Shown here: positions 1-47,497 of the stretch, one piece after another
Layout: each line of letters begins with the position of its first letter
Numbering within the stretch: position 1 is the stretch's first letter
Origin: Candidatus Eiseniibacteriota bacterium
Lineage (GTDB): Bacteria > Eisenbacteria > RBG-16-71-46
Assembly (NCBI GenBank): GCA_043720995.1
Contig: JAYSRO010000445.1
Span: forward strand, 1-47,497
Length of the DNA stretch: 47,497 nt
Direction of reading: 5' to 3'
Position numbers and translations under genes: made by a program
Notes under the pieces: generated by a model
Seen by the model: the letters and a program-made list of their open reading frames with translations, nothing else
What the model was told of the DNA's origin: nothing
Database searches by the model: none

Positions 1-8
1 TGGACCGC

Positions 9-2336
9 ATGCCCATCTGCCCGATGGCCGGCGAAAGCTTCGAGGCCCATGTTCGCGCGCTCCATGGCGACCTCACATCGGTTCGCTTTTGGCTCAGCGA
101 CGGCGGCACGAGTGCGATCGACGCCGCGATTCTCGAACGTAGCGGTCCATATGATATTTGGTCTGCATCGATACCGGTGACCGTCTCGGGCTACCCTTCC
201 TATTACATCGAAGTCCACGACGGGGCCGTGCTCGCCTACCTGAGCACGGGCGGCATCACGGACACACCTCCGGTCGACGGCGGCTTCGCGCTGGACTTCA
301 CATCGCTCTCGCACGCGCCGCTGGGCGCCACACCGGTGCACCCGAGCGGGGCGGTGTTCCGGGTTTGGGCGCCCAATGCCTCGAGCGCCACGCTGCGGGG
401 CCAGTTCAACGCTTGGGATCTCTCGGCTCCGATGACGCGTCTCGGCAACGATTACGTGATCTGGAATCCGAACGCCATCGCCGGCCAGCAGTACAAGTAC
501 TTCTTCAACGGCAGCCTGTGGCAGACCGACGCGCGCGCCCGCGCCGTCAATCCCGTCGAATTCATGAACGGAGTCATCGAGAATCCGGACGGCTACGCGT
601 GGCAGGCCCTGGACTTCCAGACGCCTGCACCGCAGGACCTCGTGATCTACCAGTTGAACGTTGACACGTTTGCCGGGCGCAACGATCCCTTTGGCACCGC
701 GCCTTTCCCGTCGCGCTTCGTCGACGTGGCGGCACGGGCCGGCCACCTGGCGGAGCTCGGCGTCAATGCCGTGATGCTGAATCCAGTGATCCAGTGGTGC
801 GACAACGTGTACGCCGGCTACACGCCCATGACCGTCTGGGCCGTGGACGCGCGTTACGGCACACCCGACCAGCTGAAGGCCATGATCGACACGTTCCACC
901 AGCACGGCATCGCCGTGCTCCTCGATCTGGTCTGGAATCATTTCGCCTGCGACCTACTCCAGAACTACGATGGCACCCAAATCTACTTCGCTACTCCGGC
1001 AGCGCAGACACCATGGGGTCCGCAGGCGGACTTCAATCGCGCGGAGGTCCAGGACCTTTTCATTCACAGCGCCTACATGTGGCTCGACGAATACCGCGCG
1101 GATGGCTTCCGCATGGACGCGGCCCGGGAGTTGGTCAATTCGCAGGCTCAGGGTTGGTCGCTTGCCCGTCGACTCAACGACGACGTGGATCGCCGCTGGA
1201 AGGATAAGTTCGTCCTCGCCGAGTCCAGCCCTATTCCCGCGCTCACGGATCCGAGTTCGAGCGGCGGTGGCGGGTTCGACGCCCAATACCATTTCGCGTT
1301 CGGGTCCCAGCTCCGGCAAGCGATGCTTGCCGCCGATCCCTCGATGGCGAGTGTCGCCGCCGCACTCGCGGGCGACGGGGCGTACGACTACGGCCAGAAG
1401 GGGCTGAACTTCCTCGAACTGCACGACGAGGTGTGGACCAACGGGCGAATGGTGACGCAGCTCGATCCGAGCGCGCCTCACGACGACCCTGCCGCCCAGG
1501 CGATGCTGAGACTCGGGCAAGGAATGACGATGCTGTCGCCCGGCATCCCGGCGATGTTGATGGGCTCGGAATGGCTCGAGGACACGCCATTCGGCAGCAG
1601 CAGCGCGACCTATCGAATCGACTGGTCGAAGCAAACAACCTACGCGCCGTTCTACCAGTACATGCGCGACCTGATCGCGCTGCGGCGCAACGACGGCATG
1701 CTGCGCGCTGGCGTCCCGCACCAAGTGTTCCACCTCGATGAGACCCACAACGTGATCGCCTTCAAGCGCGCGGACGGCACGGGGGGCCACACCGTGGTCA
1801 TCGCAAATTTCGGCGCCGCCGACCAGCACGCGCTTCGCCTCGGGCTGCCGTCGAGTGCGGGTTGGCGCGAGGCGCTCAACAGCCAGGACCTGCTCTACGG
1901 CGGCAACGGGCTCACGAACCCGGGAATGATCGTGCCCACCGCGGTGCCCGCGGACGGATTCCCCCAGTCGGCGGCCCTCGAACTACCCGCTCGGTCCGTG
2001 GTGGTCCTGCGTCCCGCCGCAGCCCTCGCAGCACCCGCATCGCCTACCGACGCCGGCGAACCGTTGCGGATCGTCAGCGCGGGCCCCAATCCGTCTGCCG
2101 GAGCGGTAACGCTCGTCTTCGCGCAGGGGCGACCCTCAGCGGCTCGCGTGACGGTGTTCGATCTGCATGGCCGCACCGTCGCGAGTCTCCTCGACAGGCC
2201 TCGGCAGGCCGGCCGGCACACCGTGGTTTGGGACGGTCACGGAGCCGACGGCGCACCTGTGTCACCGGGTATCTACCTGCTACGGGTCGACTCGGCCGGT
2301 GCGTCGGTGAGCAGGCCCGTGGCAATCCTCCACTAG
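9..2336 (+). CDS. GH13 alpha-amylase-family / 1,4-alpha-glucan branching-enzyme-like protein with CBM48 and C-terminal FlgD-Ig/T9SS-CTD-like domain; probably 5'-truncated by the window edge
   Basis: CBM48-type FRVWAPNA..LRGQFNAW; GH13 catalytic regions DGFRMDAA (nucleophile D), LAES (acid/base E) and ELHDEV; tail GPNP...VFDLHGRTV...WDG...PGIYLLRV. The frame is open to the window start and no signal peptide is visible. Confidence 0.85.
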   Translation: MPICPMAGESFEAHVRALHGDLTSVRFWLSDGGTSAIDAAILERSGPYDIWSASIPVTVSGYPSYYIEVHDGAVLAYLSTGGITDTPPVDGGFALDFTSLSHAPLGATPVHPSGAVFRVWAPNASSATLRGQFNAWDLSAPMTRLGNDYVIWNPNAIAGQQYKYFFNGSLWQTDARARAVNPVEFMNGVIENPDGYAWQALDFQTPAPQDLVIYQLNVDTFAGRNDPFGTAPFPSRFVDVAARAGHLAELGVNAVMLNPVIQWCDNVYAGYTPMTVWAVDARYGTPDQLKAMIDTFHQHGIAVLLDLVWNHFACDLLQNYDGTQIYFATPAAQTPWGPQADFNRAEVQDLFIHSAYMWLDEYRADGFRMDAARELVNSQAQGWSLARRLNDDVDRRWKDKFVLAESSPIPALTDPSSSGGGGFDAQYHFAFGSQLRQAMLAADPSMASVAAALAGDGAYDYGQKGLNFLELHDEVWTNGRMVTQLDPSAPHDDPAAQAMLRLGQGMTMLSPGIPAMLMGSEWLEDTPFGSSSATYRIDWSKQTTYAPFYQYMRDLIALRRNDGMLRAGVPHQVFHLDETHNVIAFKRADGTGGHTVVIANFGAADQHALRLGLPSSAGWREALNSQDLLYGGNGLTNPGMIVPTAVPADGFPQSAALELPARSVVVLRPAAALAAPASPTDAGEPLRIVSAGPNPSAGAVTLVFAQGRPSAARVTVFDLHGRTVASLLDRPRQAGRHTVVWDGHGADGAPVSPGIYLLRVDSAGASVSRPVAILH

Positions 2337-2373
2337 GCGCGAGAGCGCGTTCCCAGCACTCGCGGGGATTCGC

Positions 2374-2415
2374 ACGGGCGAGTGACGTTCTCGGGAATGA
2401 GAGTTCCTGTCCATC
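2374..2415 (+). repeat. 42-bp dispersed repeat, copy 1 (IS91 oriIS-like 3' end)
   Basis: ACGGGCGAGTGACGTTCTCGGGAATGAGAGTTCCTGTCCATC matches 8538-8579 at 35/42 positions by hand alignment. Confidence 0.7.
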
Positions 2416-2488
2416 GCCCCCGAGGACACTTTGGACCAGCTCGCCGTTGCGCTGCTGCAGCTCCCGGATCTTTTCCTCGCCCGCCCTG

Positions 2489-5212
2489 CTACTTCCGGTT
2501 CACCAGCTCACTGAAGCGCGTGTCCAGTTCGACGATCCCGGCGCTACTCGAGCGCGGCGGCGTGGAAAGGACATAGAATTTCTCGCCCGTCGCATCGACA
2601 TCCCAGCTGGCGACTTCGTGGGTGATGGATTTGACGGGCAGGATGAACAGTTCCTGGGGCGTGCCGGCGCGGAAGCCCGCCTGCGTGTCGATATCCACCG
2701 CCATGATGCTGGGCCGCGCCCATGATTCGTACAGGAGTTCCTTGCCGTTCTTGCTCCAGCGCGGCCAGATTCCGGGCTTGCTCGAAACCTGCCAGCGGCC
2801 GGGCACACCCGTCAGGCTGACGACCACAATCTGGTACGAGGGTTCCACCCCGACCACTCCGGCCATCCAGCGGCCGTCGGGTGAGACCGTGCCCTGGAAG
2901 ATCTTGAGCGTGCTATCGACCAGCGCCTGCGGGATGCGGTCCCCCGCCGCCGTGGGAATGGCGAAGTTGCTGCCGCCCAGGGAGAAGGCGACCAGTCGGC
3001 CATCCGCCATCCAATTCCTGAGCGAGACCGGCGGCCCCGCCGGCAAGGGTATGGAATCCGCAAGGCCCAATCCGTCGACAGCACCGATACGAACGATGCT
3101 GTGGCCGTCGGCGTAGCGGATCACGTACGCAAAGCGGCTGCCATCGGGCGACCACACCGGAGTGATCGCGCGATCCTCTGTGAACGTCAAGCGCGCCTCG
3201 GTGCCGCGAGCGAGATCGCGGATGTAAATGTCGCCGCCGCTGCGCAACGAAATGCGCGAGCGCTGGAACAACACCCTGGAACCATCGGGGGCGACGCGAG
3301 GATCAGCGATGGTGCCCGAGGCGATCGTCTGCCCCGTGGGCTTGCCGGTGCGGTCGGTTTCGAGGATCGGTGCCACAAAGTCATCGGTCTGGCGCGAGAA
3401 TGCGAGGATGCCGTTGTTCGAGACCGAGAAGTGTCCCTGCGCCCCGCCGATGCGGATCTGGTCGGCGAGCGTGACGGGCTCGCCCGTCAATTTGGCAGCG
3501 CCCAGATCCAGCTTCTGCGCCAGCAGCGAGGTGCCGCGCACGAACAGAACCCAGCCGCCGGGACCGTATTCCACGCGGCCATCGGAGTGACCGATCACTT
3601 TGGAGTCGAGCGAGCCCAGCTTGCCGAGGCGGATGTTGGAGTTGCCGCCGTTCTGCGTGTTGCCGATGAACAGGAAGTGCTCGCCGTCCGGCAGGAAGCA
3701 CGGCCAGGCGCTGCCGATTTCACCCTTGGCGCGGTCGATGCGCGAGGCAGGCTTGAGCTCGCCGCCGCCAGCAGGGACCACCAGCAGCGAATCGGTGAAC
3801 TTGCCGTCCATCAGGATGAAACCCTTCGAGCCCCAACTCAGGTCGCTGCCCGCTGCCGCGCACACCGTCACCGGCGAGCCGCCCGCGATCACGACACGCT
3901 GGAGCTTCTGCTCCTTGACGAACGCCACTTCGTTTCCGTCGGGAGACCAGTACACCCGCGCCGTACGTTCGGTGCCCGGGATGGGGTGCATGTCGATCTG
4001 GTTCATGGGCCGCACATACGCGGTGGTGACGTTCGTGGAATCGACGGCCTCGACCAGCAGGAACTTGCCGTTCGGTGAGACGCGGGGCCAGAACATCTGG
4101 AAAGCTTCCGGAATGGGCGTGAGCCGGAACCGCGCCGCGATCGGCGGTTCGCTCGGGCGCAGCATCGCCCAGGCGATCGCGCCCACTGCCAGCACGCCGG
4201 CGAGAGCCGCGACGCCCCAGGCGAGCTTGGTGTTGCCGCCGCGCGCGTGCGATGCCGCGACGGCCGCCGCCACCTGCGATTGCATCACGCTCGTGCTCGA
4301 CAGCCCCGCCCCCTCGGCGATGCCCTGCAGGTGCAGGCGGATGTCGTGCGCGGTCTGGATGCGCTCTTCCGGATCCTTGGCGAGGCAGTTGCGGATCAGC
4401 CGGTCGATACCCGCAGGCGGACCGCCGAGCGTACTCGCGCCCGAGGCACCCGAGGGTGCTTCGCCCACCGGCGCCGGTTCGCGCTCGAGGATCGCCGCGA
4501 TCAGTGACGCCTGGCTGCGGCCTTCGAACGCGCGGCGGCCCGTGGCCATTTCGTACAGGACACAGCCGAACGCCCAGATGTCGCTGCGCACGTCGGCTTC
4601 CTTGCCCTCGAGTTGCTCGGGCGCCATGTACTGGAACGTGCCGAGCAGGGAGCCCTCGGTCGTCAACGCGGGCGCCACGGTCGGCGACTGCGACAGTCCC
4701 GCCATGGTGATGCTGCCCCCGGCAGCGCCCCCGGGGGCCGCGACGCGAGACAGCCCAAAGTCCATGAGCTTGGCGCCATTCTTGGTGAGCATGACATTGC
4801 CCGGCTTCAGGTCGCGGTGCACCACGCCCGCGCGATGCGCGCGGTCGAGCGCGTCGGCGATCTGCGTGGCGTAGCGCAACAGTTCCGCCGCCGGCAGCGG
4901 CCCGCGCTGCAGGCGCTCGGCCAGTGTGCCGCCCTCGATCAACTCCATCACGATGAAGTCGACTTCCCCTTCGCGCCCCACGTCGAACAGCATGCAGATG
5001 TTCGGGTGGTTGAGCGACGAGATCGTCTTGGCCTCGCGCTCGAAGCGCGCGCGCACTTCCGGGTTGTCGGACAGATGGACCGGCAGCACCTTGATGGCGA
5101 CATCGCGCCCCAACCGCGTGTCACGGGCGCGATACACTTCGCCCATACCGCCAGCGCCAAGCGGAGTCGAGACTTCGTAGGGACCGAGTCGGGTACCGGG
5201 ATTGAGGGTCAT
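2489..5212 (-). CDS. Hanks-type Ser/Thr protein kinase with TM helix and TolB/PD40-like beta-propeller
   Basis: LGAGGMGEVY, VAIK, HRDLKPGN, DFG, GTFQYMAPE, DIWAFG; hydrophobic LAWGVAALAGVLAVGAIAWAML; repeated (W/V)SPDG blades. Confidence 0.95.
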   Translation of the reverse strand: MTLNPGTRLGPYEVSTPLGAGGMGEVYRARDTRLGRDVAIKVLPVHLSDNPEVRARFEREAKTISSLNHPNICMLFDVGREGEVDFIVMELIEGGTLAERLQRGPLPAAELLRYATQIADALDRAHRAGVVHRDLKPGNVMLTKNGAKLMDFGLSRVAAPGGAAGGSITMAGLSQSPTVAPALTTEGSLLGTFQYMAPEQLEGKEADVRSDIWAFGCVLYEMATGRRAFEGRSQASLIAAILEREPAPVGEAPSGASGASTLGGPPAGIDRLIRNCLAKDPEERIQTAHDIRLHLQGIAEGAGLSSTSVMQSQVAAAVAASHARGGNTKLAWGVAALAGVLAVGAIAWAMLRPSEPPIAARFRLTPIPEAFQMFWPRVSPNGKFLLVEAVDSTNVTTAYVRPMNQIDMHPIPGTERTARVYWSPDGNEVAFVKEQKLQRVVIAGGSPVTVCAAAGSDLSWGSKGFILMDGKFTDSLLVVPAGGGELKPASRIDRAKGEIGSAWPCFLPDGEHFLFIGNTQNGGNSNIRLGKLGSLDSKVIGHSDGRVEYGPGGWVLFVRGTSLLAQKLDLGAAKLTGEPVTLADQIRIGGAQGHFSVSNNGILAFSRQTDDFVAPILETDRTGKPTGQTIASGTIADPRVAPDGSRVLFQRSRISLRSGGDIYIRDLARGTEARLTFTEDRAITPVWSPDGSRFAYVIRYADGHSIVRIGAVDGLGLADSIPLPAGPPVSLRNWMADGRLVAFSLGGSNFAIPTAAGDRIPQALVDSTLKIFQGTVSPDGRWMAGVVGVEPSYQIVVVSLTGVPGRWQVSSKPGIWPRWSKNGKELLYESWARPSIMAVDIDTQAGFRAGTPQELFILPVKSITHEVASWDVDATGEKFYVLSTPPRSSSAGIVELDTRFSELVNRK

Positions 5213-5524
5213 GGTGCGGAGAATCTACAGGGTGAGGGTGTCGTCCGGCTAGGCCCCGCGCATGGGCGAGGTGTGTCGTCAGAGCCGGCGGCGGATTGGC
5301 CCGCGCTGCTTGCTCGCAGGCGGCGCTACGGGGTCAGCGTCGAGAGATATGCCGCCAGCGCAATCATGTCGCCCCGCGAGAGCGCGGCAACGCTGCCGAC
5401 GCCCGCAGCCAGACGTACTGGCCATCGCTGCATGTTCAGGCTCCGGAATGGACGTCCTGCGCGGCCGGCAACGATGCGCTCACCGCATCCCGCGCCGCCG
5501 CGCGCGTCGCAACGCACAACACGG

Positions 5525-5590
5525 TTCATCACCGAGCTAGCGGTGATACGCCGCATCATCGACCACCTTGAGCGCGGCCCGGTCGATGCG
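5525..5590 (+). mobile_element. Possible remnant of the C-terminus of an IS91-family (Y2 rolling-circle) transposase
   Basis: Intergenic frame reads FITELAVIRRIIDHLERGPVDA, resembling the FIT(E/D)xxVIxxILxHL tail of IS91/ISCR-like transposases. There is no start codon and no upstream transposase body. Confidence 0.45.
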
Positions 5591-5786
5591 CGCGCCAGAT
5601 GTTCGACCCGTGGCGGCGCCCGATTGCAATAACGTGATCGGCATGCGGATGGCGACCCCCGCCGGATCGGCCACTGCGGTGACACGGCAGCGATCGTGAA
5701 CTGTCTCGAAGTTCCGGCTCGAAGCGGTGGTCGCGGTCGTGTCGCACTGCTTCGGCAGGCCTCGCGACATGATGTGGATTCCCGCG

Positions 5787-8498
5787 ATGCGACTCACCCC
5801 GGGAACTCGCCTCGGCCCCTACGAAATCTTGGCCCCGCTAGGCGCAGGCGGCATGGGTGAGGTGTTCCGCGCCAAGGACACGCGGCTTGGCCGTGACGTG
5901 GCGATCAAGGTGCTACCCCAGCATCTCTCCGCCAACCCCGAGGTGCGCGCGCGCTTCGAGCGCGAGGCGAAGACCATCTCGAGCCTCAATCACCCGAGGA
6001 TCTGCACGCTGTTCGACGTCGGCTGCGAGGGTGAAACCGACTACCTGGTGATGGAATTGGTCGAGGGCGAGACGCTGGCAAAACGGCTGGCGAAGGGAGC
6101 GCTCCCTCCCGCCGACGTGCTCCGGCTCGGCGCGCAGATCGCCGAGGCGCTCGACCGAGCGCATCGCGCCGGCGTGATCCACCGGGACTTGAAGCCTGGG
6201 AACGTCATGCTCACCCGGTCCGGGGCCAAGCTGATGGACTTCGGTCTGGCGCGGGCGACGGGGCTGACAGGACCCGCGGGTGCGAGCGCCCTGACGGCGG
6301 CGATGACCCAATCGCCCACGATCGCTGCGCCACTCACGGCCGAGGGCACGATCGTCGGCACGTTCCAGTACATGGCGCCTGAGCAGTTGGAGGGCAAGGA
6401 GGTGGACACGCGCAGCGACATCTGGGCGTTGGGCTGCGTGCTGTACGAGATGGCAACCGGCCGCCGCGCGTTCGAAGCCGAAAGCCAGGCCTCGCTGATC
6501 GCCGCGGTCATGAAGACCGAGCCGGCGCCCATGAGCACGCTCCAGCCCGTCACGCCGCCTGCGCTCGAGCGCATCGTGCGCCGCTGCCTCGCCAAGTCTC
6601 GCGACGAGCGCTTCGAGAGCGCGGGCGATCTGGCGTTCGCGCTCGAGTCGGTGGCCGAGTTCTCGCAAGGTCATGGCGATGCAGGCACGTTGTCGCGAGA
6701 TCTGTCCGCGGCTTCAGGTGCGAACGCGCCCACAGCGCGCCGCGCAAGCGGGTTACGCGAAGCCGCCGCGTGGGTCGCCGCTGTTGTTGCACTCACCGCA
6801 TTCCTCTGGGTGCGCAAGCATGCACCCGCCGAGCCCGAGACGCCGGTCGTGCGGACACACATCGAAACGCCCCCTGGCGAGGCGATCGTCGTGGGCGGTT
6901 ATCCCATCGTGGTTTCACCGCAGGGTGACAAGCTTGCGTTTGTCATGGCTGGCGTCTCGGGGTATCGCACCGTCGTCCAGCGGATGAGCGAAGTCGGCGT
7001 GGGCATCCAAGTCGCCAGCGGGTCGCTCAAGAATCTTGCGTTCTCGCCCGACGGAAGCGAACTGGTGTATTCCGACGGTTTCGACGTGCGACGCATCTCC
7101 GCGGATGGCGGACCGAGTCGCGGGATCACGCCCCTCGGCAAACGCCGGATCTCCGGACTCGCCTGGGCAGGCGATGGCACCATCTTGATCGGCACCGAGA
7201 ACGGCCTGTTCGCGGCGCCCGCCGGCGGTGGCCCCGCGACGCCCCTCGGCGACACCACCGCGGTGGATGGCGCTTCGGACCTGGCGCTGCTGCCCGACGG
7301 CAAGACGGTGCTGGTGCGCAGCGGCCAACACGCGCCGAAGGCGACGATAGTGGCCATCTCGCTCCGGACGAAACAGGTCACCGGCATCGGGCTTGCGGGT
7401 GCGCGCGCACCGCTGGGTGTGATCGACAATCGACTCGTCTACCTGGATGAGAAGGGCGATGTGACGGCCATTGGCTTCGACGCCAAAACGCTGCATGTTC
7501 GCGGCGAACCGGTCCTGCTCGAAAGCAACGTGGATGGGGTCGGCCTCTCGCGCAGCGGGACACTCGCCTACCTGCCGAGCGCCAGCATGTCGCGGAGGGT
7601 GCTCACCGGTGGCGGAACCGAAGTGGCATTGCGCAGTGAGCCCGCCAACTACGAGACGCCACGTCTCTCACCCGACGGACGACGGATCGCCGTGTCCATC
7701 CAAGCCGACGGCGGCTGGGACATCTGGGTGCTCGACCGCGCGAGCAACACGTTCACGCGACAGACGACGGCCGGTATCAATCGCGCACCGGAGTGGTCAC
7801 CGGACGGCAAGCGCATTCTCTACAAGGCCATCACGGGCGGAACGATCAGCACGAAGGGATTCAGCACCGGACGCACCCCGATCCTTTGGGCGCCTGCGGA
7901 CGGCAGCCAGCAAGCCGAGACGCTCTACGTGGCCGATGCGGCCGTGAATGAGGCGGTCCTCTCGCCCGACCAGCGCTGGCTCGTGTTGCGCACCGACCCG
8001 ACCCCGCCGTATCCGCGCGATATCTTCGCAGTCGACCTCAAGGGCGACCGCAAGCTCCAGCCGATGGCGACGGGCCCGTCTTCGGAGATGATGCCGAGGC
8101 TGTCGCCCGATGGTCATTGGCTCGCGTACCAATCGGACGTGAGCGGGCGCAACGAGGTCTTCGTGCGGCCGTTCCCGGGCGAGGGCGCGCGCGTGCAGGT
8201 CAGCGACAACGGCGGCGGCGAACCCATGTGGGATCGCAAGGGACGCATGCTGTACTACCGTGCGTCCGAGGGCATCACCGTCGCGACCGTGACGAGCGGC
8301 GCCGTGCTGTCGGTTGGCGCGCGCAAGCTCGTACTGCGCGACACGGACCCGAGCGATCCGTCGCATCAGTCTTACGACGTCGCGCCCGACGGCACGCACT
8401 TCCTGATGCTGCGCCACGAGGGTAATGAGCGTAGGGCGATCGTGGTACACAACTGGCGGCGCGAACTGCGCGAAAAACTGCGGAAGACCGGGGAGTGA
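5787..8498 (+). CDS. Hanks-type Ser/Thr protein kinase with TM helix and TolB/PD40-like beta-propeller (paralog of 2489-5212)
   Basis: Start set at ATG 5787 (MRLTPGTRLGPYE) by alignment to the paralog; same kinase motifs; FSPDG/LSPDG/WSPDG repeats. Confidence 0.95.
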   Translation: MRLTPGTRLGPYEILAPLGAGGMGEVFRAKDTRLGRDVAIKVLPQHLSANPEVRARFEREAKTISSLNHPRICTLFDVGCEGETDYLVMELVEGETLAKRLAKGALPPADVLRLGAQIAEALDRAHRAGVIHRDLKPGNVMLTRSGAKLMDFGLARATGLTGPAGASALTAAMTQSPTIAAPLTAEGTIVGTFQYMAPEQLEGKEVDTRSDIWALGCVLYEMATGRRAFEAESQASLIAAVMKTEPAPMSTLQPVTPPALERIVRRCLAKSRDERFESAGDLAFALESVAEFSQGHGDAGTLSRDLSAASGANAPTARRASGLREAAAWVAAVVALTAFLWVRKHAPAEPETPVVRTHIETPPGEAIVVGGYPIVVSPQGDKLAFVMAGVSGYRTVVQRMSEVGVGIQVASGSLKNLAFSPDGSELVYSDGFDVRRISADGGPSRGITPLGKRRISGLAWAGDGTILIGTENGLFAAPAGGGPATPLGDTTAVDGASDLALLPDGKTVLVRSGQHAPKATIVAISLRTKQVTGIGLAGARAPLGVIDNRLVYLDEKGDVTAIGFDAKTLHVRGEPVLLESNVDGVGLSRSGTLAYLPSASMSRRVLTGGGTEVALRSEPANYETPRLSPDGRRIAVSIQADGGWDIWVLDRASNTFTRQTTAGINRAPEWSPDGKRILYKAITGGTISTKGFSTGRTPILWAPADGSQQAETLYVADAAVNEAVLSPDQRWLVLRTDPTPPYPRDIFAVDLKGDRKLQPMATGPSSEMMPRLSPDGHWLAYQSDVSGRNEVFVRPFPGEGARVQVSDNGGGEPMWDRKGRMLYYRASEGITVATVTSGAVLSVGARKLVLRDTDPSDPSHQSYDVAPDGTHFLMLRHEGNERRAIVVHNWRRELREKLRKTGE

Positions 8499-8537
8499 TT
8501 CCAGGGACCGACGAATACTCCTGGGTCAGGTCGCGGG

Positions 8538-8579
8538 ACGGGCGAGCGGCGCTTCCGGGAATGAGCGTTCCTATCCATC
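8538..8579 (+). repeat. 42-bp dispersed repeat, copy 2 (IS91 oriIS-like 3' end)
   Basis: ACGGGCGAGCGGCGCTTCCGGGAATGAGCGTTCCTATCCATC; ends in TTCCTATCCAT and overlaps the stop codon of the convergent gene at 8571. Confidence 0.7.
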
Positions 8580-9554
8580 CCCTGCACCGGCGCCATCGGG
8601 GGAGCCCCCCGTCGCCTGTCGTTTCCGCATCAGCACTTGGCTCCCCTCTTCCGAGTACTCAACCGTGTCCATAAGTTGGTTGATCAGGAACACACCGCGC
8701 CCACCCGGCTTCGCGAGGTTGGCGCTATCGAGCGGGTCAGCTACGGCCGTCGCGTCGAAGCCCGCTCCCGGATCACGAACAACGATCACTATTTCCCCGG
8801 TAGCGTCGAACGTGACACAGCATTGCAGTTGCTTGCTCGGATCGTTCTTGCATCCGTGACGAATCGCATTTGAGAGCGCCTCACTCAGCGCCAGTTCGAC
8901 TTTCACCACCTCATCGTCGGACCACTGCTTACGCTCGAGCAACTCGCTAACGCCTCTGCTCACTTTCACGATGTTCGTCGGATCTGCGTGAATGATGATG
9001 TTGAGTTCGCAGGTGGAACAGTAGGGAACCAGGGCGCCGAGCCTCTCGATGCCCTCGAGCGCGAGGCTCAACTCCGCGAGATTGCGTCGCAACTCGAGTT
9101 GAGCTTCCACCTGGCGCCGCAGCGCTTCGAGCGCTTCCTTCTGGTCCTGGGCGAGCGTGCGAGGCTGGCGATCGATGACGCAAAGCGTGCCGAGTGCATC
9201 CCCTTCGCGGGTCAAGAGGGGAGCACCCGCATAGAAGCGGATGTGCGGGTCCTGGAGCACGAGCGCGTTCTCATGGAAGCGCGTGTCGTTCAACGTGTCG
9301 GGCACGATGAAGAGACCTGGCTGCTGGATCGCGTGGGCACAGAATGAAACGTTGCGTGCGGTCTCATTGACCTTCAGGCCGACGCGCGACTTGAACCACT
9401 GGCGGTTCTCGTCGACCAGGCTGATCAGGGCGATCGGTGTGCCGCAGATCTGCGAGGCCAGCAGCGTCAGGTCATCGAATGCCTGCTCGGGATCCGTGTC
9501 GAGGATGCGGTACTTGGTCAAGGCTTTGAGTCGACGGGCTTCGTCGGCGACCAC
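8571..9554 (-). CDS. GAF domain + RsbW/SpoIIAB-like anti-sigma factor kinase (HATPase_c_2)
   Basis: GAF: ILDTDPEQAFDDLT...ISLVDENRQWFKS...FYAGAPL...GTLCVID. Kinase: ELALSEALSNAIRHG, VRDPGAGFD, GGRGVFLINQLMD. GTG start at 9554 follows a purine-rich RBS. Confidence 0.88.
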   Translation of the reverse strand: MVADEARRLKALTKYRILDTDPEQAFDDLTLLASQICGTPIALISLVDENRQWFKSRVGLKVNETARNVSFCAHAIQQPGLFIVPDTLNDTRFHENALVLQDPHIRFYAGAPLLTREGDALGTLCVIDRQPRTLAQDQKEALEALRRQVEAQLELRRNLAELSLALEGIERLGALVPYCSTCELNIIIHADPTNIVKVSRGVSELLERKQWSDDEVVKVELALSEALSNAIRHGCKNDPSKQLQCCVTFDATGEIVIVVRDPGAGFDATAVADPLDSANLAKPGGRGVFLINQLMDTVEYSEEGSQVLMRKRQATGGSPDGAGAGDG

Positions 9555-9798
9555 GGCCCCCCCCTTCTGCCCAGGTTCCAAGGCGATACGTCTGGTCGGG
9601 GTCTGGGACGATTGAGACGGTCCGCGACCTTGGCCCCCCTTGTCAGGGCCGTATGCTACTCCCGCTTGCCCGCGGCAAGGAAGGCGCGAGATGGCGCGCG
9701 TCATCGCGTCGACCACCTTTTCACCTCCGTGGCCTTGGTCAGCCCTCACCGGGGAACGCGATCGTTTTTGCAGGCAGCCCCTTACTGGAATCGAGATC

Positions 9799-10269
9799 TC
9801 ACGCTGGCGGCTCGAACGCGCGGAGGAACGGCTCGCGCGTCAGCGAGAAGTCTTCGAGCTTGCGCTCGTACTCGCCGTGGAACAGGGGCGACGCCACGAG
9901 GAAGTCCGCCGTCGCGCGATTGCAGGCGCTCGGAATGTTGTAGAGCACGGCGATACGGAGCAAGGCCTTCACGTCAGGGTCATGCGGCTGCGGCTCGAGC
10001 GGGTCCCAGAAGAAGATCAGGATATCCAGGTCGCCGTCACTGATCTTCGCCCCGACCTGCTGGTCACCGCCGAGCGGCCCGCTCTTGAAACGCGTGACGT
10101 CGAGCCCGGTGTGCTGTGCGATCAACGTGCCGGTGGTGCCTGTGGCGAACAGTTTGTGCTCCTTGAGCACGGGCAGGTTGTACATCACCCACTCGAGCAG
10201 GTCCTTCTTGCGGCTATCGTGCGCGATCAGCACGACGTTCTTGACGTTCTGCATCTTCATCTTCGACAT
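9799..10269 (-). CDS. mgsA: Methylglyoxal synthase
   Basis: [26 protein letters not shown] and [20 protein letters not shown] signature motifs. Confidence 0.97.
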
Positions 10270-10383
10270 CGGAGCCTCGCAGGTTCGGGCGGGGTGCGTG
10301 ATGCACTGGACTTGGTGCGGCGAGCGGACCGCATGGGCAGCGGGAGTCTAGCGGAGCTCCGCTCGCGACGTACGCCCCAGCGC

Positions 10384-11301
10384 CTACGGAACCTCGTGCC
10401 CGACGGAGGCCTCCCAGATTTCAAACCAGCTTTGGCGATCGAGTTGGATGGCCTCGGCGGCCACCGCCGCACTGATGCGCTCCAAGCGGCCGGTGCCCAG
10501 CACGGGCAGCGGGCGCGCGGGGTGCATCAGGATCCACGCCAGCGCCACTTGATCCAGGGTCGCGCCGATCTGGCCGCCGATCTTCTCCAATATTTGAAGC
10601 AGCCGGGTGCCCCGCTCGTCCGTGCTCGCGAAGATCCGGCCGCCGCCGAGCGGCCCCCAGATCATCGGCGGCATGCGCAGGCGCTGCGCCTGGTCCAGCG
10701 TGCCGTCGTGGATCGGTTGCATGTGCGCCACCGAGAATTCGATCTGGTTCGTCAGCAGAGGAAAGTCGAGCCGAGACTGCAATAGCTCGAGCTGGAACGG
10801 CAGGAAGTTCGAGACGCCGCAGTGAAGCACCTTGCCGGATCGCCGCAGTTCGATCATCGCGTCCGCCACCTCGTCCGCGTCCATCAACGGATCGGGGCGA
10901 TGCACGAGCAGCAGGTCGATGCGATCCGTGCGCAGGTTCTGGAGCGAGCGCTCCGCCGAGGCCAGAATATGCGCGCGGCTCGTGTCGTAGTGATGCACGC
11001 GCGTGTCCGGCCGGTTCGGCGTGACGAGCCCGATGCCGCACTTGGTGACCAGCTGGATCTTGTCGCGCAGCCCGGGGGTCAGTGCCAAGGCTTTGCCGAA
11101 CGCGGCCTCGATGGCATACCCGCCATAGATGTCGGCGTGGTCGAACGTGGTGCAGCCCATCTCCAGGCAGGCATGAATCCAGTGGTTCAGCGCTGGGGCG
11201 TCGAGCTTCCAGTCGAACAGGCGCATGAGGCCGGGGATGGTGCGGGAGAGCGTGAGGCCGGCAGGGCCCAGCGGTACGATAGCGCTTTGCGGTTGGGTCA
11301 T
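10384..11301 (-). CDS. Aldo/keto reductase, YdhF-like
   Basis: TTFDHADIYGGY, IQLVTKCGI, DRIDLLLVHRPDPLMD, GVSNF, NQIEFS; start at ATG 11301 (MTQPQ). Confidence 0.92.
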   Translation of the reverse strand: MTQPQSAIVPLGPAGLTLSRTIPGLMRLFDWKLDAPALNHWIHACLEMGCTTFDHADIYGGYAIEAAFGKALALTPGLRDKIQLVTKCGIGLVTPNRPDTRVHHYDTSRAHILASAERSLQNLRTDRIDLLLVHRPDPLMDADEVADAMIELRRSGKVLHCGVSNFLPFQLELLQSRLDFPLLTNQIEFSVAHMQPIHDGTLDQAQRLRMPPMIWGPLGGGRIFASTDERGTRLLQILEKIGGQIGATLDQVALAWILMHPARPLPVLGTGRLERISAAVAAEAIQLDRQSWFEIWEASVGHEVP

Positions 11302-11407
11302 GGGGCGCTCCAAGGGCTGCGGGTGCGCTGCGGCGCCACGCGGCGCGCGGGGAACGTATCGGAGGCGCGGTGCATGGGCCAGCCGTGCGCTACCGGTCTT
11401 CACACCC

Positions 11408-12217
11408 TCAGGCGCTCTTGGAGTCCGGCTCCGTCCGTTCATCTCCTGTCGCCGTCGCGCCACAGAGTTCGCGGAGCGCGTCAAGATCTTCCACCACGCC
11501 CAGCACTTGCACCTGCAACTCTGTACCCCCGCTTCCCAGCCGCTGGATCACACCCTTGCTGATGCGATCCGCCGCGATGTGCGCGCCGGACTTCTCGGTC
11601 TGGGGCAACACGAGCACGATTCTCCCGTCGTCGAGCCGGGCCGCGTCGTCGATGAGGCGCACACCCTCCCGCACGCAGGTCGCGACCGAGCGCAGCGAGC
11701 GAAGCGTCGCGGGATCGAGCTTCGGCTGCATAAAGCGTGGGATCGTGAGGACCACTACCGAGAACGGTTTATGGAAGCGCACGTACTGCGTAACCATCGA
11801 GCGCAAGGTCGTCGTGGCGAAGTGTTCGTTGAACAACTGCGTGGGGCCATCGATATTCGAGGTACTCTCGAATCGCGCGAGGAATTGATGAATGCGACTG
11901 CACACGAGTCCGCCGCCAACGCCCATGATGGCGTAGGTGGCCGTCCGCATCAGCAACAGCAGGACGACATCGCGCGTGAGGCCCTCATGGAGGACCATCG
12001 GGATACGCAGGCCGAGGTAAGCCACGACGGCGAAGATCGCCATGGCGATGCCACCTCTTCGACCGCGGTGCACTGCGCCCACGAGCACGACCAGCAGAAG
12101 TGCCTGGGCGACCAGCTCCTCGATGTCGGGCATGGTCCGCAGGGTGAGGCCAACCCCCCAGAGCACGGAGAGCGAACCCACGATGAGCGCGATGAGTTCG
12201 AAGCGCGGGTATCTCAT
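11408..12217 (-). CDS. Membrane protein (about 4 TM) with C-terminal degenerate GGDEF-like domain
   Basis: Hydrophobic N-terminal half; D.PTQLFN, FSVVVL, VRLIDDAARLDDGRIVLVLPQT..SGAHIAADRI match the GGDEF fold with an RxxD motif but no GG(D/E)EF. Start at ATG 12217. Confidence 0.75.
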   Translation of the reverse strand: MRYPRFELIALIVGSLSVLWGVGLTLRTMPDIEELVAQALLLVVLVGAVHRGRRGGIAMAIFAVVAYLGLRIPMVLHEGLTRDVVLLLLMRTATYAIMGVGGGLVCSRIHQFLARFESTSNIDGPTQLFNEHFATTTLRSMVTQYVRFHKPFSVVVLTIPRFMQPKLDPATLRSLRSVATCVREGVRLIDDAARLDDGRIVLVLPQTEKSGAHIAADRISKGVIQRLGSGGTELQVQVLGVVEDLDALRELCGATATGDERTEPDSKSA

Positions 12218-12251
12218 GCCCACCCCAACGTCGTGATGCCGAAGCGCGGGC

Positions 12252-12608
12252 TCACAGGAGCAGCCCGTGTGCCGGGTTCGGACAACACACCTTGCCCGTC
12301 TTGGGATCGTAGGTATAGAGCGCCTTGACGTCCGCGGGGCACTTGCCAAAGTTCTTCGGGGGGTCCGCGTAGAATTCGCGAAGCTCTTCCATGGAATTGG
12401 GGCACTCCGCACCCTTCTCCATCTGGTAGTACACGAGGGCCTGTTGCATCGAACGCTGGTTTGAAACACAGGCGATGCGCCCCGCGCGCGAACTGCTGAA
12501 GACATGCGAAAGCATGCTGAAGCCTGCCAGCGTGATCAACACCGCAGCGAGAACCGCCATCTTGGCGATGCCCCAGCCGATGTCTGTGACTTCTGGCCGA
12601 TGTCGCAT
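12252..12608 (-). CDS. Small pilin/pseudopilin-like protein with N-terminal TM helix and Cys-rich tail
   Basis: ATG 12608 follows GGAGG; hydrophobic helix, then ACVSNQRSMQQALVYYQ (typical of T2SS-G/ComGC-like pilins) and KCP...YTYD..TGKVCCPNPAHG. No canonical G|FTLxE cleavage site. Confidence 0.65.
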   Translation of the reverse strand: MRHRPEVTDIGWGIAKMAVLAAVLITLAGFSMLSHVFSSSRAGRIACVSNQRSMQQALVYYQMEKGAECPNSMEELREFYADPPKNFGKCPADVKALYTYDPKTGKVCCPNPAHGLLL

Positions 12609-12793
12609 GCCGCCTCCCTGGCGACGACGTGGATTGCGCGGAGGCACCCGCCGTTTTCTCAAGCGTGCCCCATGGGGGTATCGGCGGGCGGGTCTGCGGG
12701 CTTGAGCTACCCGGCCGCGTGGGGCCCGGACTTGAGACTGGAACATCCCTTCGTTGATATGATGCACAAGGGTCGCGCCTGGCCCCTCGCACA

Positions 12794-12891
12794 GGCGGCA
12801 AGCACATTCCACCTACTGAACCGCACCGGGGTTCCCGGTGGATCCGAGTCAGCCGCTGCGATGGCGGCCCAGCTCCGTAAAGGGCGAACAC
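12794..12891 (-). ncRNA. Candidate cis-regulatory structured RNA, EAR/epsC-motif-like
   Basis: Minus strand reads GUUCGCCCUUUACGGAGCUGGGCCGCCAUCGCAGCGGCUGACUCGGAUCCACCGGGAACCCCGGUGCGGUUCAGUAGGUGGAAUGUGCUUGCCGCC, with hairpins GCCGC/GCGGC and CACCGGG/CCCGGUG and an alternative UCCACC/GGUGGA pairing. Family resemblance is from memory and was not searched. Confidence 0.45.
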
Positions 12892-12924
12892 AACAGCGCA
12901 TGATCCGCGCACAAGGAGCCGCGC

Positions 12925-14163
12925 ATGACTGCAGACACATTCGATCAATTGCTGTCCAAGTATGCCGACGTCATCGTGCATATCGGGCTGAACTTGCGCA
13001 AAGGCCAGCGCCTGCTCTTGCGCGGCAATCTCGACGACGCGCCGCTGATGCGCAAAGTGGCGGAGTTCGCCTACAAGGCCGGAGCGGTCTACGTGGAGCC
13101 GATCTACACCGACGAGCGCATCACGCGCATCCGCTTTGAACACGCCGATCCAGCAACGATCGACGAAGTACCCAACTGGATTCTGGCCCGCTACGAAGAG
13201 TACTACGAGCGCATGGATGCTGAGCTGGCGATCACTTCCGGGGATCCCGAATTGCTCTCAGGTATCGATCCCGGATTGATTGCGGCGAACCGCAAAGCAT
13301 CGATGAAGAGAGTGGAACCGCTCCGCAGGTTCGAGAACTGCAACAACTGGTGCGTTGTGGCAACCGCAACGCCCGCATGGGCGAAGCGAGTGTTCCCGAA
13401 CCTCCCGGCGAGTGAAGCGATCGCGAAATTGTGGAACGAGATCTTTTTGAGCTGTCGCATTTACGATGCCGACCCCGTTGCAGCGTGGAGCACACATCGC
13501 GCAAACCTCGAGCGATACCGCGACCACCTGAATCTCCAGCGATTCACCGCGCTTCACTACACCGCCCCCGGCACGGACCTGACCATCGGTCTGCCGGAGA
13601 AGCAAAAGTGGCAAGGCGCGCAGGCCGAGTACAAGAACGGCATCACCGGCATTCCAAACCTGCCCACCGAAGAGGTGTTCACCACCCCACATACGGAGCG
13701 CGTCAACGGAACGGTCTCAGCCACCATGCCATTGAACATCTCCGGTGCGCTCGTTGAGGAGTTCCGGCTCACTTTCAAAGACGGCAGGGCCGTGAACGTT
13801 TCGGCGAAGAGTAACCAGCAGACTCTCGAGAAGCTTATTGCGACCGACGAGAATGCATGCCGGCTCGGCGAAGTGGCGCTGGTGCCACACAGTTCGCCGA
13901 TCAGCCAGCGCGGCATTTTGTTCTACAACACGCTATTCGACGAGAACGCCTCCTGCCACATCGCGCTCGGCAACTCTTATCGCGAGTCAATCGTCGGCGG
14001 TGAAGACATGAGCGAAGAAGAATTCAAAGCCTGCGGCGGAAACAAGAGCTTGATCCACAATGACTTCATGATCGGCTCGAACCAATTGGATATCGATGGG
14101 ATCAGGGCCGACGGTTCCCGTACAACTGTGATGCGGCAAGGCGAGTGGGCGTTGGATGCATGA
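12925..14163 (+). CDS. Aminopeptidase, peptidase M29 family (AmpS/PepS/aminopeptidase T type)
   Basis: PNLPTEEVFTTP, RLGEVALVP, FYNTLFDENASCHIALGNSY, NKSLIHNDFMIGS; AAGGAG RBS. Confidence 0.95.
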   Translation: MTADTFDQLLSKYADVIVHIGLNLRKGQRLLLRGNLDDAPLMRKVAEFAYKAGAVYVEPIYTDERITRIRFEHADPATIDEVPNWILARYEEYYERMDAELAITSGDPELLSGIDPGLIAANRKASMKRVEPLRRFENCNNWCVVATATPAWAKRVFPNLPASEAIAKLWNEIFLSCRIYDADPVAAWSTHRANLERYRDHLNLQRFTALHYTAPGTDLTIGLPEKQKWQGAQAEYKNGITGIPNLPTEEVFTTPHTERVNGTVSATMPLNISGALVEEFRLTFKDGRAVNVSAKSNQQTLEKLIATDENACRLGEVALVPHSSPISQRGILFYNTLFDENASCHIALGNSYRESIVGGEDMSEEEFKACGGNKSLIHNDFMIGSNQLDIDGIRADGSRTTVMRQGEWALDA

Positions 14164-14267
14164 GCGCGCTCTTCGCGCCACGAGCCCAGACCGCCCCGCT
14201 ACCCACCGTCCCCTCGAGCTACCTCGACTACTCCGGTCGCGACGATGTCCTCTCGGGCGGCGTGAAG
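14160..14267 (+). pseudogene. 5' fragment of a proline-iminopeptidase paralog (diverged direct repeat of 16454-16554)
   Basis: MSALFAPRAQTAPLPTVPSSYLDYSGRDDVLSGGVK versus TTLFAPRAHAATAPAIPSSYLDYSGHDDILSGGVK; 101 bp colinear; similarity stops abruptly after GGCGTGAAG. Confidence 0.8.
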
Positions 14268-14300
14268 TGGAAGTTCGATCGCGCGGTAACGGTCAGGCCG

Positions 14301-16295
14301 CTAGCGAGCCACCACGAAACGGGCCGTTGCGCTGGACCCGGCTTGGATGACTCGCACGAGATAGACGCCCGATGCGAGCGGGTGTCCCGGCTCGACCGCG
14401 AAGCCATCTCCTCTGAGAAAATCACGTGCATGTGCGAGCAGGCGACCCGTGACGTCGAATACGTCGATAGTCACCGGTTGGGCCGACATTGCGTCCAGCA
14501 CGAGCTTCACGATCGCCCCCGTTGCGCCGATTCTGATCGCGCGTATCGCGAGCCGCCGCGCCCCGGCGTTCGCGACTCCGAGACCGATAGGCGACATGAA
14601 CGCTTGGGGCGTGAAGTTGGCGGTCGCGGACGGCTCGGGCTTGGACCACGCCGTAAACGCCAGGCTCACTGTGCCGTTCGCCGCAGTGTCGGGCGCCACG
14701 AGAGTGAAGGGCAAAGCCACCGTGCCGCCCACCGGCACAAACACGCTGTCTTCCGCCACTTCATTGGGCCAGTGCCTGGCGTTGGTGAACGCATAGCCGT
14801 GCATCGCATCGACCGTCGAGTTCGACGTGAGGTAGAGCAGCAGGGGCGTCGCAGCGCCGGCCGTCCACGTCACGGCGCCCGCGAATCGTATCGACGGGGC
14901 GTTCGCGAAGTCGACGATGCCGCTGGCCGGAACGAGTTGCGCATAGATATCGCCGACGGCATCGGAACGCGTGTCGGTCCAGGCAGCGACGACGCCACCG
15001 GCCCCGTCGGGGCAGATCGCCGCACTGGACTGCCCGCCCGCCGCGGTGCTCACCGGCGATCCGTGGGCGGGCCAGGCGCACGCACCCGAGAGGTTCAACC
15101 GTTGCGCGCGGATGTCGTTCGGGTCCATCTCGGTCCAAGAGACGATCACGTCGCCCGTGCTTCCGCGACATGCGCGTATGTCCAATTGGTCTCCTGGGGA
15201 TGTGCATACGGGGATCCCGTTCGCGGCCCACTGAGTCGTGCCCCCGGCGGAGACACGCTGCGCGTACACGTCGTAGTTGTTGCCGCGGTTGTCGGCCCAA
15301 ACCACAATCGCCCCATCGGCACCGTCTGCAACGATGGAAGCAACGCTCTGTTCCCGTGCGAGCACTGCCAGACCAAGCCCATTCGTGGGCCACGCCGGAT
15401 CCGGTGCGCCGGATGCCAGGACGTGCTGGGCGTACACATCGAAGTTGCCACCGCGATAGTCCGTCCAGCTGACGAACATGCCGCCTGAGCCGTCGGACGC
15501 GAGGGCCCCCCACGACTGACTGTTGGGCGCACGGCACACCGGCATGCCCATCGGGTTCCACGTGACGGCGCCGGCGGCAGAGATGTGCTGCACATAGATG
15601 TCGTTGCTGTTGTCGCGGTAAGCGCTCCAGCCGATGAACACCCCACCGCTGCCGTCGCCCAGGACCGCGGGGTCGTACTGGACACCGTTGTCGGTCGAGA
15701 CCCTGACGCCGTTGGCGGTCCAAGCCTTCGCGCCGTTGGCAAGAATGCGCTGCGCGTAGATGAAGTTACCAACACCATTGCGCACGTCCATCCACGCGGC
15801 GATTGCGCCGCCCGCGCCGTCGGGCGTGAGCGCCGTCGCGAGCTGGTAGCCGTCCGTCTTGCACAACACAACGCCGTCGGCGGCCCAGGCGGGGGCACCT
15901 GTCCCGGAGATCCGCTGTGCAAACACCGCGTTCGAAATATTTCTCCCGTCGGACCATGCGAGGACCGCGCCTCCCGAACCGTCGGACACCATCGAGAGGT
16001 CGTCTTGATTTCCGTTCGCGACGCAGACGGGGACGCCCCCCGCCGCCCAGGCCGTCGCACCCACGGCAGTCACACGCTGAGCGAACAAATCCTGCGCGCC
16101 ATTGCGGGCGTCGTACCAGGCGATGATGGCGCCGCCGGCGCTATCCGGCACGATCTGCGGCTGAGACTGCGAGTTCGCAAGCGCGCAGACCGGCAAGTTG
16201 ACGTTGGGTTCAAGGGGCCAATCGGCCGAGGCACAGCGTGAGATCGCAGTCGCAAGGGCAACCGTGATGACCAACGCGAGTGCGTTGGGGCGCAT
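14301..16295 (-). CDS. Secreted protein with eight ~55-aa DGxGG..W.D.R...D(I/V)YAQR repeats (probable beta-propeller) and a CTD-like tail
   Basis: Signal peptide MRPNALALVITVALATAISRCASA; 8 repeats counted; tail IDVFDVTGRLL...LASGVYLVRV. Start at ATG 16295. Confidence 0.85.
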   Translation of the reverse strand: MRPNALALVITVALATAISRCASADWPLEPNVNLPVCALANSQSQPQIVPDSAGGAIIAWYDARNGAQDLFAQRVTAVGATAWAAGGVPVCVANGNQDDLSMVSDGSGGAVLAWSDGRNISNAVFAQRISGTGAPAWAADGVVLCKTDGYQLATALTPDGAGGAIAAWMDVRNGVGNFIYAQRILANGAKAWTANGVRVSTDNGVQYDPAVLGDGSGGVFIGWSAYRDNSNDIYVQHISAAGAVTWNPMGMPVCRAPNSQSWGALASDGSGGMFVSWTDYRGGNFDVYAQHVLASGAPDPAWPTNGLGLAVLAREQSVASIVADGADGAIVVWADNRGNNYDVYAQRVSAGGTTQWAANGIPVCTSPGDQLDIRACRGSTGDVIVSWTEMDPNDIRAQRLNLSGACAWPAHGSPVSTAAGGQSSAAICPDGAGGVVAAWTDTRSDAVGDIYAQLVPASGIVDFANAPSIRFAGAVTWTAGAATPLLLYLTSNSTVDAMHGYAFTNARHWPNEVAEDSVFVPVGGTVALPFTLVAPDTAANGTVSLAFTAWSKPEPSATANFTPQAFMSPIGLGVANAGARRLAIRAIRIGATGAIVKLVLDAMSAQPVTIDVFDVTGRLLAHARDFLRGDGFAVEPGHPLASGVYLVRVIQAGSSATARFVVAR

Positions 16296-16404
16296 GGGGC
16301 ATGCCTCGAGTGAGTGGCAACCTCTAGCGTAGCACCCGACCTTCCGCAGCAGGTAGCATCGGAAAGGTGCCAATCCATCCAAGACCTGTTTAAGGGAGGT
16401 TCGC

Positions 16405-17454
16405 GTGCGATTCCTTCGTTTCCCGGCCGTCGCAGTCCTCGTGGCGATCACCACGCTCTTCGCGCCACGAGCCCACGCCGCCACGGCGCCCGCCATCCCA
16501 TCGAGCTACCTCGACTATTCCGGCCACGATGACATCCTGTCGGGCGGCGTGAAGATGATCCCGATCGTGACCACAAAGGGCACCTTCCACGTCTGGACCA
16601 AACGCATCGGCAACAACCCGCGCATCAAGGTGCTCCTGCTCCATGGCGGTCCCGGCTTCAACCACGAGGTACTCGAAGCGTTCGACAGCTACTTCCCCGG
16701 CGCGGGGATTGAGTACTACTACTACGACCAGCTGGGATCGTCCTACAGCGACCAGCCCGATGAGCCGGATCTCTGGGAACTGCCGCGCTTCGTCGAAGAA
16801 GTGGAGACGGTTCGCCAGGCGCTCCACTTGGGCCCCGACAACTTCTATCTCTGGGGTGGCTCGTGGGGCGGCATGCTTGCGATGGAATACGCGCTCAAGT
16901 ACCAGCAGAACTTGAAGGGGCTCATCGTCTCCGACATGGTGGCGAGCATTCCGCTCTATAATGAGTACGCCAAGCAGGTGATCTTCCCCCAGATGGATCC
17001 TGCGGTGCTGGCGGAGATCCAGAAGATGGAAGCGGCGGGCGACATACAGAATCCGCGTTACATGGAGCTGCTGACTCCGAATCACTACGAGAAGCACATC
17101 CTCCGGATGCCCGCGGCGGATTGGCCGGAGCCGGTGCAGCGCGCCTTCAAGCACATGAACCCCAAGGTCTACGTCCCCATGCAGGGGCCGAGCGAACTCG
17201 GCGCGAGCGGGAAGCTGGAGCACTGGGACCGCATGGCGGATCTTCAGAAGCTCACCGTGCCGACGCTCATGATCGGCGCGAAGTACGACACGATGGACCC
17301 GGAGTTGATGAAGAAAATGGCGAGCATGGTCAAGCTCGGGCGCTTCCTATACTGCGACAAGGGCAGCCACCTCTGCATGTACGACGACCAGAAGACCTAC
17401 TTCGAGGGGCTGATCCGGTTCATTCGCGACGTGGATGGGGGCAGGGTTCGATAA
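16405..17454 (+). CDS. Proline iminopeptidase-family alpha/beta hydrolase with signal peptide
   Basis: LLLHGGPG, YDQLGS.YSD, GGSWGG nucleophile elbow, YDTMDP, GSH; AAGGGAGG RBS before GTG. Confidence 0.92.
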   Translation: MRFLRFPAVAVLVAITTLFAPRAHAATAPAIPSSYLDYSGHDDILSGGVKMIPIVTTKGTFHVWTKRIGNNPRIKVLLLHGGPGFNHEVLEAFDSYFPGAGIEYYYYDQLGSSYSDQPDEPDLWELPRFVEEVETVRQALHLGPDNFYLWGGSWGGMLAMEYALKYQQNLKGLIVSDMVASIPLYNEYAKQVIFPQMDPAVLAEIQKMEAAGDIQNPRYMELLTPNHYEKHILRMPAADWPEPVQRAFKHMNPKVYVPMQGPSELGASGKLEHWDRMADLQKLTVPTLMIGAKYDTMDPELMKKMASMVKLGRFLYCDKGSHLCMYDDQKTYFEGLIRFIRDVDGGRVR

Positions 17455-17470
17455 AGCGGCAGCAGCCCAG

Positions 17471-17507
17471 CGGGAAGCCCACAACCTGCGCGATCGTGGG
17501 CTTCCCG
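17471..17507. terminator. Stem-loop between convergent genes, probable intrinsic terminator
   Basis: Perfect 12-bp stem CGGGAAGCCCAC/GTGGGCTTCCCG with a 13-nt loop; only a weak, offset T tract. Confidence 0.6.
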
Positions 17508-17535
17508 TACTGCCACCTTTTGCGATCCGCAGGGC

Positions 17536-19218
17536 CTACTTCGCGAACACCACGCGAACGGTGGTCGACCCCGCACGCGCGGCGGCGCGGACGAAATACA
17601 GCCCTGGCGGGATCGCCTGTAGATCGCCGAACTCCATGGAGTGGCTCCCGGCGCCTCCCACGCGCTGCGTGCGCAATTTGCGACCGGCCACGTCGAGCAA
17701 CTCGACCGTGGCCTCCGCCTCGTCCGGCAGCGTCAATTCGAATGCCACTGAGCCGCGCGCGGGATTCGGGTGTGGAGTGGAAAGCGCGAGCCGCAGGCCC
17801 AGCGGGCTCTGTGCCTCGACCCCGTTCAGGCCGATGGTGAGACTCCCTGACTCGCTGGTCACTCCTCCACAGGCACTGGCCACAACCACATCGTAGCTGC
17901 CCACGTCCAGCGGAGTGATATTCGCGATCCTCAGCGTGTCGTCGTCCGCTCCGGAAATATTGCCCCCGTTCAAGAGCGGTGCGAGATTTCGACGCCACTG
18001 GTAATTGAACGGGCCGGCCGCAGCCACGAGCACGGAGAACGCGACATTGCTGCCAGGAGGCGCGGTGCGAACTTCCGGCTGCCGCAGGATGGGCGGGATT
18101 GGTGGATCGCACCGCGTGGTGCCCACCGTGACTGAGGCGGGCAAGTTGGCCGGAAAGACCCACTGGTTGGTGGCCTGGCTCAACGGCACCGGCAGTGAAA
18201 GCCGAAGGCCCAGGACTGACTGCCCAGTGGCTCGTGACGCCTGAACGAATTGGAGGAACGGCGACGCCTGCTGTGCCAGCGGATCGATCACCACTTCCTC
18301 GATCCACGCCGTGTAGGCGGTGTCCGGGAAATCGCCCATCAGCATCCGCAGGTGGCCACTCAGCGCAATCAGGTTGCCCTGGGTCCAGATGGAAAAGTCG
18401 GTTGCGGTATCCGCTTCGCCCATGAACAGCGGATGCGTGGGCCCCATCTGGTTGCCCGAATAGACAAGCGTCGGGAAGTGGAGCGTGGCACCCTGCATGA
18501 ATGGATCAGTGAACGGCACATTCAGGTGGGAGAATGAACCGAGAAAAAAGCCATCGAGCGCCAACCGCTTGGTGCCCGGATCGAAATTCGAATTGCTGTT
18601 ATTGGTCGAGCTCTTTTCATCTTTTGGCTTGGGCGGATTGAGCAGGGTGCCGATTTTCGTGCACCACGCGGCCTGTTTCGCTGCGTTGGTCCCGTGCTCG
18701 GTCTCGCTATCGTACAGTTCCTGCATGTCGTCGCACTTCTTCTTCATCTCGGCTTCGATCTTGTTGGCCTTGGCCATCGCATCGCTGGTCGCGGCCGCCG
18801 GGGTCGCGCCGACACCTTCAACGCCCTTCAATGCCTTCTCCAGTTCGCGCGCCCAGTACTCGCTGATGTCGAAGTGATATTGCTCGTGCTCGAGGAGCGC
18901 AGCAGTTTGGGTGCCGGGCTTCACGCCCGACGCTTTCTTGTCCATGATGGCCGTGACCTTCACATCCTTGAGCTTGCACTTCCACGTCGTGCCGCTCCCG
19001 GTGGGAGTGTCGGTCCCCCAACTCGAGCTGGTGCCTGTGGTGATCTCGGCACTCTCGGTCCCCGTAGGGGCAGGTCCCAGGAAGTCCCCCCACTTGATCT
19101 TGTGGTACGCGCTACTCGTTTCGGTAGAGAAAGCGGGACCGGGCACCACGGACGTTGCCAGAGCGACAGCAAGCACTGCGAGCGCGATCAGGTCGGATGG
19201 GTAGCGCGGCGGCTTCAT
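17536..19218 (-). CDS. Secreted protein: DUF922-like putative Zn protease + Ig-like domain + CTD
   Basis: Signal peptide; KIKWGDFLG, LLEHEQYHFDISE (HExxH), YDSETEHG....Q..W typical of DUF922; Ig motif YQWRRN...TLRIANITPLDVGSYDVVV; tail PNPARG...LLDVAGRKL...PGLYFVR. Start at ATG 19218. Confidence 0.82.
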   Translation of the reverse strand: MKPPRYPSDLIALAVLAVALATSVVPGPAFSTETSSAYHKIKWGDFLGPAPTGTESAEITTGTSSSWGTDTPTGSGTTWKCKLKDVKVTAIMDKKASGVKPGTQTAALLEHEQYHFDISEYWARELEKALKGVEGVGATPAAATSDAMAKANKIEAEMKKKCDDMQELYDSETEHGTNAAKQAAWCTKIGTLLNPPKPKDEKSSTNNSNSNFDPGTKRLALDGFFLGSFSHLNVPFTDPFMQGATLHFPTLVYSGNQMGPTHPLFMGEADTATDFSIWTQGNLIALSGHLRMLMGDFPDTAYTAWIEEVVIDPLAQQASPFLQFVQASRATGQSVLGLRLSLPVPLSQATNQWVFPANLPASVTVGTTRCDPPIPPILRQPEVRTAPPGSNVAFSVLVAAAGPFNYQWRRNLAPLLNGGNISGADDDTLRIANITPLDVGSYDVVVASACGGVTSESGSLTIGLNGVEAQSPLGLRLALSTPHPNPARGSVAFELTLPDEAEATVELLDVAGRKLRTQRVGGAGSHSMEFGDLQAIPPGLYFVRAAARAGSTTVRVVFAK

Positions 19219-19487
19219 GGGAGAATTCTCCTGATGGGATCCCGGCCGATCACGGGGAATGCGTTGGCGGAGGAGGGCGGGTTCGCGCAGGCGTGGATTG
19301 CCTTTCGCGACGCGCTCCATCGGCCGTTGGTCTGCGCGTAAGGATAGGCCCGGCCAAAGGGCGAGCCGAGAACTTTCTGGGTCAGGCGATCGAGATGGCC
19401 AGGCTCGCTACTGCTGTCCGTTGTCCCCAAATGACTTGTGGGCGGGGACTCCGACTTCCCCGCCTCCCGCCTTCCGGCCCGCTGGCC

Positions 19488-20165
19488 TCAACGAAATGTA
19501 GCGATCTCCGCGAGGGCCTTCCGTTTGAGGTCGGGAACGTGCGCGTCGGTTGCAGGGTACCCCGCAACCACGAGCATGACCGCACGCTCGTTCTGTGGAC
19601 GGTCGAGCAGGTTGCTGAGAAACCCCATCGGATTGGGCGTGTGCGTGAGCGTGGCCAGCCCAGCGTGATGCAAGGCGGCCAGCAGGAATCCGGTCGCGAT
19701 GCCGACTGATTCAGAGACGTAGTAGTGCTGGTGCCGGGTACCATCGGGGTCCCACCCATACCGCTGTGCAAAAACGGCGATCAGGTACGGAGCGCTCTCC
19801 AGGTAGGGTTTGTGGGCATCGGTACCGAGAGGAGCAAGGGCGGCAAGCCACTCTGCGGGGGCTGAGGCATAGAATTCCGCCTCGGCCGCTTCGGCTGCTG
19901 CACGGATCGCGCGCTTGACCGCCGGATCACTCACCACGACGAAGTGCCATGGCTGCTGGTGGGCCCCACTGGGCGCCGTCCCCGCCGCCTTCAGGCATGA
20001 CTCGATGACCGACCGCGGAATGAGGCGCTCACTGAAAGCACGGACCGTGCGCCGTCGCTGCATTTCCTCCGCGAAACCGTGGGCGCGTTGTTCCATTTCT
20101 TCGACGGGGTACTCGCGGTAGCTCCGCAGGGGCACGAACCCCGGCGGATTCATGTTCTGGCTCAT
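19488..20165 (-). CDS. Nitroreductase-family flavoprotein, iodotyrosine deiodinase-like
   Basis: [24 protein letters not shown], lid E..EAEFY...[28 protein letters not shown]. Confidence 0.88.
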
Positions 20166-20489
20166 GGCGCTAAGCGCTCATCACGTGCTGCATCGGGAAC
20201 ATTTGGTCATGCCTCCAAGTCGAGGCGACGCGTGACCCGCAGAATGGGCTCGCGCTGCCATGCGGAATTACCGTTGAAGCGCCTCCTGTACTGCGCGCCG
20301 GGCTGACTCGTGTCATTGACCCGGTCTGCCCGGCGGGACCCACGTAAGCCCACCCACTCGCCCCTGCGTCCCGCCGCTTAGCCCCCCGAATTGCAGCGTC
20401 CGTACCTTCGCGCTGGGATCCCGCGCAGGCGCAGCCTAGCCTCTTCTCTAATGTAGAAGAGCTGCGGTTCACCCTTGCCCCCACATTCA

Positions 20490-21326
20490 ATGCTTCGCCG
20501 CTTCGCCGTCGTGAGCAGCTCGCTCGCGGTACTCGCGATCGCCTGGTCGGGCTGCGTCTTACCCACAAGCTCGAAGCCCGAGCAGGTGGTGACCACGCCC
20601 ACGCCGCCTCCACCACCTCCTCCCCCGCCGCCGCCACCCCCACCGGTGCACAACCCACACTTGCTGCGTGTGCTGTTCATCGGCAACAGCCTGACGGGCG
20701 CCAACAGCTTGCCGGACATGGTAGCAGCACTCGCGCGGGCTGCGGGCGACACCATCACGATTGATGCGGGCCCCGTCGTCGTCAATGGCTACAGCCTGCT
20801 CGATCACATCACCGCAGGCTCTGCGGAAGCAACGATCGCGACGGGTACGTGGGACGTTGTGGTCCTGCAACAAGGCCCCTCGTCGCTGCCCGCGAGCCGG
20901 GTCGAGCTGCTCGCTTCCACCGCGACGATCAACGGCTGGACGGTTGCGCACGGTGGCCACACCGCGATCTACATGGTGTGGCCCGAGAAGGCGCGCATTG
21001 GAGTACTCGATGACGTCATCACGTCATACACACTCGCGGCGGAGAGCGTGTCCGGAATTCTCATCCCGGCAGGGCTCGCCTGGAAATTCGCATGGCAGGA
21101 GGATCCGAACTTCCCACTGTATTCGGGTGACGACTTCCATCCCTCGGTGCTCGGCACCTATGTCGCTGCACTTTGCGCCTACGGCGCGTTGAGCCATCGC
21201 CCCGCGGCGGAGATGCCTTCCGCCTTCGACTTGAGCGGCGGCTTGCACATTGAGATTCCAACCGCGCAGGCAGACGTGGCCCGGCGCGCCGCCGATAGCG
21301 CGCTGAACGCCGGCGCGCAACCGTAG
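20490..21326 (+). CDS. SGNH/GDSL-like hydrolase lipoprotein with polyproline linker
   Basis: Lipobox-like AWSGC, 14 consecutive Pro, RVLFIGNSLT, WDVVVLQQG, DDFHPS. Start at ATG 20490. Confidence 0.85.
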   Translation: MLRRFAVVSSSLAVLAIAWSGCVLPTSSKPEQVVTTPTPPPPPPPPPPPPPPVHNPHLLRVLFIGNSLTGANSLPDMVAALARAAGDTITIDAGPVVVNGYSLLDHITAGSAEATIATGTWDVVVLQQGPSSLPASRVELLASTATINGWTVAHGGHTAIYMVWPEKARIGVLDDVITSYTLAAESVSGILIPAGLAWKFAWQEDPNFPLYSGDDFHPSVLGTYVAALCAYGALSHRPAAEMPSAFDLSGGLHIEIPTAQADVARRAADSALNAGAQP

Positions 21327-21344
21327 CTTTCAAGGGAGGTTCAC

Positions 21345-22541
21345 ATGAATCGCGCATGGCTGGCCGTGCTGTTCTCGATCTTGCTGCCCACGTGCGCGCT
21401 CGCCCAGGCCGCGCGCCCCAATGACCCCCGCGAGACGCACTGTGTACTTCGGCTCCCGGCGATGGAGAAGGCCGTGGTCCGCGATGGTATCGCCTTCCAT
21501 GCCCACGGCGACACGACGTTACGATTCGATCTCTTCACTCCACCTCGGGCGGCGAAGGGCACTCCCTCACCGGTGGTGGTGTTCTTCAACGCCGGCAGCG
21601 AGCTCACGCCTCCCCAGCGCACGTGGGGCGTCTACCGCGATTGGGCGCGGCTCGCGACGACGCAGGGCATCGTCGCCGTGCTACCGGACGCCATGCCGAA
21701 CCATGTGACCGCGGACGCGGACGCACTCTTCGCGTACCTGAAGTCACACGCCGCCGAGTACGGCATCGATCCCGATCGCATGGGTCTGTGGGCGTGCTCG
21801 ATGCATGTGTTCGCAGGCTTGCCCTACGCGATGGACGCAGCACACCCAATTCGTGCGGCGGTGATCTACTACGGCATCACCGACACACTCGCCATCAACG
21901 TCGAGCGTCCCGTGCTGATGGCGCGCGCCGGCATGGACATGCCCGCGATCGTGCGCTCGATGGCTGCGTGGTCCGCGCAGTCGGTGCGATTGGGCTTGCC
22001 CCTCACATGGATCGATCTGCCCTCGCTGCATCACGCGTTCGATGCCTTCGAAGACGACGCGTTGTCGCGTGAGACGGTGCGGCGCACGCTCGACTTCCTG
22101 CGCTTCGAGCTCTCCACCGAGGGGCTCGCGGCGCGCCAGCACAATGGCATCGAGCGACGCGCGCGCCGTCTCGATGGCGCTGCCGACCTCGCCGCCGCCA
22201 CGCAGGCCGCCGAAGCATGGATCGCCGAAGCGCCCACGAACGGCGATGCCCATCGCATCATGGCCGATGCCCTGTACCGCGCCCACCAGTTCGCCCGCGC
22301 TGGGGATCACTTCGAGCGCTCCGGTGACGCGGGGGCCGTCCCTGCCATCACGTGGTACAACGCCGCGTGCTGCCGCGCGTTGATCGGTGAGCGCGAACGG
22401 GCGCGGGTGCTGCTCGAGCGCGCCTTTGGCACAGGCATGATCACGGACCGCGTGGCTGTGGCGCGCGATCCGGATCTCGCGTCGCTGGCGGAGGAGCCGC
22501 GCTTCAAGAAGTTGATCGCGCCGCCGGGCTCGGCAGACTAG
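21345..22541 (+). CDS. Secreted alpha/beta-hydrolase-fold protein with C-terminal TPR-like region
   Basis: Signal peptide; PVVVFF, YGIDPDRMGLWACS, HHAFD; WYNAACCRAL...DPDLASL tail; AAGGGAGG RBS. Confidence 0.8.
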   Translation: MNRAWLAVLFSILLPTCALAQAARPNDPRETHCVLRLPAMEKAVVRDGIAFHAHGDTTLRFDLFTPPRAAKGTPSPVVVFFNAGSELTPPQRTWGVYRDWARLATTQGIVAVLPDAMPNHVTADADALFAYLKSHAAEYGIDPDRMGLWACSMHVFAGLPYAMDAAHPIRAAVIYYGITDTLAINVERPVLMARAGMDMPAIVRSMAAWSAQSVRLGLPLTWIDLPSLHHAFDAFEDDALSRETVRRTLDFLRFELSTEGLAARQHNGIERRARRLDGAADLAAATQAAEAWIAEAPTNGDAHRIMADALYRAHQFARAGDHFERSGDAGAVPAITWYNAACCRALIGERERARVLLERAFGTGMITDRVAVARDPDLASLAEEPRFKKLIAPPGSAD

Positions 22542-22705
22542 CGAGGCAGGGGCACCAGCGGCCCCAAGTCACTGCGAGAACCACATCCTCCGTATGCCCG
22601 CAACCGAGTGACCAGCGCCCGCCACGGCACGAGGGACCCGGGGTTGAGGCTGGCGCACCCGGTCCAATCGAACGCGGCGTCCGCGCTGACGCGCCGATTT
22701 TGGAA

Positions 22706-22742
22706 CCATGAAAATTCGATACTGAACTTCGGATTTTCGTGG
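22706..22742 (+). promoter_or_regulatory. 37-bp imperfect palindrome, putative operator of the AAA-DUF4143 gene
   Basis: CCATGAAAATTCG-N11-CGGATTTTCGTGG (arms 11/13 complementary), 13 bp before the ATG; a second copy of the same length lies at 30080-30116. Confidence 0.65.
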
Positions 22743-22755
22743 TAACATCCCAGTC

Positions 22756-23919
22756 ATGATTTTGCGGACCAGATCCTTGCGCCGGTTGACCATGCTGCTG
22801 CGTGAGCATCCCGTGGTAGGGATTCTGGGCGCCCGCCAAACGGGAAAGACCACCCTCGCGCACCAACTTGTCGCAGCCTCGCGCCGGCCCGCGACCATCT
22901 TTGACCTCGAGGACCCGCGCGACCTGGAGAGGCTTCGGGAACCAACACTCACTCTGTCTCCGCTGCGAGGCCTCGTTGTGTTGGACGAGATCCAGCGACG
23001 GCCGGAATTGTTTCCCGTGCTTCGAGTGCTTGCGGATCGGCGGGGGACGCCCGCACGTTTCCTCGTCCTCGGCAGCGCTTCGCCGGAGCTACTGAGACAA
23101 TCCTCCGAAACCCTCGCGGGACGGATCGCATTTCAGGAACAGGCCGGCTTCGATCTCGCTGAGACGGGCCCAGATCGCCTCCACAGGCTGTGGCTGCGGG
23201 GCGGATTCCCTCGCGCGTTTCTCGCGCGCAGCGAGGCCTCAAGCATCGGTTGGCGACGGGATTTCATCCGCACGTTCCTCGAACGCGACCTCCCACAGCT
23301 CGGATTTTCACTGCCCGCGGCAGTGCTACACCGCTTCTGGGCAATGCTCGCGCATCACCACGCACAACTTTGGAATTCGGCAGAATTTGCGCGTGCCTTC
23401 GGCGTTTCAGACCACACGGTGCGGCGGTACTTGGACGTCCTCTCCGCAACCTTCGTCGTAAGGGCGTTGCTTCCCTGGCACGAAAATCTTGGAAAGCGGC
23501 AAGTGAAGTCGCCACGCATCTACGTGCGCGACTCCGGCCTACTTCACTCACTACTGGCAATCGAGACCCGCTCGCAACTGGAACAACACCCGAAAGTCGG
23601 TGCCTCATGGGAAGGGTTTGCGATCGAGTGCGTTATCCGGCATCTCGGTGTGGACGCCCAACAGTGCTACTTTTGGCGCACCCACACGGGAGCCGAACTC
23701 GACTTGCTGGTGATGCACAGGGGGCGCCGTCTGGGGTTCGAGATGAAACTCACGGATGCCCCCTCGGTCACCCCCTCGATGCGATCAGCGCTGGCAGACC
23801 TGCGCCTGGATTCGCTGGACGTTATCCACGCAGGCAAGGCCTCATACCCACTTGCCGCCAAGACGAGAGCTGTCGCGCTCGAAAGGCTACTGCTTGATGT
23901 GAAGCCACTGGTCCGGTGA
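22756..23919 (+). CDS. AAA_14-type ATPase with DUF4143 domain
   Basis: Walker A GARQTGKTT, Walker B VVLDEIQ, LGSAS, SETLAGR, RGGFP, KSPRIYVRDSGLLH, WRT..GAELDL...GFEMK nuclease-like tail. Confidence 0.93.
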   Translation: MILRTRSLRRLTMLLREHPVVGILGARQTGKTTLAHQLVAASRRPATIFDLEDPRDLERLREPTLTLSPLRGLVVLDEIQRRPELFPVLRVLADRRGTPARFLVLGSASPELLRQSSETLAGRIAFQEQAGFDLAETGPDRLHRLWLRGGFPRAFLARSEASSIGWRRDFIRTFLERDLPQLGFSLPAAVLHRFWAMLAHHHAQLWNSAEFARAFGVSDHTVRRYLDVLSATFVVRALLPWHENLGKRQVKSPRIYVRDSGLLHSLLAIETRSQLEQHPKVGASWEGFAIECVIRHLGVDAQQCYFWRTHTGAELDLLVMHRGRRLGFEMKLTDAPSVTPSMRSALADLRLDSLDVIHAGKASYPLAAKTRAVALERLLLDVKPLVR

Positions 23920-24059
23920 GGCCGCCAAACCCGAACTATTCATAGTGCGCGGGCGGCACTCACGGATCAGGCGCAGGCGGTGTCCCGGAAGCGCGGATCG
24001 TGCGAGAATCGGAATCCCATGCGGACTCTGTCTCGATCCCCTCGCGCGCGTGCCCAAGG

Positions 24060-25259
24060 ATGGCCCGCCTGAGCTCAGCCCGGCCCCGCGTCGCCCTGTT
24101 CTTCACTCGCGTGCCCTGGCCGCTCGACCGTGGCGACCACATCCGCAACACGCAGGTCCTGCGAGCATGTGCGGCGCGGGCCGATGTCACGGTCTTCGCC
24201 CTGACCGACCAGCCGATCGAGCCGGTGCCCGAGCCGCTGCGCGCATTCGGGGCGCGCTTCGTCATCGTGCCACATCCTGCCTGGGCCTCGTGGGTCGCCA
24301 TGGGCGCGGCGCTGCCCAGCTCACGCCCGCTGCAGATTGCGTATTTCGAATCGCAGGCGATGCGCCGGGCGATCGCGGGAGCTGTCGCGGCGGGCGGCGG
24401 GTTCGATGTGGGAATCGCGTCCTTCCTGCGCATGTGGCCTTATATCCGGCACGCTTCGATCCGCCACCGCGTTGCGGACTTTCACGACTCGATGTCGATG
24501 CGTTCCACCCGGGCAGCCGCGTTCGCCCCGTGGGCAGCACGACCCGTCCTGCGGGAAGAGGGCCGCCGCATGGCCGCTCTCGAGAGCCGCGTCGCGCGCG
24601 AGGCACAAGAGTGTTGGATCATTTCCGAGGCCGACCGCCGCGAGGTGCTCGATCGCACGCCCGGTGGCCACATCGAAGTCGTGCCCAATGGAATCGAAAC
24701 GCGCTGGGGAGCCTCGGGGCTCGTCGACTCGAGCACCCGGCAGTCCGACGTGTTGTTTCTCGGCAACATGACCGTCAGCCACAATCGCGACGCCGCGATC
24801 CTGCTCGCGCGCGAGATATGGCCTGCGGTTCGCGTGCGTCACCCTGCCGCGCGACTGAGACTCGTGGGCACCCACGACAGCGCCCTTGCGACACTCGCGA
24901 ACCTGTCCGGCGTTTCAGTCGAGGGTTATATCGAGGACCTCGCTCCCGTGCTGCGCGCCTCGCGCCTCGCGGTGGCACCACTCCGCTTTGCCACGGGACT
25001 CCAGAACAAGGTGATCGAGACGATGTCCGCCGGGCTCCCCTCCGTGGTGACTCGAGTGGTGAACGAAGGCATCGGGGCGCCCGAAGGCGAAGCGATCGTG
25101 ATCGCCGACTCCACGGAGCAACAGGTCGAGGCAATCGTGGCGCTCCTCGCCGATCCCGGAAGAGCGCGCGCGATTGGGGGACGCGCGCGCGCGTGGGTAC
25201 AGGGCCGCTTCACGTGGGACGTCCTCGACCGCCGTATAGAACGACTGCTCGAGCGTTGA
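24060..25259 (+). CDS. Glycosyltransferase family 4 (GT-B)
   Basis: PWPLDRGDHIR, VVPNGI, FLGNM...HN.DA, VAPLRFATGLQNKVIETMSAGLPSV. Start codon uncertain (ATG 24060 chosen). Confidence 0.88.
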   Translation: MARLSSARPRVALFFTRVPWPLDRGDHIRNTQVLRACAARADVTVFALTDQPIEPVPEPLRAFGARFVIVPHPAWASWVAMGAALPSSRPLQIAYFESQAMRRAIAGAVAAGGGFDVGIASFLRMWPYIRHASIRHRVADFHDSMSMRSTRAAAFAPWAARPVLREEGRRMAALESRVAREAQECWIISEADRREVLDRTPGGHIEVVPNGIETRWGASGLVDSSTRQSDVLFLGNMTVSHNRDAAILLAREIWPAVRVRHPAARLRLVGTHDSALATLANLSGVSVEGYIEDLAPVLRASRLAVAPLRFATGLQNKVIETMSAGLPSVVTRVVNEGIGAPEGEAIVIADSTEQQVEAIVALLADPGRARAIGGRARAWVQGRFTWDVLDRRIERLLER

Positions 25260-25369
25260 CTCACGCGTGATGGCCGGCGTGCTGGGCGATTGCCGATGTC
25301 GCCCCACCCGCCGACATGGCGTAACATCAATTGGCCTGCAACTCACTTCCTCATTCGACGGATCCCCGC

Positions 25370-26341
25370 ATGCGAGTCCTGATCACCGGGGGCGCCGGAT
25401 TTATTGGCTCCCACCTGGCCGAGTCGCATCTGCGTCGCGGCGATTCCGTCACCGTGCTTGACGATCTCTCGACTGGATCGCTCACGAACCTTCGGGCAAT
25501 CGCGCACGCGGACGGATTCCGCTGCACGGTCGGGCGCGTGGAACACATGGAGACGGCCGCGCCGCTGGTGGAGAGCGCAGACCTCGTCTACCACCTCGCC
25601 GCCGCGGTCGGCGTGCGCCTGATCGTCGAGCGCCCCGTGCACACGATTGAGACCAACATCCTCGGCACCCGCACGATCCTCGAAGCCGCGGCGCGCACCG
25701 GCAGCAGGGTGATCGTGGCCTCGACTTCGGAAGTCTACGGCAAGAGCCTCGAGCTGCCGTTCCGCGAAGACGCGGACCTGCTGCTCGGACCGAGCACGCG
25801 TTCGCGTTGGAGCTATGCGGCATCCAAGCTGGTCGACGAATTCCTGACGCTCGCCTACTGCAAGGAGCGCGCGCTTCCGGGAATCGTCGTCCGCTTGTTC
25901 AACACCGTCGGGCCGCGCCAGACCGGCCGCTACGGAATGGTGATCCCGAACTTTGTGCGGCAGGCGCTGGACGGCAGCCCCCTCACCGTCCACGGCGACG
26001 GCCAACAGTCGCGCTGCTTCTGCCACGTCGAGGATGTGTGCGATGCCCTCACCGGACTTGCGGGCAAGACCGAGGCCGTGGGGCAGGTCTTCAATGTCGG
26101 CTCGAGCGAAGAAGTGACGATGGAGCAACTCGCCGGCCGCGTGCGTTTGCTCACCGATAGTGACTCGCCCATCGAGTACGTGCCGTATGAGCGCGCGTAC
26201 GAAGTGGGCTTCGAGGACATGCGACGCCGTGTGCCCGACACCACGAAGGTTGCCGCCCTAACGGGATGGCGGCCACGCCACGACCTCGACGCCATGCTTC
26301 GCAGCGTGATCGAGTTCGAACGGGCGCGCACCGCAGCCTGA
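25370..26341 (+). CDS. NAD-dependent nucleotide-sugar epimerase/dehydratase
   Basis: MRVLITGGAGFIGSHL, HLAAAVGV, STSEVYG, YAASK, RLFNTVGPRQ. Confidence 0.95.
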   Translation: MRVLITGGAGFIGSHLAESHLRRGDSVTVLDDLSTGSLTNLRAIAHADGFRCTVGRVEHMETAAPLVESADLVYHLAAAVGVRLIVERPVHTIETNILGTRTILEAAARTGSRVIVASTSEVYGKSLELPFREDADLLLGPSTRSRWSYAASKLVDEFLTLAYCKERALPGIVVRLFNTVGPRQTGRYGMVIPNFVRQALDGSPLTVHGDGQQSRCFCHVEDVCDALTGLAGKTEAVGQVFNVGSSEEVTMEQLAGRVRLLTDSDSPIEYVPYERAYEVGFEDMRRRVPDTTKVAALTGWRPRHDLDAMLRSVIEFERARTAA

Positions 26342-28281
26342 TGCTCGCTCTCGTGGCCGGGCTGTTCGCATTCGCTGTCTCCGCAGCGCTGACGCCGCTG
26401 GTGAGAGAGGCAGCCTGGCGGCTGGGGGCCGTGGCGAACCCGCGCGCGGACCGTTGGCATGCGCGCCCTACCGCATTGGGTGGTGGCATCGCCGTCGGCC
26501 TCGCCCTCGCCGTCGTGCTCGCATTCGATAGCGAATGGCACGGATCGGTGGGGTTCCTGCTCGCCGGCGCGATGATCATGCTCGTGATGGGGTTGGCCGA
26601 CGATTTGTGGCACCTCCGTCCCTGGCTGAAGTTCTCGATCCAGTTACTCGCGGCCCTGTTGCTGCCACTCGCCGGCGTGCGTCTCGATTGGACGGGCGTC
26701 GCGGTACTCGATGTGCTGCTCACCGTCGCGTGGATCGTGGGCATCACTAACGCGGTCAACCTCGTGGACAACATGGACGGCCTCGCTGCCGGGCTGGTGG
26801 GCATCGCGGGCGCTTCCCTGTGCCTCGTCTTCGTGCTCCACCTGCAGCCCGCACAGGCCCGGGCCGCCGCTGCGATCGCGGGTGCGGCGGCGGGATTCCT
26901 GGTCTTCAACTTCAAACCGGCCTCGATCTTCCTCGGCGATGTGGGCACGATGTTTCTCGGCTACACCATCGCAGGACTCGCGACCTACGTCGGCCGCGGA
27001 CGCCCGTTCCACTTCGCGGCATCGTCCGACATCCTCGTGCTATTGCTGCTCGTTCCTATTTACGACACCGCCTACGTGATGATCCGACGCAGTCTCGAAG
27101 GCCGCTCGTTCTGGACCGGCGGTCGCGACCACACATCGCACGGCCTCGTGGCCCTCGGCTGTTCGGAGCGCCGCGCGGTCTTGACGCTGTACGGCCTGTG
27201 CGCGCTGGGTAGTGCCGACGCCGTACTTCTCGCGGCGGGGCATCGCGCGGCGGGGCTTCTCCTGATGATTCCGATCGCCGTGGTGCTCGTGTGGTTCACC
27301 CTCCGCCTCGCACGTACCCCGGGCGCCCGGCGCGACAGCGCCAGCGTTTCCGGCGCGGTCACGGATCCGCCGGTTCACGGCGCCGCGCCTTCGCGCCCAC
27401 GTCACGCGTTCACCGTGGATGTCGAAGAGTGGTTCGAAGGCATACCGCTCGACAGCGCTCTGCGCGCCGCGGCGGAGCCCCGACTCGAACGCGGGCTGGA
27501 GCCGTTGCTCGCGCTGCTCGAAACGGCAGGTGTCCGCGGGACGTTTTTCGTACTCGGCCCACTCGCGCTTTCGAATCCCGCGATCATTCATCGCATCGCG
27601 GCCGCGGGCCACGAGGTGGGCTGTCATGGCTGGTCGCACGAGCTCGTCTACACCATGACGCCGGAGCGGTTTCGCGACGAAACACGCCGTGCGCGTGATG
27701 CCATCTCCGGGTGCACAGGCGCACCGGTGCTGGCATACCGGGCCGCGTATTTCTCGATCACGCAGCAATCGCTGTGGGCACTCGACGTTCTCGCGGAGCT
27801 TGGCTTCCGCTATGACTCCTCGATCTTCCCGGTCGACAATTGGCGCTATGGAATCCCCGGATTTGACCCACGACCTCGGAACATCGAAACCGCGCATGGC
27901 GCCATCGCCGAATGGCCCATCTCCACGAGACGCGTCTGCGGCCGCAACATTCCGGTCTCAGGCGGCGCCTATTTCAGGCTCTACCCGTTCGCAGTGACCC
28001 GCGGCAACCTGCTGGCTGCCGAAACCGCACAGCGGCCTGCGGTGTTCTATATTCACCCGTGGGAGCTCGATCCGGATCATCCCCGGGCTGCCTTCGACTG
28101 GAAGGCGCGCCTGACACACTACGCAAATCTTCGGTCCACCGAACCCAGGCTACGCCGGCTACTCGAGGAGTTCCGGTTTGGCCGGCTCGGTGAATTGCTC
28201 GAGCTCGAGCTGCTTGCGCGCGCTCCAAGTGTGCGCGCAAGTGGTGCCGTAACGGCAGCAACGATCGGAGAAAACCGATGA
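26341..28281 (+). CDS. Fusion of a WecA/MraY-family polyprenyl-phosphate sugar-1-P transferase and a DUF3473-type polysaccharide deacetylase
   Basis: N-part: GLADDL, NAVNLVDNMDGLA, FNFKPASIFLGDVG, RDHTSH. C-part: FTVDVEEWF, TFFVLG, GHEVGCHG..H, YRA.YFS, GGAYFRLYP, YIHPWELDP. The ATG overlaps the upstream TGA and the frame is uninterrupted. Confidence 0.85.
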   Translation: MLALVAGLFAFAVSAALTPLVREAAWRLGAVANPRADRWHARPTALGGGIAVGLALAVVLAFDSEWHGSVGFLLAGAMIMLVMGLADDLWHLRPWLKFSIQLLAALLLPLAGVRLDWTGVAVLDVLLTVAWIVGITNAVNLVDNMDGLAAGLVGIAGASLCLVFVLHLQPAQARAAAAIAGAAAGFLVFNFKPASIFLGDVGTMFLGYTIAGLATYVGRGRPFHFAASSDILVLLLLVPIYDTAYVMIRRSLEGRSFWTGGRDHTSHGLVALGCSERRAVLTLYGLCALGSADAVLLAAGHRAAGLLLMIPIAVVLVWFTLRLARTPGARRDSASVSGAVTDPPVHGAAPSRPRHAFTVDVEEWFEGIPLDSALRAAAEPRLERGLEPLLALLETAGVRGTFFVLGPLALSNPAIIHRIAAAGHEVGCHGWSHELVYTMTPERFRDETRRARDAISGCTGAPVLAYRAAYFSITQQSLWALDVLAELGFRYDSSIFPVDNWRYGIPGFDPRPRNIETAHGAIAEWPISTRRVCGRNIPVSGGAYFRLYPFAVTRGNLLAAETAQRPAVFYIHPWELDPDHPRAAFDWKARLTHYANLRSTEPRLRRLLEEFRFGRLGELLELELLARAPSVRASGAVTAATIGENR

Positions 28282-28817
28282 ATCGAAGTCGCTGGGCAAG
28301 CGTGCAGGCACTCGTGCTCTTCGCCGCCACTGCTCTCACCCTTGCATCGATCGCGGGCGTGGCGCAGGCGAAGCCCTGGACGACGTGGGCGACACTGGCA
28401 CCAGACCCGCTGGCCTCTGACAGTTCTTACGTGGCGTTTTCCGCGCTGCCCGAGGACTCATTGAGCACCTCCGAATTCTCGTGGCTCGCGATGCAGCGCG
28501 ACTGGCGGAGGCAGCGTCGCGACGAGACGCGCTTCGATACGCCGCAGGCAGCGTCGACCGTGACCGAAGCCGGGATCCGGCACCGCGAGCGGCCCACCGA
28601 CAAACGCTTCGCCAAGCTCGCGGCTCAGCCCTACGGCGCGCTAAACGAGAGTGAGCGCTCGTGGCTCGTCGTGGAGAACGCAGTGCACAACGCAGACGCG
28701 GGAACTTCCACGGGCGAGAGGGTCGTGGGGGGCATCCTCATCGCCGGCCTCCTGGGGGCCGTGCTCGCGGTCGTTACCATCGGCTATGTGTTCAGTCATG
28801 CCTGGCAGATCCCCTGA
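28278..28817 (+). CDS. Hypothetical exported protein with an internal two-fold repeat and C-terminal TM anchor
   Basis: ATGA overlap with the upstream gene, GGAG RBS, signal peptide ending AQA, C-terminal hydrophobic helix. Confidence 0.7.
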   Translation: MNRSRWASVQALVLFAATALTLASIAGVAQAKPWTTWATLAPDPLASDSSYVAFSALPEDSLSTSEFSWLAMQRDWRRQRRDETRFDTPQAASTVTEAGIRHRERPTDKRFAKLAAQPYGALNESERSWLVVENAVHNADAGTSTGERVVGGILIAGLLGAVLAVVTIGYVFSHAWQIP

Positions 28818-28820
28818 AGC

Positions 28821-29234
28821 ATGTCGCCCCCAACCGGATGCTCCGGCACCCCGCTCTCCAAGAAGTTGGGCTACCGCGATTCGAGCCGCGTGTACTTGTC
28901 GGGTGCTCCCAGTGATTTCACTCGATTGGTTGAGCCTTTGCCGCAAGGCGTCCGCTTCGTGAAGACGGTCGACGCAGCCACCGAGATCGTCCATGTGTTC
29001 GTCACGGACCGGGCGAAGCTCGCCAAGTTCCTGGCGAGCTGCCGCAAGAAGCTCAAGCCCGAAGCGATCGTCTGGGTCTCGTAGCCCAAGAAGTCTTCGA
29101 AGGTGCCGACCACGGTGGACGAGAATGTCATTCGAGAACTCGCGCTGCCGCTGGGGTTCGTGGACATCAAGGTGTGCGCCATCGATGAGACGTGGTCCGG
29201 GCTGAAGCTCGTCGTTCGCAAAACGCTTCGCTGA
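28821..29234 (+). pseudogene. DUF3052-family gene interrupted by an in-frame TAG at 29082-29084
   Basis: G.SGTPLSKKLG start; ...IVWVS*PKKSSKVPTTVDENVIRELALPLGFVDIKVCAIDETWSGLKLVVRK continues in frame to TGA 29232-29234. The family normally has W (TGG) at the stop position. Confidence 0.85.
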
Positions 29235-29274
29235 CCACGGTCGGGATCTCGCACCGCGCCCGGTTGCGGGCCGA

Positions 29275-30070
29275 AGCCGACCGCATGGACGGACTCATGG
29301 ACGGAGTACTGGTTCGCTTCATCTCGAACCCCAACCGGCGCTGGCCTCTCACCACCAACAGGTCGAGCCCTGCCCCCGTGTGTGTGCGCCAAAAAAAGCA
29401 CTCTTCCGGACGGGCCCGCAGACGGCGAATGACCTGCTCGAGCACGAACCCCTCCCACGACGAGCCGACCTTCGCGTAAGACAGGAGCGCGTCGTGGGTG
29501 CCAAGGCCGATCAGTGCATGGAGGATCCCAGAATCCGAAACGTACACGCGTGAAGCCTTGACCTGACGCTTCCCAATATTCTCGTGCCAGGGCGGAAGCA
29601 CCCGAAGCGCAAAGGTTCCCGCGGGGTGATCGAGATGGCGGCGCAGGGTGGTATCAGCAATCCCGAAGGCGCGCGCGAGGAAGTCGCGCACGAGAGCGCG
29701 CCGCCACTCGAAACTGGCCGTCTCAGATCGAGCGAGAAACGAAAGCGGAAACCCACCCCGCACCCAAAGGCGCTTCCATTGCGATGGGTCGATTTCTTCA
29801 CAGTCGAATCCGGCCATGTCCGCATAGCCGATGCGACCCGCGAGGGTCTCGGCTGATTGCTTCAAGAGTTCTGGCGAGACGCTTCCGAGCACAAGGAAGC
29901 GAGCCGGAAGCGGTCGCCGGTCCGCCAGCACGCGCAACACAGGGAACAGGTCGGGCCGGCGTTGGATTTCGTCGAGCACGACCAAGCCGCGCAATGGCCC
30001 CAGGGTCAACTCGGGCTCTCGCAGCCGCGCGACGTCTTCGGGGTTCTCGAGATCGAAGAAAGTCGTGACC
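29275..30070 (-). pseudogene. Decayed second copy of the AAA_14-DUF4143 ATPase
   Basis: Aligns to 22756-23919 (FDLENP, VVLDEIQRRP, ETLAGR, RGGFP, DSGILH, GFEMK) but lacks the N-terminus with Walker A, has a 36-aa in-frame deletion (FL^ARAFG) and lacks the C-terminal ~35 aa. Confidence 0.85.
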
Positions 30071-30079
30071 CCACCGACC

Positions 30080-30116
30080 CCATGGAATATCGGCGGTAGG
30101 TGCTGAATTTTCATGG
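30080..30116 (-). promoter_or_regulatory. 37-bp imperfect palindrome, copy 2, upstream of the decayed AAA-DUF4143 gene
   Basis: Minus strand CCATGAAAATTCAGCACCTACCGCCGATATTCCATGG; same length as 22706-22742 with the first 12 bp identical. Confidence 0.65.
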
Positions 30117-30162
30117 TCTCGCAAACACCCCACGGAACTTCACACGCACCCCCGCCGCCCCC

Positions 30163-30209
30163 AAAAAACCGGGAGCCCCGGCCAACCGCACCGGGGCTCC
30201 CGTGTTTTT
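30163..30209 (-). terminator. Intrinsic terminator (possibly bidirectional) after the 1336-aa gene
   Basis: 12-bp stem CGGGAGCCCCGG/CCGGGGCTCCCG with a 9-nt loop, flanked by A6 on the left and T5 on the right. Confidence 0.88.
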
Positions 30210-30227
30210 AGCTTTTACTGCGTGTGA

Positions 30228-33200
30228 CTAGTGGAACACGACGATCTTCTTGTTCGCCACCCGTTCGCCCGCGCGCAGCGTGACGAAGTAGGCGCCCGGC
30301 GGCAGCGCGCGGTTGCTTGAACCGCGGCCGTCCCAGCGAACCGTGTTCAGGCCGGCTTCGGCCTGACCGTCGAGCAGCGTGCGGACGCGCTGTCCGCTGA
30401 GGTTGTAGATGTCCAACCTCACCGCACCACTCTTCGGCATCGCGTAGCTGATCACCATTCCGGAGTTCGTCGGGTTCGGGGCGGTTGCATAGATCCCGAA
30501 GTCCAATCCTTCCGTGTTGATCGGCACGCCCGTGTTGCGCCACAGACACGTGGCGGCGCAGACGTCGATCACGCCCGGCTCCCCGTCACATGTGAAGGTG
30601 ACGGTGAAGCAGCACGAGACGCCGCCCGGCATGTTGTTCGCGGCGGCGACGCTGATCCAGCCCGTCCAGTTCGGCGGCACCGGATTCGGCGCGGGCGTGA
30701 AGTCCTCGTTCAGCAAGGTTGCGCTGAATCCAGGACACAGCCCGGCGATGGTCCACGGCGAGCCCGTGGTGCTGTTGCAGAAGATCAACGTGTGCACGTG
30801 GCTCGAACCGAAGCCCGGCCGCACCAGCAGGCTCGTGAAGTGGCGATTCACCTGGCCCACTCCACCAGCTCCTGCCCAGTTGATGTCCACGTTGCCCGAC
30901 CAGCTCGTATCCGGCGGACACGGTGAGCCAGGTTGCGGCCCACCACCGGGGAACTGCTGCTGCGGTTGCGGCGGCAGCTGCGACAACGGCACCTCGAAGA
31001 AGACGTCGAAGAAGCTCGACGGCTGGATCGGGGGCACGGTGAACTGACCAATCGAACCGAAGTTCGGGGCGAACGCGCCGAACGGCTGCGAGTTCATGGT
31101 TCCCGAAACCGGCACGGTCGGCTGCGAAGCACTCGGGTTCGTCCAACGGATGTGGAAGCGCACCGCACCGATCGCGGGCACTGCCGTCCAGTCGACGGTT
31201 CCCGGCACCGGGTTCACCGGCGTCGGACCGCACTGGCAGGTGATCGCGCACAGATCGATCACGCCGGGCACGCCGTCGCACAGGAACGTCACCTTGAAGC
31301 AGCAGGTGTCGGGCACTGGGGTGCCCGCCGCGGCCGTCACGCTGATCCAACCCGTCCAACCCAACGGCACGGGATTCGGCGCCGGCGAGTAGTCTTCGTT
31401 CTGCAGCGTGGCGCTGAAGCCCGGGCACAGCCCCGTGATCGTCCACGGCATTCCGGCCGGATCCGCGCACACCAGCGACTTGATGTGAATGAGCGATGCG
31501 CCGCCACCCGGACACACCGTGATGTCGCCGATGTGGTAGTTGGCCTGCCCACCTCCTGCGGGTCCGTTCCACACCACGTCGACGTTGCCGTTCCAGTGCG
31601 TGTTGGGAGGACACGGTGCACCAGTGCCTGGGCCACCCTGCGTGGGCGGATTCGGCGGCAGCGCCGTCAGCGGCATGTCGAGGAACACATCGAAGAAGCT
31701 GTGCGCCTGCATCGCCGGTACATCGAAATGCCCGATCACGCCGGAGTTGGGCAAGAACACGCCGAACTCCTGCGAGCTCATCTGGCCACTCACGGGCGCC
31801 GAGACGACGTCGTTCGGATTGCTCCAAGTCTGGTGGAACTGCACCGTGCTGGTGCCCGCAAGCGTCGTCCACGTCACCGGAGACGGCACCGGAGCCGGTG
31901 CCGTGTGACACTGGCACGTGGTCGCGCAGACGTTGATCACGCCCGGCACGTTGTCGCACAGGAACGTGACGCTGAAGCAGCACGTCACCGGCACCGGCGT
32001 CGCCGCCGCGGCCGAGACGCAGATCCAACCGGACCAACCCGGCGGCACCGGATTCGGCGCTGCCGAATAGTTCTCGTTGACGAGTGTCGCGCTGAAGCCC
32101 GGACAGAGCCCAGCGATCGACCACGACGACGGTGTCCCGGACGGACAGTTCACTTCCCGCACGTGGATGTAGGTGTTGCCCGAACCCGGGCAGACCTGCA
32201 GGTCGCCGAAGTGATAATTCACCTGGGCGTTGCCCGCCGTGCTCGTCCAGTTCAGGTCGACGTTGCCTGCCCAGCTCGTGTCAGGAGGACACGGCCCAGC
32301 AAGCGTGGACATTGGCGATCCCTTGCCTCCGGCGACGACGTTCGAGGACGGTCCGCCGCTGATCGCCGCACTGGGCGGCAACTGGGTGAGCGGCACGTCG
32401 AAGAACACGTCGAAGAAACTATTGGGCTGGATCGGGGGAATGTTGAGCTGCCCGATAGACCCGAAGTTCGGCGCAAACACCCCGAACGCCTGCGACATCA
32501 TCTGGCCTGTCGCGGCCGCGGTGGCAAGCGTGGTGCTCGGGTTCGTCCACTTCACATGGAAGCGGATGTCCGTCGAGCCCGGCACGTTGGTCCAACCAAT
32601 CGTGCTCGGTTGCGGGTTCGGTCCCGGCGTCGGAGCGCACTGGCACGCGAAGGTGCAGATGTCGATCGTGCTGGAGACGCCGGCGCACGTGAACGTCACG
32701 CCGAAGCAACAGCTCGTACCGACCGCGCCAGCAGCGGCCTGGATGCTGATCCATCCCGACCAGCCGACCGGGATCGGATTCGGCGCCGGCGAGAAGTCCT
32801 CGTTGACGAGCGTCGCGGTGAATCCCGGGCACAGACCCGCGATCGTCCACGGCATCGGCGAGGTGCAGTTGCTCGGACGGAAGTGAATGAATGAGGGCGC
32901 ACCACCCGCGCACGTCAGCAGGTCGGAGTAGTGCTTGTTGACCTGGCCACCCTGCGGGGTGCCGGACCACTGGATGTCGACGTTACCCGCCCAGTTCGTA
33001 TCGGGAGGGCACGTCGCCTGCGTCTGAGCGCCGCCACCGTAGGTTGCGTTGGCGATCTGCTTCAGGCCGCCACCGCCGGGAACGATCTTCTGCGGACTCG
33101 GCGGTAGGGAGGAGAGCGGCACTTCGATGAACACATCGAAGAAGCTGTTCGGCTGCAGCGGCGGCACGTTCATTTGGCCGATGAGCCCCAAATCCGGCAG

Positions 33201-34238
33201 GAAGACACCGAACTCCTGCGCCCTCATCTGCCCGGTGACGGGCCCGGACATCGCGTCGTCGTCAGTGTTGGTCCAGCGGACGTGGAAGCGGATGTCGGGC
33301 ACCCCCGTGGCACTCAGCACCGGCAACCAGCTGATCACGGTCGGCGTCACGATGCCGAGGCAGCCATTGCCGCCGAAGGTCACTTCGCTGACTTCCCCAC
33401 CCGTGCGCTGGTAGGTGAGCGGCTTGGTGAGCGCGGTGGCGCTGCCGAGATTTGTCTGTGACGCGGGCGCCGTATCCGCGTTGTAAGCGGAGACCAGAGC
33501 GCCGACATCGGGACCGTCGATCGAGATGCCTGTCTTGTTCATCTTGGGGTTCGAGGCGCTATTCGCGCCCCAGCTGGCGTAGTCGACGTCGCACACACGG
33601 TCGGAGGCGCCATCCCAGCAGTACAGCACGACCCACTCGCCATTGGTGGCCGAGGGGTTCGTGAACAGGCCGCCGGTGACCGGGAACGAACTGCCCGTCG
33701 CGACGGGGATCATGTCGTCGGTGGTGTTCTGGTTCGAGTCCTTCATCTCAAGGAAGATCTGGGCAGCAGCAGCCGAGGCGCCACTGCCGAAGAAGCCCGC
33801 CTTGGTCACGCACAGCACCAGCGTGCGCCCGGGCAGCAACGTGAGTCCGGTGGGGAACTTGAGATTGAAGTCGCTGGCGTTCGCAACGGCGTACAGACCA
33901 TTGACGACTTTGTAGTAGCCGATGTCGTCGCTGATGTACTTGCCGTTGAGCGAGATGGGGTTCGGCGAGGGATTGTAGATCTCAAGGTACTCGCTCGAAT
34001 CGGAGGCGGCACCGGTTCCGGCGCCGCGGGGGGCGACTTCGCTGATGACCAAGTGGGTCGCGAAGGGCGCGCCGGGGACGGTACCTGGGGACATGTTGAT
34101 CGTCCCCCATCCGCCGGTGGCGAAGTTCTCGCTCGTTTCATTGTGGCCGCCGATGGAACAGGTCTGGGCTCCGGCTGGCGACAACGCCAGCAGCGCACCA
34201 AACGCGACCATCGCGAGCAGGGGCAATACTCGCTTCAT
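30228..34238 (-). CDS. Large secreted protein: lamin-tail-like N-domain, four tandem ~230-240 aa Cys-rich repeats, FlgD-Ig/CTD tail
   Basis: AAGGAG RBS; signal peptide; LVISEV...SEYLEIYNP; four repeats containing SFFDVF; tail APNP...IYNLSGQRVRTL...WDG...PGAYFVTL. Confidence 0.9.
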   Translation of the reverse strand: MKRVLPLLAMVAFGALLALSPAGAQTCSIGGHNETSENFATGGWGTINMSPGTVPGAPFATHLVISEVAPRGAGTGAASDSSEYLEIYNPSPNPISLNGKYISDDIGYYKVVNGLYAVANASDFNLKFPTGLTLLPGRTLVLCVTKAGFFGSGASAAAAQIFLEMKDSNQNTTDDMIPVATGSSFPVTGGLFTNPSATNGEWVVLYCWDGASDRVCDVDYASWGANSASNPKMNKTGISIDGPDVGALVSAYNADTAPASQTNLGSATALTKPLTYQRTGGEVSEVTFGGNGCLGIVTPTVISWLPVLSATGVPDIRFHVRWTNTDDDAMSGPVTGQMRAQEFGVFLPDLGLIGQMNVPPLQPNSFFDVFIEVPLSSLPPSPQKIVPGGGGLKQIANATYGGGAQTQATCPPDTNWAGNVDIQWSGTPQGGQVNKHYSDLLTCAGGAPSFIHFRPSNCTSPMPWTIAGLCPGFTATLVNEDFSPAPNPIPVGWSGWISIQAAAGAVGTSCCFGVTFTCAGVSSTIDICTFACQCAPTPGPNPQPSTIGWTNVPGSTDIRFHVKWTNPSTTLATAAATGQMMSQAFGVFAPNFGSIGQLNIPPIQPNSFFDVFFDVPLTQLPPSAAISGGPSSNVVAGGKGSPMSTLAGPCPPDTSWAGNVDLNWTSTAGNAQVNYHFGDLQVCPGSGNTYIHVREVNCPSGTPSSWSIAGLCPGFSATLVNENYSAAPNPVPPGWSGWICVSAAAATPVPVTCCFSVTFLCDNVPGVINVCATTCQCHTAPAPVPSPVTWTTLAGTSTVQFHQTWSNPNDVVSAPVSGQMSSQEFGVFLPNSGVIGHFDVPAMQAHSFFDVFLDMPLTALPPNPPTQGGPGTGAPCPPNTHWNGNVDVVWNGPAGGGQANYHIGDITVCPGGGASLIHIKSLVCADPAGMPWTITGLCPGFSATLQNEDYSPAPNPVPLGWTGWISVTAAAGTPVPDTCCFKVTFLCDGVPGVIDLCAITCQCGPTPVNPVPGTVDWTAVPAIGAVRFHIRWTNPSASQPTVPVSGTMNSQPFGAFAPNFGSIGQFTVPPIQPSSFFDVFFEVPLSQLPPQPQQQFPGGGPQPGSPCPPDTSWSGNVDINWAGAGGVGQVNRHFTSLLVRPGFGSSHVHTLIFCNSTTGSPWTIAGLCPGFSATLLNEDFTPAPNPVPPNWTGWISVAAANNMPGGVSCCFTVTFTCDGEPGVIDVCAATCLWRNTGVPINTEGLDFGIYATAPNPTNSGMVISYAMPKSGAVRLDIYNLSGQRVRTLLDGQAEAGLNTVRWDGRGSSNRALPPGAYFVTLRAGERVANKKIVVFH
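30545..33340 (-). repeat. Four tandem intragenic repeats (periods 726, 723 and 681 bp)
   Basis: Anchors IRFH/IRFH/VQFH/VRFH at about 33293, 32567, 31844 and 31163; shared W.GNVD..W, GLCPGF.ATL.NED.SPAPNP.P.GW.GWI and CCF.VTF.C motifs. Confidence 0.92.
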
Positions 34239-34573
34239 GTTCTACTCCTTGCAAAGGGGATCAAAGGAGCAACAGGAGCAGCTGATGCCGCACTGTGTTT
34301 AGTAGCCGAGTGGTCTCGCGGTCCTCCTTAGGGCCAAGGGGTGGGACAAGTTCTGCGGAGCAGGGTTGATAGTCTGCCCTCTGCCGAGGCTTGGCAATGG
34401 AATTGATCGCGCGTGGGAAGCCCCCCCCGATTGCCCCCACGTCAGTTACAGCGACGACGGGACACGCGTTGCAACACAGATAGGCCACGAACTCGCCCGG
34501 GCAGTGCCGAACGAATGAAACCCACACTGGGAAGTACGGGGATCGCTCGCGCTTCTATCGTGGATTCGGGGGC

Positions 34574-35536
34574 TCAGGGGTCGAGGCGTTGCATGTAGAA
34601 CGAGCCCGGCAGCCGGTCGGGCGTCAGGTGGGGGGCTACGTGCTGGAGCTCCGCGCGATGGTTCCGGGTCAGCCACGCGAGTGCTCCGAGGATCTTCCAG
34701 TGGGCGTTGTGCGAGAGAAACGCTTCGAGCAGGTACTGCTCGTTCCAGAAGCGGACCTCGTCGACGATCCATTCGCGCGGATAGTCGGCGGGCGAGAAGA
34801 TGTCGTGGACATGCACGATGACGCCCGGGCGCAGCACCGGCAGCAGCTGCAGGTATTCGAACAGCACGTCACCCTGCGCGCGGATCACGTGGGATGAGTC
34901 GATGAACAGGATGTCATCGACACCCAACTCCCCGAAGAACCCGGTGCCCAGGCTCTCGACCTTCTGGCGTACGACCTCCACGCCGCTCTCTTCAAGCCAC
35001 GGCATTTCGTACGGTTCGACGCACACATGCCGGCAGGTGTAACCGGGGTCATCCATTTGGTTGCGCTTGATGGCACGAATGGCCAACCGCGTCGAGTGGC
35101 CGCTGCCGATCTCGAAGATGCGCCGCGGCTTCTTCCAACGGATGAGCTGGTACCAGTACTCGGCATCGCCGGACTCGAAGTTCGAGTTACCCAGCCGGAA
35201 GCCGCCGTCGCCCGGATCGGGGCCTGCGAGATCGGCGAGTTCTGCCCCAAACGTCAGCGCGCGCAGCACCTCGGTCTGCCCCTGCTCATTCCAATCGATG
35301 CCGGGGAGCGGGCGCACGCCGCGCCCCACCTCAGGAACATCGCGGAAATCGAACTGCGGCTCGTAGTAGTGGTTGCGGACAGGAAACACCCCTGCCTGGA
35401 ACAGCGCGCTTCGCGACAGTGGCAGGCGATGGACCCCCACGCGCCGGACAAGCCCCAGCAACAGCGCGGCAATCAGGGTGAATGGCGATAGCACGAGGTC
35501 CACCACCGGCAAAATGCGAAGCAACACTCGCTTCAC
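34574..35536 (-). CDS. Class I SAM-dependent methyltransferase (Methyltransf_24-like, often polysaccharide-associated)
   Basis: HYYEP, RIFEIGSGHST, ILFIDSSHV, GVIVHVHDIF, WNEQYLLEAFL; GTG start at 35536 after a GAAGGGAG RBS. Confidence 0.88.
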   Translation of the reverse strand: MKRVLLRILPVVDLVLSPFTLIAALLLGLVRRVGVHRLPLSRSALFQAGVFPVRNHYYEPQFDFRDVPEVGRGVRPLPGIDWNEQGQTEVLRALTFGAELADLAGPDPGDGGFRLGNSNFESGDAEYWYQLIRWKKPRRIFEIGSGHSTRLAIRAIKRNQMDDPGYTCRHVCVEPYEMPWLEESGVEVVRQKVESLGTGFFGELGVDDILFIDSSHVIRAQGDVLFEYLQLLPVLRPGVIVHVHDIFSPADYPREWIVDEVRFWNEQYLLEAFLSHNAHWKILGALAWLTRNHRAELQHVAPHLTPDRLPGSFYMQRLDP

Positions 35537-35820
35537 GCGATCGACTCCCTTCAGGGTCCAAGCTACAGCGTCTCCTCCCTCTTCAAGGGAGGGAGATTTT
35601 TGTACGATTGCAGACTTTGTTCGGCTGCCGTACAATCTAGGCTCGTTGCGTGGGGCTTGACCGTCAGCGCCCGGCGACTGGGCCATCGCGAGATGGTTGA
35701 GTCGCGCGCCTGGCCGCCGCCGCTCTCCGGGACGCGCACTTCATCTCACGTTTCCACTTCCGATCCACGGGATTTCGCAAGGAGACGGCGAAGAAAAATC
35801 CAGAAGGAGGTGGGTACGTC

Positions 35821-36696
35821 ATGAAAGCCACGATCCGGCTGGTGGCGGTTTCAGTTTGCTTCCTCGTGTTGACGGCGGGAATCCGCCCGGCCGCTGCAGC
35901 AAACCTCCTCAGCAACAGCGATTTTGAGACGGCGGCCCTCGCCCCCTGGGCCGGCATTGGCGGCGTGGGCGCGAACGCCACAGTCACGATCCAAGCCACC
36001 GACAATGGCCCGTCGGCCCCGGGAACCCACTACGCATTCGTCGATAACCGCGCCCAGGCGAACGGGCTGACTATGGCCCAGACGACTCCGCTCGGCAGCG
36101 CCACCGCCGGCACGGTGTTCTACTCCTTCGACCTCAAGCTCGTCAGCGCCGCCACGGGTGGAGTGTTCTTCGTGGAGATCTTCGCGCAGAACGCGGTAGG
36201 TGCCGTGATTGGTAACGCGGGCTTGCTCGGCAACTACAGCCCCGCCAATTGGACGAAATACAGCGGCTCCTTCTTAGCTCCCGCCAACACGGATCACTTG
36301 ACGATTCAGTTCGAGGCGAACACGGCAGCGATCGCCGGCACCCGGTCTTCCATGCAGGTGGACAACGTGGATCTCCATCAGCAGGTCCTGGACGTTCCCT
36401 CGAATGCGGGGCTGATCGCGAACGGCTTGTCGCTGGCGATCGCACCCAACCCCTTCCGCGCAGGGGGCACCATTGCGCTGTCGAACGCGCGCAGCGGCCG
36501 CTTCGACGTCGATGTGCTGGAGCTCCCGGGGCGTCGCGTGAGCCAGTTGTTCCAGGGCGAGCGCCAGCCCGGCGAGACCGCGCTTCGCTGGGATGGCCGC
36601 GACGCGTCGGGGCGGCAACTCGAGCCCGGCGTCTACTTCGTGCGCGCGCGCGGCCCGGAGGGTGCGGTCACGCGCCGGCTCGCGTTGGTCAGGTGA
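35821..36696 (+). CDS. Secreted protein with carbohydrate-binding-like (galactose-binding jelly-roll) domain and FlgD-Ig/CTD tail
   Basis: AAGGAGG RBS; signal peptide; NLLSNSDFE...W...VDNV typical of CBM4/9-like folds; tail APNPF...WDGRDASG..LEPGVYFVR. Confidence 0.82.
   Translation: MKATIRLVAVSVCFLVLTAGIRPAAAANLLSNSDFETAALAPWAGIGGVGANATVTIQATDNGPSAPGTHYAFVDNRAQANGLTMAQTTPLGSATAGTVFYSFDLKLVSAATGGVFFVEIFAQNAVGAVIGNAGLLGNYSPANWTKYSGSFLAPANTDHLTIQFEANTAAIAGTRSSMQVDNVDLHQQVLDVPSNAGLIANGLSLAIAPNPFRAGGTIALSNARSGRFDVDVLELPGRRVSQLFQGERQPGETALRWDGRDASGRQLEPGVYFVRARGPEGAVTRRLALVR
36543..36675 (+). repeat. 133-bp direct repeat, copy 1 (CTD-coding end of 35821-36696)
   Basis: Colinear with 37212-37344, with scattered substitutions. 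Confidence 0.9.
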
Positions 36697-36859
36697 TGAC
36701 CCGTGTCGAAGTCGGGCTTAGGCGGGCGGCCGCGTAGCCACCGCAGGGCGCCCCCAGCCGCTCAACGGTCGTTGAACGTTCCCCGCATGGCCTCGAGCAC
36801 GGCGATCAGGGCGATCGCGAATACGACGACACCGACGCAAGCGATCAACAAGTCGTGAG

Positions 36860-37036
36860 TCACCGGCGGCTCCTGACCAGGGCACCCAGCGACAAGATGG
36901 AGGGCACCCAGATCCCCACAAACACGCCCGATTCCTTGCTGACGAAGAACCAGAGCACCACCGAGAACAGAAATGAAATCGAAGCAGCGACCAGAAACAG
37001 GATGAGGGATCGATTCGAAGCGCCCGCTTTGTCCAC
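36860..37036 (-). CDS. Small two-TM membrane protein (58 aa)
   Basis: ACAGGAG RBS before GTG 37036; two hydrophobic segments ending GVFVGIWVPSILSLG. Confidence 0.7.
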   Translation of the reverse strand: MDKAGASNRSLILFLVAASISFLFSVVLWFFVSKESGVFVGIWVPSILSLGALVRSRR

Positions 37037-37144
37037 GTTTGCTCCTGTAGGGTTTCGGGAACGTAGTCGCACGACCAACCGGGCCGGCAAATGCGGGCCT
37101 TGCGGACGGTCAGGTTCCACTGACGAGCCCTTTGGATGCCGCAT

Positions 37145-37175
37145 AATTGAATAGGTTTCGAAGAGATATTCAATT
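37145..37175. promoter_or_regulatory. AT-rich palindrome, putative transcription-factor site
   Basis: AATTGAATA-N13-TATTCAATT, a perfect 9-bp inverted repeat in a GC-rich background, about 110 bp upstream of the small membrane gene. Confidence 0.55.
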
Positions 37176-37211
37176 GAGCGCCATGAGGGACCAATCGCCG
37201 CGCTGGGCGCA

Positions 37212-37344
37212 CCAGTTGTTCCAGGGCGAGCGCCAGCCGGGCGAGCTCGCTTCGCGCTGGGATGGCCGTGACGCGTCGAGACGGCAAGTCGAGCCCGGCG
37301 TTTACTTCGCGCGCGCGCGCGGCCCGGCAGGTGCGGTCACGCGC
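37212..37344 (+). pseudogene. Orphan CTD-coding fragment (direct repeat copy 2)
   Basis: QLFQGERQPGELASRWDGRDASRRQVEPGVYFARARGPAGAVTR versus QLFQGERQPGETALRWDGRDASGRQLEPGVYFVRARGPEGAVTR. Confidence 0.85.
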
Positions 37345-37505
37345 AGGCGGAGCCCCCTCCGACTCGCTGAATTTTTATCGGGAAGCGGCACTCCTCGGCC
37401 GATACCTGAGGATAAGGGAGCTGGAACCAATGGCTCTAGTTTCCAACCTCTTTGCGCTGACGCCCAGGCGGCCGCGCCGGCAACACTCCCCCGGAGTCCA
37501 ATTCC

Positions 37506-39221
37506 ATGCGGGCTCCACTCCCCACCGATGAGCGGGAACGCTTGGCCGCTCTGCGCGCCTATCACGTCCTGGATACCGCGCCGGAACAGAGTTTCGACGA
37601 CCTGACTTTGCTGGCTTCCCAGATCTGCGGCACGCCGATCTCCGCGATCAGCCTCGTCGATGAGCAACGGCAATGGTTCAAGTCGATCATCGGGCTTGAC
37701 GTTCGCGAGACCCCTCGCGATCAGGCGTTCTGCGCCCACACGATCCTTGATTCCAGTCAATTGCTCATTGTGCCCGACGCCACGCGCGACCCCCGGTTCT
37801 CCGACAATGCCCTGGTGCTTGGGGAACCGAACATTCGCTTCTACGCTGGAATGCCGCTGGTGACGTTTGCGGGTGAGGCGCTGGGTTCACTATGTGTCAT
37901 CGACCGGACCCCGCGCGTGCTGAGCCCCGGTCAACTTGAAGCCCTCCGCGTGCTCGGCCGTCAGGTCGTTTACCAGTTCGAGCTGCGGCGCGCCCACGAT
38001 GCGCTGCACAGGACGGTCGGACAGCTACGCCAGACCGAGGCCGACCTGCGGAATGAGCAGTACAAGCAATTGGAGCTGAGGGACCAGTTGGTCTCGCACG
38101 TGTCACACGAATTGAGATCCCCGCTCACGGTGATCTACCAGTACGCAACCATTCTTCACGAAGGACTCGCGGGGCCGGTCAACGAAAGGCAGCGCGAGTT
38201 CCTTGACATCACGCTCAAGAACGCCCTGCAACTCCAGCGAATGATTGGCGACCTGATTGATATGACTCGAGCCGGCACCGGCAAGCTGGCGCTGGATCGC
38301 CGCCGTGTCTCGATGCGCGAAATCGTCAGCGAGATTGCGGGTTCGTTGGCCCCAGTCGCAGCGGCCAGTGGTATCGAACTGCGAACGATATTCGACGCTA
38401 CACTTCCAGACGTCTTGGGTGATCCCGGCCGCCTACGGCAAGTGATCGTCAATTTGGTCGACAACGGCATCAAGTTCACACCCACGGGTGGGAGCATTAC
38501 CGTCCGGCTCGCAGTAGACTCGGAGGAACCGGGCGTTGCGAGAGTGACCGTCGAAGACACGGGTAGCGGAATTTCTGTGGAGTGCCGAGAGCACATCTTC
38601 GATCGCCTCTACCAGGTCAACAAGCGCTCCAAAGTGAATCGCAAGGGCTTGGGGCTCGGCCTGTACCTTTGTCGTGAGTTGGTGACTCGCCAGGGCGGCC
38701 GGCTTTGGGTCGAGAGCGAACCCGGACGAGGGAGCCGATTCCATTTCACAGTACCGCTGTTTGATCTCGCCACCCTGCTGGCACCAGTGCTCACGCCGGA
38801 CAATTTTCGGTTTCGCTCGCTCGCACTATTGCGAATTCAGGTCTTGCCGCCCGCCGAAGGGGGCGCCGTAGACACCCACGCGGATCCCATCGGCGCGGCG
38901 TGGAACACCGTCACGGCTTGCACCAATCCCGCCATGGACATCGTCCTACCCCGGCTGGGAGAAGGCGACCAGCCAGAAACGATCATCGTGGTGGCGATGG
39001 CGGACGAGAGCGGCGCGAAGATTTTGGAACAGCGTATCGAGCAGCAACTCGGGGCCTGTGCGGAAGCCAAGGCGAACGGCTACGCTTGGGAGCAGCTCGC
39101 CACGACGCTGCTGGTGCTGCCCGACGAGCGCCTTCAAACAGCCAGCGGCAGCGTCGCCGCCTCAATCGCAGCCATGATCGACCCGCATCTCGACAACACG
39201 TCATGGGCAAAGGCTGCATAA
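37506..39221 (+). CDS. GAF-sensor histidine kinase with C-terminal extension
   Basis: GAF domain similar to 8571-9554; H-box VSHELRSPL; N-box NLVDNGIKF; DTGSGI; GLGLGL; SEPGRGSRFHF. Confidence 0.93.
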   Translation: MRAPLPTDERERLAALRAYHVLDTAPEQSFDDLTLLASQICGTPISAISLVDEQRQWFKSIIGLDVRETPRDQAFCAHTILDSSQLLIVPDATRDPRFSDNALVLGEPNIRFYAGMPLVTFAGEALGSLCVIDRTPRVLSPGQLEALRVLGRQVVYQFELRRAHDALHRTVGQLRQTEADLRNEQYKQLELRDQLVSHVSHELRSPLTVIYQYATILHEGLAGPVNERQREFLDITLKNALQLQRMIGDLIDMTRAGTGKLALDRRRVSMREIVSEIAGSLAPVAAASGIELRTIFDATLPDVLGDPGRLRQVIVNLVDNGIKFTPTGGSITVRLAVDSEEPGVARVTVEDTGSGISVECREHIFDRLYQVNKRSKVNRKGLGLGLYLCRELVTRQGGRLWVESEPGRGSRFHFTVPLFDLATLLAPVLTPDNFRFRSLALLRIQVLPPAEGGAVDTHADPIGAAWNTVTACTNPAMDIVLPRLGEGDQPETIIVVAMADESGAKILEQRIEQQLGACAEAKANGYAWEQLATTLLVLPDERLQTASGSVAASIAAMIDPHLDNTSWAKAA

Positions 39222-39312
39222 CACGAATCCGAGCGACATCTTGCTCGTGGATCAGGCCCACGAATCGCCGCGAGCATTGATCCGTTGACCGCGAAGCAAG
39301 TCGGCCCTGCGC

Positions 39313-41094
39313 TCAGAGCGACGCCCCCTCGTGCTTCAGCAGCAGCCGCCGCAGCAGCACGACGGGGATCGAGCCCTGCGACAGAATCGTCGCGTGGAAC
39401 TTGCCCAGGTTGAACGCCGCCCCCTGCTCGGCGTGCAGGTCATCGCGCAGCTTGCGGAGCTGCAGCGCACCCAGCGTGTAGATGAGGTATGTCGGGTCGA
39501 ACGCGGCGCGATAGGCCTCGCGCTCGGCGTTGACCTTCTCCATGCCCGCGTGATCAACGAAGTACTGCGTCGCCTCATCGAGCACCATGCCCTTGGTGTG
39601 GACACGCAGCGCCACCTGAAAGCGGCAGGCGCGAATCAGCGCCCACTTGAGCATGCCGAATTCCAATTCAGGATCGTGATTCCCGTAGCCCTGATCGAGC
39701 ATGCCCTGCTCGACGTAGAGGCCCCAGCCTTCAGAGAACGAACCGCAACCTGCGCTCTTCCGAGCGAGTGAAGTGGCGTTGCGCCCGTAGAGATAGTGCG
39801 CGTAGTGGCCCGGATAGGCTTCGTGGAGCGAAACGGACGAAAGCGGACCGCGGCTGAATCCCTGGAGGTACTGCTCGGTCTTGGTGGAATCCCAATCGGC
39901 TGAGGGCAGCGAGATGTTGTAGTAGCCGCGCCGGCCCTTCGTTTCGAGCGGTCCCGGTGCGTCGAGCGAGGCGAATGAGCGGCTCGCCGCGAATTCAGGG
40001 GTTGGGCGCACGGTACAACGCTCATCGGAGGGCATGGCCAGGAAGCCGGAAGAGATCGAATAACTGCGCGCCTGCTCGAGCAGCGACGTCGCGACCGCGA
40101 GGACCGAGTCCTTCGGCGGATGGTTCACGCGGACCTTCGCCAGCGCATCGGCCACCCTGCCGCCCGGAACGATCATCCCCGCCACAACCTTGCTGCGCGC
40201 TTCGAGGCGACCGAGCTCGCGCAGCCCGATGGCAAGCAGCGTGTCGAGGGGAGTGTCGACCATTTCTTCGTAGTGCAGCTTCCTGCTGTAGCGCTCACTC
40301 CCCAGCACGAAGGTTCCGTCGCTCTGCGCGAGCAACGAGTCCTGCATCCACTTCACGCAATCGCCGGTCGCCGCCTGCGCCGCCTTGAACGCGACGTTGT
40401 ACTGCTGCCAGAGCGCGGGGTTCTTCACCGATGCAAACGCCCGGGGGACGGTGCCCTCGAGGTAGGACATCGTGCCGGGGAAGTCCTCGATCGCGAATTC
40501 AGTGAAGAGCCGTGGCGGGTGTTGCAGGTTCGCGCGGCCTTGAGCCAGGAAGCGCGGTGTCTGTTCGAGCCGCGCGACGAGATGCTTGAGCCGAATCTCC
40601 GGCGGCGCGAACTCCTGCGAGATGAGCTTGTCGAGCGTGCCGCCGACGTTATAAGCGCCCGGATCGTGCTCGAACTGCCGCTCCTCCGTCAGCGAGAACA
40701 GGTCGCTCTCGACTTTTCGCTGGAACAGGTCGTAGTCGAGCCTCGCCCGGGCGCCGAGCCGCATGCGGTCGAGTTTGCCGAGCTCAACCAGCGCCGCGCG
40801 AATCCGCTGGGTCTCCCGCGCAATCGCGGCCGCGGACCAGTCCGGAAGCTTCGCGTCGTGGAGATGCACACCCTGATCGGTCGCTCGCCCTGGGTCGAAG
40901 GCGAACTCCGCGTCGACGTAGCCGCGGACGAACTGTTCGAAGCGATGCTGCGCGGCCGTGGCGGCCGTGGCGGAGCTCACGGACGCCGCGCCCGCGACAC
41001 CGGGTACCATCACGGCGCACAAAGCAGCGAGCGAAAGCGAGAGAACCGCGACGCCCGAATAGGCGGTAATGCGAACGGAACGGCTGGCAATCAT
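39313..41094 (-). CDS. DUF885-family secreted protein (putative metallopeptidase-like)
   Basis: HEAYPGHY, FSEGWGLYVE, RAC R..V..R.H, YTLGALQLRKLR, FH..IL..G. Start uncertain (ATG 41094 after AGGAGG). Confidence 0.9.
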   Translation of the reverse strand: MIASRSVRITAYSGVAVLSLSLAALCAVMVPGVAGAASVSSATAATAAQHRFEQFVRGYVDAEFAFDPGRATDQGVHLHDAKLPDWSAAAIARETQRIRAALVELGKLDRMRLGARARLDYDLFQRKVESDLFSLTEERQFEHDPGAYNVGGTLDKLISQEFAPPEIRLKHLVARLEQTPRFLAQGRANLQHPPRLFTEFAIEDFPGTMSYLEGTVPRAFASVKNPALWQQYNVAFKAAQAATGDCVKWMQDSLLAQSDGTFVLGSERYSRKLHYEEMVDTPLDTLLAIGLRELGRLEARSKVVAGMIVPGGRVADALAKVRVNHPPKDSVLAVATSLLEQARSYSISSGFLAMPSDERCTVRPTPEFAASRSFASLDAPGPLETKGRRGYYNISLPSADWDSTKTEQYLQGFSRGPLSSVSLHEAYPGHYAHYLYGRNATSLARKSAGCGSFSEGWGLYVEQGMLDQGYGNHDPELEFGMLKWALIRACRFQVALRVHTKGMVLDEATQYFVDHAGMEKVNAEREAYRAAFDPTYLIYTLGALQLRKLRDDLHAEQGAAFNLGKFHATILSQGSIPVVLLRRLLLKHEGASL

Positions 41095-41178
41095 CGGGAG
41101 CCTCCTACCGGCAAGGGCGGGTGGACCAGCGTGACGTGATGGGATCGCGCAATCGCACAAGCCCCACGGCGACAATGA

Positions 41179-41955
41179 ATAACGCGGAAACGGCGAAGCG
41201 CAAAGCAGGCGGCCGCAGCCTTCGCGCTCGCCAGCTTCCTGTTGCTTGCCGCAGCTGGCACCGCTTCCGCCGACCTTGGGACCTACATTGGCGAATGGAG
41301 TACGGGGAAGGCGACGTGGGCCGTCACGCTGGGACCGGATGGCTCTGTGTACGCCTCGACTTGCAAGGGCCTGATGAAATACTCAACGGCTGGTGTCCTG
41401 CAGGCGACGATCGGGGACAGCGTTCTCCAGACCCCCCATGGCGTGGCATTCGATGCACAGCAACGCGTCCTCGTCACGGATATCTACGGCAGCACCGTGC
41501 GGCTGTTCACGACGGCCGGCGTTTCACTCGGCTCGTGGCTGATCGGCTCCGGCCCCACAGGCATTGCGATCGATGACCTGAGGGGCGTTTTCTATCTTTC
41601 GCTGGCCGCCGGGAATCGCATCGTCAAATACTCGCTCGACGGTTACTACATGGCGGAGTTCGGCGCCCTGCAGACGCCATTCCAACTCGCACTCACGCCC
41701 GATGGCGGGGTGATCGTTGCGGAAGAAGAAGGCTACGTCGTGAGTGCTTGGACATCGGCCGGAACGTTCGTCGGCTCCCTCGGCAGCCATGGGTCCGGCC
41801 AAGGCCACTTTGGCGACTATCCGCTGGGCATCGCGTGCTCTGCGGACGGCGTGGTCTACGTCGCGGAGCGTAGCGGCCGCATCCAAAAGTTCGCCGCCGG
41901 TGCAACGCCCTCTGTGCGCTTGAGTTGGTCGGAGCTCAAGCTGCGCTACCGGTAG
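41179..41955 (+). CDS. NHL-repeat beta-propeller secreted protein ending in SWSELKLRYR; start codon anomalous
   Basis: PHGVAFD, PTGIAID, GSHGSGQGHF..PLGIA, RIQKF. The in-frame signal peptide ITRKRRSAKQAAAAFALASFLLLAAAGTASA begins at ATA 41179, one base out of frame with ATG 41175. Confidence 0.8.
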   Translation: MTRKRRSAKQAAAAFALASFLLLAAAGTASADLGTYIGEWSTGKATWAVTLGPDGSVYASTCKGLMKYSTAGVLQATIGDSVLQTPHGVAFDAQQRVLVTDIYGSTVRLFTTAGVSLGSWLIGSGPTGIAIDDLRGVFYLSLAAGNRIVKYSLDGYYMAEFGALQTPFQLALTPDGGVIVAEEEGYVVSAWTSAGTFVGSLGSHGSGQGHFGDYPLGIACSADGVVYVAERSGRIQKFAAGATPSVRLSWSELKLRYR

Positions 41956-42147
41956 GGCGAGCGGCCACACTCCGCTCTTGCCCCACGCCCCGCGGGTCTG
42001 CGACATTTTCGCGGTCCGCGCGATGGCGGCGACGACGCGTTTGCCATCGCAAATGTGCCACCGTTCCCCTTAGGATGCGGCGATGCGTGATCCCGGGTCA
42101 TGGGTCAGGGCGTGCTTCATTCAGGGGCTGCCACGGGAACCGTATTC

Positions 42148-43149
42148 ATGATCAAGCTCTTGAAGGTGCTCGGCAGCCTGATTCTGGTGACTGTGGTTGT
42201 GTGCGTTGTCGCATGGCAGCTCGCGCTCAAGAAGGCCACGCAGCGCTATGAAATGAAGTGGGAAGCGCACGACGCCAGCTTCCCGATTCCCTTCCCGCTC
42301 GACTCCGCGGAGCTCGCGGCACTCCGGCTGGAGCGCATCGCCGCGGGTGCTTCCGCGCAGGATCCGCTTGCGGGCGTGGACCTCGCGGCGGCCGCGGAAT
42401 TGCGCGCCGAGCAGCGTGGCCAACACCTCGTCGAGAGCCGGCTCGGCTGCAATTCGTGTCACGCCGCTGATTTTGGGGGTGGAGAAATCATCAACGTTCC
42501 GGTCGTGGGCTACTGGGCTGCGCCCAACCTGACCACCGGCCCGGGCGGTGTGACGAATGGCTTCACCGCGCACGACTGGGATCTCGCGGTGCGCCACGGC
42601 ATCCGCCACACGGGGACGAGCTCGTCGATGCCGGCAGGTGAGTTCACCAATCTGTCCGATCACGAACTCTCCGACGTCGCCGCCTACATTCGCACCCAGC
42701 TCGTGGTGGACCGCCATATCGGCGCGGTGCGCATGGGGCCGGTATTTGCATTCATGATCGCCAGCGACCCGAAGTCACTCCCGGCGTTCACGATCGATCA
42801 CCAGCAGGCGCACGCCACGGAGCCGCCGCCGATGACGGTATCGCTCGAACTTGGGTCCCACCTCGCGCAGACCTGCTCCGGTTGCCACAACGCGAAGTTC
42901 TCGGGCGGCAAGATGGAGGGCGACCCGAACATGCCGATCGCGGCGAACATCACACCCGATGCTACGGGCATCAAGGATTGGACCGAGGACCACTTCATGC
43001 GTGCGATGCGCGAAGGCAAGCGCCCTGATGGCAGCGCGATTGCCGAGGCGATGCCGTGGAAGTCGTACGCCAAAATGACGGATACCGAGCTGAAGGCATT
43101 GTGGATGTTCCTGCACGCGTTACCGCCGATGCCGAAGGGGCAGAAGTAG
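42148..43149 (+). CDS. Membrane-anchored diheme cytochrome c
   Basis: CNSCH and CSGCH motifs; APNLT/AANITP, MP axial motifs; N-terminal TM helix. Start at ATG 42148. Confidence 0.92.
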   Translation: MIKLLKVLGSLILVTVVVCVVAWQLALKKATQRYEMKWEAHDASFPIPFPLDSAELAALRLERIAAGASAQDPLAGVDLAAAAELRAEQRGQHLVESRLGCNSCHAADFGGGEIINVPVVGYWAAPNLTTGPGGVTNGFTAHDWDLAVRHGIRHTGTSSSMPAGEFTNLSDHELSDVAAYIRTQLVVDRHIGAVRMGPVFAFMIASDPKSLPAFTIDHQQAHATEPPPMTVSLELGSHLAQTCSGCHNAKFSGGKMEGDPNMPIAANITPDATGIKDWTEDHFMRAMREGKRPDGSAIAEAMPWKSYAKMTDTELKALWMFLHALPPMPKGQK

Positions 43150-43183
43150 CGATGCCCTCACTGAGCGAGAGACGGCGCCACGC

Positions 43184-44101
43184 ATGACCGCACGACGCGC
43201 CATCGGCATCGATCTCGGCGGCACCACGTTGAACGCGGGCCTCGTCGATGAGTCCGGCGCGATCGAGCACTTCATCCAGGAGCCCTGCCGCGTCGCGGAG
43301 AGCGCGGAGGCGCCGCTGCTTGCGATCGAAGCGGTCGTCGGCCGCCTGCGCAAACTCGCGGGTGAGTCCGTCGTCGCGGTGGGGCTCGGGTTGCCCGGCG
43401 TGATCGACCCGCAACGCGGCGTTCTGGTCGGCAGCACAGCACACCTCCCGCATTGGCGTGACTTTCCCATCCGCGATGTCCTGGGCGCGCGGCTGGGACT
43501 CCCGCTTGTCGTCGACAACGATGCGAACGCCGCCGCGTTCGGCGAATACCGCTGTGGTGCTGCGCGTGGTGCGCGACTCGCGATCATGATCACCGTGGGC
43601 ACGGGTGTTGGCTGTGGGATCGTCGCGGACGGGAAAATTCTGCGCGGCGCTTTCGGCGGTGCAGGCGAGATCGGGCACCTGCCCATCGGGCACGGCGAGG
43701 TCGATTGTCGCTGCGGCGTGCCGAACTGTATCGAACCCCAGATGTCGGGCAGCGGGCTCACCCTCGAGGCGGAGCGTGAGGGGTTGGTGGCACGCAGTGC
43801 GTCAGAGTTGTTCGCGGCCGCCGCAAACGGCGGCGACGCGGCCACTCGCATGGTCGATGCGATGACCGACAGCCTCGCGCTCACGCTCTCGATTGCGATC
43901 AACCTCTTGAACCCGGACGTGGTGGTGATGGGAGGCGGAGTGATGAACGTGGGGGAGCCGTTGCTCGCAAGGTTGCGCGCAGGCGTGAAGCACTACGCGC
44001 TCGCATCACATCGTCGCGAGCTTAAGCTGGTCGCGAGCACTCTCGGCGAACGTTCGGGCGTCGCCGGTGCTGGCCTGCTGGCGCTTGCGGACACGCGCTG
44101 A
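43184..44101 (+). CDS. ROK-family sugar kinase
   Basis: IGIDLGGT, DNDANAAAFGE, GTGVGCG, GEIGH, CRCG...C.E Zn motif; no HTH domain. Confidence 0.93.
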   Translation: MTARRAIGIDLGGTTLNAGLVDESGAIEHFIQEPCRVAESAEAPLLAIEAVVGRLRKLAGESVVAVGLGLPGVIDPQRGVLVGSTAHLPHWRDFPIRDVLGARLGLPLVVDNDANAAAFGEYRCGAARGARLAIMITVGTGVGCGIVADGKILRGAFGGAGEIGHLPIGHGEVDCRCGVPNCIEPQMSGSGLTLEAEREGLVARSASELFAAAANGGDAATRMVDAMTDSLALTLSIAINLLNPDVVVMGGGVMNVGEPLLARLRAGVKHYALASHRRELKLVASTLGERSGVAGAGLLALADTR

Positions 44102-44143
44102 GCGCCACTTGCCTCCGCCGCGATCCGCACGCAGGGTGACCTG

Positions 44144-45478
44144 ATGCGCATTCCCGCATTCCTACGCCCCCTGCCCGACGCCACGGTTCGCCTCGAGGGC
44201 GAAGCGCGGGACAACTTGTACCGCTCCACCCGCACGCGCGTCCTCTCCGGGCTGACGATCGTGTACGCGTTCTTCTACACGACGCGCAGCGTGCTCGACG
44301 TGGTCAAGAAGCCGCTGATCGACGCGCACATCTACAACGCGGACCAACTCGGCACGCTGGGCACCTGCCTGCTCGGCGCCTACGCCATCGGCAAACTCCT
44401 GAACGGCATGCTCGCCGACCGCGTGCGCGTCTCGCGCTTCTTGGCGCTGGGGTTGGGCTTGAGCGCCGTGTTGAACATCCTCATGGGCTTCAACACGATG
44501 TTCATCGCCGCCTGCGCGCTGTGGGTGATGAATGGCTACAGCCAGGGCGTGGGTGCCGCGACGAGTGTGCGCAGCCTGACGCAGTGGTTCAGCGGGCGCG
44601 AGCGCGGGCGCGCGTACGGCATCTGGAGCGCCGCGCATTCGCTCGGTGAGGGGACCACCTACTTGGCGACGGGCACGCTCGTCGCGCATCTCGGCTGGCG
44701 CGCGGGATTCCTGGCCCCCGGCATCGCCTGCGCAATCATCGCCATCGCTGCATTGTTCGTGTTGCGCGATCGGCCGCAAGCCTATGGCCTCCCCGACGTG
44801 CACGAGTGGCGAGGCGAGCCTCACCACGAGACCGCGGCCTCCACGCGCGCCGCGCAACTCGAAGTCATCCGCAATCCCGCGGTGTGGACCTGTGCGCTCG
44901 CCAGCGCCTTGATGTTCATCACGCGCTACGGCGTCAAGAGCTGGGGCGTCCTCTACCTGCAGGAAGAGCGTGGCTACTCGTTGCTGTCGGCGACGGCGTT
45001 CATCGGCATCAACACCGTCTCGGGATTGTTCGGCGCCGTGAGCTACGGGTTCGTCAGCGACCTGTGGTTCAAGGGCCGCCGCGCGCCGGCGACGCTGTTG
45101 TTCGGCATCATCGAAGTGGCGGCACTCGTGGTGTTGTTCTTCGGGCCGCGCAACGCCTACGTGTTGACCGGCGCCATGATCGTGTACGGCTTCACGCTGT
45201 CCGGGATCCTCGCGGTGCTCGGCGGGCTGCTCGCCGTCGATGTGTCCTCGAAGCGCGCCGCCGGCATGGCGATGGGCTTCATCGGTTTCATTTCGTACAT
45301 CGCCGCCGCGGCGCAGGAAAAGCTCTCGGGACAGTTCCTCAATGCCCACATGACCGTGCTGGCCGACGGCACGCGTCACTTCCGCGATTGGTCGGGCCCG
45401 ATCGCGCTGTGGATCGGCGGCTCGATCGCGAGCACGCTACTCGCCGCCACACTGTGGCGCGTGAAGCCCCGCGGCTAG
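44144..45478 (+). CDS. MFS transporter, GlpT/UhpT (organophosphate:Pi antiporter) family
   Basis: YAFFYTTR, YAIGKLLNGMLADR, WFSGRERG...W..AH..G, RDRPQAYGLP, FITRYGV..W; about 12 TM segments. Confidence 0.92.
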   Translation: MRIPAFLRPLPDATVRLEGEARDNLYRSTRTRVLSGLTIVYAFFYTTRSVLDVVKKPLIDAHIYNADQLGTLGTCLLGAYAIGKLLNGMLADRVRVSRFLALGLGLSAVLNILMGFNTMFIAACALWVMNGYSQGVGAATSVRSLTQWFSGRERGRAYGIWSAAHSLGEGTTYLATGTLVAHLGWRAGFLAPGIACAIIAIAALFVLRDRPQAYGLPDVHEWRGEPHHETAASTRAAQLEVIRNPAVWTCALASALMFITRYGVKSWGVLYLQEERGYSLLSATAFIGINTVSGLFGAVSYGFVSDLWFKGRRAPATLLFGIIEVAALVVLFFGPRNAYVLTGAMIVYGFTLSGILAVLGGLLAVDVSSKRAAGMAMGFIGFISYIAAAAQEKLSGQFLNAHMTVLADGTRHFRDWSGPIALWIGGSIASTLLAATLWRVKPRG

Positions 45479-45674
45479 CCGCACAACCGGTCGGTGCGCC
45501 ACCCCGTGCGCCGCGTGGAACGCCGCGGTCCGCCCGCTCCCGGCTGTGCATTGCATTTTGCCCTCAAGCGCGCCGCCGGCTGCGCCGAAACCCCCTGCGT
45601 AGGCGGCACCACTCGAAATTGGGGCGTTTGCGCGAGGACAACGATGGCGCACGCGTTCCCGCCTCAACTTGGGG

Positions 45675-46331
45675 ATGACCATGCTGACCCTCCTGCCCGC
45701 CGGTGGCCGCGCCGAACGATTCGACGGTATCTATAAAGAGCTGCTGCCGATCGGCGAGTCCAAATTCCTGCTGAGCGAAGCGATTCGCCGCGGCCATGCG
45801 CTGGGGTCCGACCGCGCGCGCGTCATTTCGAACGCCGACAAGGCTTCGACCCACGCCAAGTTCCTGGCGCGTCACGCCTCGAACTTTTCCGTGGAACTCT
45901 CGGTGCGCTCGGAACAGGACGAGCACTTGTGGGCCGCGCTGCGGCGCGAGATTCCGCTCGATGAAGCAGCGCTGCTGGTGTTGCCCGACACGAAGTGGAC
46001 CTGCAACGACCGGATTCCCGCAGGCTCGCACATCGCCTTCGGCACTTTTGCCACCGACGAACCGCATCGCTTCAGCCTCGTGCACGAGGGCGGCATTCTC
46101 ACGAAGCCCGACGACCGCGTGGGTCGCTGGCAGGCATGGGGCTGTGTGTACTGGAGTGCCAGGGTCGCCGAGTTCTGGAAGGATCAGGAACTGCTGCAAG
46201 GCGACTACCCCGAGTACGACCGCGCCTTCGAGGCCGCCATGCGCGAGTTCGGCTACGACACGTTCCGGATCGAGGACTATCACGACATGGGCACGTGGAA
46301 CGCCTACTCGTCGTTCTTGAGGGCCGCATGA
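45675..46331 (+). CDS. Short sugar-phosphate nucleotidyltransferase-like protein
   Basis: LLPAGGRAERF....KELLPIG N-terminal signature, LPDT, KP, YHDMGTW; 218 aa. Confidence 0.75.
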   Translation: MTMLTLLPAGGRAERFDGIYKELLPIGESKFLLSEAIRRGHALGSDRARVISNADKASTHAKFLARHASNFSVELSVRSEQDEHLWAALRREIPLDEAALLVLPDTKWTCNDRIPAGSHIAFGTFATDEPHRFSLVHEGGILTKPDDRVGRWQAWGCVYWSARVAEFWKDQELLQGDYPEYDRAFEAAMREFGYDTFRIEDYHDMGTWNAYSSFLRAA

Positions 46332-46999
46332 ACGTCCACTACTGCCTGCCGACCTACAACCAGCCGAAGCTGCTGCGCCGCGCGGTCGAAGCCGCGCTGA
46401 AGAGCGACATCGAACTGGCCGGCATCACGGTGATCGACTTGAGCCCCGAGCACTATGCGCAGGACATGCTCGTGGGTTTTCCCGGCGTAATGGTCGGCAC
46501 GATGCCCACGAACATCGGCCTGGCGGCGTGCTGGAACCTGCTGTTCGCGATGCACGACGACCACATCATCATCGGGAACGACGATGTCATCGTCGAGCCC
46601 GGCACGTTGCGTGAAATGGTGACGGCCGCAGAGACCTCCCCGGAAGCGTTGTTCTTCGGCTTCAAGGACCAGTTCTCGTTCTTCCTGCTGAAGAAGGCCG
46701 CCTTTCTGCAGGCCGGCCCCTTCGATCCCGCGTTCTGGCCGATCCACTGGGAAGACGTCTGCATGGGTTATCGCCTGAGCCAGCTGGGCTACACGCCTGT
46801 CGTGGTGGAGTCGGCGCGATTCGAACACGAGCACAGCCGCTCCCTGAACTCCCTGAAGGGCGAGGCGACCGACCGCTTCTGGCAGCGCTTCAAGCGCAAC
46901 CAGGCCTACTACGAAGACAAGTGGGGCGGGACGCGCAACGAGGAGAAGTACAAGGTCCCGTTCAACGGCGAACCCGCGCGCGTTCCGCCCTTCGTCTAG
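46328..46999 (+). CDS. Glycosyltransferase family 2
   Basis: LPTYNQP, NIGLAACWN, NDDV (DxD-like), GPFDPAF...WEDV, HEHSRS; ATGA overlap with the upstream gene. Confidence 0.88.
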   Translation: MNVHYCLPTYNQPKLLRRAVEAALKSDIELAGITVIDLSPEHYAQDMLVGFPGVMVGTMPTNIGLAACWNLLFAMHDDHIIIGNDDVIVEPGTLREMVTAAETSPEALFFGFKDQFSFFLLKKAAFLQAGPFDPAFWPIHWEDVCMGYRLSQLGYTPVVVESARFEHEHSRSLNSLKGEATDRFWQRFKRNQAYYEDKWGGTRNEEKYKVPFNGEPARVPPFV

Positions 47000-47006
47000 C
47001 CGCTCG

Positions 47007-47246
47007 TCACGCGGGCGGCTTCCAGCCCGGCCGGCCGAGCCCGCGCGCAACCGCGATCTTGAGGCAATCCACGCACCGGTCCATCGCCGGAGCCTGCATG
47101 CCGAATCGCTCGCTGACGTTGGCGCCGCACAACGCGATCGGCCACTCGGGATTCAACACGAGGTGCGCGACCCGCTCCTTCGCCCCCGTCTCCGAGAGCG
47201 CCTCTTCCAACAACGTCGCAATCCCCTGCCCCGTGGAATCCGTCAT
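47007..47246 (-). CDS. Hypothetical protein (79 aa)
   Basis: GAAGGGAG RBS before the ATG; contains H...LCG...RCVDC, a possible Zn-binding motif. Confidence 0.5.
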   Translation of the reverse strand: MTDSTGQGIATLLEEALSETGAKERVAHLVLNPEWPIALCGANVSERFGMQAPAMDRCVDCLKIAVARGLGRPGWKPPA

Positions 47247-47418
47247 GTTGCTCCCTTCGATGCGATCGGTGGGTTCCAGACCTGCTATTGCGCTCGGCTA
47301 GAATATAGCGCAGACGAGGATCGGCTCAGCATGGGCTATCGTGGCGGCGATGTCGTCGGTGCCCAGCATCCGCTCGCACGGCACCATGCGGTGGCCCATC
47401 ACCAGCCGGGGGGAAGTC

Positions 47419-47497
47419 ATGACGCACGCGTCCCGAATTCTATGTTGCGTATTCAGCATGTTCACGTTGCTGGCGCTGTCCGGGTGCGCGAAGCCCG
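47419..47497 (+). CDS. 5' end of a lipoprotein, truncated by the window edge
   Basis: MTHASRILCCVFSMFTLLALSGCAKP with an LSGC lipobox; G-rich RBS. Confidence 0.6.
   Translation, partial: MTHASRILCCVFSMFTLLALSGCAKP

Follow-up and report, generated by a model that had tools for sequence, protein, structure and literature searches.

What are the two closely similar short sequences that follow a glycoside hydrolase gene and a protein kinase gene of an Eisenbacteria genome, and are the genes beside them cargo of a mobile element? In the window (the whole 47,497-nt stretch of DNA analysed), two 42-mers at 2374-2415 and 8538-8579, both on the + strand, are identical at 35 of 42 positions and terminate in TTCCT(G/A)TCCATC. 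The first starts 37 nt past the stop of a GH13 gene (TAG, 2334-2336) and the second 39 nt past the stop of kinase 2 (TGA, 8496-8498). An earlier note had pointed out this pair, its common orientation and its spacing, all confirmed here, and had read the 42-mers as IS91-type ends trailing genes that may be mobilised. On the first point the evidence sides with it: the 42-mers are probably the oriIS (3′) end, more exactly the last 45-70 nt, of an IS91-family insertion sequence, left behind as solo, 5′-truncated relics that, judged from sequence, are most likely inert. The GH13 gene and kinase 2 are neighbours of these ends, not demonstrated cargo.

Two end relics between convergent genes

A 24-nt degenerate core and a 42-nt degenerate pattern, each allowed up to 3 mismatches, match only these two sites in the window and nothing in 100 dinucleotide-preserving shuffles of it, and a repeat search of the window recovered the pair as family D14 (45 nt, 82%). 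Relic 1 (2344..2412, + strand; nhmmer match 2344-2414, E=5.4e-14) would comprise roughly the last 69 nt of the element. It starts 8 nt past the stop of the GH13-type glycoside hydrolase gene on its left (9..2336, +; Pfam CBM_48, Alpha-amylase, Alpha-amylase_C and FlgD_ig), and the stop of Ser/Thr kinase 1 (2489..5212, −; Pkinase 8.4e-50, PD40 repeats) lies 76 nt farther right on the other strand. Its right boundary, ...GTTCCTGTCC|ATCG, was set from an alignment of seven copies, and it shares 81% identity across 42 nt with an end linked to a transposase (tnpA) tail on contig C21 of the same genome. Relic 2 (8532..8576, + strand; nhmmer match 8507-8578, E=6.8e-12) retains about the last 45 nt and is bounded by ...GTTCCTATCC|ATCC; its homology to the ends on C21, C39 and C128 spans only 36-37 nt. 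The last 6 nt of relic 2 provide a convergent GAF + HATPase_c_2 gene (8571..9749, −; assigned from Pfam, the ORF list and the sequence) with its terminal Gly codon and its TAG stop (...GAT|GGA TAG). One neighbouring gene thus ends in a stop codon that comes from a transposon end.

Between the two relics stand kinase 1 and Ser/Thr kinase 2 (5727..8498, +; Pkinase 2.5e-48, PD40 repeats), whose kinase domains form the inverted repeat I1 (744 nt, 75% complementary). Directly upstream of kinase 2 lies a third fragment, the C-terminal tail of an IS91-family transposase (5285..5596, +; residues ~380-444 of 455). A tblastn search with the full-length relative P0001 matches the window at 5252-5596 (+) with E=0.002 genome-wide and E=1e-07 against the region alone, in two collinear in-frame blocks that correspond to residues 380-394 and 421-444. 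At the DNA level, 5284-5327 is 91% identical (44 nt) and 5523-5596 is 85% identical (74 nt) to the degraded transposase on C21. The peptide in which the earlier note had seen a likeness to an IS91-type tail is a real relic. The zinc-finger stretch is degraded, and Pfam, at E up to 10, gives no transposase match, the relic being detectable only through a close full-length relative; a search of the sequence after 5285-5596 found neither spacer nor oriIS. In runs X2 and X3, a strain variant is missing 5380-5569, with 9-nt direct repeats at the deletion edges; this 190-nt microhomology deletion is polymorphic between samples.

Copies elsewhere in the genome

The genome bin is 75.8% complete, consists of 578 contigs and has a G+C content of 66.6%. 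A profile of the copies, the genome-wide scan that the earlier note had proposed, yields exactly 7 matches in 3.71 Mb (E 5e-17 to 4e-8; next E=0.6). Further copies thus exist, some of them linked to tnpA tails: three of the seven diverged copies are attached to transposase-tail fragments and four are solo. The right boundary is sharp, directly after CCTATCC, while the left limits vary (about -45, -62, -69 and -80 nt from the end). Identity over the last 45 nt ranges from 47 to 80%, so the copies are old.

C39 carries transposase tails at 18139-18465 and 19301-19474 with ends at 18604 and 19591, all on the same strand, and C21 carries a true transposase C-terminus (residues 377-441, 86% identity) at 14090-14284 with an end on its strand at 14585; the two contigs are homologous over 139 nt, extending into the flank. 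On C432, a Y2_Tnp tail lies 276 nt upstream of an end that belongs to a related family, again on the same strand. The copy on C128 is found 30 nt past the 3′ end of moaE. Direct pairs of ends occur on three of the four end-bearing contigs, 6,164, 891 and 987 nt apart; the 891-nt pair (C21, 14585 and 15476) brackets a Cupin_2 gene. The assembly holds fragments only and no intact cognate transposase, although in a bin of 75.8% completeness one may exist unassembled; the intact transposase on C277 is 24% identical to P0001. The exact 17-mer of the window-type end is absent from 205 other genomes of the phylum, and the window-type end was found in none of the relatives rich in kinase paralogs (0/60 and 0/205).

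The same end behind related transposases

Full-length relatives of the tail fragments occur elsewhere: identity to the C39 tail is 62-81% for 34 proteins with PF04986, of which 33 also have PF14319. The sequence TTCCTATCC (at most 1 mismatch) occurs within 600 nt after the transposase stop in 67 of 105 related loci, mostly at +200 to +290, the 105 being those loci from public genomes and metagenomes that cover the transposase C-terminus. In the controls, the reverse complement matched in 0/114 and the upstream 600 nt in 8/114. An extended end signature searched in 158 loci was found 60 times on the sense strand and never on the antisense strand, and when the pattern was tightened, 65 of the 66 ends that could be identified lay no more than 400 nt from the stop. 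In the one exception, locus L053, two ends bracket a 1.3-kb piece of foreign DNA that gives no Pfam match. The closest full-length transposases are followed, ~260-285 nt past their stops, by ...ATGAGAGTTC(C/T)TAT(C/T)C, with individual termini ...GCGCATGAGAGTTCTTATCC, ...CTGAGAGTTCCTATTC and ...GTATGCGAGTTCTTATCC. At E up to 0.01, an nhmmer profile built from the seven copies matches none of these 158 loci; between subfamilies only the terminal 16-20 nt are conserved, and these ends were found by direct reading and regular expressions. In the lineage as a whole, then, the end stands downstream of a gene with PF14319 and PF04986 on the same strand, while the window copies themselves are solo.

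The same terminus closes characterised members of the family. In plasmid records, an IS91-family element of an E. coli plasmid, ISVsa3 and ISCR1 end in ...TTCCTATAC(C), ~230 nt past the stop (individually ...ACTTCCTATAC, ...TTCTTCCTATAC and ...ACTTCCTATACC), and the GTTCCT(G/A)TCC in which the window copies end corresponds to the terminal core of these elements. The reading of the motif as oriIS given in the earlier note is borne out by this agreement together with the 67 of 105 loci and the tnpA tails on C39 (twice) and C21. That note had also named three observations that would speak against it, namely that no IS91-family element of the genome or clade carries the motif, that no further copies exist and that synteny runs unbroken across it; as regards the identity of the motif, all three are contradicted.

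Multi-copy elements of the lineage measure 1,780-1,815 nt, and those of Gemmatimonas type carry a palindrome at the left end. Truncation from the 5′ side recurs among them. On the complete chromosome G066, three of nine ends belong to 5′-truncated copies of 460, ~463 and ~650 nt, the 460-nt copy being 100% identical to an intact one, and short terminal copies (6-90 nt) lie beside full elements in at least nine loci. A literature search found no paper on IS91-family elements of Gemmatimonadota and none on ori-only fragments of the family.

Relation to known elements

With IS91, IS801 and IS1294 the lineage shares a single transposase with Zn_Tnp_IS91 and Y2_Tnp domains, an end 200-300 nt after the stop with the terminal core TTCCTAT(C/A)C, a lack of inverted-repeat symmetry between the ends and a palindrome at the left end. 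In contrast, the identity of its transposase to the IS91-family protein of an E. coli plasmid is only ~28%, its hosts are environmental bacteria of Gemmatimonadota/Eisenbacteria type, and the window copies are solo fragments of 45-70 nt. The core ...CTTCCTATAC(C) is common to the ends of ISCR1 and ISCR2/ISVsa3. Truncated ISCR remnants that keep oriIS beside genes have been described (PMC12772301); unlike ISCR contexts, those examined here have no resistance genes, no integron context and no intact element attached. For ISCR28, a "sandwich-like structure" in which two sequential oriIS capture a gene is cited in the same source. The direct pair on C21, the pair in L053 and, loosely, the pair in the window have this geometry, but the bracketed genes are without evidence of having moved.

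Two further comparisons concern Helitrons and MITEs. Rolling-circle transposition of the Helitron Helraiser yields truncations and read-through products, and truncated copies retain the initiation end (PMC4778049), as do the copies here and in G066. Helitrons, however, are eukaryotic elements with a helicase domain, and their transposition starts from the 5′ end, so that the analogy is one of mechanism and not of membership. Like MITEs, the window copies are short, non-coding, IS-derived and intergenic, whereas MITEs have both ends and a fixed length and these copies have one end and variable left limits.

Proposed history of the relics

Transposition of IS91 begins with a nick at the ori end, from which displacement proceeds leftward to terIS. 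The intact element of the present lineage is about 1.8 kb long, with one Zn_Tnp_IS91 + Y2_Tnp gene and an oriIS end ~200-300 nt past the transposase stop, and the lineage is common in metagenome-assembled genomes of Gemmatimonadota and Eisenbacteria. Its HUH/Y2 transposase would nick directly after ...TTCCTATCC, and strand displacement would then run leftward through tnpA to terIS. In this genome the lineage seems to survive only as wreckage, of which the window holds two solo ends and a tail fragment, all inside 6.2 kb. Since the solo ends have neither tnpA nor terIS, they are best read as 5′-truncated copies. They may have been truncated on arrival, through premature termination of the rolling circle, which would always keep the initiation end, or they may have been shortened in place by deletion. 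In either case, the relics would have inserted into or next to the 3′ ends of convergent genes, one of them now supplying a neighbour's stop codon.

This history would account for two features that gene callers would otherwise mis-call or leave unexplained, namely an intergenic repeat and a pseudo-peptide. The family is usually studied in clinical Proteobacteria, and the lineage described here, with its well-conserved ...TTCCTATCC terminus, lies outside them. The recurrence of 5′-truncated copies and tiny terminal duplicates, the ori end always being kept, points to premature termination during transposition of the IS91 type.

Alternative readings

The motif might instead belong to the host, as a shared terminator of transcription, as an operator with the palindrome GGAAT-N4-GTTCC, or as an intergenic repeat of REP type between convergent genes. 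Both window copies do lie between convergent genes, the C128 copy follows moaE, and a small GGAAT-GAGA-GTTCC hairpin of 4-6 bp is predicted in five of six + strand copies. In IS91, one or two imperfect subterminal palindromes adjoin the cleavage site of oriIS (PMC13181058); the shortness of the predicted stem, together with fold energies of the 70-nt ends that are indistinguishable from those of shuffles (z -1.66 to +1.30), counts against the reading as an oriIS end. The linkage to transposase tails here and in the related loci contradicts a host element, as do a genome complement of only seven copies and the absence of the exact 17-mer from the rest of the phylum sample. There is also no T-run, a terminator and sigma-70 promoter scan of 2200-8800 is empty at both motifs, and Rfam, at E up to 1, returns nothing for four loci; we consider a host function very unlikely. 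Given the same linkage, readings of the motif by eye as a group II intron, tRNA-like or sigma-54 sequence were dropped. The possibility that two GC-rich stretches between genes are alike by chance has nothing in its favour beyond the high G+C content; it is refuted by the empty shuffles, by reversed-pattern controls without a match and by profile E-values of 5e-14 and 7e-12, and its probability is negligible.

More serious is the proposal that a solo oriIS allows the genes on its left to be mobilised in trans as non-autonomous rolling-circle cassettes, displacement starting at the downstream end and stopping upstream, either at the next copy of the end or at a site like terIS. Candidates would be kinase 2 with its end, the GH13 gene with its end, the whole of 2413-8576 between direct ends, and the cupin gene of C21 with its end. 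In its most far-reaching form, the rolling circle of this lineage would often stop early and so scatter ori-only fragments (6 to ~650 nt), and two such ends in direct orientation would form a unit liftable in trans, by analogy with rolling-circle plasmids that terminate at a second origin; 2413-8576 and the 891-nt cupin unit would be, or have been, such cassettes. If so, 2413-8576 would be a divergent kinase pair and a tnpA relic packaged as a host-gene cassette. The genes do lie on the side of the end that is displaced in IS91 transposition. The ori end of IS91 needs no more than its last 82 bp and a flanking tetranucleotide, and the target is not duplicated; termination fails in 1-10% of events according to earlier reports, and about half of the events are one-ended when tnpA is expressed alone (PMC13181058). 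Two copies in direct orientation flank non-IS genes in the window (2412/8576), on C21 (14585/15476) and in L053 (1.3 kb), which is a statement of geometry only, and ISCR28 offers a precedent for a two-oriIS sandwich (PMC12772301). The frequency of direct pairs among end-bearing contigs fits such a sandwich as well as it fits clustering. Moreover, independent random insertions would be unlikely to place a tail relic, a gene and an end, all in one orientation, within 3 kb of sequence (5285-8576), and this arrangement could instead reflect a single rearranged element that contains kinase 2. Among the 40 family genomes searched, none has an orthologue of kinase 2, and the best identity of its C-terminal half there is at most 34%.

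Against mobilisation, the 5′ regions of the 10 closest relatives have no match in the window, and thus no terIS was found, the GH13 ORF starting at base 9 with its upstream region beyond the window; their sole IS-like match in the genome, through two of the ten relatives, is C146:135-243. What lies upstream of kinase 2 is a tnpA-tail relic and not a left end. Neither the sequence after 5600 nor that before 8532 is homologous to the spacer, so that the gene shows no split-element signature. No second gene-plus-end copy exists: the nearest paralog of kinase 2 in the genome has 70% protein identity, and IS91-type ends lie near a single one of the 23 kinase-paralog loci and a single one of the 3 GH13 loci, in both cases the window itself. 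The ends have diverged from one another, relic 2 keeps ~45 nt as against the 82 bp used for IS91, and a cognate intact transposase is missing from the assembly, the intact C277 protein being 24% identical to P0001. In other samples, contigs run across both ends and leave them unaltered, covering 1500-2770 at 0 differences and 7374-9380 at 12. No ori-to-ori joint appears among the 15 of 40 joints listed for the X2-X5 contigs, which drop rare variants and none of which covers the whole stretch alone; X5 is uninformative, since none of its listed pieces covers 2270-2457 and its depth in the 8442-8708 bin is zero. Synteny adds no presence/absence breakpoint: a 10-kb query of window DNA was swamped by kinase paralogs, three regions fetched from G001-G003 have a gene order unlike the window, and no syntenic orthologous locus was found by these means or among the 40 family genomes.

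On balance, cassette mobilisation is improbable, in its general form as in the ori-to-ori version, and inert relics remain the preferred account. The earlier note's inference that the genes may be cargo thus lacks a terIS, a duplicated gene-plus-end unit and an assembled transposase to move it. Its further suggestion, that such cassettes fed the expansion of kinase and secreted-protein paralogs, does not agree with the distribution of the ends over kinase and GH13 loci or with the empty counts among relatives, and the relics offer no route for kinase-family expansion in this lineage.

Flanking tetranucleotides

The tetranucleotides at which IS91 inserts, CTTG, GTTC and GTCC, all have T as their second base (PMC13181058). 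The seven window-type ends are flanked by GTTC (C39), CTTC (C21), ATCG and ATCC (window), ACTA, CACA and AGGG, and the related ends on C432 and C460 by TTGG and TTCA. The ATCG and ATCC of the window are not among the tetranucleotides that PMC13181058 gives for IS91 insertion, which counts against the proposed reading, though they too have T at position 2. This T is present at six of nine ends here and at five of six GAGTTCC-type ends elsewhere; the binomial P for 11 of 15 is 2e-6, a value computed after the boundary had been chosen. At ends of the AAATTCC type (n=52), position 2 is G in 35.

IS91-type ends in the window and their transposase

The earlier note had pointed to a 42-bp motif recurring behind a GH13-type gene (9..2336, +) and a Ser/Thr kinase gene (kinase 2, 5727..8498, +), and its description was borne out. 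The two copies, at 2374-2415 and 8538-8579, both lie on the plus strand, agree at 35 of 42 positions and begin 37 nt past the GH13 stop and 39 nt past that of kinase 2. Within the window, a 24-nt core and the complete degenerate 42-mer have no matches beyond these two sites, and neither matched in 100 shuffles. Rfam returned no match for the motif, and a site scan placed no terminator-like or promoter-like site on either copy.

The metagenome-assembled genome (3.71 Mb, 578 contigs, 66.6% G+C, 75.8% complete) contains exactly seven copies of this end, two each on the window contig, C21 and C39 and one on C128, as established by fuzzy searching followed by an nhmmer profile (E=5e-17 to 4e-8; next match E=0.6). 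In the aligned copies, similarity reaches leftward up to ~70-80 nt and breaks off rightward directly after ...CCTATCC. A sharp edge on one side only looks like the terminus of an element. Pairwise identity among the ends over the final 45 nt is 47-80%.

A tblastn search of the genome with P0001, a full-length relative of the transposase, revealed a single transposase type present as fragments, several of which precede an end. On C39, fragments at 18139-18465 (residues 274-383, 81% identity) and 19301-19474 are followed by ends at 18604 and 19591, respectively. The C21 fragment at 14090-14284 (residues 377-441, 86% identity) has its end at 14585, 301 nt on, and a minus-strand fragment at C432 497-297 is followed 276 nt on by a related end (...GAAATTCCTATCC). 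Homology between C21 and C39 spans 139 nt and reaches into the flank (GTTC and CTTC). Y2_Tnp (PF04986) is matched by a partial protein on C39 and an intact one of 397 aa on C277 (1972-3165 of locus L014); the latter belongs to a distant IS91-family subgroup, is 24% identical to P0001 and has no similar end within 2.4 kb downstream. The cognate transposase is assembled only as fragments in this 75.8% complete bin. A second IS91-type end family (...GCGAAAGGAAATTCCTATCC) occupies contig ends at C432 ~18-160 (-) and C460 ~4300-4407 (-), which are 90% alike over 108 nt, with the transposase fragment 276 nt upstream on C432; this points to a multi-copy element at which the assembly broke.

The same end in related elements

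Full-length proteins related to the C39 tail number 34 (349-530 aa, 62-81% identity); PF04986 is present in all of them and PF14319 in 33. Among 158 loci encoding transposase relatives, the C-terminus is covered in 105, including 20 with less than 350 nt of downstream sequence, and TTCCTATCC (at most one mismatch) occurs within 600 nt past the stop in 67 of the 105, mostly at +200 to +290. The corresponding controls gave 0/114 for the reverse complement of the downstream stretches and 8/114 for the upstream 600 nt. Across the 158 loci, an extended end signature was counted 60 times in the sense orientation and never antisense. The elements whose transposases are closest (66-74% identity to P0001) have termini ...GCGCATGAGAGTTCTTATCC, ...CTCTGAGAGTTCCTATTC and ...GTATGCGAGTTCTTATCC, the same word as the AATGAGAGTTCCTGTCC of the window. 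Multi-copy elements are 1,780-1,815 nt long, those of the Gemmatimonas type starting with a long palindrome and finishing in ...TTCCTATCC(CG). Actual records of an E. coli plasmid IS91-family element, ISVsa3 and ISCR1 show termini ...ACTTCCTATAC, ...TTCTTCCTATAC and ...ACTTCCTATACC ~230 nt past their stops, and the TTCCTATxC-type core that the earlier note ascribed to the family is correct.

Linkage to transposases, in this genome and elsewhere, together with the shared terminal core thus assigns the window motif to the IS91/ISCR oriIS family, like whose ends it would work, and supports its identification as the oriIS terminus (the 3′ initiation end) of an IS91-family lineage. The subterminal palindrome and target tetranucleotide of such ends gave no clear signal: a hairpin of 4-6 bp is predicted in 5 of 6 copies with fold energies like those of shuffles, and the window copies are flanked by ATCG and ATCC, which have T at position 2 but differ from the tetranucleotides reported for IS91. 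The window ends are remnants left by an environmental IS91 lineage; the limited literature searched contained no description of this lineage or of ori-only fragments.

Origin of the solo ends

Each window copy stands alone as a solo end. The first relic (2344..2412, +) keeps ~69 nt and starts 8 nt past the GH13 stop. The second (8532..8576, +) keeps ~45 nt, and its final six bases are the last codon and TAG of the convergent GAF-HATPase gene (8571..9749, -), whose ORF finishes ...GAT/GGA TAG (window 8571-8579). As this codon and stop derive from the transposon end, the insertion replaced the native 3′ end of the gene. Left limits differ among the solo copies (about -45, -62, -69 and -80), which rules out a fixed-length MITE.

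Copies retaining the ori end alone are common in this lineage. The complete chromosome G066 carries nine ends, six with a Y2_Tnp match upstream; the other three belong to 5′-truncated copies measuring 460 nt (with 100% identity to the intact copy), ~463 nt and ~650 nt, two of which share an internal start position. One of the six transposase-linked ends is also 5′-truncated, with 957 nt retained. These nine ends (3.97-4.01 and 4.36-4.41 Mb) form three clusters, each uniformly oriented (++++, --, +++). At no fewer than nine loci, additional terminal copies of 6-90 nt adjoin a full element; at L037, L052, L067, L082, L121, L136, L174 and L177 the last 6-90 nt follow again 0-28 nt on. At L053 (4150-5821), as a comparison with its orthologous locus L048 shows, a short end-like stretch (TATCCCTCCTATCCC) adjoins tnpA; after it come ~1.3 kb free of Pfam matches and a 305-nt 5′-truncated copy with its own end.

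PMC13181058 describes IS91 transposition as beginning at the ori end, where the last 82 bp and the flanking tetranucleotide are enough, and termination at terIS, the opposite end, as error-prone; PMC4778049 reports Helraiser truncations that retain the initiation end. With the ori-only copies of this lineage, these accounts make premature termination a plausible source of solo ends.

Removal in place also occurs. The transposase-tail peptide noticed earlier upstream of kinase 2 is real: window 5252-5596 (+) matches transposase residues 370-444 (E=0.002 genome-wide) in two in-frame blocks, PAADWPALLARRRR and FITELAVIRRIIDHLERGPVDARA, separated by a degraded zinc-finger stretch, and shares 91% and 85% DNA identity with the C21 relic. 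Past ~5600 the homology ends, with no spacer or end behind. Contigs of two other samples lack 190 nt inside this relic (5380-5569) between 9-nt direct repeats (GAGCGCGGC), which indicates that it is still decaying in the population. The two window copies may have been made by premature termination or by deletion in place.

Proposed cargo role and paralog expansion

The GH13 gene and kinase 2 could instead be cargo of IS91-derived cassettes mobilised via solo ends, including a "sandwich" of two ends, but we consider this unlikely. Both genes lie on the side of the end that IS91 displaces, and tail relic, kinase 2 and end share one orientation within 3 kb. Direct end pairs occur on three of the four contigs (6,164, 891 and 987 nt apart), although uniformly oriented clusters are also formed by plain copies in G066. 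The 891-nt pair lies on C21 (4024-5477 of locus L012) in the order degraded transposase, end, host-type Cupin_2 gene and solo end, the two ends of L053 bracket foreign DNA, and PMC12772301 cites a sandwich of two sequential oriIS for ISCR28. However, no terIS was found, the surroundings of kinase 2 bear no split-spacer signature, the ends have diverged, and the cognate transposase is fragmentary, the intact C277 protein being distant. Other samples' contigs, which may miss rare forms, run across both ends without change, and the joints listed from them include none of the ori-to-ori kind. Neither window copy amounts to a complete mobilisable mini-element.

The expansion of kinase and secreted-protein paralogs, for which the earlier note saw a possible route in such mobilisation, fares no better. 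Among 23 loci with this kinase type and three GH13 loci in the genome, only those of the window lie near an end, and kinase 2 shares 70% identity with its nearest paralog. The proposed scan recovered seven copies within the genome, but the window-type end was not found in 60 relatives (18-mer, at most one mismatch) or in 205 other genomes of the phylum (exact 17-mer), or 59 and 204 without the unpublished genome G038; these relatives are rich in kinase paralogs. Neither the cargo role nor the paralog expansion is supported.

Other repeats in the window

Kinase 1 lies head-to-head with its paralog kinase 2, the two being 75% complementary over 744 nt (4463-5206 and 5793-6536). Four tandem units of ~680-730 nt, 62-80% alike, fill 30527-33290 and probably encode a repeat protein. 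A 187-nt inverted repeat, 73% complementary, links the GAF-HATPase gene (9326-9512) with 37560-37746, which may represent a paralogous gene.
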